Assembly: GCA_040285855.1 (NCBI GenBank)
Contig: JAUFOQ010000002.1
Location: forward strand, 1,116,001 to 1,180,000
DNA: 64,000 bases
Origin: Eukaryota sp. GEM-RC1
Lineage: Eukaryota
Direction: 5' to 3'
A program made the position numbers and the translations under genes. Position 1 is the first letter of the stretch. Each line of letters opens with the position of its first letter. The notes beneath the pieces were generated by a model. It worked only from the letters and a program-made list of their open reading frames with translations, was not told where the DNA came from and made no database searches. Shown here one piece after another: positions 1 to 64,000 of this stretch.

Positions 1-3000
1 ATTTCCATCATCTATGGAATTATGATTATTCGTCGACGTATTCTGGTCACGTGACAAAGAAATGCTTCCATAAATCACGATTTGAATTAGTATGTAATTT
101 GTTGCAAATAAATAAAAGTCATCAAACATGAATGTATGTATCATATTCTTGCAAAATATAGACAAGCGATGAACGAGTTGTTTTGAAGAAAATACCTTGA
201 TTCTACAACAAAGCACATTACCACATTATATTATTATAGTATTGTATGTTGTGTTTTGTCGAATGAGACATTCTGTGCATTGGTGCCACATTAACAGGTG
301 CAGACAAATAATTACACTATAATATACATTGCAATAAAGTCTAGTATATACTTTTTTATCCCTGGTTAGTTTTGTCGAGTATTTGATAATGTATCGACAA
401 CAATAAACTGAAAGAAACTATTTCACCATTTAAATTTACAAAGCTGAACTCTTCACTAACTTATGGTCATAGTTGAGAACCAGACCACTTTTGAAAATAA
501 AATACAATGCTGAATCAAAAATGACTAACAAAATAATATGACTGTTTGAAAAACAACCTTTCATTTTGTGATGCTCATTGAACAGAAATATATTTGGAAC
601 ACAATTAAGGACCTTTAGTATAAGGTAAATGAAGAAATCATTTGGGATTATGTGATGTGACACCATGAGTTGGGAAATATAGAACCACAAAAAGTCCAAT
701 ACAACATAATATAAAATAATACAAACAAGTGTATTTACGTATGTGGTATTTATTTTCCTTGGATTAATTGTCCTGTCGTCATTGGCAAATATCGAACTTT
801 CTTCACATAACTCGTACAACGTTGTCTTAACTTAATAAGACACGATGCAAACAGTTGATCATACCGTTATGAATTAAAATGACTAAAGATTGTTCAGTCG
901 TACAAAGCTTTCTACTGGCACTCTTCGATCACGTTTGCACCCATGAGTCTTGAGAAACAGTTACCTTTACTGTACAACTCGCATGAAAATACTGTTCGAA
1001 GAATTCTTATCAACAATCCTTGTCAAAATTTGTAGCTCCAAGATGGGGATGTAATAGATGAAGACTAGATTCTACTACATTAGCAATTCTTCACTAATGG
1101 ATCATAAACCCTGTTTTTCTCCATTATACTAGTACATGTACTAGAGTAACAGCAGAGATATTGCCAAAAAATATATTAAATTCATTTAAATATACTTTTC
1201 CACGTCCCTGGTTCTGCATCAGAACTTCTGATTCTCTTGCTTGTTCTATTCCCGTCATGATCGATGTTTCAGGGAGAGTTTGAACGATAATTGATTTCGA
1301 TTTCTCTTTCACAAAGAGGCAAAATTCTGTACGTATATATCGAATTATTATATATATTATTTGATAGTGATCATCTTTCAGCTTCAATATAATTCAAAAC
1401 TTATTTATTTATTTTAAATTCTATAATGTCTCAGTTTTGCTTTGCTGTCCTTTTGCCGAATTTATTTGGGGGCTTGTTCTTTGTTGTTCTAATATAGTAG
1501 ATGTCTCCCTGCGGAGATTTCTTGCTCTTCGGACACCCCAGCTGTGGTTTAAATGGGATCAAGTTCTGATCGAATTCTAAGAGGATTGTCATGCTCACGT
1601 TGCAGCGAAGATAACTTAAATTTTAGTGTATTCACATCTTGCGATTGTTGTATGATTGGAATTAACAGATTCCTTCTTGATAAATGCTCAACGAAATCAT
1701 TGAGTTTCCGTAATTAAAAGTTAATTTATTGAGTTTCTTTTAGAATGGTCCTTTGATCACAAGAAAACTTCCTTTATTTGGTCAGAACATTAATGCAGTC
1801 GTACACAACACTTCCAGTTTTTTCACTCTTTGTTTTATTAATCCAAATCAACGTTAATGCACAATTTATATATTGTTCTCTTTGAATTAATAATTATCAG
1901 TCTCATTCAAAACGGAATGATATTTTACGACGTTTTCTATCTTGTTCGAGAAAACTACCTTGTTCCAGGCAGCTGTTGCTGTAACAAACGACCGGTTGAA
2001 CCACTTTAGTCAGAATAACATTACATGTAATGTATATAGTTGAAAACAAATAGTACAGATTGGATGTAATTCCGAAACGATTTTCTTCTATCAGAGGACA
2101 ACTTTCGTGTGGAGTATCTTGATCTATTTTTGCCAACACTGCTTTTACATTTATAGAACAATTGTTCTTAAACAACACCAAGACTACAGTGAACATACAT
2201 CTAACAATCAATCCCCCTCAATTTGAGGGAAATTGGTCTTGACATTGAAGATGATGAATAATGATGTAGTAGATATAGATTGAGAAATAAATACCATTTA
2301 GAACCTCCGTTTTTTCCCATCCCTTTGCTATATCTCTTTACGGAACGTTTGGCTTTTCCGGCCAAATATTTTTTCACATCTTTTGGCAAATTGTGTAAGC
2401 AGTATGAAAGAAAGTGATTGGAGAGGAAAGTTGTCTTTCTCTTTTTCAAAGCAGTGTTTAGGTATTGTGATTCGATTTTGAACAGTCTCTTTGCATTAAG
2501 ACAAGAACTGGAGATGATATAGGGGTATTGGTATCTCATTTGTTCAGATTGATGATGATCTGGATTTGTATGATGATATAAAAGGCGTCTATTCAACACG
2601 GTGTATACTATTATTTCATTTATTCTTTTACTTTATATTGCTTATTAATTATCGATATATATTTTCGCTTTCATAAATAGGCGAAGTAATCGATATCGAA
2701 AATACGCTCTCCTGCCCTCACAGTCTACATTGCATGTTTCCAATTTCTCAACTACCTTATCCTCGTAATGTCTGTTCGACATGGAAGTCTCCAATCCTTT
2801 AAAAACTGACACCATAATTAATTTTTAGAAAATCTGAGATCCACAGTCTTACTGTAGATGGTCTTTCGTTTCCAATTCTTACAAAGTTGGCAAGTAATGA
2901 TGTTGCAGATTCACCTAAAAAACCGTACAACTTTTCAATCACAAACTAGTGGCTCACAAAGTTCCTCACAAATGCAGTACAGTATATAAGATCATTAATC

Positions 3001-3254
3001 TACATCTATAGATGTATTTTCCAGAGGGCTTGTAACCCAGTACTTAAATGTACTATGGAAAGGGGTCATTCAATTAAAGAAATACGGTAATGAACGGCTG
3101 TTTACCAAATATCATTTGTTGTTAAGTGTTGGTTGATACAAATAGTCTATCATACAAGCATGGTACTCTGTAATGACAGTGACATCTTTCGCAAATAAAT
3201 GCCTTCCAGAATTAACAAAAGCAATTCGAACAGTCTGAATTTCGGGTTGATCTA

Positions 3255-3361
3255 CCCGTGTGACAAATGAAATTTGGAATTCTTATACGTGTGACAAAAT
3301 GGCCCACTTTTTCCTATAAGAAGTCAGGGGTAAGAAATACAAATTTCATTTGTCACACGGA
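3255..3361. mobile_element. 107-bp MITE with ~31-bp TIRs and TA target-site duplication (Tc1/mariner-type)
   Basis: Left end TA|CCCGTGTGACAAATGAAATTTGGAATTCTTA vs reverse complement of right end TA|TCCGTGTGACAAATGAAATTTGTATTTCTTA (3 mismatches). TA at 3253-3254 and 3362-3363. Confidence 0.8.
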
Positions 3362-3387
3362 TAGCTGTTCTTCTGAATTTCTATTAG

Positions 3388-4632
3388 ATGGCTTCCCCAG
3401 TATCCAATTTCTTCATCGTTCAACATGTTGGACCACTGTCCTGGGTTATACAATCAGAGGATGGGAATAAGTACAAATGTGCTATTGGTTCTTCCAATGT
3501 CTGTACATGTAGATCTGAAACGCTCTGTCAACACCTCCACTTCATCCTTACTCGATTCTTCCGTGTTCCTCCTAGCAGCTCTCTCTTGAGCCAGTCTGGT
3601 TTCACTGACATAGTTATCGATCAGCTAATGTCTTCTCGACACTCTCTTCTTCACCAAAATCTCCTCAACAAAACACTCCCTCCTAAGCCCACCACTACAT
3701 CTACACTTCCTCCTAGACCTCTAACTGACAACGACGACTGTTCTATTTGCATGTATCCATTAATTCCAACCACTTCCACTTCTTCTTCTGCCTTTTCATT
3801 GGTTTATTGTTCTACAGGATGTTCAAATTCATTCCATCCAGATTGTATATCTAGATGGGTTGCCCATTCTCTATCCACTAACTCTTCCCCTAAATGTCCT
3901 CTCTGCAGACACGAGTATCACTCCCAGTCTTACGTCTATTCTAAGAACGCTTCTTTATCAGAGTTCTCCTACGTTAAACAGAACACAACGTGTTCAAAGT
4001 GTCAGTTTTCAATTAAAGGACCCTTATTCAAATGTACAACTTGCAAACACGTAAACCTTTGCTTTTCTTGTATCTCCTCCGGTTATCACTCTCACCACTC
4101 CTTTAACTGTAAACCTCTTGCTTTTAAGTACTGGGTGGAGGCTCCAGCGTCTCGTTTAGTTAAGGATATGGTGCCCTCTGTTAATACCAATGAGGTGCTG
4201 ACTGAGTGCGGGCTAGTTTTGGACGAATATCCTTGTTGCAAGAAGTCTTTGGAAGTCAACAGTTACGTGTTGTCCTGTGGACATTTGTGTTGCAATGAAT
4301 GTTTCTCTGGAATTCCTCAGGATAAGGTCGATTGTCCTAGTTGTGGTCTAACTGTTGTTCATCGACCAGTAATGAAGAAGAAGAATAGAACGGTAAGGGA
4401 AAAAAATAGTGGTTTATCTGAGTTGAGAACAGATGATCAGTCAGTTACTGATGGGAATCACGTCATGAGCCCTGTTTCTATGATTGGGAAGAGCTCAAGG
4501 GTGAGTAGTATAGGTCCTGTGTTAAAATCAAAAGTTAATGTTCGTGGAAGAGGTTTTTCAAGAAATCAACAGAAGTCAAAAGTGATTGGAGAAGGTGGAC
4601 TCTTCATTGGGGGTCAGTCTATTATCAAGTAG
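3388..4632 (+). CDS. ZSWIM2/MEX-like E3 ubiquitin ligase (SWIM + RING + ZZ + degenerate second RING)
   Basis: SWIM CTC..LCQH; RING CSIC..CSTGCSNSFHPDC..W..CPLCR; ZZ CSKC..CTTC..LCFSC..HSHH; LSCGHLCCNEC..CPSC. Confidence 0.8.
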   Translation: MASPVSNFFIVQHVGPLSWVIQSEDGNKYKCAIGSSNVCTCRSETLCQHLHFILTRFFRVPPSSSLLSQSGFTDIVIDQLMSSRHSLLHQNLLNKTLPPKPTTTSTLPPRPLTDNDDCSICMYPLIPTTSTSSSAFSLVYCSTGCSNSFHPDCISRWVAHSLSTNSSPKCPLCRHEYHSQSYVYSKNASLSEFSYVKQNTTCSKCQFSIKGPLFKCTTCKHVNLCFSCISSGYHSHHSFNCKPLAFKYWVEAPASRLVKDMVPSVNTNEVLTECGLVLDEYPCCKKSLEVNSYVLSCGHLCCNECFSGIPQDKVDCPSCGLTVVHRPVMKKKNRTVREKNSGLSELRTDDQSVTDGNHVMSPVSMIGKSSRVSSIGPVLKSKVNVRGRGFSRNQQKSKVIGEGGLFIGGQSIIK

Positions 4633-5324
4633 TTTTTGGTGATTAATTGATGGGTGGTCCAGATTAGGATTCACATCACGTCATCGAAACCTATTTTGAG
4701 TGTCGGTATTTGATAGAAAAACTCAAATATCTGATGTCAACTTTTTGGTTCATTCACATTCAATCAAAACTGATTGTAGAAACTGTGATTTGATAACTGT
4801 CGTGATCCTACTAATTTAATCAGTTTAACTACTAGTACTTTGTAGTGGTTTTTGATGTCTATGTGAATGTTATTGAAAAACTTTCTCTTTTGGGGGAATC
4901 TACAGTGTGTTTTTTTGTTTTCTTTCAAATTTCAACTCGAATTATTCTCCAACGTTTTGTCATTAAGCATCGTCTAAAGATATTATCAGCTTTAGTTTAG
5001 TGTAAATACATGTAATTGGTTTTTGAACTTTCATTTTATGTCATTATCATCGTATTTTTAATAAAAATGTAAAGTTTGTAGGTTTTGATGTCGAATTGGT
5101 TCATATTTGTGCAAACAAATGTTGCTGTTTTTGGTAACAGAGAGATGACCCTTGGAAGTATTTCCAAATTATGTTCAAAGTTTTATGAGATATGAGTACA
5201 CATTATTGAATCTGTAAGTACATCTTTGTTTTGCTATACTACATGTACATGTAGTCTAGGTAGTGGTGTAATTCAATTAACTAACAATTATTAAGAAAAA
5301 AAGCGATTTTCAAATCTCATCACA

Positions 5325-6044
5325 ATGTCTTCGAGTTGGATACCTTTAGAAGCAAACCCTGATGTATTGAATCGTTTTATTTCCAAGCTAGGTGTCCCCA
5401 GCAAATACTCCTTTGTGGATGTATTCGGTCTAGACCCAGAGTTGCTTGCTTTTGTTCCTCAACCTGTCCGCGCAGTGATCTTCCTCTTCCCCATTACAGA
5501 TAAAACAGAGACATTCTCTCAGCAAGAAGAGGAATCACTCCAGGAACAGGACATTCCTCTCAATCCCCCTAATGTTTTCTACACAAAGCAAACCATTCCA
5601 AATGCTTGTGGTACCATCGCAACTATTCATAGCATTCTCAATAACGAAGACATTGTTCAGGAGCTTGAAGACGAGTCTTGGTTTCTAGAGTTCCTCAATG
5701 AATCAAAGGCTTTGACACCAGAGCAACGTGCTTGTCTTTTGGAGGGTTCTCCTAAAAACCCGTCCCCTGTAGCTTCTCGTCTTAAAACTGTTCACGAGGA
5801 AATGAGTGTACAAGGACAATCTTCAGTTCCAGACGCTGCAGATCCAGTATGGTTGCATTTTGTTGCGTTTGTTAACAAGGATGGTTATCTGTATGAATTA
5901 GATGGAAGAAAAAGCCGTCCAATTGTTCATCAAAGTACATCTGAAGACAGTTTTCTCAATGATTGTGCTGATGTGGCACGTAAATTTATTAGTAGAGTTG
6001 ATAGTATTGAGTTTAACATGATTGCTCTTTGTAAACAGGAGTGA
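5325..6044 (+). CDS. UCHL3: Ubiquitin C-terminal hydrolase, peptidase C12 (UCH-L3/YUH1-like)
   Basis: WIPLEANP; catalytic motifs QTIPNACGT, HFVAF and ELDG. Confidence 0.93.
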   Translation: MSSSWIPLEANPDVLNRFISKLGVPSKYSFVDVFGLDPELLAFVPQPVRAVIFLFPITDKTETFSQQEEESLQEQDIPLNPPNVFYTKQTIPNACGTIATIHSILNNEDIVQELEDESWFLEFLNESKALTPEQRACLLEGSPKNPSPVASRLKTVHEEMSVQGQSSVPDAADPVWLHFVAFVNKDGYLYELDGRKSRPIVHQSTSEDSFLNDCADVARKFISRVDSIEFNMIALCKQE

Positions 6045-6507
6045 TCAACTCAAAATACATGTACATAATCATACGAAAATAACATAGCTGCACATTACAT
6101 CAATACGAACCGTTCAGAAACGCGTTTCCGCAGTTATTTTCCCACGCTTTGTGTAACACTGTTTATTACATCAATGCAACCATAGTTGGGACATAATGAA
6201 GTCGTAGCAGAACAAAAAAATGGTTGTTGGATTCAGGACATACATGGAATTAGTCTCAGTGAGACTAAATACTCCCGTCGGTGCATTTATTCTAGATTAC
6301 ATAGAGAGAATTAGTACATACAGTACTGAATGTGTCGATGTAATGCTGCAAATAACCAGTGATTCTAGGGAGAATTACGTTATGGATGAAATCTACAGTT
6401 TTAACGATAATTACATTCCTCAAACTACAAATTTTCTATTTAGACAATAAGCTTCGAGGAATGAATTGAATTCATTTTCAAAAATTAAATTTCAATTTTC
6501 TCTCTTC

Positions 6508-8430
6508 ATGGCCCAACATCTCATCAATACAGCAAGACCTGCAGAGATATTGGATCGTTGTTTCCACTCCGATCACAAATTGGATGTTAGGTTTATCTCA
6601 ACTGCTCGTCCATTAAAGGATGACCTCCAGCAACCTTTCTGGTGTCGGAGTAGTACTAAACTACTGGTGCTGCCAGCTACTAAGAAAGGCACTTCAACAT
6701 GCCGTTTGACTGGTATTCAATGTGAAAATCCCTTTACTAAGTCAGTGTATTTCCCATGTGATCCCTGTACCGTAGAAAGTGTTACGGTCTGTGCTGTTGA
6801 TTCCGAAACCTCTGTTGTTGGACTCTTCCTGCCTGATCGTTGCATCCTGTATTTGGTCGATGCATCTGCCCCTAAGCCAAAACCCTCTACTTGTCACACG
6901 CTTTCCTTTGACTCTCCGTTGAAGAATCGCGCCGGTACCGCATTGGCTGCATCGAATGTCTGCAGAATCTATTCATCATTAGGAAATGCTGTTGCATTCA
7001 GTGACGTACATATTCCATTTACTGATGTAACCGAACCCTTTTCACCTCTGTCGTCCCCACTTCAACTTCCTTGTTCTAGGATCATAGACATCGTAGCCAC
7101 TCTTCAAGGAGTTGCTGTTCTAACTGATACTGGCATCTTCATCACTGATTTGAATCTCTCCTTAAAGTGTCATCTTGCTAGACCAGACATCAACTCCATC
7201 GCTTTTGTCACGGACACTGTACTAGCAATCACCACTCCTCAGCAAATGTTCTTCCTCAACGTCAATGATTATCTTACTCCTCTCTCCTTCTTGTCTCTTC
7301 CTCAAAGCTCTTCTCCTTGGACTATTCATTCATCTGCTAATTCCTTCTTCACGTTAAGCAGTGCCAATCGTGTTGTCATTGGTAAAATGGATGGTCGCTC
7401 TGAACCCAAAGCTCTTCATCTTGTTAACTCTCACACTGTCCATCCATCTAATCCTGTGTTGTTTGGAAATGATCTAGACTTTTGCTATGTCGCTTACAAC
7501 GAGGACCACAAGATGTATGTCATTTCCAACGTTCATTTCAACGCCGCCCACTTCGATTCCCACAATCCTTTACCACCACAACAGATCCCTCCAGTTGGTA
7601 GTATTCAGATAGCTCCAGCCCCAGTCCAATCAGATCCAGTTGATCCTATTCATGAAGAACCTGATCCTCAACCAACCCCCCGACCCACAGAAGTTGTCAA
7701 TCCTGGTCAATCATCTCCCAGTCAATTACCCTCAGAGACCAATAGAACTTCTCGAGAGTTACAACCACAACCTGTTGCTCCACTCAGTGAAGAACTATTG
7801 CAGAAACTCAATGATCATTTTGAAGGAACCTCTAACATGCTTGAATCTTTGATGAAGAAGATGGACGATCTAGGTAATAGAATGAGTCAACTTGAATCTA
7901 AAGTAGGTCATATTGAATCTACACAGTCTTCTAATGATGTAAGGTTATCTGAAATCTCTATTATACGTGAGGAAATCCGTTCTCTTGCTGAATCTGTCTC
8001 CAATTTGAGAGGAGGAGCTACTCCTGAAGATGTAGTACTTACTGAGTTCGTTCAACTTGTTGATACTGATGACTTTGTTACACTTGCTGAAAGACTCATC
8101 ACCATTTGTGAGGAATCTCCAACTTCTGTTCTGAAGTTCTTTGATTCTAAAGCATTCGATTACCTAAAAGCTTGTAAGAAGATTGTCAGGAAACCTGATG
8201 TTGCTTCCACTCTCTTACATAAGTTAACCACTATTCTTGTTGAGAAACGTCCAATAGTACAAGGATTACAATGTTTCTACAAGGAATTGTTGACTCAAAC
8301 TCTTATTAAACTTGATGACGATGATGCAGATGCTCTTGCAAATAAAGTTTCTGAAGATCTTGCTCAGTTCTTGAGTCAACCAGAATTTAAAGAAATCAAG
8401 AAGGAATTGGATGATCATAATGAAGATTAG
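6508..8430 (+). CDS. Uncharacterised protein: N-terminal beta-rich (propeller-like) region, Pro-rich linker, coiled coil, helical C-terminus (EDC4-like layout, unproven)
   Basis: 640-codon ORF from the first ATG. Architecture is inferred from composition only. Confidence 0.55.
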   Translation: MAQHLINTARPAEILDRCFHSDHKLDVRFISTARPLKDDLQQPFWCRSSTKLLVLPATKKGTSTCRLTGIQCENPFTKSVYFPCDPCTVESVTVCAVDSETSVVGLFLPDRCILYLVDASAPKPKPSTCHTLSFDSPLKNRAGTALAASNVCRIYSSLGNAVAFSDVHIPFTDVTEPFSPLSSPLQLPCSRIIDIVATLQGVAVLTDTGIFITDLNLSLKCHLARPDINSIAFVTDTVLAITTPQQMFFLNVNDYLTPLSFLSLPQSSSPWTIHSSANSFFTLSSANRVVIGKMDGRSEPKALHLVNSHTVHPSNPVLFGNDLDFCYVAYNEDHKMYVISNVHFNAAHFDSHNPLPPQQIPPVGSIQIAPAPVQSDPVDPIHEEPDPQPTPRPTEVVNPGQSSPSQLPSETNRTSRELQPQPVAPLSEELLQKLNDHFEGTSNMLESLMKKMDDLGNRMSQLESKVGHIESTQSSNDVRLSEISIIREEIRSLAESVSNLRGGATPEDVVLTEFVQLVDTDDFVTLAERLITICEESPTSVLKFFDSKAFDYLKACKKIVRKPDVASTLLHKLTTILVEKRPIVQGLQCFYKELLTQTLIKLDDDDADALANKVSEDLAQFLSQPEFKEIKKELDDHNED

Positions 8431-8491
8431 ATTCTGTATGTTGTTAATAATATGTAGTCAAATAAAATGAGAATATAACTCAAAAGAGTCT

Positions 8492-10067
8492 TTATACATC
8501 ATTTGAATAATCATTATCCAAAGTAAATTCTGCCACATCTTGTGACAATTCTTCTTCTTCTTCATATTTTTCCTCATAATCACTATCTCCTTCATCCAAA
8601 CTATCAATAACTGAAATTCTAACTTGCTCACCTAAAGTTCTCCCAACAAAACTACACGTCTGCACCTCGATATTATCAAATCCTGCTCCAAATCTCTCTT
8701 GATTCATCTTCTTCATCAACTTTCTCTCCCCTTGCTTCGGCTTGGAAACAAGGATCAAAAGAGCTAGACTCAATATCTTTTAACGAAGGTCCTATCGAAG
8801 AAACATTAGAGGGATTATTCTCAGACAGTAAGTGACTATAAATCTTAGTTCCAGAATATACAACAACCCTATAAGTTCGAACATCCTCCCCTGGCAGAAT
8901 AGCGATAAACATTCTTCTCCCATCTCCTTGCTTATCCTCTTCAGACCTAGCTCCAATAGAATGCCTGAGACGTAACGACGCCTCCACAGGTTGACTTACT
9001 GACTTTCTGGTGCTTGAGAACAAGTGAACAGTACCATGGGAGGTTAAAGCAGCACACCATCGATGATCATGGGAGAAAGACATGGAGACTGGCTTAGCTG
9101 GGGTAGCACCTCGTTCAAGGCAACTTTCCAAATGTGGAGTAGGCAAGAGGTTAATCAATGATAACAGTCGACAATGTTTATCAGCAATCAGCAATCGGAA
9201 TCCACGTGGGCAGAACGTGGCACATAGAACAGGACGAGCATGAGTGACTGCAGATCCAACGAGAGTGGGGAGTGCAGAAGATGACTGTACTGAAGCAACC
9301 ACGTCTATTACAGAGACTCCATAGACTCCATCTGGGTCTGAAGAGTCTGACGGGGGAGCAGGAGAGTGGCCTGTGAACTGGGCAGCACGACTACCAATGG
9401 TTTTAACGACGGAGGTGGTGGTAGAGACTAGGAAGTGAGAGATGGGAGCAGAAGAGGATAAGTTGTTGGAGGACTTCTGTTGGTCGTCAGAGAAAGCAGA
9501 GGAGATGGTTAGCCATCTACCTTTAAAGGATAGAGGAAGTCCAGGGAGGGACACTTGTTTTAGGGGTTGCAGAGTTGACGGACAAAATATGGTTATATGA
9601 TGGGAAAACGAAAAAACAATGGCGTGTCGGGAAGAAAAAAGCTGTATATCTGTGTAATTCTCTGGTTGTGGGGCAGAAAATATTGAGTTTGGTATCAGAA
9701 CAGGTGATGATCCACAAAGAGGGTGGACTTCCAACAAAACATTGGGTCCTTTCTGTGATGCTATAAGAATTGCAGGTCTTTGAAACGATACTGCAGACTG
9801 CTGTGGTGCTGAAGGAGTATCAATTGTTTGTGATGGGTCATCAAGAGGGGTAACAGCTAATGGTTGTTCTTCTAAATGTACATTATAGGCCAAAACAGGT
9901 TCTGGGGCAGAAAGGTCATATACAGAAACCCCATCAATGTATGTAAGTATTGCTAACGGAACTGGCCTACTATTCCAGTATACAATGTGTGAAGAAACAA
10001 AGAGCGGACTATCCAGGTCGGTCTTTGTGGACGCAAGAACGGACCGAAGTCGATGTAGATGGTTCAT
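8492..10067 (-). CDS. BCAS3/ATG18-like beta-propeller protein (one frameshift near 8700)
   Basis: HARPVLCATFCPRG, LERGATPAKP..MSFSHDHRW..LTSHGTVHLF. The acidic C-terminus with FDNIEVQTC lies in the overlapping frame (ORF 8492-8773). Confidence 0.75.
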
Positions 10068-10121
10068 TTGCTTTTTTGTTACAGAAATCTTTTCTCCTCA
10101 ACTCTCCATAACTTCCTGCAA

Positions 10122-10946
10122 ATGACCCGCTCTTGGTCACTTGCTGACTTCGATATTGGCCGTCTACTTGGAGAAGGGCAATTTGGTAAAGTATATCTTG
10201 CAAGAGAAAAAAAATCCAAGTTCATTGTTGCTCTCAAAGTGCTGCAGAAGGACAAAATTACTCATCCGTCTATCCAACGTCAAGTTCTCCAGGAAATCGA
10301 AATTCAAAGACGCTTGAAGCATGAAAACATAATACGTCTTTTTGGTTACTTTCATGATCGGAAACGAATCTATCTTATACTAGAATATGCCCATGGAGGT
10401 GAACTATATAAGGAACTTCAACTATGTGGTCGCTTCAAGCCTCCGCGTGCTGTTGCTTACTTCATTCAACTCGTCAAAGCTCTCCGTCACTGTCATCGAC
10501 GTAATGTTGTTCACCGTGATATTAAGCCAGAGAATATCCTCATTGGAATTAACGGAGAGCTCAAAATAGCAGATTTTGGTTGGTCATCCATTATGGGAAA
10601 TGAGCGCAGGAAAACAATGTGTGGAACGTTGGATTATCTTGCACCTGAAATGATTCAGGATAAGCCTCATGACCATCGAATTGATGTTTGGGCATTAGGA
10701 ATTCTTTTATATGAGTTCTTAGTTGGAACTCCACCCTGGAATAACTGTAAATCAAAGGAAGCCACGTTTGCTAAGATCCAAAGTGTTGATCTCCATTGGC
10801 CATCGTCTGTTCCTCCTGATTGTCGTTTACTCATATCAAAGATTCTGCAAGCTGATCCAGATAAGAGGCCGTCTCTTGATGAGATTTTGAGACATCCCTT
10901 TATTGTTCGTCTGAGCAAACATGCTAACCCTGTATCTATAAATTAA
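10122..10946 (+). CDS. AURK: Aurora-family Ser/Thr kinase
   Basis: WSLADFDIGRLLGEGQFGKVYLAREKKSKFIVALKVL, HRDIKPEN, ADFGWS, RRKTMCGTLDYLAPEM. Probable start is the ATG at 10122. Confidence 0.95.
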   Translation: MTRSWSLADFDIGRLLGEGQFGKVYLAREKKSKFIVALKVLQKDKITHPSIQRQVLQEIEIQRRLKHENIIRLFGYFHDRKRIYLILEYAHGGELYKELQLCGRFKPPRAVAYFIQLVKALRHCHRRNVVHRDIKPENILIGINGELKIADFGWSSIMGNERRKTMCGTLDYLAPEMIQDKPHDHRIDVWALGILLYEFLVGTPPWNNCKSKEATFAKIQSVDLHWPSSVPPDCRLLISKILQADPDKRPSLDEILRHPFIVRLSKHANPVSIN

Positions 10947-11373
10947 GTATCATTTACATTTGTACAATATAAGAACATTAGAATTTAGCCTCTTCTCATT
11001 GTACTGACAATCACAGTTTAGGGACTGGTAACTTGGTAATTGGAAATAGTTTTTATTGATTACCACCCATTTTCCAATAAACGTGTAAATTCAATATTTA
11101 TTTGGTGTAAAATGTACCTAGTTATTGAAGATTAGTTGTCGGAATTCTTCAAGGTCTACATTTTTGAAAATTGACTTGATAAAAGTAACGTGTCATAAGC
11201 ACCATCATCCTTTAAAGCAGTTTGCAATTAACAATTTTACATCGTTTCTTGTTTTGCGTTTTTTTTTGAGTTGCTATGATAGAACATGTTATGCTGGTAT
11301 AAAAGAGTCAATTACAGTGCTCAGAAGGCAAACTAACAAGTTTGAGGTCTGTTACTTAACCTTTTCAACACTT

Positions 11374-11409
11374 TAAAGTAAAGTAAAGTAAAATAAAGTA
11401 AAGTAAAGT
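11374..11409. repeat. (TAAAG)n microsatellite, ~7 units
   Basis: taaagtaaagtaaagtaaaataaagtaaagtaaag. Confidence 0.8.
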
Positions 11410-11619
11410 CACTTTAGCACTGTACATGTACTACTTTAGTGAAGCCTGTTCAGATATGATTTATACACGGTATTACCCAATTTCAATACACGGTCTGTTA
11501 GCAACATCTTGTGGCCAACAGCAGAAATTGTTACTTGTCGTGTTAAAAGATTCACTCTTAGCCTTATTCAGATCAAATCAGTTGGAAGCATTGTGATAAT
11601 CGAGCTGAAGACTTTTGAA

Positions 11620-11987
11620 CTATGTTCGAGTCACCTCAACACGTGTTGGCCCAACACGTGTTGGATATGTCATTCTTCTATGTCACTTCAAAGATTCTGA
11701 GTCAATTTCTACTGTTCTTGATAAAACTATATTGATTAAAGGTAGAAAATTCAAGTTTACTCCAAAGTTTACTTAAATGTATGGATTATTGTTGAGCTTT
11801 TCATGTTATCAGTTCTGGAATCGTTTAAAATCAGTTCTAGTTTATCAACTTGATTCGGGTGTAACATGAGTGAAAATGGATGTGTTTTTCTGTTGGTTGA
11901 TCTTAAAGTGAGTTATTCTGTTCTTCTGCTCAGAATTTATTCAACACGTGTTGAATATTTCCCAACACCGTGTTGAACCGAACATAG
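11620..11987. mobile_element. 368-bp MITE with 8-bp TSD (hAT/P-like)
   Basis: TIR CTATGTTCG...CGAACATAG. TSD CTTTTGAA at 11612-11619 and 11988-11995. Subterminal palindromes CAACACGTGTTG at both ends. Confidence 0.85.
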
Positions 11988-12073
11988 CTTTTGAAGTTTT
12001 CTGTCAGTTTTGTAACTCTCTTGTATTTTGTTCTTTATCCAATACTCTTCTTTCTTCTCATCTTGTACCATAG

Positions 12074-13350
12074 ATGCCTTCCTCACGATCTGCAAATACT
12101 CTACGGCAGCAGTTGAGGTTGTTGGAATGCTATGCTCCTAAATTATCCAACTCTACTCCTTTCACATTACCATCGCCACCTCCAGCATCATCAACATTCG
12201 TACCCAACAAAAATACCCTTAAATCCAGTAGGAAAACTTCTCGTATACGTGATTCATGGAACACTCTAACTGACACTACCCTTTCCAATAACACTACAAT
12301 TCTATCTCCACCTCATGTTTCTGGTCCTACCCCAAATCCTTTCTCTTCTCTTAAAGTACCCAAACTTCATCTTCCAATGGATAGTCTTGATACTATTTCT
12401 GAGGTCTCTTCACTTTCCGCTAATTCTTCCCACTTCAATTCTTGTTGTAATTCTGCTGTACAGAAAGTCTTCACTGAACTTACAACATTGTTTTCAGAAA
12501 TTCTACATAACCAGCAATCTCAGCTGGCAACTCAAAAAACCACTACTTCGCGAGCTTTCTTTGATGCCATTAATCAAATTGAAAAAGATTTATCAATAAT
12601 CACGATGCCTTAGTCACGTCATATACCAATAGACTACGGACTCTCAAGTCCAATCAAGGTACAAGACTAGTCAAATCAGCACGTCAACCTACTCCTAAAA
12701 AACCTACCCCAGTTGCTCCTTTAACAGAAAGAACTAGACCACAAACAGTTCGACATTCTGAACCTAAAAAGAAGAAAATAATTGAAATCCCTAAAGTCTC
12801 TTCACCTCAAGCCAATGTTCCAAATAAAGTTCTTAAAAACAAATCAGTTATGACGTTGAAGTTTAAAAAGGACGACAAGAACTCCAGAGATGTCTTTGTT
12901 CAAACAGAAGAGGACCAACCTCCAACAAGTGTTGCAGAGTTGTTCCGACCTTATCTTACTACTATTAGATCTGCTCTCGCTGTTCAAGAAGTACTTGTGT
13001 GTGATTTAGCTTGTACTCATTGTCTTTTACCCCCAATGTCTTCTCATAAGACTTCTTTTGAAGGGTTCTCTCTTAAGTGTGGTCATCTTGTATGTGGATC
13101 TTGTTTATCAAAGATCTTTGCTAAGAAAAACTCTGTTCAATGTAATCAATGCGGGTTTGTCTCCTCAAGAGAATCTCTTTGTCCCTGCACTCCTGTTAAC
13201 TCAGCATGTGCAAGGATAGATGCTTTGAGTGACATTGGGCGTTTAAGGAAGTTGTTAGATGAATTACTTACACAAAGGAAGATCTATCTTGGTCTTTTGT
13301 CAAAAAGACCTTTGATAAAAACAGACCAATGTCTAGTTAATTTGATTTGA
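12074..13350 (+). CDS. RING-finger protein with Ser/Pro-rich N-terminus (probably one gene, frameshift near 12580)
   Basis: CTHC..LKCGHLVCGSC..CNQC RING. An open Lys/Pro-rich stretch links ORF 12074-12613 to ORF 12850-13350. Confidence 0.6.
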
Positions 13351-13372
13351 TTTACAGTTCTTTATTGCACGG

Positions 13373-14552
13373 TTACAGAAGCGATTCCCACACAAAAACC
13401 CTTCCAAAACGAGAAATCAAGGATAATTCTGGTCCTTGGTCAAGTGAAACCGTACTTATAGACTCATCTATATCAACGATACCACAAAAGGATATTTCTT
13501 CTGAATCACCATTTGATTCTCCATCAACTGGTTGTAATTTACCTGAGGAGAGTGTGAATTTGTGGATCAGAAGTCTGCCTCCATCGCATCCAGAAAAGAG
13601 CTCATATACGTCATCTGATTGTCTGATTTTGAGAGAAACTGGCCAGTTCTGATGACCTGTTAGCTTCTCCGATTAATATGGCTTTGGAATTAAAAACATA
13701 TATTTGATCATCTTCAGCTCCACATATAACCAACAAACCATCTTTAGATCCAACGATGCTCTTAAAGGCAGGAAATCCCTTGACTTCAAAGCAAACGTGA
13801 CCAGTATGAATGTCAACACAGCGAAGTTGACCACCAGTAGAACAAGACCAAATATAAGTACATAGATTGAGGGAGGTTACAACAAATCCAGAAAGACAAT
13901 AACTAGAAAGCATAAATCTAGAAACAGGGTTTACTTGAGGTTGTAAATCTCGAGGTCTAGTAACTAAATAAGGAGTTAGAACTTGCGACTTCTTTTCATC
14001 CCATGGATGTTGTTTCGTGATTGACCAGTTGTATTGGTGTATACTTCCGTCAGCAAAAGATACAAGGAAAGAGTTGGGAGCAGGATGAAGAGCAATGTCA
14101 GTGACAGGAAACTGTGTAATCTCACCCATTGCATTATAGTGCCGGGAAAAAGTACGTCGTTGGAAAGGGTCAAAAACAATGACGTCACCTCTAGAGAATC
14201 CGAGAATAACGATGATTCTGTCATCACCAATGTATGTCAGCAACTTAGTAACATATGTAGGAAAAGAAAATCGATGTAGAACGAAACCAGACTGAAGATC
14301 TATCACCTCAAAGACATTGGCAAGAGCAATGACAAGAAGTAAAGGAGATTTAGTTGGTTCTCTATTATATTGGCTGAGTTTGGGGTCTGGTTGTGAGATA
14401 CACTCTTCAATTTGAGAAGTGATCGCTTGGAGACCATGGTATGGAATGAAAGAAAAACAAGAAGATCTGTAGTATGATAGTGGTCTATCGATAATTGGCT
14501 GGGATATTATGCATGTTAAGTCAGAGTAGGAAGAGTTGTATTGTAGAGACAT
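13373..14552 (-). CDS. WD40 protein, WDR20/CreC-like (frameshift near 13665)
   Basis: ILGFSRGDV..FDP, FLVSFADGSI..Y, NPVSRF, DGLLVICGAEDDQIYVF. The shifted frame continues KLTGHQNWPVSL..FGRVFVWESLL* to TAA at 13373-13375. Confidence 0.7.
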
Positions 14553-14862
14553 TGTTTAAAGGGTGTTATGGAACAACTTTAAGTGGAGATTGAAAATCAT
14601 CTCTGAACTTAAACATTGGATGATACATGTATTACATATGTACACTCTTCTTTAATTGGAGTACTTACATAATCAATTGGAGGAGAATACTGTGCTCGCA
14701 ATTGAGTCTAACTCAGTTGTTGATTTGAAAACGACGATTGTTAGCACACTGATTATGTTCAGTGAAGAAGTCCTGTGTATCACAAATGGCATCCATCTGA
14801 AATTAATATCTAGGGCAGTAAGGTAAATGCTACATGTTTGCAATCAAACTTTTGCCTGCATA

Positions 14863-15384
14863 ATGACTACCTTCAATGTTCTCATAATAAAACGAGATCC
14901 CTATACCAAGGTTTGGTTTCGCCACAGCAGCAATGGTGTGGTTGTTGTTGATGCTGTTGAGCGCCGTATCAAAGTTCTCGTGGATTCTATTCAGATGTCT
15001 GACTTTGGTATTGACAACTGTATTGCATTCAAACAAAGTGGGGAAACTATTTATGTGAAATACATGGACGGAGATCTGAAGGATCTGTTTGGCATGGTTT
15101 TCCCATCTATTGATCTTCTACAACAGTTCAAAGACTGTGTCGAACCTTCTGCTGGCCAATGCATCAATATTTCCCAAGAGTTTGAATCTCCACCACCAAC
15201 ATCTTCACAAATGTCTCAACCAAAAACACCAGATTTTACACTAAGCCAGAAGTCTAATCCAAAATTGTCTAAGATTCCTTCCGACACTGACTTGAAATCG
15301 ATGATTATCCAGCTACTTAAGGAACCGGACTTTCCATCCTACTGTGTTGCTGTAAGTTCTGTATTAGCACAGCTTTCTGGGTAA
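14863..15384 (+). CDS. Rec114/PHS1-like meiotic double-strand-break protein (tentative)
   Basis: Beta-rich PH-like N-half, SQ-rich linker, and C-terminal DLKSMIIQLLKEPDFPSYCVAVSSVL, which resembles the Rec114 C-terminal motif (L..CL.D..FP.FV..VE..L). Confidence 0.5.
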   Translation: MTTFNVLIIKRDPYTKVWFRHSSNGVVVVDAVERRIKVLVDSIQMSDFGIDNCIAFKQSGETIYVKYMDGDLKDLFGMVFPSIDLLQQFKDCVEPSAGQCINISQEFESPPPTSSQMSQPKTPDFTLSQKSNPKLSKIPSDTDLKSMIIQLLKEPDFPSYCVAVSSVLAQLSG

Positions 15385-15604
15385 GTGTTGTGGAAGTTTG
15401 GAAATATCCTTGTGAAGCCTTGAATACCCTATGGTTGGTCTACTACATACTAATGTAGTAGACCAAAAAGTGTAGTAGACCGATTGTTTGGAAACAAAAG
15501 AAACAAAACAGAACTGCATAAATGTTTGTCTTTGACTTAAAACGAAGTACATGTACTTAAAAACAGAGCTCTGTTTTATCTAGAATTTAGTCTGTTGATT
15601 AAAT

Positions 15605-15877
15605 CTAATGATTGTCATGTTTTTTTGCCTCTTTAATGAATGCTTCCTCCTTCCAAAGTTGTCTCTTAAATGCATGTTTTTCTGATATGTTTACTCTTTC
15701 TTTTGCTTCAGAGCCGTACCTTTTGGAAAATAGGCTTTCAATCTCACTAACAGGAGAATCTTTTGGTTCGACACCGTGATGACGTCTTGACGACCAATGC
15801 TTTAGTTTGGAGATTGTTTTTGGTGTGGGTGGGTCCTGGAGATATTTTTTGATTGTAGGGAGATCGTGTTCACTCAT
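15605..15877 (-). CDS. 90-aa unknown basic protein, paralog copy A
   Basis: Closely similar to ORF 23754-24026, with many synonymous differences. Confidence 0.8.
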   Translation of the reverse strand: MSEHDLPTIKKYLQDPPTPKTISKLKHWSSRRHHGVEPKDSPVSEIESLFSKRYGSEAKERVNISEKHAFKRQLWKEEAFIKEAKKHDNH

Positions 15878-16376
15878 TTAAAGTTCGTAAACTTGTCCGG
15901 CATCTTTCTATTGAATTGTTGACAAAATCAGTAGTGCTGATATAACGTACTACAGGTGAGTTCTCTTGAAAACAAAAAGTACAATCAAAACAGAAAAGAC
16001 TAAGAAGACCTAATTCATAATTAGCAGACCATTCGCCCTTTTTGGTAATGCTTTTGATTTAAATTCGGAACTGCAGAAATTTCAACACATCAGTTGTTGC
16101 TATCAAAAGTGCATTTTTGTGCTTGAAGTAGCACACCACAAGAAACAACAAATAGACAAAGACTATTGAAATAAACTATCTTTCGAACTAACTAATTCCG
16201 AAAAGTAGTTATAATTAAATAACTTGCAGAAATGGAATCTACATGTACATGTAGTATACAGTGATTTAAGAATCGCTCCTCCAAAACGACCTAATCAACT
16301 TCTTATCACAAATTTTCAAACAAAGCTAGAAACTCCTTAGTAGAACAATCAAAATTTCCGTATAAAGATACATTGT

Positions 16377-16565
16377 ACCGCAAAAGGGTGAAAGACGACA
16401 TGTATAGAATTCTGTGAATTTCATCCTCCCAAAGTAAATCCTGCTCCCACTTTGGTCATATCCATTTAGGCATCACAGACACGCTATGCTATGAGATGAT
16501 ACGGTGAGACTGAGATAGCTTCATACACATAGCGCTGCCCGACCGTTTATGGTGGACTGATTTCT
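16377..16565 (-). ncRNA. Candidate Fanzor omegaRNA scaffold
   Basis: Relatively GC-rich non-coding segment directly 3' of the Fanzor stop. Stems: 16482-16494 with 16521-16534, and CCAAAGT 16429-16435 with ACTTTGG 16449-16455. The position matches known Fanzor/TnpB omegaRNA loci. Boundaries are inferred. Confidence 0.55.
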
Positions 16566-19500
16566 TCAAGGGAGATCTTCTTCTTTTGACTGCCTTCGTT
16601 GGGGTTCCTCCTTTTCTTTTCTCGATCCAGTTTTAGGTGAACCCTGGTTTGACTCATCTAGCTGTGGACATGTTCGTATGTCGTGACCTGTTTGTCCACA
16701 TTCTCCACACTCTCTTTCTTTACGAGTCTTTTTCGCTGCAGTCTTTTTTCGATCTCTCTTCAAAGTAACATTACCACTCTCGAAATCAGTTGTTAAAGTT
16801 TTTGATCTCTCGAGAATAGATGGTCTAGCTTGACCTTTGATGGCGGCTTCGATAATGGAATAGATATTGATGGAAGAGTTGAGATCTCTATTCCAATAAG
16901 TCTTGCACCTTTGCATTTCACCAGCCCCCATGGTGTTGACTTTGCTTTTACTTCTACGGACTTCTTTATCTTCTCCCACTCGTCTTCAAAGCTTCTCTTT
17001 TTCGGTGGATCCTTACGGTTGTAGACCAGTACTTTTTCCTTGAGTTTCTTCTTCTTCCGTCTTATTTGACGCAGTCCTCTTGGGCCTAAAACTTTGATAG
17101 ATGGATCATTTGTACATAATCCAAATAGTCCTTGAGCAGCACACTTTGAACAGGACTTGCTGGTACGGTATTCGTCAACTAGAAATACCTTATACCCGAA
17201 TTTTCTTAACATTCTTCGGATTTCTGCTCCTCTAATAGCTGGAGTTTTACCTTTTCTTGTGTTTCCCTTAGAACTCCAGTCCCCGTAACCAAGGACAAGG
17301 TCTTCTGGAGATCCATAGGTTAATTTAAACCTTTCCAACATATTCTTTTCACTCTGTTGATTGTTGGAATAAATTTGAAACTTCCTTTTCGTAAACCAAT
17401 CGTCTTCATAGAAATCTCTCAGGTATACACAACTCCGTTCAGCTTCTTTGATGTAAGTCTCGAACTCATCACTGAAACAGGACCTTTGTTGTCCTCTAGA
17501 GACGGCAAGAGCAAATTCGTCGAGGATTTCTTGACCAGAAACAGTTCTACCATTAGAATTTTCGACTGTATAATCTTGGAGCGATCTTTCAGTTTCTGTT
17601 TTCGTAATTTCAAAGAAGGAAGTTTTTAGTTTTCTTCTTTCAGTCAACCGATATTTCTTGCTTTTTCGGTCATATGATCTCTCCCCAGTACTGTACCTGA
17701 AGCTGGCCAAAAAGTGGTTTGGTTTCAGCCGTACTCGTTGAGATGGGGTTTGTCTCCATTGGTTCAATTGTTTTTTTCTTTTTTTAATACCACCTTTTTG
17801 TTTTAGTCTCATTTCTGAAGGTAGCCGTTTTTTCGTGGGATTGTTGTCCGAACATGAAAATTCTTCAAATAATATCTCTTCATTTGTTTTTGGAGATACG
17901 CAAAACATCAAGTCATTTTCATTCGGGTCAATGCCAATTATTCTCTTTTCTGTCAGGTTCATTTTTTCAATGTCTTCCGACGTTAAAGAGTCAATATATC
18001 TTTCCGAAGATATTAGTGATTTTGCGGTAAAATCTTCAAAGGTGTTACCGTTTTCATCCAGCAAATCTTTTCGAATCATAACCAAGGAACAGGAAATGCC
18101 ATCTGTTACAATCGAAGAATACTTCAGACCAAATGATCGTGATGATGTAATAGCTGTTTCGGTAAGTACAGAGTCAAATACTTCCTTTCGAATAACGTTA
18201 GCGGAACCTTTCAAATTTAAAACTCTTTGGTTTATCCAAGCAGTATCTAATCTAATATGCTGTGGGACCAACGTCTTGGTCATTGGGAACGGATTATTAA
18301 CCTTTAAGGGTTTTCCATCAATTGAACAAAAAGACTGAATGATTCTGTTGATATAAACAGCATGAGAAAGAAATTGTAGTGGCTTGACTTTCTGAGCGTA
18401 GTAAAGATTCTTGCCTTTGGCAATGGTAGGGAACAAACAGAATTTTAAATATGCAAAAAAGATTAAAGTCAATTCTGATTGCGGGAAGGGGAAAATGATA
18501 TGATCATCAATTGGAATGTCTTCAAAGTTTCCATCAATAATCAGTTCTCTGATGGAATTTAATTTTGATTTCAATTCCTTCTTTAAGTGTTGCTCTTTAA
18601 TTTGTTTAAGACGATAGTTCTTCAACGTAACAATGTTAAAGTAGCGAAAGACATAGTTGTGGAAGTATTTCGCCAAATTGTTAGCATAATTGGTTTCAAT
18701 TTGTTTAGCCGTATAATGATAAATGCTTGACATAAACTCCAAATTAGGAAAAGAAATGTTGTTACTTCCAATTTCATGAGACAGAGAGTCAAGAATTGGA
18801 TAAAAATTATTACAGTAGTGTAATGCGATTTTCTGTTTCAAAGAATGATCAAATTTTTCATTTTGTAAAACTGCTTCTGCTTCTATTTTTGACATTTTCA
18901 AGTCGGAAATACCGCAAGCCTTTTTTTTCTCCACATACATTCGTCGGAGAACGTGCCTTATTGATCCAAGAGCCAAAAAAGGACTCAAATCTGGTAAGCG
19001 AACCGAAAAGTCTTTGTAATAATAGCAGATATTACAATTCTCAGAAGACTCAGAATCATTTCCAATCATGGACAACGAAGGGTCATCGTGCAGTAACATC
19101 AATTCTCTTTCTTTGACTATTGATTCAGCTTTGATTCTTCCAAAATCTTCAAATTCACGTAGAAGCAAATGCTTTAAGAAGGTGGTTCCCCTCACAGTTG
19201 CTTTTTGATTTCGTTTAGAACAAATTTTAATTAATTGAATGTTTTCATAATCTCTGAAAACCTTATCCAATCCTTTTTTTACGACTTTAATCGGAGGGCG
19301 GTCTAAAACAAGCTGAATTTCTTCATCAAAAAAATAATTCTTCAATTCGGACAACATCTTAATTTTGTTCAGCAAATCTTCAACCAGAGAGTTGCGTTTT
19401 CTGTCATCCATCCATAACTTGGAAGTTTTAATATTTTGAGCAAGCAAAGTAAACTCCCTCTCCCGTTCAGGGCTAACCGTTGATATTTTTAGGATTTTTT

Positions 19501-20341
19501 TGAATTGGTTGAAGTAAGTTTTGAATTCAGTTGGTGATAAAATTAAATTAGGTATTGCCTTTTGAAACAATTTGGAGCAAACATTTTCTAAACCTCTACC
19601 ACCTTTGAAAACATAGGTTGACTTTACAACATTTGCCATGTCAAGGGAAATAAATGGTCCAAATTCGCTTTGCTTACACCATCTATAGAACCAGATGGGA
19701 ATAAAAGGCCTGAATGGCTCATCCACATTAAATGTGGTGGAGATGTTCAAAAGTTTACATCGTGCAATTAAAAACGGGAACAATAATTTTTCAGAGTTAT
19801 AACTTATAAGCAATCTAGGCTTTTTCTCGGACAGTAAAGATATAAGACCATTAATCATGACTTCTTCTGATGGAAAAGTAATTGTTTGAACACCATCAAA
19901 ATCACTTGTTTTTTTGGTACTGATGACAACAGTAGAAACGAAATTGGTGTAAATAAATGTGAGGACAATAAGGATGATTTGATCATCCTCCGCATTTGGT
20001 ACCAGCTCTGGCCTGGACACTTCAATTTCTTCACTGATTGTTGGAACTTCAGCAGCCTCTTGTTCTTTAGAAACAATTTCTGTTGAAGATTCTGTAGTAG
20101 TGCATTTCCGAAGAGATTTCTTCTTAACATTGAAAAGGAGTGGGGTAAGTCGTTCACTATCGGTAATGACCGTTTTAAAATCAATAAGGCAATACAGTGG
20201 GATGTCATCTACAGAAGACAGGTGAGACTTCTTAAGAGGCGGGGGAAATATTGTGTCACCATGGTTGTGACAGGATGAACCACAAGGATAAAGTGTATAC
20301 TCCGGGCCGTGAACTACTTCGGGAAGACTGACAGGAGACAT
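16566..20341 (-). CDS. Fanzor: Fanzor1-type RNA-guided RuvC endonuclease with N-terminal inactive PolB-exonuclease-like domain and C-terminal CCHC knuckle (~1258 aa after repairing a 1-nt deletion at 16910-16912)
   Basis: RuvC-I IIGIDPNENDL (D at 17927-17929); LVLGYGDWS; rearranged RuvC-II VDEYRTSKSCSKC (E at 17171-17173); WGLVKC-(frameshift)-RCKTYWNRDLNSSINI RuvC-III (D at 16884-16886). Fanzor1-like N-lobe motifs QIETNYANNL, HIRLDT and SIVTDGISCSL. Confidence 0.9.
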
Positions 20342-21435
20342 GGGAAATAACAATTGTCGACATTGTGATTCGTTCTCGTCACTTTCCTCTCGACAGGATT
20401 CAGTTTCCTACTTGATTATTAGTTTGTCAACAGTTTACTTTCCACTTTACAACTCGGTTAATTTATGGCAAAACTTTGTCTCCTTCTCTAGATACGGTGT
20501 ACAACTATCCTACCTCCTCTCAACAATTTTAGTCATTATACCTCACTCTCTCAGAATATCTTCATGTTAGTTTCATTCACGATTCTATCTTTTAAGATGC
20601 GCCTTTTCCGGTCTCTATTCAGGCCACAATGATCAGAAGTCTTTTGCCAGAAACTCAAGACTCGTCTTCCTTTTAGAAACACTCAGTCCCCATCATCAGA
20701 TCTTCCGTTGTTCCTACTTTTACTTCATTTTGACTTCTCTCAAACACCTTGAAAACAAGTGTGACAACATCCAGTCCTCTCTTTAAGCATTCTATATGAC
20801 TGATTATTGCTACTGTGCGATAGACCAATGATATACAGTCTTAAAAACCCAATGGTTATATTACTAAACAATTGGAAATTGCAGAAGCAACTGCCTTTGC
20901 GAGACAAATATATCGGTAGGTAATGATCCCTATTTGCACACATTGGTTAGTTCTAATTACGAATAAACAATATTTATCTCAGAAATTTAAAATCACATAT
21001 GGGAAATACAACTTCAACTTACTTTAATGGAAGAAAGAAGCTACCTCGATTGAATACGAAGGAAGTGAAGTTCTGCACTAGATTGTACTTCAGATAACCT
21101 TAGGAAGGATAATGGCATGTATAAAAGGACACAACAGACCACAGAAGAGGAGATGGGGGAATTGTTGGGGAGAGGAAAGGGAAGGGGAATAAAATTCACG
21201 CAAGAGGATCCTCACAGAAGCATCATCAGAGTCTCTGATGACTCATCAGAAGATGGATCGTCCCCATCCAGAGAAAGGACCAAACATCCCTCACTTTGGT
21301 GTCTTCCGAAGCGTGGATAGACATGCTCGTTAAGTCGAGTCTTGAGTCCCAAAGCATTCCAAAAGTATATCCCATAAGTAAAAAGAGTTTGTGGGAATTG
21401 GGTGTGTGGGAGAATTGGTAAAATGGGGTTACAAG

Positions 21436-22050
21436 CAATGTGCGCAAATCTTTGGTACGTACCGTACGTACGGTACGGATCGGTACGTACCGATTTTGTT
21501 TATCCGTACCGATGTGATTTTATTTTATTTGAAGCCTATTTATGATTGACCTAAAATGATTTACAAATACAAATTTTGGAGTGAAGGTTTACTGGCTCGT
21601 CAAACATAGTACTATTGCAATTGGCTTCTGTGCATTCTAATAGTTTAGACACAAAATTTTGGGGTTTTTGGGCTCTTTGTTATGGTAAATTTCGTAGTAG
21701 TCACTCGTTTATTGCATTGTAAGTTGAAGATGATTTGTTGTTGATTTTATGTGATTCCTGAGCTTCGTGTGAACTAATGTCATTTTGGGAAAGTTGTGGT
21801 CATCAATGATGTACCCCAAATTCGACTGAGTGTAACAATCGTGATCTTGATATTCTGAACCATGTCTAACAGTTGAATACATGACGATGGTAACTGTCAA
21901 AATTTCACATTGGATCATCATGTTCAAAATAGTAATAATGTATTTTAGTCGGTCAAAAGTACAGTACCGGTACACGTACCGTACGTCCGTACGTACGGTA
22001 CGGTACGGTACGCCGAAAATCGCTCCGGTACGGAACATTTGCGTTGCATG
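21436..22050. mobile_element. 615-bp non-autonomous hAT-like element (MITE) with CCGTAC/GTACGG subterminal arrays
   Basis: 8-bp TSD GTTACAAG at 21428-21435 and 22051-22058. Imperfect TIR CAATGTGCGCAAAT vs CATGCAACGCAAAT. Palindromic cgtaccgtacgtacggtacg clusters at both ends. Confidence 0.8.
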
Positions 22051-22122
22051 GTTACAAGTAGGGATATTCACCCAAAATGAAAACTACTGTTGCATTTTTC
22101 CCACTAGCACTGCTTCTAAAAT

Positions 22123-22784
22123 ATGAACTTTGATAACACACTTAAAGTCATTTGTGTCGGAAATGGTACTGTCGGTAAGACAAGTCTCTGTATCCGTTTC
22201 TGCAATGGCAGCTTCACCTCGACTTACAAAAAAACTCTTTCAGTAGACTTTCTTGAAAAATCATTGTACATAGATTCTCTAGACTCTGAGGTAGTCTTCA
22301 ATGTCTTTGACACCGCTGGACAAGAAGAATATGACAGCCTTACATCCACATACTACAGAGGTGCTCAAGGAATAATTATTGTCTTTGCTACTGACAACAG
22401 GGGAAGTTTTGAGAGCATAGATGAGTGGGTCAAGAAGGTTCAAGCTCATTGTGACGATGTTCCCACAGTTTTGGTTCAAAACAAAATAGATCTGGTAGAT
22501 AAATCTGTGGTATCGGAAGATGAAGCTCAACGAAAGGCTGAAGAGCTCGGAATTCCCTTATTTAGGACATCTGCACTTGATAATGCTAATGTCAGTGATG
22601 GTATTTACTATTGGTTTTATTAATCCTAGTTTTTGAATATCTAAGTACAAAATATTTAAGCGAGACACACGAAGAAGAATCCATGGATGAAGACCAACCT
22701 GTAAATCTTGATGAAAACGAAGAAGAAACACAAGAAAGGACACGCAAGTTCAGTCTGAAGATGTTTAAGTGTTCAATACATTAG
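22123..22784 (+). CDS. RAB23: Rab23 small GTPase, two exons (22123-22600, 22630-22784)
   Basis: GNGTVGKTS, YKKTLSVDFLEK, DTAGQEEY, VQNKIDL. Splicing a 29-nt GT..AG intron gives NVSDVFEYLSTKYL and the C-terminal prenylation motif CSIH*. Confidence 0.9.
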
Positions 22785-22863
22785 AAACTGCAAAATAAAA
22801 CATTTTATTCATCGTCGCTGTACTTTATGCGTCACTTAGCAGTAGTTGAGATATCAGTGAAGC

Positions 22864-23388
22864 TCATGCTCTATTACATAGTGTGGTATACTTGGAAGAT
22901 GTTGTTCGTGTCCAAATAACTACAGTGCTTGCTCTGAAGTGCTGCCTTGATAACCTACCATTCCCCCCTCCCAATGTGAGCTGCTTGGGACTGTCAAACC
23001 TTTCAGTGCTGAACAGACGAAGCATACCAGTAACAATGATTACAAGACCAGAAAGTAAGCTGACTTTGTTCTCAGTAACTGTAAGACTTCCGACGAAGAT
23101 GTAAAACAAAGCCCGTCCTCTGCTGAATTGAAGAAATGGTAAGTGATCTAGAACGCTTTGGAGCCCCAGTGTAGACAGTACTCTTAGTTCTAATAAACAA
23201 ATGAATAATCCAAAGACACCAGTATATAAGGAAAGTATGAAAGAGTGTATATGGAAGACGTTGAAGATGTTGAGGAAGTGGAAGACAGAGGATGCAAAGA
23301 GAAGGATTCCAGCAACAACACAGAGCCATTTAAGTGACAATCTAAATGTTGTTGTTCTTTCGTTGGGTTCCAGTACAAATTCAGGCAT
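22864..23388 (-). CDS. COPI-associated/TVP15-like Golgi membrane protein
   Basis: Four hydrophobic segments and FLQFSRGRALFYIFVGSL. Probable start is MPEF at 23388. Confidence 0.75.
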   Translation of the reverse strand: MPEFVLEPNERTTTFRLSLKWLCVVAGILLFASSVFHFLNIFNVFHIHSFILSLYTGVFGLFICLLELRVLSTLGLQSVLDHLPFLQFSRGRALFYIFVGSLTVTENKVSLLSGLVIIVTGMLRLFSTERFDSPKQLTLGGGNGRLSRQHFRASTVVIWTRTTSSKYTTLCNRA

Positions 23389-23753
23389 ATAGATGGAACA
23401 AGACCGAGAAAAGTGATCGGTTTTGTTTAGATCATCGCATGAAAGTTCGCAGATCGGAAAAAAGACTGTTCGGTACAACGTTGAGAAGTTCTTCACAAAT
23501 TTTGCAACCACATTTTGACGACGTCTTTCAAAAGATATCGATCTCTACAGTTGTTTAGCCTGAACTTCCTTACTTCCTTATTGCACCTATCTCTACGTTT
23601 TGATAATTTCGTTCTAGAAACTAGTGTCATCATTCATCTTCAGTAAAATTGATTATACTGTTACTCGATTTAACACAGTTAAGTATCTTTTAGAGATACT
23701 CTATACTAACTTTGTCAACTAATTCCAAATTCCTAAATCTGTAATTCCTTAAA

Positions 23754-24026
23754 ATGAGTGAACACGATCTCCCTACTATCAAAAAGTTTCTCCAGGACCC
23801 ACCCACACCAAAAACAATCTCCAAACTAAAGCACTGGTCATCAAGACGTCACCACGGAGTCGTTCCAAAAGATTCTCCTGTTAGTGAGATTGAGAGCCAC
23901 TTTTCCAAGAAGTACGGTGCCAGCGCTGAGAAAAGAGCAAGCATCTCAGAGAAGCATGCTTTCAAGAGAGAACTTTGGAAGGAGGAAGATTCTATTAAAG
24001 AAGCAGAGGAACACGAAGAACATTAA
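23754..24026 (+). CDS. 90-aa unknown basic protein, paralog copy B
   Basis: Inverted paralog of 15605-15877. Confidence 0.8.
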   Translation: MSEHDLPTIKKFLQDPPTPKTISKLKHWSSRRHHGVVPKDSPVSEIESHFSKKYGASAEKRASISEKHAFKRELWKEEDSIKEAEEHEEH

Positions 24027-24986
24027 TTTATGTATTGTATAAATTAATACAAGCTTAAAATACGATTTATAATTCAATTTCAAAGAATAACAAAACAATA
24101 ATGACCTAGAGAGATACTAAAACATCTGCTCTAATGACAATTCACGTGGATAGTGGATATCGTTAAGACGAGACTACGGAAAAAACACGCCGTAGATTAT
24201 GATACAACAGGTACTAACTGCCATTACATCATGATTGAATAATACACGTGGTTGAGCCCAAAACAGATTTATAGTAAAATTGGTTTTTGATTCTCTTAGT
24301 GGTTTTGCAGTTTCCATTTTAGATTTTAAAACAAATGATTAATACACAGTTGAAAAATAGTTTACAAGTCCTGTCAAACGCGCAAAAACACACACTATTC
24401 GCATTTTTAAACACACTTGTAGCATCACATTGAATTTGATTGAATTCTGTTTGGTGTTCAAACGCGTGTGAAACAGATGAACGGAATAGTATTTAATCTT
24501 CGTTCATTTAAGAGTAATCTTGGGAAACAGATCGGTCTACACGAAAATCGTGAGAATAGACCAAACCTAATATATCAACTGAAGTAATATGTACTTAAAT
24601 ATCTATATCTTTGTGTTAGCAGTCAGTTATCGATAATGAAGGTAATAGCTTTAATTGGTATTCAAAAAGGTACCCTTGAAAAGTGTGAACGTATAAAAAC
24701 AAACCAACAATCCTAAGACCAAAATTAACGACTTCATCCCTATTTGGTAAAAGATTACGATTTTCAACATTAACCGATAATTACAAGAACATTTGATCTT
24801 CCCTTCAAACCAGTTATGGTATACATTGTATTCAGTATTTTATGTTGTTCAAAGTAGCAATTTCGTAACATTGATATAACAGTCATTCAAGAAGATTCAA
24901 CCCTGAAAAGTTGTTAAGATCTTACAAATCACCAGTCAAACCCTCAACAATCACACTCAATCATAATCATTATTTATTTCCTTCAT

Positions 24987-26297
24987 CTATTCGACCTTAT
25001 TCTTAACAACAAACAGTTTTGCTATTCGTTTTGCCAACTTGATTCCAAACACAACGACCGCAACAAAAGCTACTATCAATAAAGGCTTCATAAAATCCAA
25101 TACACCAGAATAAGAAAACTTTACAACAATATCCCCCAATGGAGTAGTAGTTGCAACATTATCAACCTCGCACACAAAGGTCTCACGTCCAACAATATCC
25201 AAATGAGACATCACCGTAGGCCCCTTATAACACCTTGCATTGATAACCTGAGAATTGAATCCAATAATCTTGGCAAACTGGGGGAGAACAATAGTGGTCT
25301 TAGCATGAGTGAAGAAGACGTTTTCAAGTTGAGGGAAGACAGGAACTCTAGCCTCCTTAGTGAGCATCATTTGTTTAAAATACATGCGACTAATGGCACC
25401 CTTGATGAAGAACTTGAAATTCCAGCCACCAAATAGAGGGAATCTAGGTGCAACAGTGAAATGAGTTTCAGATTCAGAAAGTTGAGTGTACTGAGAGGTG
25501 GAGATGTTACCAATGTAATCACGATAGACCAATGAGTGAGGATTGGTGAAAGGGATCAATCTCATTGAGATTAAGCTCATTGCAGTCTTCGCGTCATTAG
25601 GTTTCCTTTGATGATCAAGACGAGACCATTCACCAACCAATCGAGAACCCTTGTTAGAAAGATCGAACTCATCATGATAGAACCCTCCTAAGAGAGGTTC
25701 TAGGGTGAAGGTACGTTCGGTGGTTCCAATGACGATGGGATAGGGAGCGGTACAGATGGCGTTGAGGGGAGCTGAGGACTCATCGGACGTGGGAGAGAAT
25801 GAGAGTTGGTTGGAGTCAGCACCAGACATGATTCCATTATCAGCAACTGAGGCGCACTTGAGAGAGGTTCTTTGACGTTCAATGGTATAGGGAGAGGGTA
25901 CAACAGAGGATTCGATCAGTTGGACATACTGCTCGTCTCCTTGTTTGATCTCTTCAGGAACGACAGTAACAGCGTCCATACAGACATAGGACAAGGATAT
26001 TTTGGCAGAAGATTTAGGTGACAAAGGCTCCATGTCGACCGTGAGAGTATTGTCTGATAAGTGACAGGTCACAGGTTTGTCGTTGACACTGCACGAAAGA
26101 ACGGAAGAACGAGTTGCTCCATGAACAGAGGAAACGATATATTCTAACTTGGAGACCTCCTTCCCTTCATTATTGAAGACATTAAGACTTACATCTACTC
26201 TAGGATGTGGGGTGGATAGATCGATTTGACGATCAAGGTCCTTGACAACGATCGCACAAGAAAGAGTGATCAGAAGGAGTCCAAGTAGGAGATGCAT
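24987..26297 (-). CDS. RPN1: Ribophorin I (OST subunit 1)
   Basis: Signal peptide, EIKQGDEQYV, WSRLDHQ, YRDYIGNISTS, PRFPLFGGW, HLDIVGR, C-terminal TM. Confidence 0.93.
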   Translation of the reverse strand: MHLLLGLLLITLSCAIVVKDLDRQIDLSTPHPRVDVSLNVFNNEGKEVSKLEYIVSSVHGATRSSVLSCSVNDKPVTCHLSDNTLTVDMEPLSPKSSAKISLSYVCMDAVTVVPEEIKQGDEQYVQLIESSVVPSPYTIERQRTSLKCASVADNGIMSGADSNQLSFSPTSDESSAPLNAICTAPYPIVIGTTERTFTLEPLLGGFYHDEFDLSNKGSRLVGEWSRLDHQRKPNDAKTAMSLISMRLIPFTNPHSLVYRDYIGNISTSQYTQLSESETHFTVAPRFPLFGGWNFKFFIKGAISRMYFKQMMLTKEARVPVFPQLENVFFTHAKTTIVLPQFAKIIGFNSQVINARCYKGPTVMSHLDIVGRETFVCEVDNVATTTPLGDIVVKFSYSGVLDFMKPLLIVAFVAVVVFGIKLAKRIAKLFVVKNKVE

Positions 26298-26336
26298 TTT
26301 GTTTGAAAGTTGTTCAATAACTTCTTCAATTCAAAC

Positions 26337-27059
26337 ATGCAATCTCGAGAGTATATTTCTCTTGCTGGACTTCGAGCTGATGGACGTCGTCCCACTGAAG
26401 TCCGTTCGATATCTTATCTTCTTGGTTCTGTATCTAATGCTGATGGTAGTTGCACTTTCTCTCAAGGCAACACTAAACTCATAGTGTCCATCTTTGGGCC
26501 AAAAGAAACCAGTCGAAAGCGTGATGTCCTTCATGATACTGTCAATGTTCGTGTTGAATTTGGTCAATCTCTATTTGCTCAAGGTGAAAAACGTGAACGT
26601 AGGCGCTCTGATCGATTCTCCATAGAAATCTCCAATCACATCAGGTCCATAGTCCAAAATCAAGTTCTTGCTTCTCGATATCCTAAATCTGAAGTTGTTG
26701 TGTCTGTTCAATTGCTTCAATCCGATGGTTCTGTACTTGCTGCTGCCATTAATGCAACAACACTTGCTCTTATTGACACTGGAATAGCATTACAAGACTT
26801 CGTTGTTGCCTGTTCTGCCGGCATTGTACGCAACACAATTCTCTTGGACCTCACTCAACAGGAAGAGGTCGGTCCTTGCTCCTTCTTAACTCTGTCAATG
26901 AGGCCAAATGAGGACTCTTATCCATTGGTTCATTTATCAAACAGACTTCCTTTAGATCAATTTGAACCGTTGTTGGATGCTGGAACTTTGGGATGTAGCT
27001 CTGTTCATCTTCATTTGAAAGAGTCTGTCAAGAGTTTTGTAGAAAAAATGATTAGGTGA
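26337..27059 (+). CDS. RRP41: Exosome complex subunit RRP41 (RNase PH fold)
   Basis: GLRADGRRPTEVR, ADGS..FSQGNTK, GPKE, YPKSEV..QLLQSDGS, AAINATTLALIDTGI. Confidence 0.93.
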   Translation: MQSREYISLAGLRADGRRPTEVRSISYLLGSVSNADGSCTFSQGNTKLIVSIFGPKETSRKRDVLHDTVNVRVEFGQSLFAQGEKRERRRSDRFSIEISNHIRSIVQNQVLASRYPKSEVVVSVQLLQSDGSVLAAAINATTLALIDTGIALQDFVVACSAGIVRNTILLDLTQQEEVGPCSFLTLSMRPNEDSYPLVHLSNRLPLDQFEPLLDAGTLGCSSVHLHLKESVKSFVEKMIR

Positions 27060-27710
27060 TTTTAATTTTTAAACAACATCATTTATGACCCTGCATTGTT
27101 CTTTTATCCGTTAATGTTTTGTTTGAAAGTCCTTTTTTTTGATTTACTTAGGATGTTTTTTTCTATTTTTCGTTTAGTCTTTGTGGGATTTTATAATCCT
27201 TCTGTTCTTTCTTTCTATTCTTCTTTTGGGAATTGACTTCCCGTTAACTTACTTTTTTAATTCAATGTATTTCTTTAAAGAATAAACACTGAGAAGCCAA
27301 TGTATCAAATTCATGAGCATTTCTTTACTTAGAAAAACCAGGATAGTACATAAACAGACATGCATTTTGTTTAAAATACTATCACCATTTTACCAATAGA
27401 AAATGACAGTAATAAATGAGATATTGAAAAAAGTTACAGTATTAAACTTTTTTTAACATTTTACTATCAATTCTAATAAATTACACGAACGTGTGCAATA
27501 TATCCAAAAACAAAAATAACTAAATAAATTAGGAGTCAAAGTAATGGTTATCCAGAAACAATATACTTCATGAAAGTGACTATACATGACAAAAGTGCAA
27601 ACACCACATCCATTTTCAAAAAGATACAAACTATCAACACCTCTATATAGGAGGAGCCAAACAACTAATCAAAGATCTTACAGAAGTACTATCAAACTCT
27701 TTAAAACTAC

Positions 27711-28860
27711 TTAAAGCTTCAACCTCCTTCTGCGCCATGTACAACACTGAAATCTCCTCCCCACTCCAGTCTCATGTATTGACTGTACCATAATCCCTGG
27801 TCTGAACACCCCCCTATGTTCCCTCAAGATCAAACGTTCGAGGATCCTGTGGTCTTTGTTCTGTTTAAGATAAAGAGCAGAGAGTAGAGTGACCAGACAG
27901 GGAGGAAGATTCATCTCCTCGGTGGTAATGATAAGTTTTTGTAGGACTTGAGCTGCCATTTCATTGTAAGCAGATGGTAGGCGTTCAATGTAAGGAATCA
28001 TGTGCCTACATAGCTTCTTGAAGACATTCAAAATGTCCACGGGAACACGGAAGTAAAGGAAAAGTCGATCAACTAACTCATAGAATAACTTAAAAGGAAA
28101 GAAAGTTTGTTGAGCTATGCATACAATCACACTAAATCTACCAATGAAGTGATCAATCGACATTGGATCAGAGGTTAAAAACTTCCTAATATGATCTACA
28201 TCTGAGTGGTCCTCAAGTTGATAGTTATTGATAAAGAAAGCAGCATCCACAGGAGGAAGCTTAAAAGTCTCAACTAAACGAGATACATAGGAACTGGGTT
28301 CAGCGGGAGGTTGGAAATCGAAATCCTTATCAATCTTAGCACGTTTCCTTGGAGGTTCACTCACGGTAGAGATCAAAGGTTCTAGAGAGATATCGAGATT
28401 CTTGGGTTTAAAGAGATCACGCTGAATGTATGGCATTTGCATCACCCTGTATACATAGAGACATTCTTCAGATGTTGCAAAAGAGAAAGCAGCGGTCAGA
28501 TCTTGTTTAGTATAAGAATAGGTCACGTTAAGAGTAATTCTTTTGACAAGGTTGAATAAATCAGTTGTGTGTTTTTCAGTGATTGGTCGTACAAGAAAAG
28601 TACGAGATCGATGACATGTCGGAGGAATAGATGGTTCAGGAAGTTCTAGATAGTCGTGAATTTTATGGCGTTCGCTTTCATCAACATCCAGTGGGAAAAG
28701 GTCAATGTAAGATGTAGGATCAGAGAAATAGACACGGAAAAGTGAATGTTGAAGGGAAACGTACGATACGCCAGGTACTTGCGCTAAAAAAAGACTCTGC
28801 TGTAGGTATCGATGTTCCAGGACGACATTGAAGTGGAACGATAAAGTTGATCCAAGACAT
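27711..28860 (-). CDS. Uncharacterised protein; extends upstream of the listed ORF to ATG 28860 across a homopolymer frameshift near 28790
   Basis: The frame stays open upstream of the GTG at 28526. Removing one base from the T7 run (minus strand) joins it to MSWINFIVPLQC. Confidence 0.55.
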
Positions 28861-29908
28861 TACTACTGTAATTAGTACAGAATGACTGTTTTTTTTGATG
28901 ATACATTTATGATTGTATTGTTCTTTAATTTGCTTGTATTAGCACAATGGCGTTATTCAATCTCAGATTTTCTCAATAGCTCATGTAACTGTTAGTACTT
29001 GCTTTGAAGAAAAGCTTTTCTGAGCTTCAATGACAACAAGTACTGTTTTACTGATATTCAGTTTTAGTTTATGTTCTTTTTCTAATGTATTTGTTCATTA
29101 AACTTTAGTCTAAAAATACTAGTAGCACGATGATTGAGAGTGAGGCATTTTCAGAAACTAAATGGACCAAAATGTGCTTATTTTGATTCAGAGGTTGTTA
29201 GTGATAGTAAAGGTTTAGCAGTCTACGACAACTCCAAGCCTGACCATACTGGGAATATTAGTACAATCTTCCTTCACAGTATTCATAGTGTTGATGTGTA
29301 GTGTTTTTGGAAAGAAGTTGCAAAAGTACTTGTTCAAAAGTTCGGTGTTCTGATTTCCATTCTTGCTTTTTTCAGACACAAATTGATGATAAGCAGTGTT
29401 GATTAGCTCAGTTCAGTTCACACATTCATGAATTGAATTGAACTGATCATCTTTTCTATAGTTTATTATTGATTAAATGCCCAATGAATTCTATGTCCCC
29501 CTTGTAACCTTTTGTTGTCAATTACATATACATTTGTACTTCGTTTTAATTAACATTACGTTGTTTAGCATTAATCTTCACACCAAACTTGTACAATTTT
29601 TCAACTGATCGAGAGAAATAGAAAGACACATTCCGATAGATGGAAAACACAATGCGGTTTTTCCATTCACACATTCTAAAAAAAAAAGATCTTCAAACTC
29701 CTTGAAAAATTGTTCAAAATCCTTTAATTGTCCAACAATTCTGAATTGGTCTGATCTATTCACAATATTAGACTCAGAATCTAGTATAGTCGGTAGTCTT
29801 CTAATGCAAGGATAATTAACTGAAATCAATGATAACCCTCGCTTACTTAAAGAAATCCGTTTTGATATAAGGAGAAACCCACCAATTCAGCAATACATTC
29901 ATCTTCAA

Positions 29909-32355
29909 ATGCCTGATACTATTGATGTGCAAAATGTAGAATTTGAGAAGCTTTATTCCTGCTTGAAACCCACCCAAACAATTCCGGCTATAAGGACAGT
30001 AATTCAGACTTGTCGGACAGTTGAAGTTCTTTCCATTGACACACTTAATGCTATCGCTGATGCTTTGGATGTATTTCAATGTTCTGATGACTCCAAAGTG
30101 TTCGTCAACAGACTCAATTCAAGCCTAACGATTTCAATATCCAATGAAGACTCAAGCGAAACAAAAACACTAACGCTTCAAGCCAGTTCATTCCCTTTAA
30201 GTGTACACTTGAGAACTCCAGAATTGCGGACGCCTTTTACTGAAACGCCTGCTCATATGTCTTTAACAATCGCATTGACAGAGTTAGAAACTGGAAGCAC
30301 TCAGAATCTTTTACGGAGTTACACGTCATTAATTGTTCCTCTAATTGCGGGTCATGGCTTTGGTCGTACACGACTAATGTTGAACAAGTTCTACTTTCAA
30401 GATAACTCCCACTATTTCTCTTTTACAATACTTTTCTTTTATAATACTGACTCCTTTCCAAAGGCTTCAACAGCCTGGAGGTGTAGGTTTACACCCACAA
30501 CGTCATTCTTTGAAGGGGTCTATTATGTTGTTGGACTTATCTCCACTATTTTTGGTCAAAGTTCACCAAAAGAGAACTTCGTTGACAACTCAAAGGATTA
30601 TCATCTAAGAATCATTACAAAGTGGAAGGAATTGTCCCGTTCAAAAGAAACTGAATTAATGGCCCAAATTCAATTTCTTGTCCATTTTATACACCACACA
30701 TCAAAAGTCAGAGTCGATGACTTTCAAGAAGGAGCCTTCATGCTTTTGTTAGACGAAGTAGATTCGCTAGTTGATACTCGAATTGAAAATAATTTGTGTG
30801 TTTGGGATTGTTTGTCATTGAATGTTTCAATTAATTACAGGTCTTGTCATCGCTGTACGACTGATTCAACGAAAGTTTGCCGAGAGTGATGATCACTTCC
30901 ACTGTGTTGTTGCACTTTCTCCAAGCTCATTGTCAACTGTTCATCCAGGACAACGTCCATTGCCAGTAAGTAGCATGGATGATGACTCGGATATTCCCAA
31001 TCGTTGGATGGATCCAATTTCTGACTTCTTTCCCATATTTCGCCCGAGTGTTGCAGAAACAGATTTCATAGACTCAGTGAGTCTGGATGTCTTGGTCAGT
31101 GGGAGACCTAAATGGGGACAGTATTTGGGCCACGAACTTTCTGGTGACAGCCCCCAAACACTAAAAACAAATTTATGGATGAATGCTCGAAAATTCGTCA
31201 CTAATTGTCTCAATCTTAACCAACAGAATTCTGACACATGGATAGGTGCCGCTCTTAATTACATTCTGATTCCAGAACAACTCATGGCAACAGCTACCAA
31301 AGAGTATATGAAACTGTCTTCCTTTTCGTTGGTCAATGTACATCCTGAAAACCGAATGGTCACACTTTATCGTCCTTCTGATGTTTTACTGACAACTAGC
31401 ATTTGGTCCATTGTAGAACAGTATGATGACACCGAATTGGTTAGCTCATTGTTACAACACATTCTTCCTCGTCCATTTGATGAACAACGTTTCGGGGTAG
31501 CAGTGGAAAACGTGGCCATGATGCTGATTTTGCGAACAATTCGTGACACTGAAGCTTCAAACGTTTCTGAATCATATTGGAGAACTATTTCAGTTAAGGA
31601 CTTCTTGGCTAAACTCGCTCAAAAAGAAGAAGAAGAAGTAATGGAAGAAGATGCTGAAGCAAAAGACCAACAAAAGATAGCTGAAGATGATTTAAATGAT
31701 TGGATTCTTGGTGGAGTTCAGGTCGAAACCTTTTCATCTCATCAGTTTCAGGGAATTAACTGGAACTTTACGCTTTTCAAGGCCTTTTTGTGTAGATCAA
31801 TTCTTTTGCCACCGCCTCGGATGAAGGGTATTGACTTTGTGATTCACGATTGTGAATCGAGAATCACTGAAAGAATTGCAAGTCAATTTGACCAGGAACG
31901 CTGGCTGTGATACTTCTACAATTAAAGAGTTTGTCCAATCTAAAGTCAGTTACATTGATTTCCAGGTAAAAGCAGTCCAAGGCACCTTACATGTTTCCAC
32001 AATTTTCGAAAAGATGGAAGAAAGCAGGGATAGATGTAAGACAATCTCTGAACTTGTTAATTTTGGAGCCAAACCAACTCTTCCCAAGGATGAAAATCCA
32101 AGTTACAGCAAGACAATTTGGACAATACCACCTGATCTCTTGAAGACTATTCTGGCATTCAAATCCAAACAGGAATTGCAATCGAGGCCTGCTTCGACTG
32201 CAGTGTTTGGTTCATTTTTGATATCTGATTATGGAGTGGAACTAGCATCGGAAGTTGCAAAGAAGGACTCACCTTCAAGTGACCAGTCTGCCATGGCCCC
32301 TTTAGAAGACATTGACACACTAGACGAACAGTCAGAAAGCATGAAAGAAGAATAA
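29909..32355 (+). CDS. Crinkler/RHS-type P-loop NTPase + restriction-endonuclease-like protein (frameshifts near 30820 and 31850)
   Basis: Degenerate Walker A AGHGFGRTRL, Walker B LLLDEVD, VSGRPKW, and C-terminal KGIDFVI..IDFQVK (PD-(D/E)xK-like). Confidence 0.5.
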
Positions 32356-33267
32356 ACTCAATCACTATAGATGTATTGTTTTGTTACTGTATGACTGTTT
32401 AACAAATACGGATATGAATTCAATTTTTCAAACCAATTTTGGACAACAACAACTTCCACAATAGTGCTGATGTGTTACTGTTGGTCAACAGTCGTACTTA
32501 CTTTTCAGATTCAGTCAGTTCACTTTATCAACATGAACAGTTGTTATATGTATACCCAGTTTAAATTGATACACTACAGAATCAATCACAAACAGTGAAA
32601 GTATTTTTGCAGAGTTCCTACAAATAATGATTTTTCATCATGTTCTATACCGAATTCTGATTCTATCCATATCATGCTCTTTTTTCTACCGTTAAGTCGC
32701 TTGCCTTACTACTGGGTCTCATTGTGTAAAATTCACATTTCGACATCTCAGATGTTGTATTGCGATGCGTAGAACACATCTATTACACCTTTGGCTGAAA
32801 CTATTTTGAAAAACTCTCGGTATGGATCTCTTTGTTCTAGGGTACGCAACACAGCCCACAAGATTGAGAGTAATGACCGATCCCTCTAAGAAATGATTTG
32901 GGCAGATCGTTTTATTGTTTACACTATTGATTGTATTCCGTATGACTGCTGTAATTAATGTCATTTTGTCTCAACAACTAACTTCTAACCAGATTTCAGT
33001 CATTCAAAATGTACAAACCCAAATCGCTATTATGATTATTGGGATGATTAAAAAACAAAACCGAAGACTCATTCAAGTTTCATCGCCAACAAATTACTTT
33101 ACGGTTAATTATTTAGACTTGGACCCGACGTCACCATCAGGGTTGACACCACGGAGAAGTGCGTGACGTATCTTGTGTAACCCTAATATAGACAGCCCTA
33201 GTGGAGACTTTAACTTAAAGATTTGCAAAGATTTGTTTTACATTTGCAAAGTGTATAATTTATTTCA

Positions 33268-34470
33268 ATGCCCTCAATCACATGCTTAGCAATTCTCCAA
33301 CCTGGTAGAGGTAAGAATGCTTGGGACAATGTTCTTGCGTTCGTTCCGGAAACTGTTCCTAGCCATGTTCAAGACAACATTATTCGCCTTTCTCTGGGCG
33401 TTGCTCCTTTCATGAGCACATTTACTAATGAACCTATCTCATCCATCACATGTGCTTCCAATCATCTAGTCTTCTGGTCGTCCTCTGAATATATCTTTGT
33501 TGCCGTGCTCTCTTCTGTCAGAACTCATTCACGGTTCTCCAATATGCTGATCCAATCACTTCTTGGACACACCTTTAATTTAATGTCCTTTGCACTTGGA
33601 CCGTTGTGTGATGTTTCTTCCGATATACTCAAAGCACATTTCTCACGACACATTGAACGTCTCATTACCCCAAATATCTACAATGTGAGCTTTCTCTTCT
33701 CTTGTTATCAAACTCTACGTCTAACTCCGCAACTTGGGCTTGCTGCTTCCTGTGTTGTCTCTCGTATTGTAGACCAATCCGATTCATCTGTCGCTATCTC
33801 TGCTGCTTGTCTTCTTCACCACGACAAGGTCATCCACTCAACACTCTCCCCTGCTGACACAGTCCTCCTCTTCCACTTCCTTAAATACACTGACACTGAC
33901 GTCATTGGATCTTCCTTTGCTTCAGCTTGTCATTCTGTTATCATCATTAAATCTCCACTTCATCTCTCTCACGACCATTCTCCCTTGGGAATGGTCATGA
34001 TCAAAACTGGCCAACTTACTTCTTGTTTCTTTTCTCCTAACCATGAGATTGACTTTCTAGAAGGGGTAGCTTCCTTTATCACCAACAACTTCTCCACTCA
34101 ACTCCTATCAGTATCAAAAGGATTGATGTTGAACAGTGGGAAGAGGTTTGAGAACGATGACTATGCTTTTGTTTTATTTGATTGCAACACACACGTTTTG
34201 GATGTGGGCATGGAACCCTTCAGTTTAGAAGCGACTATTGTGTTTTTGAGATTATATCAAGTATATTTCGGTGATTCTGTAGATAGTTATCCTAATGGTC
34301 ATAAGTCAGTAATAGAAAAGGTTTCACCGAAGGAGTGGATATTTGTAGAAAAGGAATTGAATAGACTGTTCGTTTTGAATGTTAAGAGTAGTAGTAACTC
34401 TAGTACGGAGATTCAACTATTAGTTGATCAAATGAAAGAAACTATTGGACTTGCTGGTATTTGTCTTTGA
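33268..34470 (+). CDS. CCZ1/INTU-like longin-domain protein
   Basis: LAILQPGRG..VLAFVP..Q..I.LS.GV..FMSTFT (longin 1) and CLLHHDKVIHSTLSPADT..LFHFL (longin 2). Confidence 0.65.
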   Translation: MPSITCLAILQPGRGKNAWDNVLAFVPETVPSHVQDNIIRLSLGVAPFMSTFTNEPISSITCASNHLVFWSSSEYIFVAVLSSVRTHSRFSNMLIQSLLGHTFNLMSFALGPLCDVSSDILKAHFSRHIERLITPNIYNVSFLFSCYQTLRLTPQLGLAASCVVSRIVDQSDSSVAISAACLLHHDKVIHSTLSPADTVLLFHFLKYTDTDVIGSSFASACHSVIIIKSPLHLSHDHSPLGMVMIKTGQLTSCFFSPNHEIDFLEGVASFITNNFSTQLLSVSKGLMLNSGKRFENDDYAFVLFDCNTHVLDVGMEPFSLEATIVFLRLYQVYFGDSVDSYPNGHKSVIEKVSPKEWIFVEKELNRLFVLNVKSSSNSSTEIQLLVDQMKETIGLAGICL

Positions 34471-34738
34471 TTATTGTGTTTTTTTATTTGTATTTTTGCC
34501 CTTGAATGTGATTTGATTTTCGTTTTATTATTATTGTTATCGTGTTTTGTATATTGTCTGGTTTATATATCTTTTCATTCTTGTTTTCACTATCGTTATA
34601 TCCCTTCAAAAAAGTATACGAATGATCAAATGAATAGCATAGTTCAATCTAATGTCGATTGCTTGATTCTGAAGTAAACAATCTAAATCAAAATTATTGT
34701 TTGTGGAAATAGAACTTATTATAGAACTACCACTCACA

Positions 34739-35889
34739 ATGAACCAAGATTTTGGAGCCAAGCTGCGGCATGCTTTAACAGCTTTGAGAACTGCTAATCA
34801 ACCTCCTCCAGCACCTCCAGTTTATCCTTCTACTCCAGACACTCTTCCTCCTTCTACTCCTGAACAATCGATTCCACCTGCTCCCAAACCAGTCTCTCCA
34901 GCTTCTAATCCAACCCCTTCTGTAGCTTCTCATTCAGCTCCTGTTTCTACACGTGCTCCTTCTCGAGATCCTTCCCCAATCAATCAATACTCTGATAAAC
35001 CTTCATCTAGTTATTCTTTTGCCACTTCTGCTGTCGGACACGAATCCTACACTAAACCTAACTCTCTCAATTTCCAGGTTCAAGCTCTAATTGCACGATT
35101 AGATGCAGTTGAGCGTTTAATTAGAAGAAAAACAAGACTTAGAGCTGAGGAATATTCTTTATTGGATTCTTTTGACGAGTCTCTCTCCACTCTCACGTCT
35201 TCTGTCACGTTACTTGCTCAATCGGATATGATTGATAGAGATCAACTACAACAATTTTATAAACAAGAATTGGAATATTTATTAGAATTATCCAGATTGA
35301 AGCATCAATTCATTTTAAAAGAAGTCAATGAAAAAAGTCAACAAAATTCAATTAAAATGAGCGGCAAACCACCTGTCAAATCCAGAACTAATTCTGCTAT
35401 CGAAGAAGCTCCGGTTAAAGTTGATAAAAAAGAACACTTGTTTTTAATACTAGATTCTATTGCCCCCATCCAGGATCTTTCCAAGCTGTTTTTTCACTGG
35501 TAAATGGACAACGGCAAAATTTAATAGATCCGAAAATTATTTCAATTCCATGTGTGAGACAACTACCGACGTTGAAAGAAGAATTTTGGTTTCTGATTGA
35601 AGTTCAAATTCCATCGTCGCCTCCAACAGCAATAAGTTGGACAATTTTAAATATTTTGAATGACAAAATGGAGAAATTACTTGGAGGGTTTTCTGTGCCT
35701 TTATTCGGCGGTGGAGTACCAAAGTATGAAGAAATTGGTAAATTTGAACATGAATTCTCTGGAAGTCAATTGTTTTTTAGAATTGTAGAAACTCACGAAC
35801 TTACTCAATACGAAGTTCCCACCGAGAATTTCTATTATTCACCACTTGGAGATTCTCACATTGCTAAAATGAGACGATCTAAAAAGTGA
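34739..35889 (+). CDS. Uncharacterised Pro-rich/coiled-coil protein (probably one gene with a frameshift near 35490)
   Basis: ORFs 34697-35503 and 35554-35889 are on the same strand and separated by a T-run. Confidence 0.5.
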
Positions 35890-35900
35890 AGATGAAATGT

Positions 35901-38900
35901 TTAAATTACAGAGAATTTTTTAATTTTCCTGCGATTTGATCGTAATGAATATGATCGAATTAAGTCCAAAATCGGATCATTATTTTTGAAATCCTCAGAA
36001 GAGTCCATGGTACTAATGACTGACGACCTTGATGACGTTTGCCTTCCCGAATGGGCCATTGATTGCAGTCGCTGATTAAATGGAGATTTTGGAAAAGTAA
36101 TTGATGGAATATTAACGTCCAAACTTCGTAATTCAGGTCTTTTGACTTCAGACGACCAATCATATCGATTAATCAAATCATCCATCCTTTTTTTCCACAT
36201 TTTCTCATCTCGTTCTAATAGAATTTGTTTTCTAGTTTTCGTGATACTTTCCTTTTTGGGAGAATCATTTTTGATTGGAAGAGGCGGCGGTGATGGGATC
36301 TCGGGTTCTCTTTCCTCACTTATTGAACTGATTGATGATGAACATTCGCTGTAAATGGAAGGTGATGACGTCACCGATGGAAGTTCTTCCACTTCTTCAA
36401 TTTCTGATACCTCTGGTTCTTCTTCAACAACTTCTTCCTCTATGATTTCCTCTTCAGATGATAGATAATCTAAGCCAGGAATCGCTGACCACCATTTTGA
36501 GGATGAAACTTCAGGAGACAAGGGGCATTGCAGAGAGAGCACATCAGCAGAATCTATGAAAATTTTAAAATTTCTAGGTGACGGTGGAGCTGAAGAAAAT
36601 AGAATTTTTGATTGAAATATAAAATCATTCAAAACATGTAGATTTACTTCAGACTTACTCTTCTTAAATACAAAAGCTGGAATCTTTGATTCAACAACTT
36701 CCTCTTCCTCAATGATCTCTTCCACGTCATCAATCACTTCTTCCGATTGCTCCTCAGACTCCACTACAGTCTCTTCACTTTCTATTTCAATAACTTCTTC
36801 CTCAATTTCTGGAGTTACTGGAGGTGGTGATTTAAAGATTTCTTGAAAAGACTCATCGTCCTCAGATGGAATGGATGCCACAGAAGGAGAAGAGACTGAA
36901 GAGGGAGGTGATGGGAAGAGGTTATGTATGGTAAGAACGGATTCAGAAGTCTTTGGACGCTCTACTGCAGGAGTTTTTGGTCTGCGTTCGAACATTAAAT
37001 CATCAATCATAATTCTGATCTCTTCTTCCATTACTAAGTCAATCAACACGTCACCCATCATTTCTGCCTCATGATCAAGAACCTCCAGTTCCAGATCATC
37101 AAAGTCATTTGATTGAACAGAAAAGGATGATCTACTACAAGGAACTAAACTAGAAGCCAAGGAAATGATAGAGGATGCAGCAGATGAAGTTTGGGGAGGG
37201 GAATAGGCAGGAGATGACGTCATTGGAGAGGAAAACTCAGAGTCAATCATGTTGTCCGAGGCAGATCTGCTAGGAAAACTATTGAATTCTTCATCAAATT
37301 CATCGAATAAAGATTCGTCAATAGACACTTCGCTTTCAGCTAATGCTTGTTCAAGTTTGTATAAAACGTCAGAGGGAAGGGTCAAATCAATATTGATTGG
37401 TCTGGGGGCATTATAATCAGCTGATTGAGGTCTGATTGATTGGCGACTGGGAAGCGAGACTGAGGGGAAACTCGATGATCGACTGAATATTGGCCTTGAT
37501 GACGGCATAGAGGCCATGATTGAAGTGGGAGGTCGACTCTCAGGATAATACAGATCACATAATCGTTGATAGTCATGAATGATGGTATATAGATCAATCT
37601 CATCATCAACTTTGATAGACCGAGCTGACAACGACCGATGTTTAAGTCCCTTTTTCTTATCACCAATCAAATTTGGAGTTGATTTTGACCTGGGGAACAA
37701 TCGCTCTGGATGATCACTCACTCCTGCCAGCAACATCTTTCTCTTTCTTTCCTCTTCTTCCTTAAGACGATCTTCTTCATTGACTTGATGCATGGCTTTT
37801 GATAAAGCTAAAAAGGCTTGGTCCAAGAATGAATGTTCAGTAGCAGATTGATGACGTGGCTTAGATGGATTACGTGGCATAGATTGAGCAGGAGAAGGAG
37901 GAGAAGGAGTTTGAGGTGGTTTTTGTTTGTGTAAATTTCCAAAATTTTGAATTTTTGTAGCAGTCTCAGAAGCAGAAAACCAAGGCTTAGTGGATTGAAT
38001 TTTGGTTGTCTGTAGAACATCCAAAAATCCAACCTTTGCGAATTTTGAAATTCTTGAAGAAATGACGAGCGAACTTCTGACTTCTTGGATTTTTTTAATT
38101 TTTCGGGTTACAGGTCGTCGTTCAATAAATGTATCTCTGGAAATCGCAAAATTTACATTTTTTGAAGTATTAGTCGCAGACGACAATCTATTGGGCGTCT
38201 CATCAGCTGTTTCAAAATCAGAAAGTTCGGACGACAATGATTGCTCGTCATCCAGAGCTTGATTGAGTGTTTGATTGAGATCTGATTGAGAGTCGGGATC
38301 ATCTGAGTGTCGAGGGTTTGAGTTAGCTGGGGTATTTGGTTTAACTGTAGACATTCGAGAGAATAAATTTCGTTTGGAAACCCTGTTTTTGAAAAAATTA
38401 AATTTCATTGATGGAAACTGTTGATTTAAAATATTTAAAACCTGAACAGAAGGCTCCACGAGTTTTCCAAATATGATTAATTTTTGATTTTTGAATCTAT
38501 GATAATCGTAAAGCTGTTCAACTTTTGGCGGTGAAATTGGATTAAAGTACTTTGTTGGACTTTTTCCTCTAGGAGGACTCCGTGGAACATCATTATCAAA
38601 AGAAACAGGCGTATGAGCCGTCCTTGTGGCAAAATCCTCCAAAATATTTGAAATATTTGAATTTTGACCCCGCTGTGTCTTTTTTGATTGAATCATCCTT
38701 GTTGAGCTTGAATACCACTTCTTAGGAACTTCAACAGACAACGGTCTAAAGGAATTCCTAGAAGGAGCTGACTGTGGGATTTGATCAATAAAAGACCCAG
38801 GAGTAGAGACATGATGTGTTGGTCGCTCCTTCTTGTTTTTTGAAAAATTAATTAATCTGGGAAAATTAGTTTCCACTGGCTCCCGACTTCCATGAACAAA

Positions 38901-40307
38901 ATCAGAAAAATGAATGAAATTATGAGATCCAACATTACCTTTCCCAGATCGTTGTTGTGGTTCAGCAGTATTAAGAGGAACAGAAAGGTTTCCAGGTAAA
39001 TGAGGAGATGGAAACCTAAAGTCTAGAACAGTTCTAAAGGCAAGTCTCACAGGTTTCTTAACAGTCGGAGTTGAACCAAAGAAAGGATTCGAAAATGATC
39101 CTTTTGGGAGTTGAACTTTGGATAAACTGTCTGTGATGTAAACGTCAGCCAAGTGTGATTCAACCTCGTTTGGGAAAGGGGGTATTGTAATCAAAAATAA
39201 ATGATTGGAGTTGATTAGGGCAAGAATACATGGATTGGGATCACAGAGGTCAGAATCAGAGAAGAGTTGCACTGTGCTGACGTCAGATTTTACTTGGGGC
39301 AGCGAATTTAGAGAAACTTGATAGTATAAAAACAATGAATCATTCTGAGTAACGAGAGAATAGAGATCATGATTGGCATCAATTGCTAACAGAATATTAA
39401 AATGATGCAAAAATGTGAAACCTGAAATTTTAACTGTTGACAGTTGAGAAAAGTCCAATGTTTCAGTCGTACCCTGCAAACAAGTAACAAGACCAGAAGA
39501 AAACCCCAAAAACATTTGTGAATTGTACAATGAAGCTGCAGTGACAATAAGCTGATCACGAAAATCAAAGACCTTTTTGATTGAAAAATCGTTTTGATCT
39601 AGGACGATTACTGCCAATTCATAAACAAGAAATATTAAAGAAGAAAACTGTTTTGAATCGAAAACAGAATCAATTGAAATTAATAGGCCTAAACCATTAG
39701 AAAAATGGATATCTTGACGCTCACATTTAGTAATATTGTTATTAGCAGATATAGAACAGACAAAAACTCATCTCCATCGGTCACAATTACGTTAGAAGTC
39801 AAGGAAAGTCTTCCTGTGCTTTTTCGAGAAGAGATCATGGATCGAGAAGTCCCGAGAGGAATCACAAATGAATTTTTGACATTTTTCACATTCAAATCAA
39901 GTCGACACGAAAAATCCAAAAGTACAAGGATCGAAAACTAAAACTGTTCCATTTTCAAAAAAAGTGAACAATCGATTGATCTCTTTTAATAAAATGGTTT
40001 TGACTAGCTTGTTAAAAAACGTTGGATGAGTGGCAGTGGCATTCTCTGACCCAGAGAGAACCGTAGAAACAAAAACGTGACCCTTTACTAAGGACACGAG
40101 ATGGAGACAGTTGTCAATTGTTGAGATGACGGCATTGGAAGAGTCAATGATGGCAAGAGTGGAGATTGTGACTGGGGAGAATAAGATAGGTAGAGGAGGG
40201 AAAGGATAAGAAAAACGATATTTGTTTGATTGAGAAGTATTGAATGATGTGTGGGTTAGGCATATGTGATATAGAAGATGTGTGACAGTGGAAAAGAATA
40301 AGTACAA
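35901..40307 (-). CDS. Large protein with beta-rich N-terminus and long Ser/Pro/Glu-rich disordered region (N-terminal part broken by frameshifts)
   Basis: 1238-codon ORF plus upstream same-strand fragments 39689-39919 and 39897-40307. Confidence 0.6.
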
Positions 40308-40504
40308 TTATGATGAGGACATTGGAAAAGATTCAGAAGACGATGTGAAGTAAGCTGATGTAACTGAAGCGACCGAAGTGATGGTAACTTTGATGAACAG
40401 CTATCACATTTGAACATTGCTCATATAGTAGTACTATGTGTTTGAACGAAAAGATCTGAGAGTATTTGTACAAATGTCACAAACGGCTTCACCCAACTCA
40501 ACTG

Positions 40505-41544
40505 ATGTCAAACGGAGACCTACTCATCCCACACTCTATTTCTTTGTGTTCATTGGACTTTTTGTTCTTTTTTTTCGTTGTGTTATACTTCATCTTCAGA
40601 GACACATCAACTCCTCTTTCTTCGTTCCGTAGCTCATCCCATATCACCGTCTCTGGTTTAAGCTCTGGTGCTTTCATGAGTACCCAATTTCACGTAGCCT
40701 TTTCTAAACATATTAAAGGAATGGGCAGCTTCTCTGGAGGCCCTTATATGTGTGCAAATGATGATGCCACCACTGCCCAAACTTGTTGTATGTCCGATCC
40801 AGAGTGTATCGCAGTCCCTGATCTTGTTACAGTTACTCAATCTACTTCTTCTATCGATCATCCTTCTAATATGAACAATTCCAGGGTTTTCATTTATTCT
40901 CCCTTTAATGACAGTGTTGTGAAGCAACAGGTCTCAATCAAACTTTCTACTTATTATAAACATTTTGTTCCATCCTCTAACATCAAATCAGTCTTCAATC
41001 ACTATGGTGAACACGCGATTCCAACCATTGATTATGGCAGTGATTGTTTCTACAATGGAGCTCCTTACATTAACAACTGTAACTATGATGGTGCCAGGGA
41101 AGTTCTTGAGTGGCTCATTGGTGATCTACCGGCAGATCCTGGCGTGTTCAACAAAACCAATCTCCACTTCTTCTCCCAACACAATCATCTCAGATATGGT
41201 TTTAGTCTGGGCAGTCTTTCACTTGGGTCTTATGGAATGGTCTATGTTCCACAACAATGTCTGGAACACGGAACATGTTCCCTCCACGTTGCCTTCCATG
41301 GTTGCGGACAAGGACTTGGAGCCATTGGAGAGGTATTTGCTCATCATTCTGGATATGCTCAATGGGCTGAGCAAGGGGAATCATTGTCCTTTTCCCTCAA
41401 GCTGATGCCTCCTTTATACCCTTTAATCCACGGGGTTGTTGGGACTTTTGGGGATATACTGGGTCTGATTATGCTTTTAGACATGGAAGGCAAATGTCAA
41501 TGATTAGGAGTATGGTTAATGCTATCAGTGGAGTTTCTCTGTAA
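40505..41544 (+). CDS. Poly(3-hydroxybutyrate) depolymerase-like alpha/beta hydrolase with N-terminal anchor (frameshift at G-run ~41376)
   Basis: ITVSGLSSGAFM (lipase box), GGPYMCA, DSVV, EHAIPT, CSLHVAFHGC. The repaired C-terminus reads IIVLFPQ..NPRGCWDFWGY..GRQM. Confidence 0.85.
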
Positions 41545-41993
41545 AATTTAAAATATTAAAAATGATTGTGGCGGTAATTTACAGATTTTTGTAAAAAAAT
41601 GTACATGTAATGTTGTCTATTTTGGATGAGTTTTTCTCTGTAATTGAACACTCTAATGTTACATTCAGGATCTGTAATACTAATTCTGCTAGGATCATTT
41701 TAATATTAGTACAATAACGTTGGTTTTCAGATTTTGAAGACATAGTAGTAGTGAACCATTCGAACTAATTCGTTGTTCATTGTATGTGACATAAGATTTA
41801 GCTGAAACATCCGTAGTTCACACTTGGTTAGCAAGGATGACCGTTTTATGGAAAGAGGTGATGTCGGGCTAGATGAAGGGTGCAGTATGTAGAGACCAAT
41901 TCAATAAGACCAAGATCACACTCACGATACGGGAAAGAGATAAAAAGCGTCGTTGATCCTTCATCATTTAAGTCGATCCATTGATCTCATTTT

Positions 41994-44900
41994 ATGAGCC
42001 TTCGATTCGTCGTATTCTGTGTGCTGGGGCTCTGCGTGAACTTGGTCTACACATCAGATCTCACCATCGATAAGGACACTATCCTCCCTTCCCATAGCCA
42101 ATTTAACAACGTTGTTTGGAATTCAGGAAGCCTAGCTGTTTCTGATCTCAAGATAACTGGTACTCTTTATCTTTCAGCAGGTTCATCAGTTAAATTGTCT
42201 GGAGAGGTGTTCGCCAATTCTGTTGTCGTTGACGGTCGCGTGGATCTACTCAGTAACGCGAATGTCTCCGTAGTTCACACGTCCGACCTTTCAATTGAAT
42301 CGAGGTCATGTCTTGCTAGTACAGTCCCTTTTACCGTTTCAAATCAAATCACCGTCACTCTTGGATTTCTATCCATTGATACGACTGAATACGCCCTCTC
42401 TCCCTGATCGCTGGGTGATAACTAAGTCTGTAGTTCTGCTCGTCAACACATCGGCTGTTCCATTTGATGAGCCCCACACATCGACGTCTGTCGAAATATC
42501 GAAAAGTGTCTTTGAGCTTACATCTGGCCGTCCTCTTCAAGTATCTGACTCCTTATCTGCCGTACATAGCAGTCTACTTGGCCATGACGCTGTACTTCTC
42601 GAAGATCTTGTAATGGCTTCCGCTGAACTTCAAGCCTCGAAAGTTGTTATCAATAGAAACTCTAAACTATCTCACTTTGTCTTTCTCCGTCCTGCTACTA
42701 CCATCCTTAATAATGGCTACTTGTATATTGGAAACTTCAACGCCTTTTCCCTTCCTTACATCTACTTCGAAGACCATACGGGAATAATCAATGATGGAAC
42801 CATGCTCATGGATGATCTTTTAGCGATTTACCGTTACAACTTTGACTGCTCCGCTCATAATAGTTCGGCTTTTCTCTGGAACCGGGGCTCTCTCACGATG
42901 GAATCGTCGAATGTAGCAGGAAAAGTTTTTGAAACTGACATTTACTTTTCCAATGATGGTGACTTCTCTTTAGCCAAGGATCATTCTTTCAGATTGTTTG
43001 GAGGGTTTGACTATGATCACCGTCATTTGGGAAGTGGTAGCAATACATTAGCTCCATCAACTAGGTTTTACCTACATCGGGACACATTGCATCTCACTAC
43101 TGCTGATTCTAGCTTACTGGGACCTCTTTCTGTGTTCACATTGGAAACTGATGATGCTATGTTGATTATTGATGGTGTGTTTGATCTCAATAGACGTCTT
43201 GACCAAATATTTGGTCGAGTTGATTTTACAGCCAATGCCACGTATGATCTTGATCAGGTTATTGCTACTAATAATGTCGTATACAACTTCTTTGGTGACC
43301 AATCTCCCAAAACAAATCACCTAGAACAACTTAAGCTTTCTGACAACTCTTCAGTTACATTTCATCGAATTTCCAAAGACTTCATTTTCGAGTCAATTTC
43401 TGTCATAGATAATGCTTTACTTACTATCTACTGTGCTAATGGAACTAGTATAATCCACAGGTTTTTTATTGAATTTGGAACTCTCGTAAGGCTTGGGGGA
43501 GGATGTGGATTTAGTTTTGAAGATGAATTCATTCTTGAAGGAGATGTTGAATTTGATGACGTTGGTGATGACATACGCTTTCCTAATTTGACAATACCAG
43601 GTAATATTATCAAAATACCATCCATTAATGGTTCTTTTATCGTTGATGGGGCTCTGAACGTCACCGACGGAGATTTAATCATAGGAGATATCGAAGATGA
43701 TTTCACTGTCAAAGGTCCTATCTTTTGTGATGGGGGAAGGATTATTGTCGATAGTATTGGTGGAAACTTTGAAGCAGAAGAATTGTATTTGAACAATTGT
43801 GAATTTATCATCTCTTTTATTGGGGGCAATGTGACGATTGGTGATGGTGTTACTGCAGTCGATTCTACTTTAATACTTGAAGTCATTGCTGATTACTTGG
43901 AAGTGGGTGACTCAATTGACTGTAAAAGATGTACAATTAGATCGTCAACTGGAGACGCTGACTTTAAGAGCAAGATTGTGATTGAAGAAGATTCTATTTT
44001 TGACCTTGCCATTATTCATCCAAATAGGAAAGTCGTATTTGACCTTGACCTATCTGATTCAATTTTTAATTTAGAACACAATTCTACAGATATTACGTTC
44101 ATAGATGCTGATTTTGTCAATGTCGTAATTGATATAGTAAATACTGGAAATGATGGTCATGGAGATTTAACATTTGATGACGACTTATTCTGTAGTCAAG
44201 GACAGATTACTATCAATTATATTTCAACAAATTTTAATGTTGGTGAACTGGTTCTTAATAATTGTCATTTTGAAATTTCTGGAATCGGACAAAATGGAAC
44301 AATTTCTAAAAATATCTCTGCCATCGATTCTACTCTAATTCTCAATAATATCGCTGATTACTTGGAAGTGGGTGACTCAATTGACTGTAAAAGATGTACA
44401 ATTAGATCGTCAACTGGAGATGCTGACTTTAAGAGGAAGATTGTGATTGAAGAAGATTCTATTTTTGACCTTGTCATTACTCATCCAAATAGGAAAGTCG
44501 TATTTGACCTTGACCTGTCTGATTCAATTTTTAATTTAGAACACAATTCTACAGATATTACGTTCATAGATGCTGATTTTGTCAATGTCGTAATTGATAT
44601 AGTAAATACTGGAAATGATGGTCATGGAGATTTAACATTTGATGACGACTTATTCTGTAGTCAAGGACAGATTACTATCAATTATATTTCAACAAATTTT
44701 AATGTTGGTGAACTGGTTCTTAATAATTGTCATTTTGAAATTTCTGGAATCGGACAAAATGGAACAATTTCTAAAAATATCTCTGCCATCGATTCTACTC
44801 TAATTCTCAATAATATCGCTGATTACTTGGAAGTGGGTGACTCAATTGACTGTAAAAGATGTACAATTAGATCGTCAACTGGAGATGCTGACTTTAAGAG

Positions 44901-47900
44901 GAAGATTGTGATTGAAGAAGATTCTATTTTTGACCTTGTCATTACTCATCCAAATAGGAAAGTCGTATTTGACCTTGACCTGTCTGATTCAATTTTTGAT
45001 TTAGAACACAATTCTACAGATATTACGTTCATAGATGCTGATTTTGTCAATGTCGTAATTGATATAGTAAATACTGGAAATGATGGTCGTGGAGATTTAA
45101 CATTTGCTGACGACTTATTCTGTAGTCAAGGACAGATTACTATCAATTATATTTCAACAAATTTTAATGTTGGTGAACTGGTTCTTGATAATTGTCATTT
45201 TGAAATTTCTGGAATCGGACAAAATGGAACAATTTCTAAAAATATCTCTGCCATCGATTCTACTCTAATTCTCAATATTATCGCTGATTACTTGGAAGTG
45301 GGTGACTCAATTGACTGTAAAAGATGTACAATTAGATCGTCAACTGGAGATGCTGACTTTAAGAGCAAGATTGTGATTGAAGAAGATTCTATTTTTGACC
45401 TTGCCATTACTCATCCAAATAGGAAAGTCGTATTTGACCTTGATCTGTCTGATTCAATTTTTGATTTAGAACACAATTCTACAGATATTACGTTCATAGA
45501 TGCTGATTTTGTCAATGTCGTAATTGATATAGTAAATACTGGAAATGATGGTCGTGGAGATTTAACATTTGATGACGACTTATTCTGTAGTCAAGGACAG
45601 ATTACTATCAATTATATTTCAACAAATTTTAATGTTGGTGATCTGGTTCTAAATAATTGTCATTTTGAAATTTCTGGAGTCGGACAAAATGGAACAATTT
45701 CTAAAAATATCTCTGCCATCGATTCTACTCTAATTCTCAATAATATCGCTGATTACTTGGAAGTGGGTGACTCAATTGACTGTAAAAGATGTACAATTAG
45801 ATCGTCAACTGGAGATGCTGACTTTAAGAGCAAGATTGTGATTGAAGAAGATTCTATTTTGACCTTGCCATTACTCATCCAAATAGGAAAGTCGTATTTG
45901 ACCTTGATCTGTCTGATTCAACTTTTGATTTAGAACACAATTCTACAGATATTGTTTTCCCTAATATCAATGTTCTAAGATCTGTTATAGAGTTTGTCAA
46001 TTCTGGTACAGATGGTCACGATAACATTACTATTGAAAATAATTTTTCTGTAGCCAAGGGGAAATCTCTATTAATTACATTTCGAATGATTTCAATGTCA
46101 AGTCCCTGGATTTACTCAAATGTGATTTTATGATCTCTATCATTGGTAGAACTGCCAACATCTTTTCTGACATTAATACTGTAGACTCCTATTTGAAACT
46201 TGCTGAGGTCGGTCAATCTGTAGTAGTTTCACGATCGTTTGTGTTAACAGATTCGGTTTTTGAATCAAATTTGGATGTTTTCGATGCTAATAATGTCACT
46301 ATCACCAGATCTTCATTTTTCTTAAATTCTGTCACTTCTGAAGCTCGCTTCAAAGATCTTTTAATGGTATCAGGGGAATTCAAAATTTCTAATGCTAATA
46401 CCACTTCCTTTTACGGAATTGTATCAGTTTCCGATGGTGACGTCAACATCAATTGCTCTGTTTTAGAAGGTCATCACGAATCTTCAATCTCTTTGAGTGG
46501 AGGTTATTCTGTCTGGGATGTTGACGTGATCAAGTTTTCTACCAGTTCATTCAACTTTTTTACAGGATCAATGCAGTTAACCACTGATAACGTTGACGGT
46601 AAAGATTCACGTATTTCTATCGCAGACGGTGATTTCTCAATCAACTGTAAATCTACTGATTCTACTGCGGCTGCTCTTTTCACTCTTGAGACTTCCAAAA
46701 TGACCATAGATAGTACATATTTCACAGGCTGCTTCACTCCAATTGTTCATTCTAAACAGTGTGAGATGGATTTGCACCGAGTTAAAGTGTATGATTGTGA
46801 TGCTCACGTTTTATTTGATGGATCAGAAACAAACTGTCTTATTGAAGATTCTTCTATCAATTCTGTAAATGGTTCTATTTTCAACTTCGTAACACAATCC
46901 AAGCTGACCATCAACAATTTGTCAGTGTCTCATACAGACACGTCATCTTTCTTGACTTCAGTTGACTCTTCTGTATTTGGTCTTGTTAATTTGACAATTG
47001 ATTCTGTTGATTGTGAAGGAATTCTTAGCGCTTCTTCGAGAAGTTCAGTATTAGCTGACGGTATTTCTCTCTCAAACACACATGGTGAGCCTTTCTTTAA
47101 ACTGGATTCATCATTTATGATTGCCAATCGCATTACTGTCGACAATATTCAATCAGATAATCTGTTCCAGATACAATTAGCTGACCTAAAGCTCACCGAT
47201 CTTTTGATCAAAGACTCTCGTTTTGAGTCGTCAATATTCCAAATGACTTCTTCAAAAGTTGATATTGATTTTTCAACTTCTCTTCTCCAAAACTCAGATA
47301 GCCAAGTTCTTATCTCCCAGCGTCATTGTAGTACTGAGATTGATGGTTTAGTATTACTGCCTTCGTTGAATCTCGGAGATTGTGCTATTAGATCTTCCAG
47401 TTCTTCTTTAAGACTTTCGAACTTGATGTTTGAACGGTCAAAATCACCTGTCTTGAAGAGCTCAAAGTCTACAGTAGTGATTGATTCACCTAATTTATCA
47501 CAGTGTCATCCAAGTACTGCTTTAAGCTATAATCTGTCTGATAATAATAGAGAAAATTCCCTCTTCCAATTCTATGGGTCAAAGGTAGAGTTCTACAATG
47601 TAAAAGCAAATCAATGCAGATTCCCTTTCATTTTTGGGGTTGACAGTGAACTTTTCTTAAATGGTTCGTTGTTTGAACGTTTCTCTGATAATGTAATCCA
47701 TTCTGACAGACAATCAACACTGATTGCTTACAACTGCTCCTTTGAAATGGGGCTCAAGACTTCAATTATTTCTGATTCTGCAGATTCTCTTGAGTTGAAC
47801 CACTGCAAATTTAAAGATAATCAAGGATATAATGGCACGGGTGTGTTCGCAACGAATTGTCAAAATATTGAAATATTTGACTCTGAGTTCATTAAAAACC

Positions 47901-49991
47901 ATGCTGATAACGATGGTGGAGCTCTCCATTTTGTTTCCGATGAGAATCATCAAATTCAGCTTACTAACAATCTTTTCCAAGAAAACAATGCAATGAGAGC
48001 TGGTGGTGCCGTTTTCATCAATTATCCCTCTATTTTTAATATTTCAAACAATTCTTACATTTCAAATACTGCCGATGGATGGGGTGATCTTTATGCAACT
48101 AACCCAAGATATCTAGATACTGAGTTTGAAAATCCAGACTCTACAGCTTATCAACGTAACATCATCATCAAGGTACGTGATGGATACAATCAATTTGCCA
48201 TCTTTGGGCCTCTTGACCATCAATCTCTGACTGTCACTCCAACTAACGAAGAAATCGTGTTAATGGAACGTCCGGTCATTAGACCATCTCACGAGTTTGT
48301 CACTTCTGCCAACATTACAATGCGTGGAGTTACCGGCACTTACAATCTTTCTGTAAGTCATCCTAGTTATCAAACTCATCTCTTACCCTTCACTACTGGT
48401 ATTTGTCCTTTTGGGTCATGGCTTTATTGGTGGTTCGTGTGCTCCTTGTCCTCCTGGAACTCAGAGTTCCCCATTTGGAACCTCTATTTGTATCAATTGT
48501 GAAGCAGGAATGTGGTCTTCTTACGGAGCCCATGAATGCAGTCCATGTTCACCTGGAACCTATAGACCAACTAGTACTTCCCCTGCGTGCCAACGGTGTG
48601 AACACGGCTTCATTGCGGAATTACGTGGAGCCACGGAGTGTCGTCGTTGCTCTCTCAATCAAATGTCTAATCACGGTCGTTCTTCGTGCGAGTGTGTATC
48701 AAACTCTATTCCCAATTGGGCAAGTGGAGAGTTAGTCTGTGATCCTTGTCCAACTGGAATGCTTTGCTTTGGAGCTGATGATACTTGTTTGAATGCTGGT
48801 TATTGGAAGGGTGCTAAGAACAATGAAATATACCGTTGTGCACATCAAGGTTGTCTCGGCACGTGTCACAATGGTTTGATGCCTTTAGTTCTCACAGCCC
48901 CTCCCTCTGGTAGATGCAACGACTATCATCAGGGATCTCTTTGTCACGAGTGTGTTGAAGGTACCTACATGATTGCTGGTCAGTGTACAAAGTGTTGGAG
49001 TCCTATTGGTAGTGGTATCGTATTAGGAACTTCTATAGCCGTTCTACTTACTTTGATTTACGGTATAACTTCTCATGGTGCCAGGGTTGGCATGTACTTG
49101 TCTGCGATTCGATTTGTTCAAATGGCTGTTGCCATTGTAGTTATCTGTTCTGTCACCATTCACTCTTCTCTCTTACCTTTTTACGGAGCTTTCAGAACAG
49201 TTTTTGTTGACGTTTGGAAGACTTTACCAGTAATGTGCTTGGGCTTGGCCTCTAGGGATTATCCAATGGAGTTTTACTTGTCATGTGGCATTGTTGTTGC
49301 TATTTGTCTTGGAATAATTATAGTACGGCCTAAAGAACCTCGAAAACACTATACATCTAAGATCTTTATATCTGAACTTATTCTCATTGTGCTGCTTGTG
49401 CTACTGCCTGCACTTGCTTTCAACGGTCTGGGAATGTTCTCGTGTAATTTTGTAGACGGAGATTTCATTCTAGAAGCTGATTCATCTCAAAATATCATGA
49501 AATGTTTTTCTAAAGATTGGTTTGAAATGCTTGGAGTACTGGGAGGAGCTGTTGTGGTTTTCCTTATTGCTTTTAAGTATTTGTTTTCCCTTAAGGATAG
49601 CAGTTCATCAGTTCCTGTCCGAAAGTTCTTTGGTTATAGAAAAATGAAGTATGAACGAATCTTCCTGCTCTTTTCGATCGCTGTTACTGGAGTTTTATGG
49701 GCAATTCCGGCTGGTCTTCCTAGATTGTCAATGGCTTTAATCACTATGATGTCATCAATCATATTTGTAGCAAAATCGCGACCTTATATTACTGATGTTA
49801 TGAATAACGCGACCATTATTTCAAATATTGTCTTGCTACTTTTGGTTTTCCAAGCTATCGTGATTGAACTAGCAAGGTTCACTCGGCATTACGTTTGGGA
49901 TTCTGAATCTACCAGTGCTTTAGTCGTCGGACTACTGCCATTAATCTGGACAGTTTGCCTGGTAATCTTGGGGCTTAGGTCTTTTTTTTGA
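41994..49991 (+). CDS. Very large (~2,660 aa) surface protein: signal peptide, beta-solenoid/PMP-like ectodomain with 155-aa tandem repeats, Cys-rich GCC2/GCC3-type repeats, multi-pass TM domain (about four frameshifts)
   Basis: Consecutive same-strand ORFs 41994, 42295, 46130 and 48411. Motifs F.KNHA..DGGAL / FQENNA..AGGAV and CPPGT/CEAG/CSPGTY repeats. Many hydrophobic helices at the C-terminus. Confidence 0.8.
43860..45950 (+). repeat. Coding tandem repeat, 465-bp unit, 4 full copies + 1 partial
   Basis: GATTACTTGGAAGTGGG recurs at 43891, 44356, 44821, 45286 and 45751. Confidence 0.95.
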
Positions 49992-51365
49992 TCAAAAATT
50001 GTTGAAGAACCAGTGAGTCCTGAATCCAAGAATGCTTTCAATACGAACCCTCTCATGAATCCAATCACGCAATTGCTTTAATCAATCAATTTAATTTGAT
50101 TGATTTAGGACTCACATCAAGGTGCAGATATCAAATATTACCCGTATTGACATTTATTCTGTAAATTTCTTTTGGACATTCCATTTTTAGCTCGAAAACT
50201 TGTTATAAATTTCTTGGTTTCTATTTAAATTAAAACAAATCAGGCGTGTCACATTATCCTTGATGTTACACTACAACTTTATATCAAACAGATTCAAAAA
50301 CAACCAAGATTTCCGTACAAGAATGCGATATGATTGTCTTCAAAATTCTGATGTAAGTACTTTGACACCTCAGCGTCTCAGCATCTTTCAGTCGTTTGTT
50401 TGAAGCATTCAAGATACTATGAACAAATGCATAGACAATTTGAGAGACATTTTCATTTTGACAAAAAATGATTTTGTTATGGTTCATACCTAGACCTTTG
50501 CAAATCTTCAGCTATTCCGTTTGGTCAGAAAATGCCATTCTTCTTGTCTTTCTGACTTACATACCTAGATTTCCTCCATTTATCACTGTACGAGCAGCCC
50601 AGTCTTCTTTTAATTAATGTTTCCGTTTCTAACACCGAAAGAGAGAGGTGTTAGAACCTCACATGAAATGACACTCGTACTCTAAACATTCATTTCTGCT
50701 CCTACAGTGTCAAATTTTCACTTCATCCGATGTACATCGTTTTCTCTGTTTCAACTACTTCGTTCCTGTTCTTGTTCCCTCTCTTCAATATGCTGATGGC
50801 GGGTCTGGTGATGACCTTTCCATTCTTCTAGTTTTTCAGTCCTCTCGTTGACTCTCTTCTTAATATCCTTTCTTCGGTACGTAATACCAATTGACACTCC
50901 CCAATCAATTTTGATCTTTGATTTTGACCGTTGATGTCTTTGGTGGATCAACTTTTGTTCTGACTTTGACTCAATTTTAGATGTCCCGAGGATATGTGGT
51001 ATTTCCAAACATAAAACATAATCAGTGTTGATTTCCCGTTTGTCTCTAGTGACCAAGCAATTTCAATCAAATGTTTCAGTATATCACCCTCAAAAAGTGT
51101 ACAGTGATTGTGATTGTGCTGGTTTACATCGGTCATTTGATGACGCTCACTCTCGTTTACAATTAGATTCAGATTTTCAAACTTTTTTGACTGTAAATAT
51201 ATCTCGCCAAATTTTTCCCTTTCAGAGTGCGTCTTCGATTGTCACCGTAATTACTTCTGAAGAAGAGATTGTCAATTTCTTTTGTTTAGTTTTACGTCAT
51301 CTCTAGTGGTTCAGTTTAATGATGGAAGTAATTTTCATCACTTAGAATTTCACTTAGTTCATAAG

Positions 51366-54133
51366 CATAGCTGTCAAATACAACCAACACGTGTTTGAAA
51401 AATACAAAAATACACACAAAAATACAAAAATACAAGTAATAAAAATTCATTTATTAAAAACAATAACTATTTGTTGTTTGTTGCTCAAATTATTGGAATA
51501 TGCTACTTTCTAACAGATTTTCGTCTTCTCTCATCTTCATAATACGTGATCTATTTTTACGCCGTGGCTTTCCAGCATCAGGGGAGAAACAATTCATTAT
51601 TAGATCACTACTGTTGTTATCAACAAGTTCCGCTAAAGGATCTTCATCTTCTTCTTGTCTTTCAGGTGAAGGATGAACAACCACAACTCTTTGATCTAGT
51701 TCAACGTCTTCTTCTGATAGTGACAATCCTTCTACAATATCGATTCCGTCCGGCAATGCATCCATGTCTCTTAGATATTCGTCTATTTCTGACCTTCTAT
51801 TACACCATTGTCTTGCCATCATAAAAACTTGTTCCCTCTTCATTACATGGATGTCTCTCATCTCCACTCCAGTAAAACCATCAACCTGTTTTTCCAGCTG
51901 AGGAAGATTGAACTGAACATTTAGTGAAGCATCCAGAGTTTCATTACTTTGTGAGGATCTTCTTTTATCCATTTGCAGATCCAAACAAGACCAGTTACGC
52001 TCGGTCAGTGAGGCTGATCCAGTGGCTGAAGTGATTCTTGCCGCAATGTGACAAAGGTTTGGGAAATACGACGCCACAGTATCAAGCCACCAATTATGAG
52101 GTGCTTGGTATCCTGATTGTCTTTTGAACATGTGATCTTCCCTAAATTTGCGGAACTCTTTTCTAAAAGAACTTGTTTTCCTGGAAAATTGTTCTCAAGA
52201 AAATCCTTCAAGCCCTGGTAGAGACGAGGATTGCTGAGATAAGCCAAATTTTTAGTCCTGAGCGCTGGATTCAAAATTCGTGCAAACATTACAGCATCAG
52301 TTGAAACGTATATAAGTCTAGCCGAAATGTGTTCAGCGATGTTATCATATCGGCCGTTGAATTCTTCCAGTGAAATATGTCGGTTGAATTCATACACACT
52401 TAACATTGCCTTCTTTACTTCTTCGAAAAGACATGACATAGCAAAATGAGCGAAAGAAAGAAATGCCGGTCTGCAAGTATCAGCCAACCGCAGTAAATTT
52501 ACTATGGGAGTACAAGCTCCAAGAAACAGTTCACTATCCTGCCAAAAACCATCTGACTTGATAATCTCAGAAACTTTGAGCCATGAATTATTTCGAATTC
52601 CTGAGATAAACTCTTGTTTGTCGACAACTTTTAGCAAACATTTCCTATTCCAAAGAATTGTTTCAACGAGGAGCACAACATAACAAAAGCGGGTAACTGG
52701 ATAACTTCTCAACACTTTACCTCCTGCTTCTTTCAACCAAGCAGCTGGTCTACTTTGGTTTTTGAAAACAGACAGAAGAACTTTCACCATGGAAACTATT
52801 CTCTGAATCCAAGGTTCTGAATTCAAATCATTTAAAAGTAGATTTAACGAGTGTGAGAAACAATGAGAAAGAAGGAACAGAGGTTTAAGTGGGGCATCAT
52901 TCTGAACCTCAGAGTGGAATAAATCTTTTGCTGAACTGTTGACACTAGCTCCATCGAATGCTAACATATAAAGATTTGGTGACCCGGTAAGTATCTCAGG
53001 ACGTAGATGTGGATCAGTAGAGTAAATTGAGATCATAGTTTGAAGAAGATAAACAGCGCGGTCCAACACTTTTGCAATATGTTCGGCGTTTGCCGAATCA
53101 CCTTCTAACGGGATAAAACCCAAGTAGAAAGAATTTCCATTGCTAGATACAATGATATTGTGGATGGGAGAGGTTTTAGTCGAATAACCATCAACGGAAA
53201 TCTCTGCTCCATATGCCAGCAATGAAGGTAAGAATTTGTCCCGAACTAGAGCGCTGACCTTATCAGCTATGGCAGGCAAATAATCGGAGGACAATTTACG
53301 CCGTGTGGGGCCTAAGTAGTCTTTAGGTACTTGACGTTGACGATGAGCCGTCGCAAAAGTCTTCAGAGCTTTTCGAAAATACTGATCATCCACTAACTGA
53401 TGTGGTAAACCATTGGCTGCAACAGCCATAGCAAAGTCTTTGCCTATGGTGTCAATGGTGTCAGTTAAGGGGAAGAAGCTGTTAGTGCACTCCTCATCGC
53501 TCTCGGAAATAACAACTTCCTCGAGGATGTTTTTTCGTACAGATGACGAGAGTTCCTTGCTTTTTTTAACTTCCAGCTTATTGTTGCAGTATTTGAGAAG
53601 TTGAGAAATTTCAACAGTGTTCTGCCATCCGGAGCATCCAAGAAGATGACGTTTCGAAAAGCGGGTCGTGTTAGAGTTAGGAAAGACACAACGGCAGCCA
53701 AAGCAAAAGACATCATATTGGGAGGTCCCTTTGGGGTTGCTGACAGCAACCATACTCCAAAGAGGATTCCCACCCTTGACGTGACGTAAAGAATAGTTGA
53801 CAGGGGGGGTTTTTACTAGGAGAGGGTTGTATCATAATTGTTGAGAGAAGTAATTTACCAACTGTATTTGCAGTGGCAGAGATGTTACAGCAACAACTAG
53901 AATCAAATTTATGAACCAATGCCGTTAGTTGATTGATCTACACATACTAACCATGGCTTTCAACGGTTTAGATAGTACAATCAGAGAAATGTTGAAGTCT
54001 AGCGAAATTCGTTCAAAAATACAAAAATACAAAAATACAAAAAAATACACTTTTGAGACACAGTTGTATTTTACAAAAATACAAAAATACACTAAAAATA
54101 CAAAAATACACAAAAGTGTATTTTTCAGCTATG
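51366..54133 (-). mobile_element. hAT DNA transposon 1 (2768 bp)
   Basis: TIR CATAGCTGTCAAATAC vs CATAGCTGAAAAATAC. TSD TTCATAAG at 51358-51365 and 54134-54141. AAAATAC subterminal repeats. Confidence 0.92.
51490..53835 (-). CDS. hAT transposase (frameshifts at the G7 run ~53805 and T4 run ~52160)
   Basis: BED-like CFGC..RHLLGC, ISVDGYST, AFDGASVN, HCFSHSLNL, PVTRF, WW..FPNL..AARI..SASLTERNWS. Confidence 0.88.
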
Positions 54134-55249
54134 TTCATAAGTACATCTTTTACTAGTATTTGAATTGCCATTATTACTATCAATCACAATTAAATTACAA
54201 TGGAACCTTTTTTCAAGAACCTATCATATTTGATGAACAGTTTGTTTGCTTTTAATATTTAAATCAATGATTAATTAAAATTCAAAGTATACGATCGCTA
54301 CTATTTCACATTCTTCGCGAGTAAAACCAGTCTTCGACGCTTACTTAGTATCAAACTATTTAAAAGAGAACAATCACACTACTTTTGAAAATGATTTTGG
54401 TAATACTGCTTCAATTTTTGAATTGTATCACTAATCTGAAAAAATTAATTGGTAAATCACAATGGCACGTCATCGTTACGATTTAGTAGAAGTGAAGCAG
54501 TTGCCATTATGTTGAACATACTTATGTTTGTTATCAACAGTAACTGCACCGTACATTTCCAGAAAATGACCCTTAATTTCAACTAAAATAGCTATGTCTT
54601 AATCGGTCTAATTTCAAATTCCAATCGCTTCAGTACTATATGACTTTACTAAAAGAATCAACAACTGATGTGGCAAGTTTAAGTTCTGCAAAAAAGATGA
54701 ATATAATCTCGAACCACACTGGACCAAAACATGATGTCCTAGAATGTTGGTGGACGCCTATGACTGTTGCATTCATTCTTAAAGAAGATTTGGTTTCATA
54801 GTGAAGACCATCTGCATCATCTTACAAGTATGTTCTAGGACATTTGTGTCCTTACATGTAGTGACAATCAGGGAAACGTTAAGAATTTTGCGATCTAAAT
54901 AGTTGATCGGAAGAAACTGAACATATTTAGTCAAATAGTGAGTGACATATTTAATGTCACGGAAGACTTTCAATTCTGCTGCACTGTGCTGCAAGTTTAG
55001 ACACATTTCCAGGCTGAGAAGTCGGCTCACGATTCATGAATCGTGAAAATCAAATAGAATAATCTCAAAGGTTGATTCTCATGATGTATCAGAAGAAATC
55101 TTAGCACGAGTGTTATCAACAAGTGGATAATAAGAAATAACATCATCCGAGGTGGGTGACAAGACTTCAAATCCAACTTCGTAGGTTTCAAATGACTCAC
55201 CCATCTCATCTAACAACAATCCAGCACAATTCTCGACAGGAGTTAGAGG

Positions 55250-55830
55250 ATGATAAACGATCAGTTTCGACATTCAGGATTTTCACTCGGGAACTGCCGA
55301 AGAATTTTTTGGAGAGGCAAACAAAATAAGAAAGGGCCAAGCGGGTCTCCCTGTTTTACACCTCGAGTTGAAGAAATGGTGTGTTCATTTAACATAAGTG
55401 AAGATGGGTGACCATATATAATTTCAAAATATGCGACCAATTCAGGAAAATGATTTACAAGTTGGTCATATATTTGAGACCGATAAACACAATTAAAAGC
55501 ATTTTTGTAATCTACATTAAGAACAAAATTTTCCAAATTTGAATACAAAAAAAGATCTGTCATAAGAGCAGTAATATTTGTACCGTCAACAATCCGAATA
55601 CAGTATTGAAAAGGTCCAAAATATTCTACCGCCTTTGCTTGAACTCTGTTAAAACAAATTGATGAAAGTAGCGACCAAACGGATATGTTTTAAAGCAATA
55701 GAAAATTTGTTAGGTTGGGAACTGATAAGATGAAAAATTACAGTCTTCAGCGATTTCAGGGGCATGAGAAATGGCAATCTTAAGATGATCAAAACTAAGA
55801 CCAGAGGGACCGGCCGATTATCCACTTTTG
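55250..55830 (-). pseudogene. Truncated non-LTR retrotransposon reverse transcriptase (CRE/RLE-like)
   Basis: SAGPSGLSFDHLK (~55780-55820), FGPFQYC, VDYKNAFNCVYR, GVKQGDPLGPFLF. The YxDD motif is missing after KLIVY. Confidence 0.8.
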
Positions 55831-56013
55831 TTGGCCTTTTGGACTTCTAACACTAAAATGAGTGCCTTTGACCAGTAGTTAGGCAACGTTGCAAGAGGTG
55901 ATAAAGGCTCTTCAAACGGATGAAGAAATTATATTACAAAAGGTGAGACTAGTTTTCAATCGGAGTTCAATTTACCATGATTAGTGTAGTAAAATTTGAA
56001 AGACTATGTGAAG

Positions 56014-56047
56014 CCGTCGGGTCGGGTCACGACGGGACAAAGTCTAG
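56014..56047 (+). mobile_element. Helitron-like 3' terminus (GC hairpin + CTAG followed by T)
   Basis: CCGTCG-10 nt-CGACGG hairpin, an 8-nt spacer, then CTAG|T. Confidence 0.55.
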
Positions 56048-56945
56048 TTAAAATCATACTTGGGTATCACAGTTTTTTGAATTTTGTGATACCTGTGAAT
56101 CACACATATCACATCACAACATCACATCTACAGTGTGATATGTGTGATAATTGAGGTATATCACATCACAAATACAGATGAAACTGATCTTACTCAATAA
56201 AACCTTATATAAACAAGAGGCAACCTAAATATACAACTAAATATACATAAATTCACAAAATTGACTAAATGCACAAAAAACAAACACGACAATTCTTGAT
56301 GACGTTTGGAGTTTCCTTCCTTCTCCTGTTCTTTAATCTGCTTCTTCTATAATTGTCTTTCTTATGACTGTCCCCCCTAGCAACTGTTCCTCCCTTGTTT
56401 GTGTTTGATACTAAAGACGAGCTGCAGAATTTTTGAGGCAACAGGACACAGTGGAAGAACTTGCTCTAGAAGAAAAGATTTGACCCTGAACTTGCTAGAC
56501 ATATGGCATGAACAGAAGACTAGGTTATAGCTAGAGTGTTCTGCACTTTTCTTCTTCTAGTTCAAATAAACCACTTCGCTGTCATTCTATGTAACCATAA
56601 CACACACATCGTTCACCTGAAAACGAAATCCAGATGCTTTTGGACAACAAGCTTGTAAGTGTCATCTTAAAGCCCAAAAGTTGTTTAAAAGGAACACTTC
56701 CTCCACATCGCCATGGGATTTGCTCTTTGGGGATACATCACTGACAACGTTTCTTTGCAACTGTTGTTTTGGATGTTCTACACACCAACTTCATTCGGAG
56801 ATGAGATTCTACTTGACATTTTGCTGGGGAAAGTGTTATCAATCACTTGTGATTGCACTTCAGCAATCACAGATTATATGACCTCATGAAATATTTTTGT
56901 CGCGCGACAAAAAATTGTCGTGTTGGTATTTTGTATACTCTAAAA

Positions 56946-59905
56946 CATAGATGGGAAATACGAAATACATGTATTCTGTGTATTCTGTATTCTGTATTTG
57001 TATTTGTATTAATACAAGGCCCTAATTTGTATTTTTTTGGTATTATTAAATGTACTATTACGTAGTCTTAGTTTATATGTATTTTTACACAATGAACGTT
57101 TGTGTACCAAATTAATGTTTGATACCCGAATAAATTTCCCTTTCTGTAAAAGTAGGTACATAAACAATTCTATTTCTTATGCTTCCTGACTCAACACCAC
57201 TTGCCCCCTCTCCGACTATACTGTCTACAACTCAACTGCGTGGATATACACGCAACAACGTTATCTCCGACAACCCTATATGGAATATGTGTTTCGTCAA
57301 AAACAAAAAAAATTCTACAAACATGGATATCTTGTGTGGTGGTTGTCGGTTGGAGTTCCCGAAGACAAATGCTACCCGTTGGGGAAAAGCAAATGGTCAC
57401 CTCCTTTCCTGCAGCAAGTGGCGCAATACCAAAGAGATGAGTCAGCTGTTGAAATACAGACAAGGCAAGTCGGATAACGCTGAGTTAGCGAAGTTAAGAA
57501 CAACAGAAGCAAAAGCATTAGTAAACACGGTTGCTTCAGATACTTGTGATCCGGTAAAACCACTGTTTTCACCGAAATCTGTACAAGACATGGTTGACAG
57601 AGAGTTCTGTCTGGCATTTGTGACTGGCGGCATCCCTTTTTCTTTCGCAGACTCTCATCTTTTCAGGCAAGCCTTGCAAAACTTTGCTCAAGTGCACAGA
57701 GCTAGACAAGTCCCCCACACCTACACTGGGCCCAATCGGAAATCTCTGTTTACGCGCCATCTTCCCCATATTCAATACAAAATTGAAGACATGATCTCCA
57801 CAAACTTTATTCCGAGTCTGCTTATGTATTCTGTTGAGATTTCAATTGACGGATATTCAACCAAATGTTCCCCGCGTCATAACATTATCATCGCGTCAAA
57901 TGGTCGCTCACTCTTTCTTGGATGTATCCCTACACTTTCAGCTGACCGAAATGCCGACCATCTGAAACAGATAATGCAGTATGCTCTTCACCAAATTGAT
58001 TCAATGGTTGATAGACACGCAGATAAAGAACTTCAAGATCTGTTTCCACAATCTGTACTTATGCAGAGAGCGAAAAATATTTTATGGTTATCTTTAGATG
58101 GAGCGTCTGTCAATTGCTCTGCAGCTGGCCAATTGGGTGATTCTCAAATTGTTTTATATTGTCACTGCATTACTCACTCAATCAATTTATTACTTAAAGA
58201 TTTTTTAAATGAATCTTGGATAAAAAATCTTGTCCCTACAGTAAAAAATTTACTTTCTGTATTCAAGAACAAAGCCCAAGTTGCTTCTTGGCTTAACGAA
58301 GTCGGTGGTAAAGCTTTATGTAGTTACCCTGTCACCAGATTTGCATATTTTCTGTTATCGGTAGAGAAAATAGCAAGAAATAGGCCATATATGATTACGG
58401 TTGTACTTAGTGAGGTCTTTACAACAAAGATTTCTAAAGTAAGTGCCCAGGAAAGACTGAAACTGACGACGGCAAGAGACATCGTATTGGGTGAATCGGG
58501 ATACGATAAGTTTTGGTTGGATGCTTTTATATTCATTGAAATTTGCTCTCCATTTATGAATATTTTACGTTTAAGTGATGGATGTCCGCCTGGATTTGCT
58601 GCATTTGCTCACTTTGCGTTAACAGTTGCTCGAGGCCGAATGAAAAAATCATTTGTTAAAGTCATGGATAATCATACCATTTCATCCTCTTACACTGAAG
58701 CTGACTGAATGATCGGATCAACGCTCTTGATAACCATGTGGTGTCACGTATAGTGTATATATCCACACCAGCAATTATGATTGGGCGAATTTTGAATCCT
58801 GAACTTAGAAAAGAGAATGCTCAATTCTTTGGAAATGTGGAATTAATTCAGCCAGTATTGAAACTGTTCGAAAAATTCCCAGAATCAAAGAAAAACCTTG
58901 AAGACGAATTTCGATTGTATCGCAACAAGCCGCTCCTTTTGGCCACCGAAGCTGTCAACATGCCTCCTCACCAGTGGTGGGCAGAAGCGGCATATCAATA
59001 TTTTCCAACTTTATCTATAGTGGCAGCCAGAATTACTCAAGCATCCGGTTCTGCTTCAATGACAGAGAGGAACTGGAGTTTTCTTGACTATCAATTGGAT
59101 AAGCGTAGATTACGATTGTCTAATGATAGTATTGATGCATTGTTGAGTGTACAGTTCAATTTTCCAGCGCTATCAAAAGATGAAAATGTCATGACATATC
59201 AGAAGCTCACACAATGTTTCGACCAACCCAAAGGAGAAGCTTCCAAACTGAATCAAGCTTGGTGCAACACACGAGCTGAAATTGACCAGGTATTGATGGA
59301 CAATGATGCTATTCAAGTTTTAGGAGATGAAATAGAAGACTTTGATTTATCTCATGTAGAAGAGGACATTGTAAACTGTGACATCATTGAGGAAGTGGAA
59401 TTAATGTTAGTACGGGATTTAGTAGATTGGATATCTATTGAGGGAGAGGAGGTAGTTACAATAGAAGATGAGATCAACGAAGATGCTGATGAACAGTTGT
59501 ATTTTGCGTGTGTTTCGCCCCAGGCTGGACAAAAAGGATACGTGGGAAGAACAAAACCGGAGATGTTGAGTCTACTGGTAGATGAAGTTGTTTCTTGTTC
59601 AGTTCATTATTATTTTGAGTGCTCACTCACTCTGTATCATAATCCGTAGTTTTTGGTGAGTTTCTATGGTATACAAATAGGTTTCAACTTGTCCCAACGT
59701 GAAAACGCTGTAAAGTAGAAACTTTCTCATAACACTGAAGTTGAATATTTTATATGGTCTTATCGAAGTAACACACATGTTTGCACCTGAAATACAATTG
59801 AAATACACTCACGTGATAGAGATAGTGTATTTGTATTCGATGTATTTGTATTTGTATTTGTATTTGTATTAATACAGAGGCATGAAGTTGTATTTCCCAT
59901 CTATG
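56946..59905 (+). mobile_element. hAT DNA transposon 2 (2960 bp)
   Basis: Perfect 16-bp TIR CATAGATGGGAAATAC. TSD CTCTAAAA at 56938-56945 and 59906-59913. GTATTT subterminal repeats. Confidence 0.93.
57179..59649 (+). CDS. hAT transposase (1-nt frameshift at ~58705)
   Basis: CGGC..GHLLSC, ISIDGYST, SLDGASVN, HCITHSINL, PVTRF, WWAE..FPTL..AARI..SASMTERNWS. Homologous along its length to transposase 1. Confidence 0.9.
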
Positions 59906-62440
59906 CTCTAAAACATCTAATACAACGCCACCCCCAAACCCCAAAAATTAGGGGGTGGCGCTCTATTAGATTTATGACCTGTCTGCTGACTTCTGGGATT
60001 TTTGACCGTCGGTTTGAAATTTCTGAATTCGTCTTGACAAGTCAAATTCTTTTTGATCTTTTGCTCCAGTCAATCTTTTTATTGACCCTCATTTATGACC
60101 TTCCCTTTCTTCTCTCTTATGTCCTTCTTGTTCTAGCGTATATCTCGCCATTGTGATTCACGTTCCTCCTTGTTCTCCTTCTACATCCTTTCTTTACACT
60201 CTATGCCACCTTGAAAAGGTTTATGAAATATTGCTTGCGGAAATATTGATACGGAAGTTCTGGTGGAGTAACTTCATTCTGACCCTATTTGGACATGAAA
60301 GAGTGAAGAAGAGACATGATCATCTCGCTTCAACCTAATGACATGATTCATCTTTCAAGCATCTGCCTAGGTACGTTGTATCACCCCTCCTCTCTGAGTA
60401 GTTAGAGTGATACATCTCCAGATACTACGAGAACGGATCTACATCTTCCATCGCCCCTTCTATTTCCCTATCAATTTGGGTTTGTTCTTTGGCTTCATGG
60501 TAGTTCTGTATAGTTTCTTGTTGGTTCTCCCCATAAACACGATTCAATAAGGTTGTTTATCATAAATATATCTTCCGTCTACGTCTACGTTATAGCGTTG
60601 GTTTAGACCATGTGTTATGCTCTTTTAGGGAACTCTTTTGGAGTGTATGGAGGGTTGCTAGATAAAAAAGTTCTTGTGGTACGTCAATCAACATCCTACA
60701 GGGTTTTGATGGAGTTACATTTGTTAGAAGCTGTAACACCAAAGATAATCTGAAATGAGCAAGATGTGAAAGGGATGATGTTGACGAGGCAGCTAAGGCG
60801 GGGATGTCAGGGGTATCAAAGGAAATATGTCCGGTATATGTGAAGTCAAGAAAGAAGATAATACACCTTCAAGTTGCTGATCAAAAGATGTTATCAGAAT
60901 GAACGCCAGCAATACGACAGTTTATTACCAAAGAGAACTACTGATAGAGGCGACAGTCAGGATGTCATATGGGACAAAGAGGAGCAAAATGTCGGACCGT
61001 GAAAAGTGCACCCAAACGCTATATAGAGTTTCACGCTATAAACAGTTTAGACTGTATTATCGCTAGCAACAGTTCATTCATTTCGGTTCATGAACGACAA
61101 AGTACATGTGGAGTTTTGGAGTTTGATAAGAAAATGTTGTCAAATGTGACGTTTGACATATAGGATGAACAGATTTCATCGGAATCAGATGTTATGATAG
61201 CCTGTTACAGTATAGAGAGACATTGTTGTATGATCATGAACATTATTTATAAGACTGGCTAAATATAGGTTCTTTGAATCACGTTATCAACATATAATTC
61301 GACAGTGACGTGCATATACAATAGTACTTGTAGTACTTTTCATGAGTAACAACTGTAGTGTTGATAAGAGTGAACGGATAATCAGATCTGAAAAATCTTC
61401 TACTGACAATTTCTCGCTCTGACTTTCAGAGATGAGTTTCTGAACGTTTTGATTCTGATTCTACCTTCTCCAGAATGATGACCCTATAGATGTTCACTCT
61501 GAATCAAGCATCGTTATTATACCAGTACTTATGATTTCTTTTCATTATCATGTCCTATGAATGCGTTGTACTACTACAAGTAGAACCACAAGGAGCTACA
61601 GTTGTACGAGTAGCACTAATGCGACTATGAACCTCTTAGGAAACAACCTATCTTTTCATAAATCACAATGTAATGTACCGATTTCTATGTTAATCTTGGA
61701 GCTTCTTATACACTGGAATCATGATAACCTTTTATAGTATAGAGAGACATTGTTGTAGGATCACGAGTAAAAACCGAGTCTATACTTGAGCAGGCACATA
61801 ACAATTCTTTATAGAAATATACTACAGAAATAAACTGTTCATCGTACAGGAACAAAATCGATCTCTTGCTGAATGAATCCTAGAGACCTAGAGTCACAAA
61901 ACAGGAGTTCGCTTCAAGTGCATCTTCAGTGAAAGAAAAGGCTGACTTTGCACGAAGGTGAAGATCTGATAGAAGCAGGTCCGTTATCGAAGAATCAGTG
62001 TCAAGTATCTTGACTTCTCTCTTTGACTAGTGGAGAGAGTCAATCTAGAGAGATTGGAAGATAACATTGAGAAAGAATGGTAGGATTCGGGAGATCCTCT
62101 TGGGAAACTAAAGAAGAACGCAGTGACACAAAGTTGCCGTACAACGAGAAGACTTTCTGAAAAGTTACCAATACACCATAATCTTCCGAAGTACATCAGC
62201 GTAAGAAGACATGACGATGTACGAAATGAGGAGAGAGGAAGGGGAGGAGTGGTAGGTCAAAATTGCAAGAGAAGAAAGTGGACGGTCAGAAATGTAGATG
62301 TGAAGGTCATAAAGAATTCAAATTTGAAAATTCACTGGGTCAAAAACACATGAAATTCTCTAAAATATTGCAAATATTTTTGATCGAAGGGGTGGCCTTC
62401 TATTAGATGTGGATTTGGGGGTGGCGTCAGGGGTTTGAAA

Positions 62441-63460
62441 TAGGGCATGGACCCATATCCATAATTCCCCATAATGGCCATACCATAAGTATGGAACGTC
62501 AAAATCAATTATGGCTTATCATGGCCATATATGGGGGTCCATAATTTCTAGATTTCAATTAACCAACTTATGTGGAAACTGCAGTAATATATACATTTAA
62601 ACTGTGGATTTTAGGGTTCTGTGCTCGGTAAAACTTATAAAATATTGTTTTTTTAACAAAAACTGTTCAATTAATGTTATTTCGTTGAGTGAAAATACTG
62701 GTATTATTGTCACATAATTTTCTTAGCGCCCCATGCAATATCCCTCTAAGAAGAATGCAAAAGTACAGAGTTTGACCTTGTCACTAATCGTGTTCAAGTT
62801 TGAGAGACCTATTTCACCAAACTTCATCGTTCACACGACCGACACTCTACCCGTAATATAAAGCAGAACTGGGATCTTTACCATTGTTACTGCTCCACAT
62901 TTAGAAATCATGAATGCTTTGATGGCATTGAGTATTAGATCATCTTTTTTTATTTTCGAATAAATGTACGGTGAGAAAAATAAATTTAGAAATCAATAAC
63001 AGGGCAAATGTATTGGCAATCTTTGGAGCCATATTTGTACAGAGCATTCTGACCTCTCTAACTATGAATAGTTGATCACAAAGGACGGTACGCGACCACT
63101 AAACACCTTACTGCATATTGATAGGTCAAAACGTAACTTTGGGTGGTGAGAGCTAATTATGACTACCCCCGGGAGGTTTCTTTCGTGAGGATGAGATGAT
63201 TCAACATTATGTTACCCTCAAAGTCTGTTTCATCCATTTTGAAAGACGACAATGATGAAGAGTAGCTTATTATAGACTAGTGGTAAGAAGTATGTTATTT
63301 AAGGTGTGATTCCTTGATAATTTGTATTGAAAATAAAGCTGTATTGTTATTGTTGTTGAGATGGGGTCCATAATGGCCATAAGTATGGGAAGCGTAATTG
63401 ATTATGGCCATTATGGCGGAAAATGATTTGTACACAATCCATAATATGGCCCATGCCATA
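62441..63460. mobile_element. ~1-kb non-autonomous hAT-like element with CCATA/TATGG subterminal arrays
   Basis: Ends TAGGGCATGGACCCATAT vs TATGGCATGGGCCATAT (reverse complement). Dense ccata/tatgg clusters at both ends. No clean TSD. Confidence 0.65.
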
Positions 63461-64000
63461 TTGTTGTATTAGATGTTTTAGAGTATTTATCCATTTTGTA
63501 TATTTAGTTGTATATTTAGGTTCCTTCATAAACAAACTTGAAGTATATTTTCTGCTATGATTGTGGAACTCCATCGAGCCTCCTAATTATAGATTGTGAT
63601 TGAGAAACTCAGTCAAGAGAATCCAGTAGTCGCAAATTGTTCAACTGATGAAAATCAGACGTCTGTTGTTAATCAACATTAATTCCCACAAATATACGGT
63701 CTATTGTTAAATGATCCTCAATATAGCTATGGAAACGGAAACACAAGATAAATACAAAAACCCTTTAATGACTCTTAAACATGTGAAACGTGTTGAATAT
63801 GAAATATGTACTTTGGATGTATCAATTTACGATCGTTTAGGAAAAAGTGGACTCAATTTTCAAAATGATGATAAAAGAGTCGTAAAAGAGGATGAACAAC
63901 CGTTTTGATCATATGTTAGTATATTGTATTCTGTTTGTAGAACAATTCACGGAATTGTTCGCTAAGCCTCTACTATCAGTGAGTTCCTTTTTGGAGTAAA

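Follow-up and report, generated by a model that had tools for sequence, protein, structure and literature searches.

Does the window, the stretch of 64,000 nucleotides analyzed here, encode a single protein in which a Fanzor nuclease is joined to a DNA polymerase proofreading domain, and what could such a domain do for a mobile element? The locus holds an open reading frame (ORF) of 1182 codons (1182 aa), running from its ATG at 20341 to 16793 on the minus strand, as do all gene features given below, and unbroken from an exonuclease-like part into the Fanzor; its final ~37 codons are out of frame past a frameshift. The original prediction had described a Fanzor1 and a catalytically dead family-B polymerase (PolB)-type exonuclease domain in one ORF, and profile, fold and family evidence agree with it. 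We found no earlier description in the literature of a natural fusion between a Fanzor and a proofreading exonuclease.

The exonuclease-like domain covers approximately residues 49-335 (19337..20197), as placed by Pfam, a family profile, an AF2 model and structural comparison. The Pfam family DNA_pol_B_exo1 (PF03104) matches residues 83-246 (20095..19604) with an E-value of 6.3e-10 and a score of 39.3 bits (cut-off 23), and a family profile search matched solved family-B polymerases at an E-value of 2e-10. Modeling was confined to this N-terminal domain (two full-length alignments misplaced exonuclease fragments) and used a 14-row alignment, giving a mean pLDDT of 53.5, with core blocks at 66-91 and values below 50 from model residue 264 onward; a single-sequence AF2 model had a pLDDT of 35. 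Foldseek searches with the alignment-based model recovered the family-B polymerase exonuclease fold (best E-value 9e-6), every PDB row listed being a family-B polymerase, and the VIA comparison gave Z 12.8 with human Pol delta (rmsd 3.5, 134 aligned residues) and Z 12.4 with human Pol epsilon (rmsd 3.0, 130 aligned), in line with the predicted proofreading-domain order of the N-terminal region. The domain has two inserts, an acidic disordered one after ExoI and a helical one before ExoIII. As to its donor, PolB proteins of archaea, eukaryotes and viruses give similar scores. The Fanzor follows directly behind it with no polymerase domain between, and Pfam found no PF00136 polymerase domain in the window protein or in the relatives P0008, P0028 and P0177. 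A complex prediction between the exonuclease domain and the Fanzor body, run without alignments, scored 0.01.

All four acidic metal ligands of ExoI, ExoII and ExoIII are absent from the window copy: K56 and V58 replace the Asp and Glu of ExoI (20168..20176), L187 replaces the Asp of ExoII (19781..19783; YNSEKLLFP compared with YNLNNFDIP), and K326 replaces the Asp of ExoIII (19364..19366). ExoI was placed by a Cys-anchored family register and the starts of the structural ranges, using the catalytic residue numbers of the compared polymerase structures, and ExoIII by sequence, with the KVVK that follows it as anchor, the AF2 model being unreliable there. An automatic alignment register put ExoI at D61/E63; we rejected it because the conserved Cys and the starts of the structural ranges both point to K56/V58. 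The predicted loss of the acids thus held for all four in this copy, with the ExoI position (given as D54/K56) two residues too early; the term 'dead' applies to the window's lineage only, since sister families are intact.

The Fanzor1 body, with basic inserts, extends over approximately residues 350-1143 (16913..19294) by similarity to solved Fanzor1s, the best matches to the C-terminal part being SpuFz1 (E-value 2.9e-14), GtFz1 (5.7e-11) and PpFz1 (3e-10). Alignment places the RuvC-I Asp at D805 in IGIDPN (17927..17929) and the relocated RuvC-II Glu at E1057 in VDEYRTSKSCSKC, six residues ahead of the first CxxC of the zinc finger (E1057-YRTSKS-C1064; 17141..17173, DEYRTSKSCSKC). The RuvC-I Asp is followed by Pro (D805-P-N), and SpuFz1 likewise aligns as DPN; the Fanzor1 motif has been given as DPG (PMC10711439). 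Every residue of the published Fanzor1 pattern, D-X(125,275)-[TS][TS]xx-C4 zinc finger-X(5,50)-RD (PMC3627910), is there, yet the last Cys and the RD are out of frame. A frameshift of one base, at a short run of A within the second CxxC (16908..16912), also found in copy P0026, separates the ORF from an out-of-frame C-terminus (16566..16907) that holds the end of the second CxxC, the RuvC-III motif WNRDLN (Asp at 16886-16884) and a basic tail. The Fanzor hallmarks expected here are therefore divided, with IGIDP, the relocated Glu and the first CxxC in the ORF and the second CxxC and WNRDLN in the other frame. The frameshift near 16910 is possibly a homopolymer error, and copies of these elements show many frameshifts. 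The last Cys and the RD are in frame in seven proteins from Skoliomonas sp. RCL, which extend through to RuvC-III, and in the GEM-RC relatives P0200, P0189 and P0035. Six proteins of the window family extend into the C-terminal region, and in none of them is RuvC-III reached in frame, so the window family may be nuclease-dead in vivo. The C-terminus also has a CCHC zinc knuckle motif (16668..16709, CGECGQTGHDIRTC; Pfam zf-CCHC_6 E-value 0.0015, below cut-off), which is common to 15 stored relatives.

The host is an anaerobic protist, and the gene for the fusion is multicopy and mobile there. Twelve cluster-mates, sharing 94-99% identity with the window protein and located on several contigs, are named from Skoliomonas sp. 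GEM-RC, and further fusion families at 28-45% identity occur in GEM-RC and in Skoliomonas sp. RCL. The suggested search for additional fused copies returned 10 stored proteins, in three families, with the exonuclease region and RuvC-I in one chain. Three observations had been named as fatal to the prediction (an N-terminal region lacking the fold, separate genes or a misassembly, and a C-terminus that does not align with Fanzor); none of the three was made, and the C-terminus aligns with Fanzor1. On the evidence of these sequences, the fusion is not a single case but a family that is radiating and that includes a lineage with intact sites.

The 13 exonuclease-bearing RCL proteins all keep D/E, D and D wherever they are covered, and 10 of them span the full set of four acids. 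In the window's lineage the ExoII Asp is missing from 22 of 22 proteins, and those that cover ExoI and ExoIII also lack the Asp at these sites; one family retains an Asp at the ExoI Glu position. Changes of an acid to Lys or Arg occur at ExoI and ExoIII in this dead lineage (K56/K326 in the window copy, R/R in a second family). Between families, identity is 41-46% in the dead exonuclease cores and 45% in the Fanzor cores, and the intact pair of RCL families has values of 39% and 43%, respectively. Since exonuclease-core identity matches Fanzor-core identity, the dead domain is not decaying faster, and its conservation at the level of the Fanzor core means that it is probably still used. All Skoliomonas Fanzor rows fell on one branch (100/100), as they did in a quick tree of 50 of the 90 candidate rows (SH-aLRT 100), and the exonuclease-domain tree places dead and intact domains on opposite sides of one branch (99/97). 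No intact exonuclease domain from GEM-RC was found among the stored proteins, so the distinction between intact and dead is partly confounded with species. One GEM-RC family, G (P0208/P0035), falls with the intact lineage. Intact-type natural copies in frame are KAL0221043.1, KAL0224962.1, KAL0225525.1 and KAL0227451.1. Pattern scans that require near-exact motifs, and so give weak negatives, found no relatives in viral contigs (4 stretches with P0008, 97 with the exonuclease alignment) or metagenome contigs (445 stretches). The ESM Atlas provided leads only (PF03104 clusters, 0.85; a Fanzor-type cluster, 0.75).

As originally stated, no transposase adjoins the gene: inspection of the ORFs of at least 60 aa in 12000-25000 revealed none. 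Two weak DUF659/hAT-like ORFs, both under the curated Pfam cut-off, lie more than 30 kb away, and an end possibly shared with hAT is a single 31-nt match between 20986-21016 and 59883-59913 (blastn E-value 0.28). No terminal repeats or target duplication above chance were found around the window copy, the longest inverted match between its flanks being 10 nt, within the shuffled range of 9-15. A 278-nt inverted pair (15606-15883 and 23748-24025) was rejected as terminal repeats, as it spans only a small ORF and has 25 of its 41 differences at third codon positions. By position, the omegaRNA and right end would be expected at 16260..16565, a region bounded by the intergenic TACATGTA motif at 16240/16246 and containing a short hairpin at ~16429-16455. 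Rfam gave no omegaRNA match at gathering score, and folding stability was not unusual (z 0.89 for 16330-16620; no folding window below 16760 with z < -1.6).

We consider it possible, if just short of probable, that the element encodes a multicopy Fanzor1 that cuts empty sites under RNA guidance and has a PolB proofreading domain that trims the 3' end in the intact lineage or holds it in the dead one. The architecture, the copy number, the two lineages and the conservation of the dead fold are the observed parts of this mechanism and speak for it. In other Fanzors, the guide is an RNA made from the right end of the element, the cuts fall 16-21 nt from the TAM, and this cutting has been proposed to drive element copying by homologous recombination (PMC10432273). 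RNA-guided cutting of the element's empty sites here would leave a ~16-nt 3' tail on the TAM-side strand. The tail would have no match in the left end of the element on the repair template and would have to go before DNA synthesis or capture of the second end; in the intact lineage, a tethered 3'-5' exonuclease would be suitably placed to remove it. In the dead lineage, Lys/Arg at ExoI and ExoIII may have replaced the metal site by a metal-free pocket that takes up the end of a nucleic acid, and this pocket would cap or hold the strand while host enzymes do the trimming. The element would be non-autonomous and moved by a transposase in trans.

Precedents exist for such processing: proofreading by Pol delta in yeast shortens invading 3' ends by as much as ~40 nt and also cuts off 3' tails that lack homology (PMC9477423), and DEDDh exonucleases are accessory genes of DNA transposons (PMC3627910, PMC9587614). 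Against the mechanism, engineered TREX1, TREX2 and T5 fusions lowered editing by MmeFz2 (PMC12923547) and an engineered T5 fusion lowered that by SpuFz1 (PMC13434818), so an exonuclease is not generally helpful to Fanzors; and trimming is dispensable, because catalysis was lost in a successful lineage with 26 members in one cluster. Slightly less probable is the extended form of the proposal, a natural two-enzyme RNA-guided editor whose self-cut end would be processed by the captured proofreading domain, with 2A-like release from a leader and the dead sister lineage acting as an end-binding clamp.

Comparison with known systems separates what is shared from what is new. SpuFz1, GtFz1 and PpFz1 (PDB 8gkh, 9cer and 9cf0) share with these proteins the RuvC-I D-P-N, a RuvC-II Glu located six residues ahead of the zinc finger, the RuvC-III RD and an alignable central region, and are likewise multicopy and without a neighboring transposase. 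Here, by contrast, ~300 more N-terminal residues form the PolB exonuclease domain, a long basic insert lies in the zinc finger, a zinc knuckle is added at the C-terminus, sister families have a 2A-like peptide and an Ulp1-like protease, and the proteins reach 1200-1500 aa compared with the 400-700 aa stated for Fanzors (PMC10432273). The proofreading domains of Pol delta, Pol epsilon and archaeal or giant-virus PolB (PF03104) have the same fold and ExoI-II-III order, and the same four acids as the RCL families, but the domain here has no polymerase domain behind it, and in the window's family other residues stand in place of the four acids. P, piggyBac and KolobokD transposons also carry a 3'-5' exonuclease, for which DNA-end trimming has been proposed (PMC3627910, PMC9587614); KolobokD exonucleases resemble TREX/Exuperantia/ERI1 and accompany a DDE transposase, whereas this one is PolB-type and fused to an RNA-guided-type nuclease. 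The engineered T5, TREX1 and TREX2 fusions embody a similar design idea, but are artificial and lowered editing, while the present fusion is natural and diversified with its Fanzor.

The conservation of the dead domain would also be accounted for if it were a structural or regulatory module, serving autoinhibition, stability or docking of host replication and repair proteins, its catalytic state being incidental. At least four families have retained the fold without catalysis, the inserted domain of PpFz1 binds a host cyclophilin (PMC11423790), and the inactivated exo-pol module of Pol epsilon, which belongs to a cellular replicase rather than to a mobile-element nuclease, is a PolB exonuclease fold that outlived catalysis, such modules having been proposed to serve complex assembly (PMC2669801). 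We regard this explanation as unlikely: two RCL families whose exonuclease cores are just 39% identical keep the four acids, which points to selected catalysis there, and basic residues at the former metal site would better suit nucleic-acid binding.

RNases also have the DEDD fold, as do dead RNA-binding proteins such as Exuperantia, and the domain might instead act on RNA, trimming or protecting the 3' end of the omegaRNA guide, with the dead form an RNA-binding pseudonuclease. The zinc knuckle of the dead lineage would fit this role, as would the defined ~15-nt 3' extension of Fanzor1 guide RNAs past the target duplication (PMC10711439). It nevertheless seems improbable, given that the profile and fold matches are all to DNA polymerase proofreading domains and that guide maturation in ordinary Fanzor1s proceeds without a domain of this kind (PF03104 in 0 of 34 long relatives). 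Very improbable, in our view, is a captured passenger with no role, kept merely by its position between the start codon and the Fanzor; these ORFs do gather extra modules (2A-like peptide, Ulp1-like protease, zinc knuckle) and one whole lineage lost its catalytic residues, but an open frame requires neither 41-46% identity nor a fold conserved across branches longer than one change per site. That the junction is an assembly or gene-calling artifact joining a polymerase fragment to an ordinary Fanzor is close to refuted, for although copies of these elements are rich in frameshifts, the identical order and junction recur in several divergent families from two separately named organisms.

The 2A-like peptides and the Ulp1-like protease, also carried by the sister families, are additions to the modules seen on Fanzor proteins. 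For tool building, a fusion that diversified together with its nuclease may show a workable geometry, where engineered fusions harmed two Fanzors. What Fanzors do in their hosts has yet to be settled (PMC10432273), and the fused exonuclease, acting 3'-5', puts one possible answer within reach of a test: should Fanzor home by recombination, the ~16-nt 3' tail between the TAM and the cut must go, and the intact family should remove it while the dead one should not. If the two-enzyme reading is true, this fusion would be the first OMEGA nuclease in nature with an end-trimming module built in, together with its own evolved negative control.

The minus-strand open frame at 20407-16793 encodes 1182 amino acids counted from the ATG at 20341. 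The last two thirds of the product match three solved Fanzor1 proteins (E-values from 2.9e-14 to 3e-10), with the RuvC-I aspartate at D805, within IGIDPN, and with E1057 six residues upstream of the first CxxC, a placement that agrees with the Fanzor definition (PMC10711439, PMC3627910; partial texts). By each sequence criterion tested, the protein is a Fanzor1 member. The first third contains PF03104, the family-B polymerase exonuclease domain (E-value 6.3e-10; 39.3 bits, above the cut-off of 23). Both domains lie in one open frame, and the fusion put forward in the original prediction is real. A structure model of the N-terminal domain, built on a 14-row alignment, has a mean pLDDT of 53.5, with core blocks at 66-91 and values below 50 in the insert behind ExoI and again beyond it, starting at model residue 264. 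Foldseek recovered the expected family-B polymerase fold: among the rows listed, the top PDB rows were all family-B polymerases (best E-value 9e-6), and the named matches listed from viral models were polymerases (best E-value 1.7e-7). With VIA-align, the model superposes on human Pol delta at Z 12.8 over 134 residues (rmsd 3.5), on human Pol epsilon at Z 12.4 over 130 (rmsd 3.0) and on 9N polymerase at Z 12.1 over 125 (rmsd 3.5). Because these Z values tie and the exonuclease profile scores archaeal PolB (43.8 bits) about as well as yeast Pol delta (41.7 bits), no single PolB donor can be assigned.

Further copies of the fusion were found both close to the window protein and far from it. Its 90% cluster holds 12 further members, 94-99% identical to it and named Eukaryota sp. 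GEM-RC1 at NCBI; the host is thus most probably this organism, Skoliomonas sp. GEM-RC, an anaerobic free-living metamonad of soda-lake origin (10.1101/2023.05.03.539051, partial text). A full-length relative from Eukaryota sp. TZLM3-RCL, in a cluster of 12 members, has the same two domains and aligns with 93% of the query at 29% identity. A representative search at E 0.001 gave 1110 matches, the best 150 of which were examined; 16 of the 17 closer matches looked up belonged to additional families of GEM-RC or of Skoliomonas sp. RCL (RCL), the exception being the protein P0116. The exonuclease-domain profile matched 37 of 216 collected proteins, 35 from the Skoliomonas set and two complete PolB proteins, and a Pfam scan found PF03104 in none of the 34 relatives of at least 700 amino acids among 127 rows outside that set. 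Two word-based searches with the exonuclease alignment, each scoring the roughly 8000 best candidates, returned five proteins (4 and 3 matches, both PolB proteins among them), and the fusions were all from GEM-RC. Two adjoining locus tags, GEMRC1_007297 and 007298 (P0017 and P0035), hold pieces of two different Fanzor families, which suggests nested or neighbouring insertion.

The combination of Fanzor1 with a PolB exonuclease is apparently undescribed, in line with the original prediction. The word 'exonuclease' is absent from the main text of five core Fanzor papers (PMC3627910, PMC10711439, PMC10530073, PMC10432273, PMC11423790). Within the open literature, outside supplementary Fanzor catalogues and subscription papers, no such fusion appeared among the papers listed on Fanzor or TnpB with exonuclease, polymerase, DEDD, Ulp1, 2A, metamonad or Skoliomonas, or in work on natural Cas12/TnpB fusions and Fanzor1 N-terminal extensions; PMC12338488 and the available part of 10.64898/2026.06.03.729735 contain nothing on one. 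DNA transposons with accessory DEDDh exonucleases are known, but these are partnered with DDE transposases (PMC3627910, PMC9587614; partial texts).

The zinc-finger and WNRDLN residues originally predicted are present, but the last cysteine and WNRDLN are out of frame, lying with a CCHC zinc knuckle in a separate minus-strand frame that ends at 16566. The frameshift is one base in a short A run near 16910. Six window-family proteins extend into the C-terminal region, and none of them keeps its frame through to RuvC-III (P0026 has the same frameshift, and four others are broken earlier, at an A5 run); seven RCL proteins reach RuvC-III in frame. P0026 apart, seven of 12 other aligned family proteins end beside a run of at least five bases, against a background of 20% of windows. 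A very long host gene at 42274-49991 (plus strand), with five tandem units of 465 nt, is spread over three frames, and one of its breaks is a T5 run shortened to T4 near 45856. The published GEM-RC and RCL assemblies are nanopore-based, with short reads for correction (10.1101/2023.05.03.539051, partial text). Given the chain ends at base runs, the lost T and the type of assembly, an assembly error is a plausible cause of the C-terminal break; since the copies are not independent of one another, the break may instead be inherited.

Additional modules occur in sister families. D[VI]ExNPGP stands near the N-terminus, upstream of the exonuclease domain, in eight collected proteins of three families (P0001, P0011, P0028, P0177, P0111, P0186, P0187, P0204; 0.0002 expected from composition). 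This is a 2A ribosome-skipping motif (10.64898/2026.09.24.754024, partial text), which is also known from the start of ORFs in non-LTR retrotransposons (PMC3708506, partial text); in the window copy it is absent from the three minus-strand frames over 20200-21700. Family C, one of the fusion sub-families, carries a Ulp1-like protease as well (P0187 and P0111 both match PF02902 above cut-off), and a C-terminal zinc knuckle is present in fifteen collected proteins.

ORFs flanking the Fanzor gene resemble host genes, one of which we take to be a Rab GTPase. Around the Fanzor gene, no terminal repeats or target duplication beyond chance were found, and Rfam and folding-stability scans picked out no omegaRNA nearby. 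A transposase is likewise missing from SpuFz1 elements, and inverted repeats seem to be absent from three further characterised Fanzor loci (PMC10432273, partial text). Two hAT-like transposase genes with weak DUF659 matches, each broken over two frames, lie at 52005-53831 and 51490-52194 (minus) and at 57164-58708 and 58705-59649 (plus), the second bracketed by imperfect inverted arms (56920-56961 and 59890-59931). An exact 18-nt word, a weak match (blastn E 0.28), occurs inverted at 20999-21016, upstream of Fanzor, and at 59883-59900, in the right-hand arm of that second hAT-like gene pair. Between Fanzor and the next gene, short-repeat clusters rich in GTAC/CGTACG (21455-21510 and 21964-22026, about 525 nt apart) may represent either a small element or the left end of the Fanzor element. 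Fanzor, together with two host-like genes, lies between two small inverted ORFs of about 90 amino acids that are 84% identical (15605-15877, minus; 23754-24026, plus). One of these ORFs weakly matches DUF7110, and the two are probably paralogous genes since 25 of their 41 differences fall at third codon positions. The palindrome TACATGTA occurs at 15 window sites (such as 1133, 5240, 11423, 15548, 16240 and 16246), apparently mostly intergenic, and is possibly a host promoter or terminator motif.

The exonuclease domain had been called dead, its catalytic acids replaced, which holds for the window's lineage but not for the RCL sister families. Anchored on a conserved cysteine, both RCL families read C-x5-D-x-E at ExoI (HCYLFIDIET, NCFVSFDVET), and the window protein reads K-T-V in place of D-x-E. 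The structural ranges start with model residue 8 opposite 9N 135, residue 9 opposite human Pol epsilon 270 and residue 7 opposite yeast Pol2 283; we take the catalytic ExoI aspartates to be 9N 141, human Pol epsilon 275 and yeast Pol2 290. Assuming a gap-free strand, the Asp and Glu positions are K56 and V58, in agreement with the cysteine anchor, and by both routes the register first proposed, D54-F-K56, is two residues early. The ExoII and ExoIII Asp positions are L187 and K326. Across the 35 exonuclease proteins compared, RCL proteins keep the acids at each covered site (13/13, ten covering all four), and the ExoII Asp is absent from all 22 proteins of the window's lineage, which where covered read K/V, R/I or Q/D at ExoI and K, R or Q at ExoIII.

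Cleavage by SpuFz1 falls after base 16-17 on the non-target strand and after base 20-21 on the target strand; recombination at TnpB breaks is believed to copy the element, and Fanzor breaks may act likewise (PMC10432273, partial text). A Fanzor cut would leave a TAM-side strand ending in about 16 nt that mismatch the template at the element's left end. In yeast, the proofreading activity of Pol delta shortens invading 3' ends and removes tails that lack homology (PMC9477423, partial text); a tethered proofreading domain could trim such a 3' tail in cis, and the acid-to-Lys/Arg changes of the dead lineage suggest a metal-free pocket that might bind the end. Quite possibly, then, the fused domain trims the cut end where intact and binds it where dead, a reading we hold tentatively: one lineage does without catalysis, and engineered exonuclease fusions reduced MmeFz2 and SpuFz1 editing (PMC12923547, PMC13434818; partial texts). 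A scaffold or regulator is a less probable role, for which there are precedents in an inactivated Pol epsilon module (PMC2669801) and the inserted domain of PpFz1 with host cyclophilin (PMC11423790; both partial texts). That the domain trims or binds the guide RNA seems unlikely, and that it is a passenger more doubtful still. Dead exonuclease cores are 46, 41 and 44% identical between families (127-137 aligned positions), and the Fanzor cores of two dead-exonuclease families 45%; the intact pair shares 39% in the exonuclease and 43% in the Fanzor core. For family C, we infer from overlapping fragments (P0074, P0031) that the exonuclease part P0187 belongs with the Fanzor part P0200. As core identities are similar, the dead domain has changed at no higher rate than the nuclease, and this speaks for a retained non-catalytic role. 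An artefactual fusion is scarcely credible, and misassembly cannot account for it because the exonuclease region and RuvC-I share one chain in 10 collected proteins of three families.

In a 17-row tree built on the central part of Fanzor, the nine Skoliomonas rows all fall on one branch (100/100). Within it, one group unites the RCL families with family G of GEM-RC (98/95), and a second holds the remaining GEM-RC families, that of the window among them (99/98); a 50-row quick tree has the same single branch (SH-aLRT 100). The exonuclease tree, which like the exonuclease counts was made without the family G N-terminus, separates six dead from three intact rows (99/97, with long branches flagged and catalytic columns included). 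An intact catalytic site is the ancestral state in PolB, and we therefore take the direction of change to be from active to dead. Read most simply, an active domain was captured once, and catalysis was then lost once, in a lineage that radiated afterwards.
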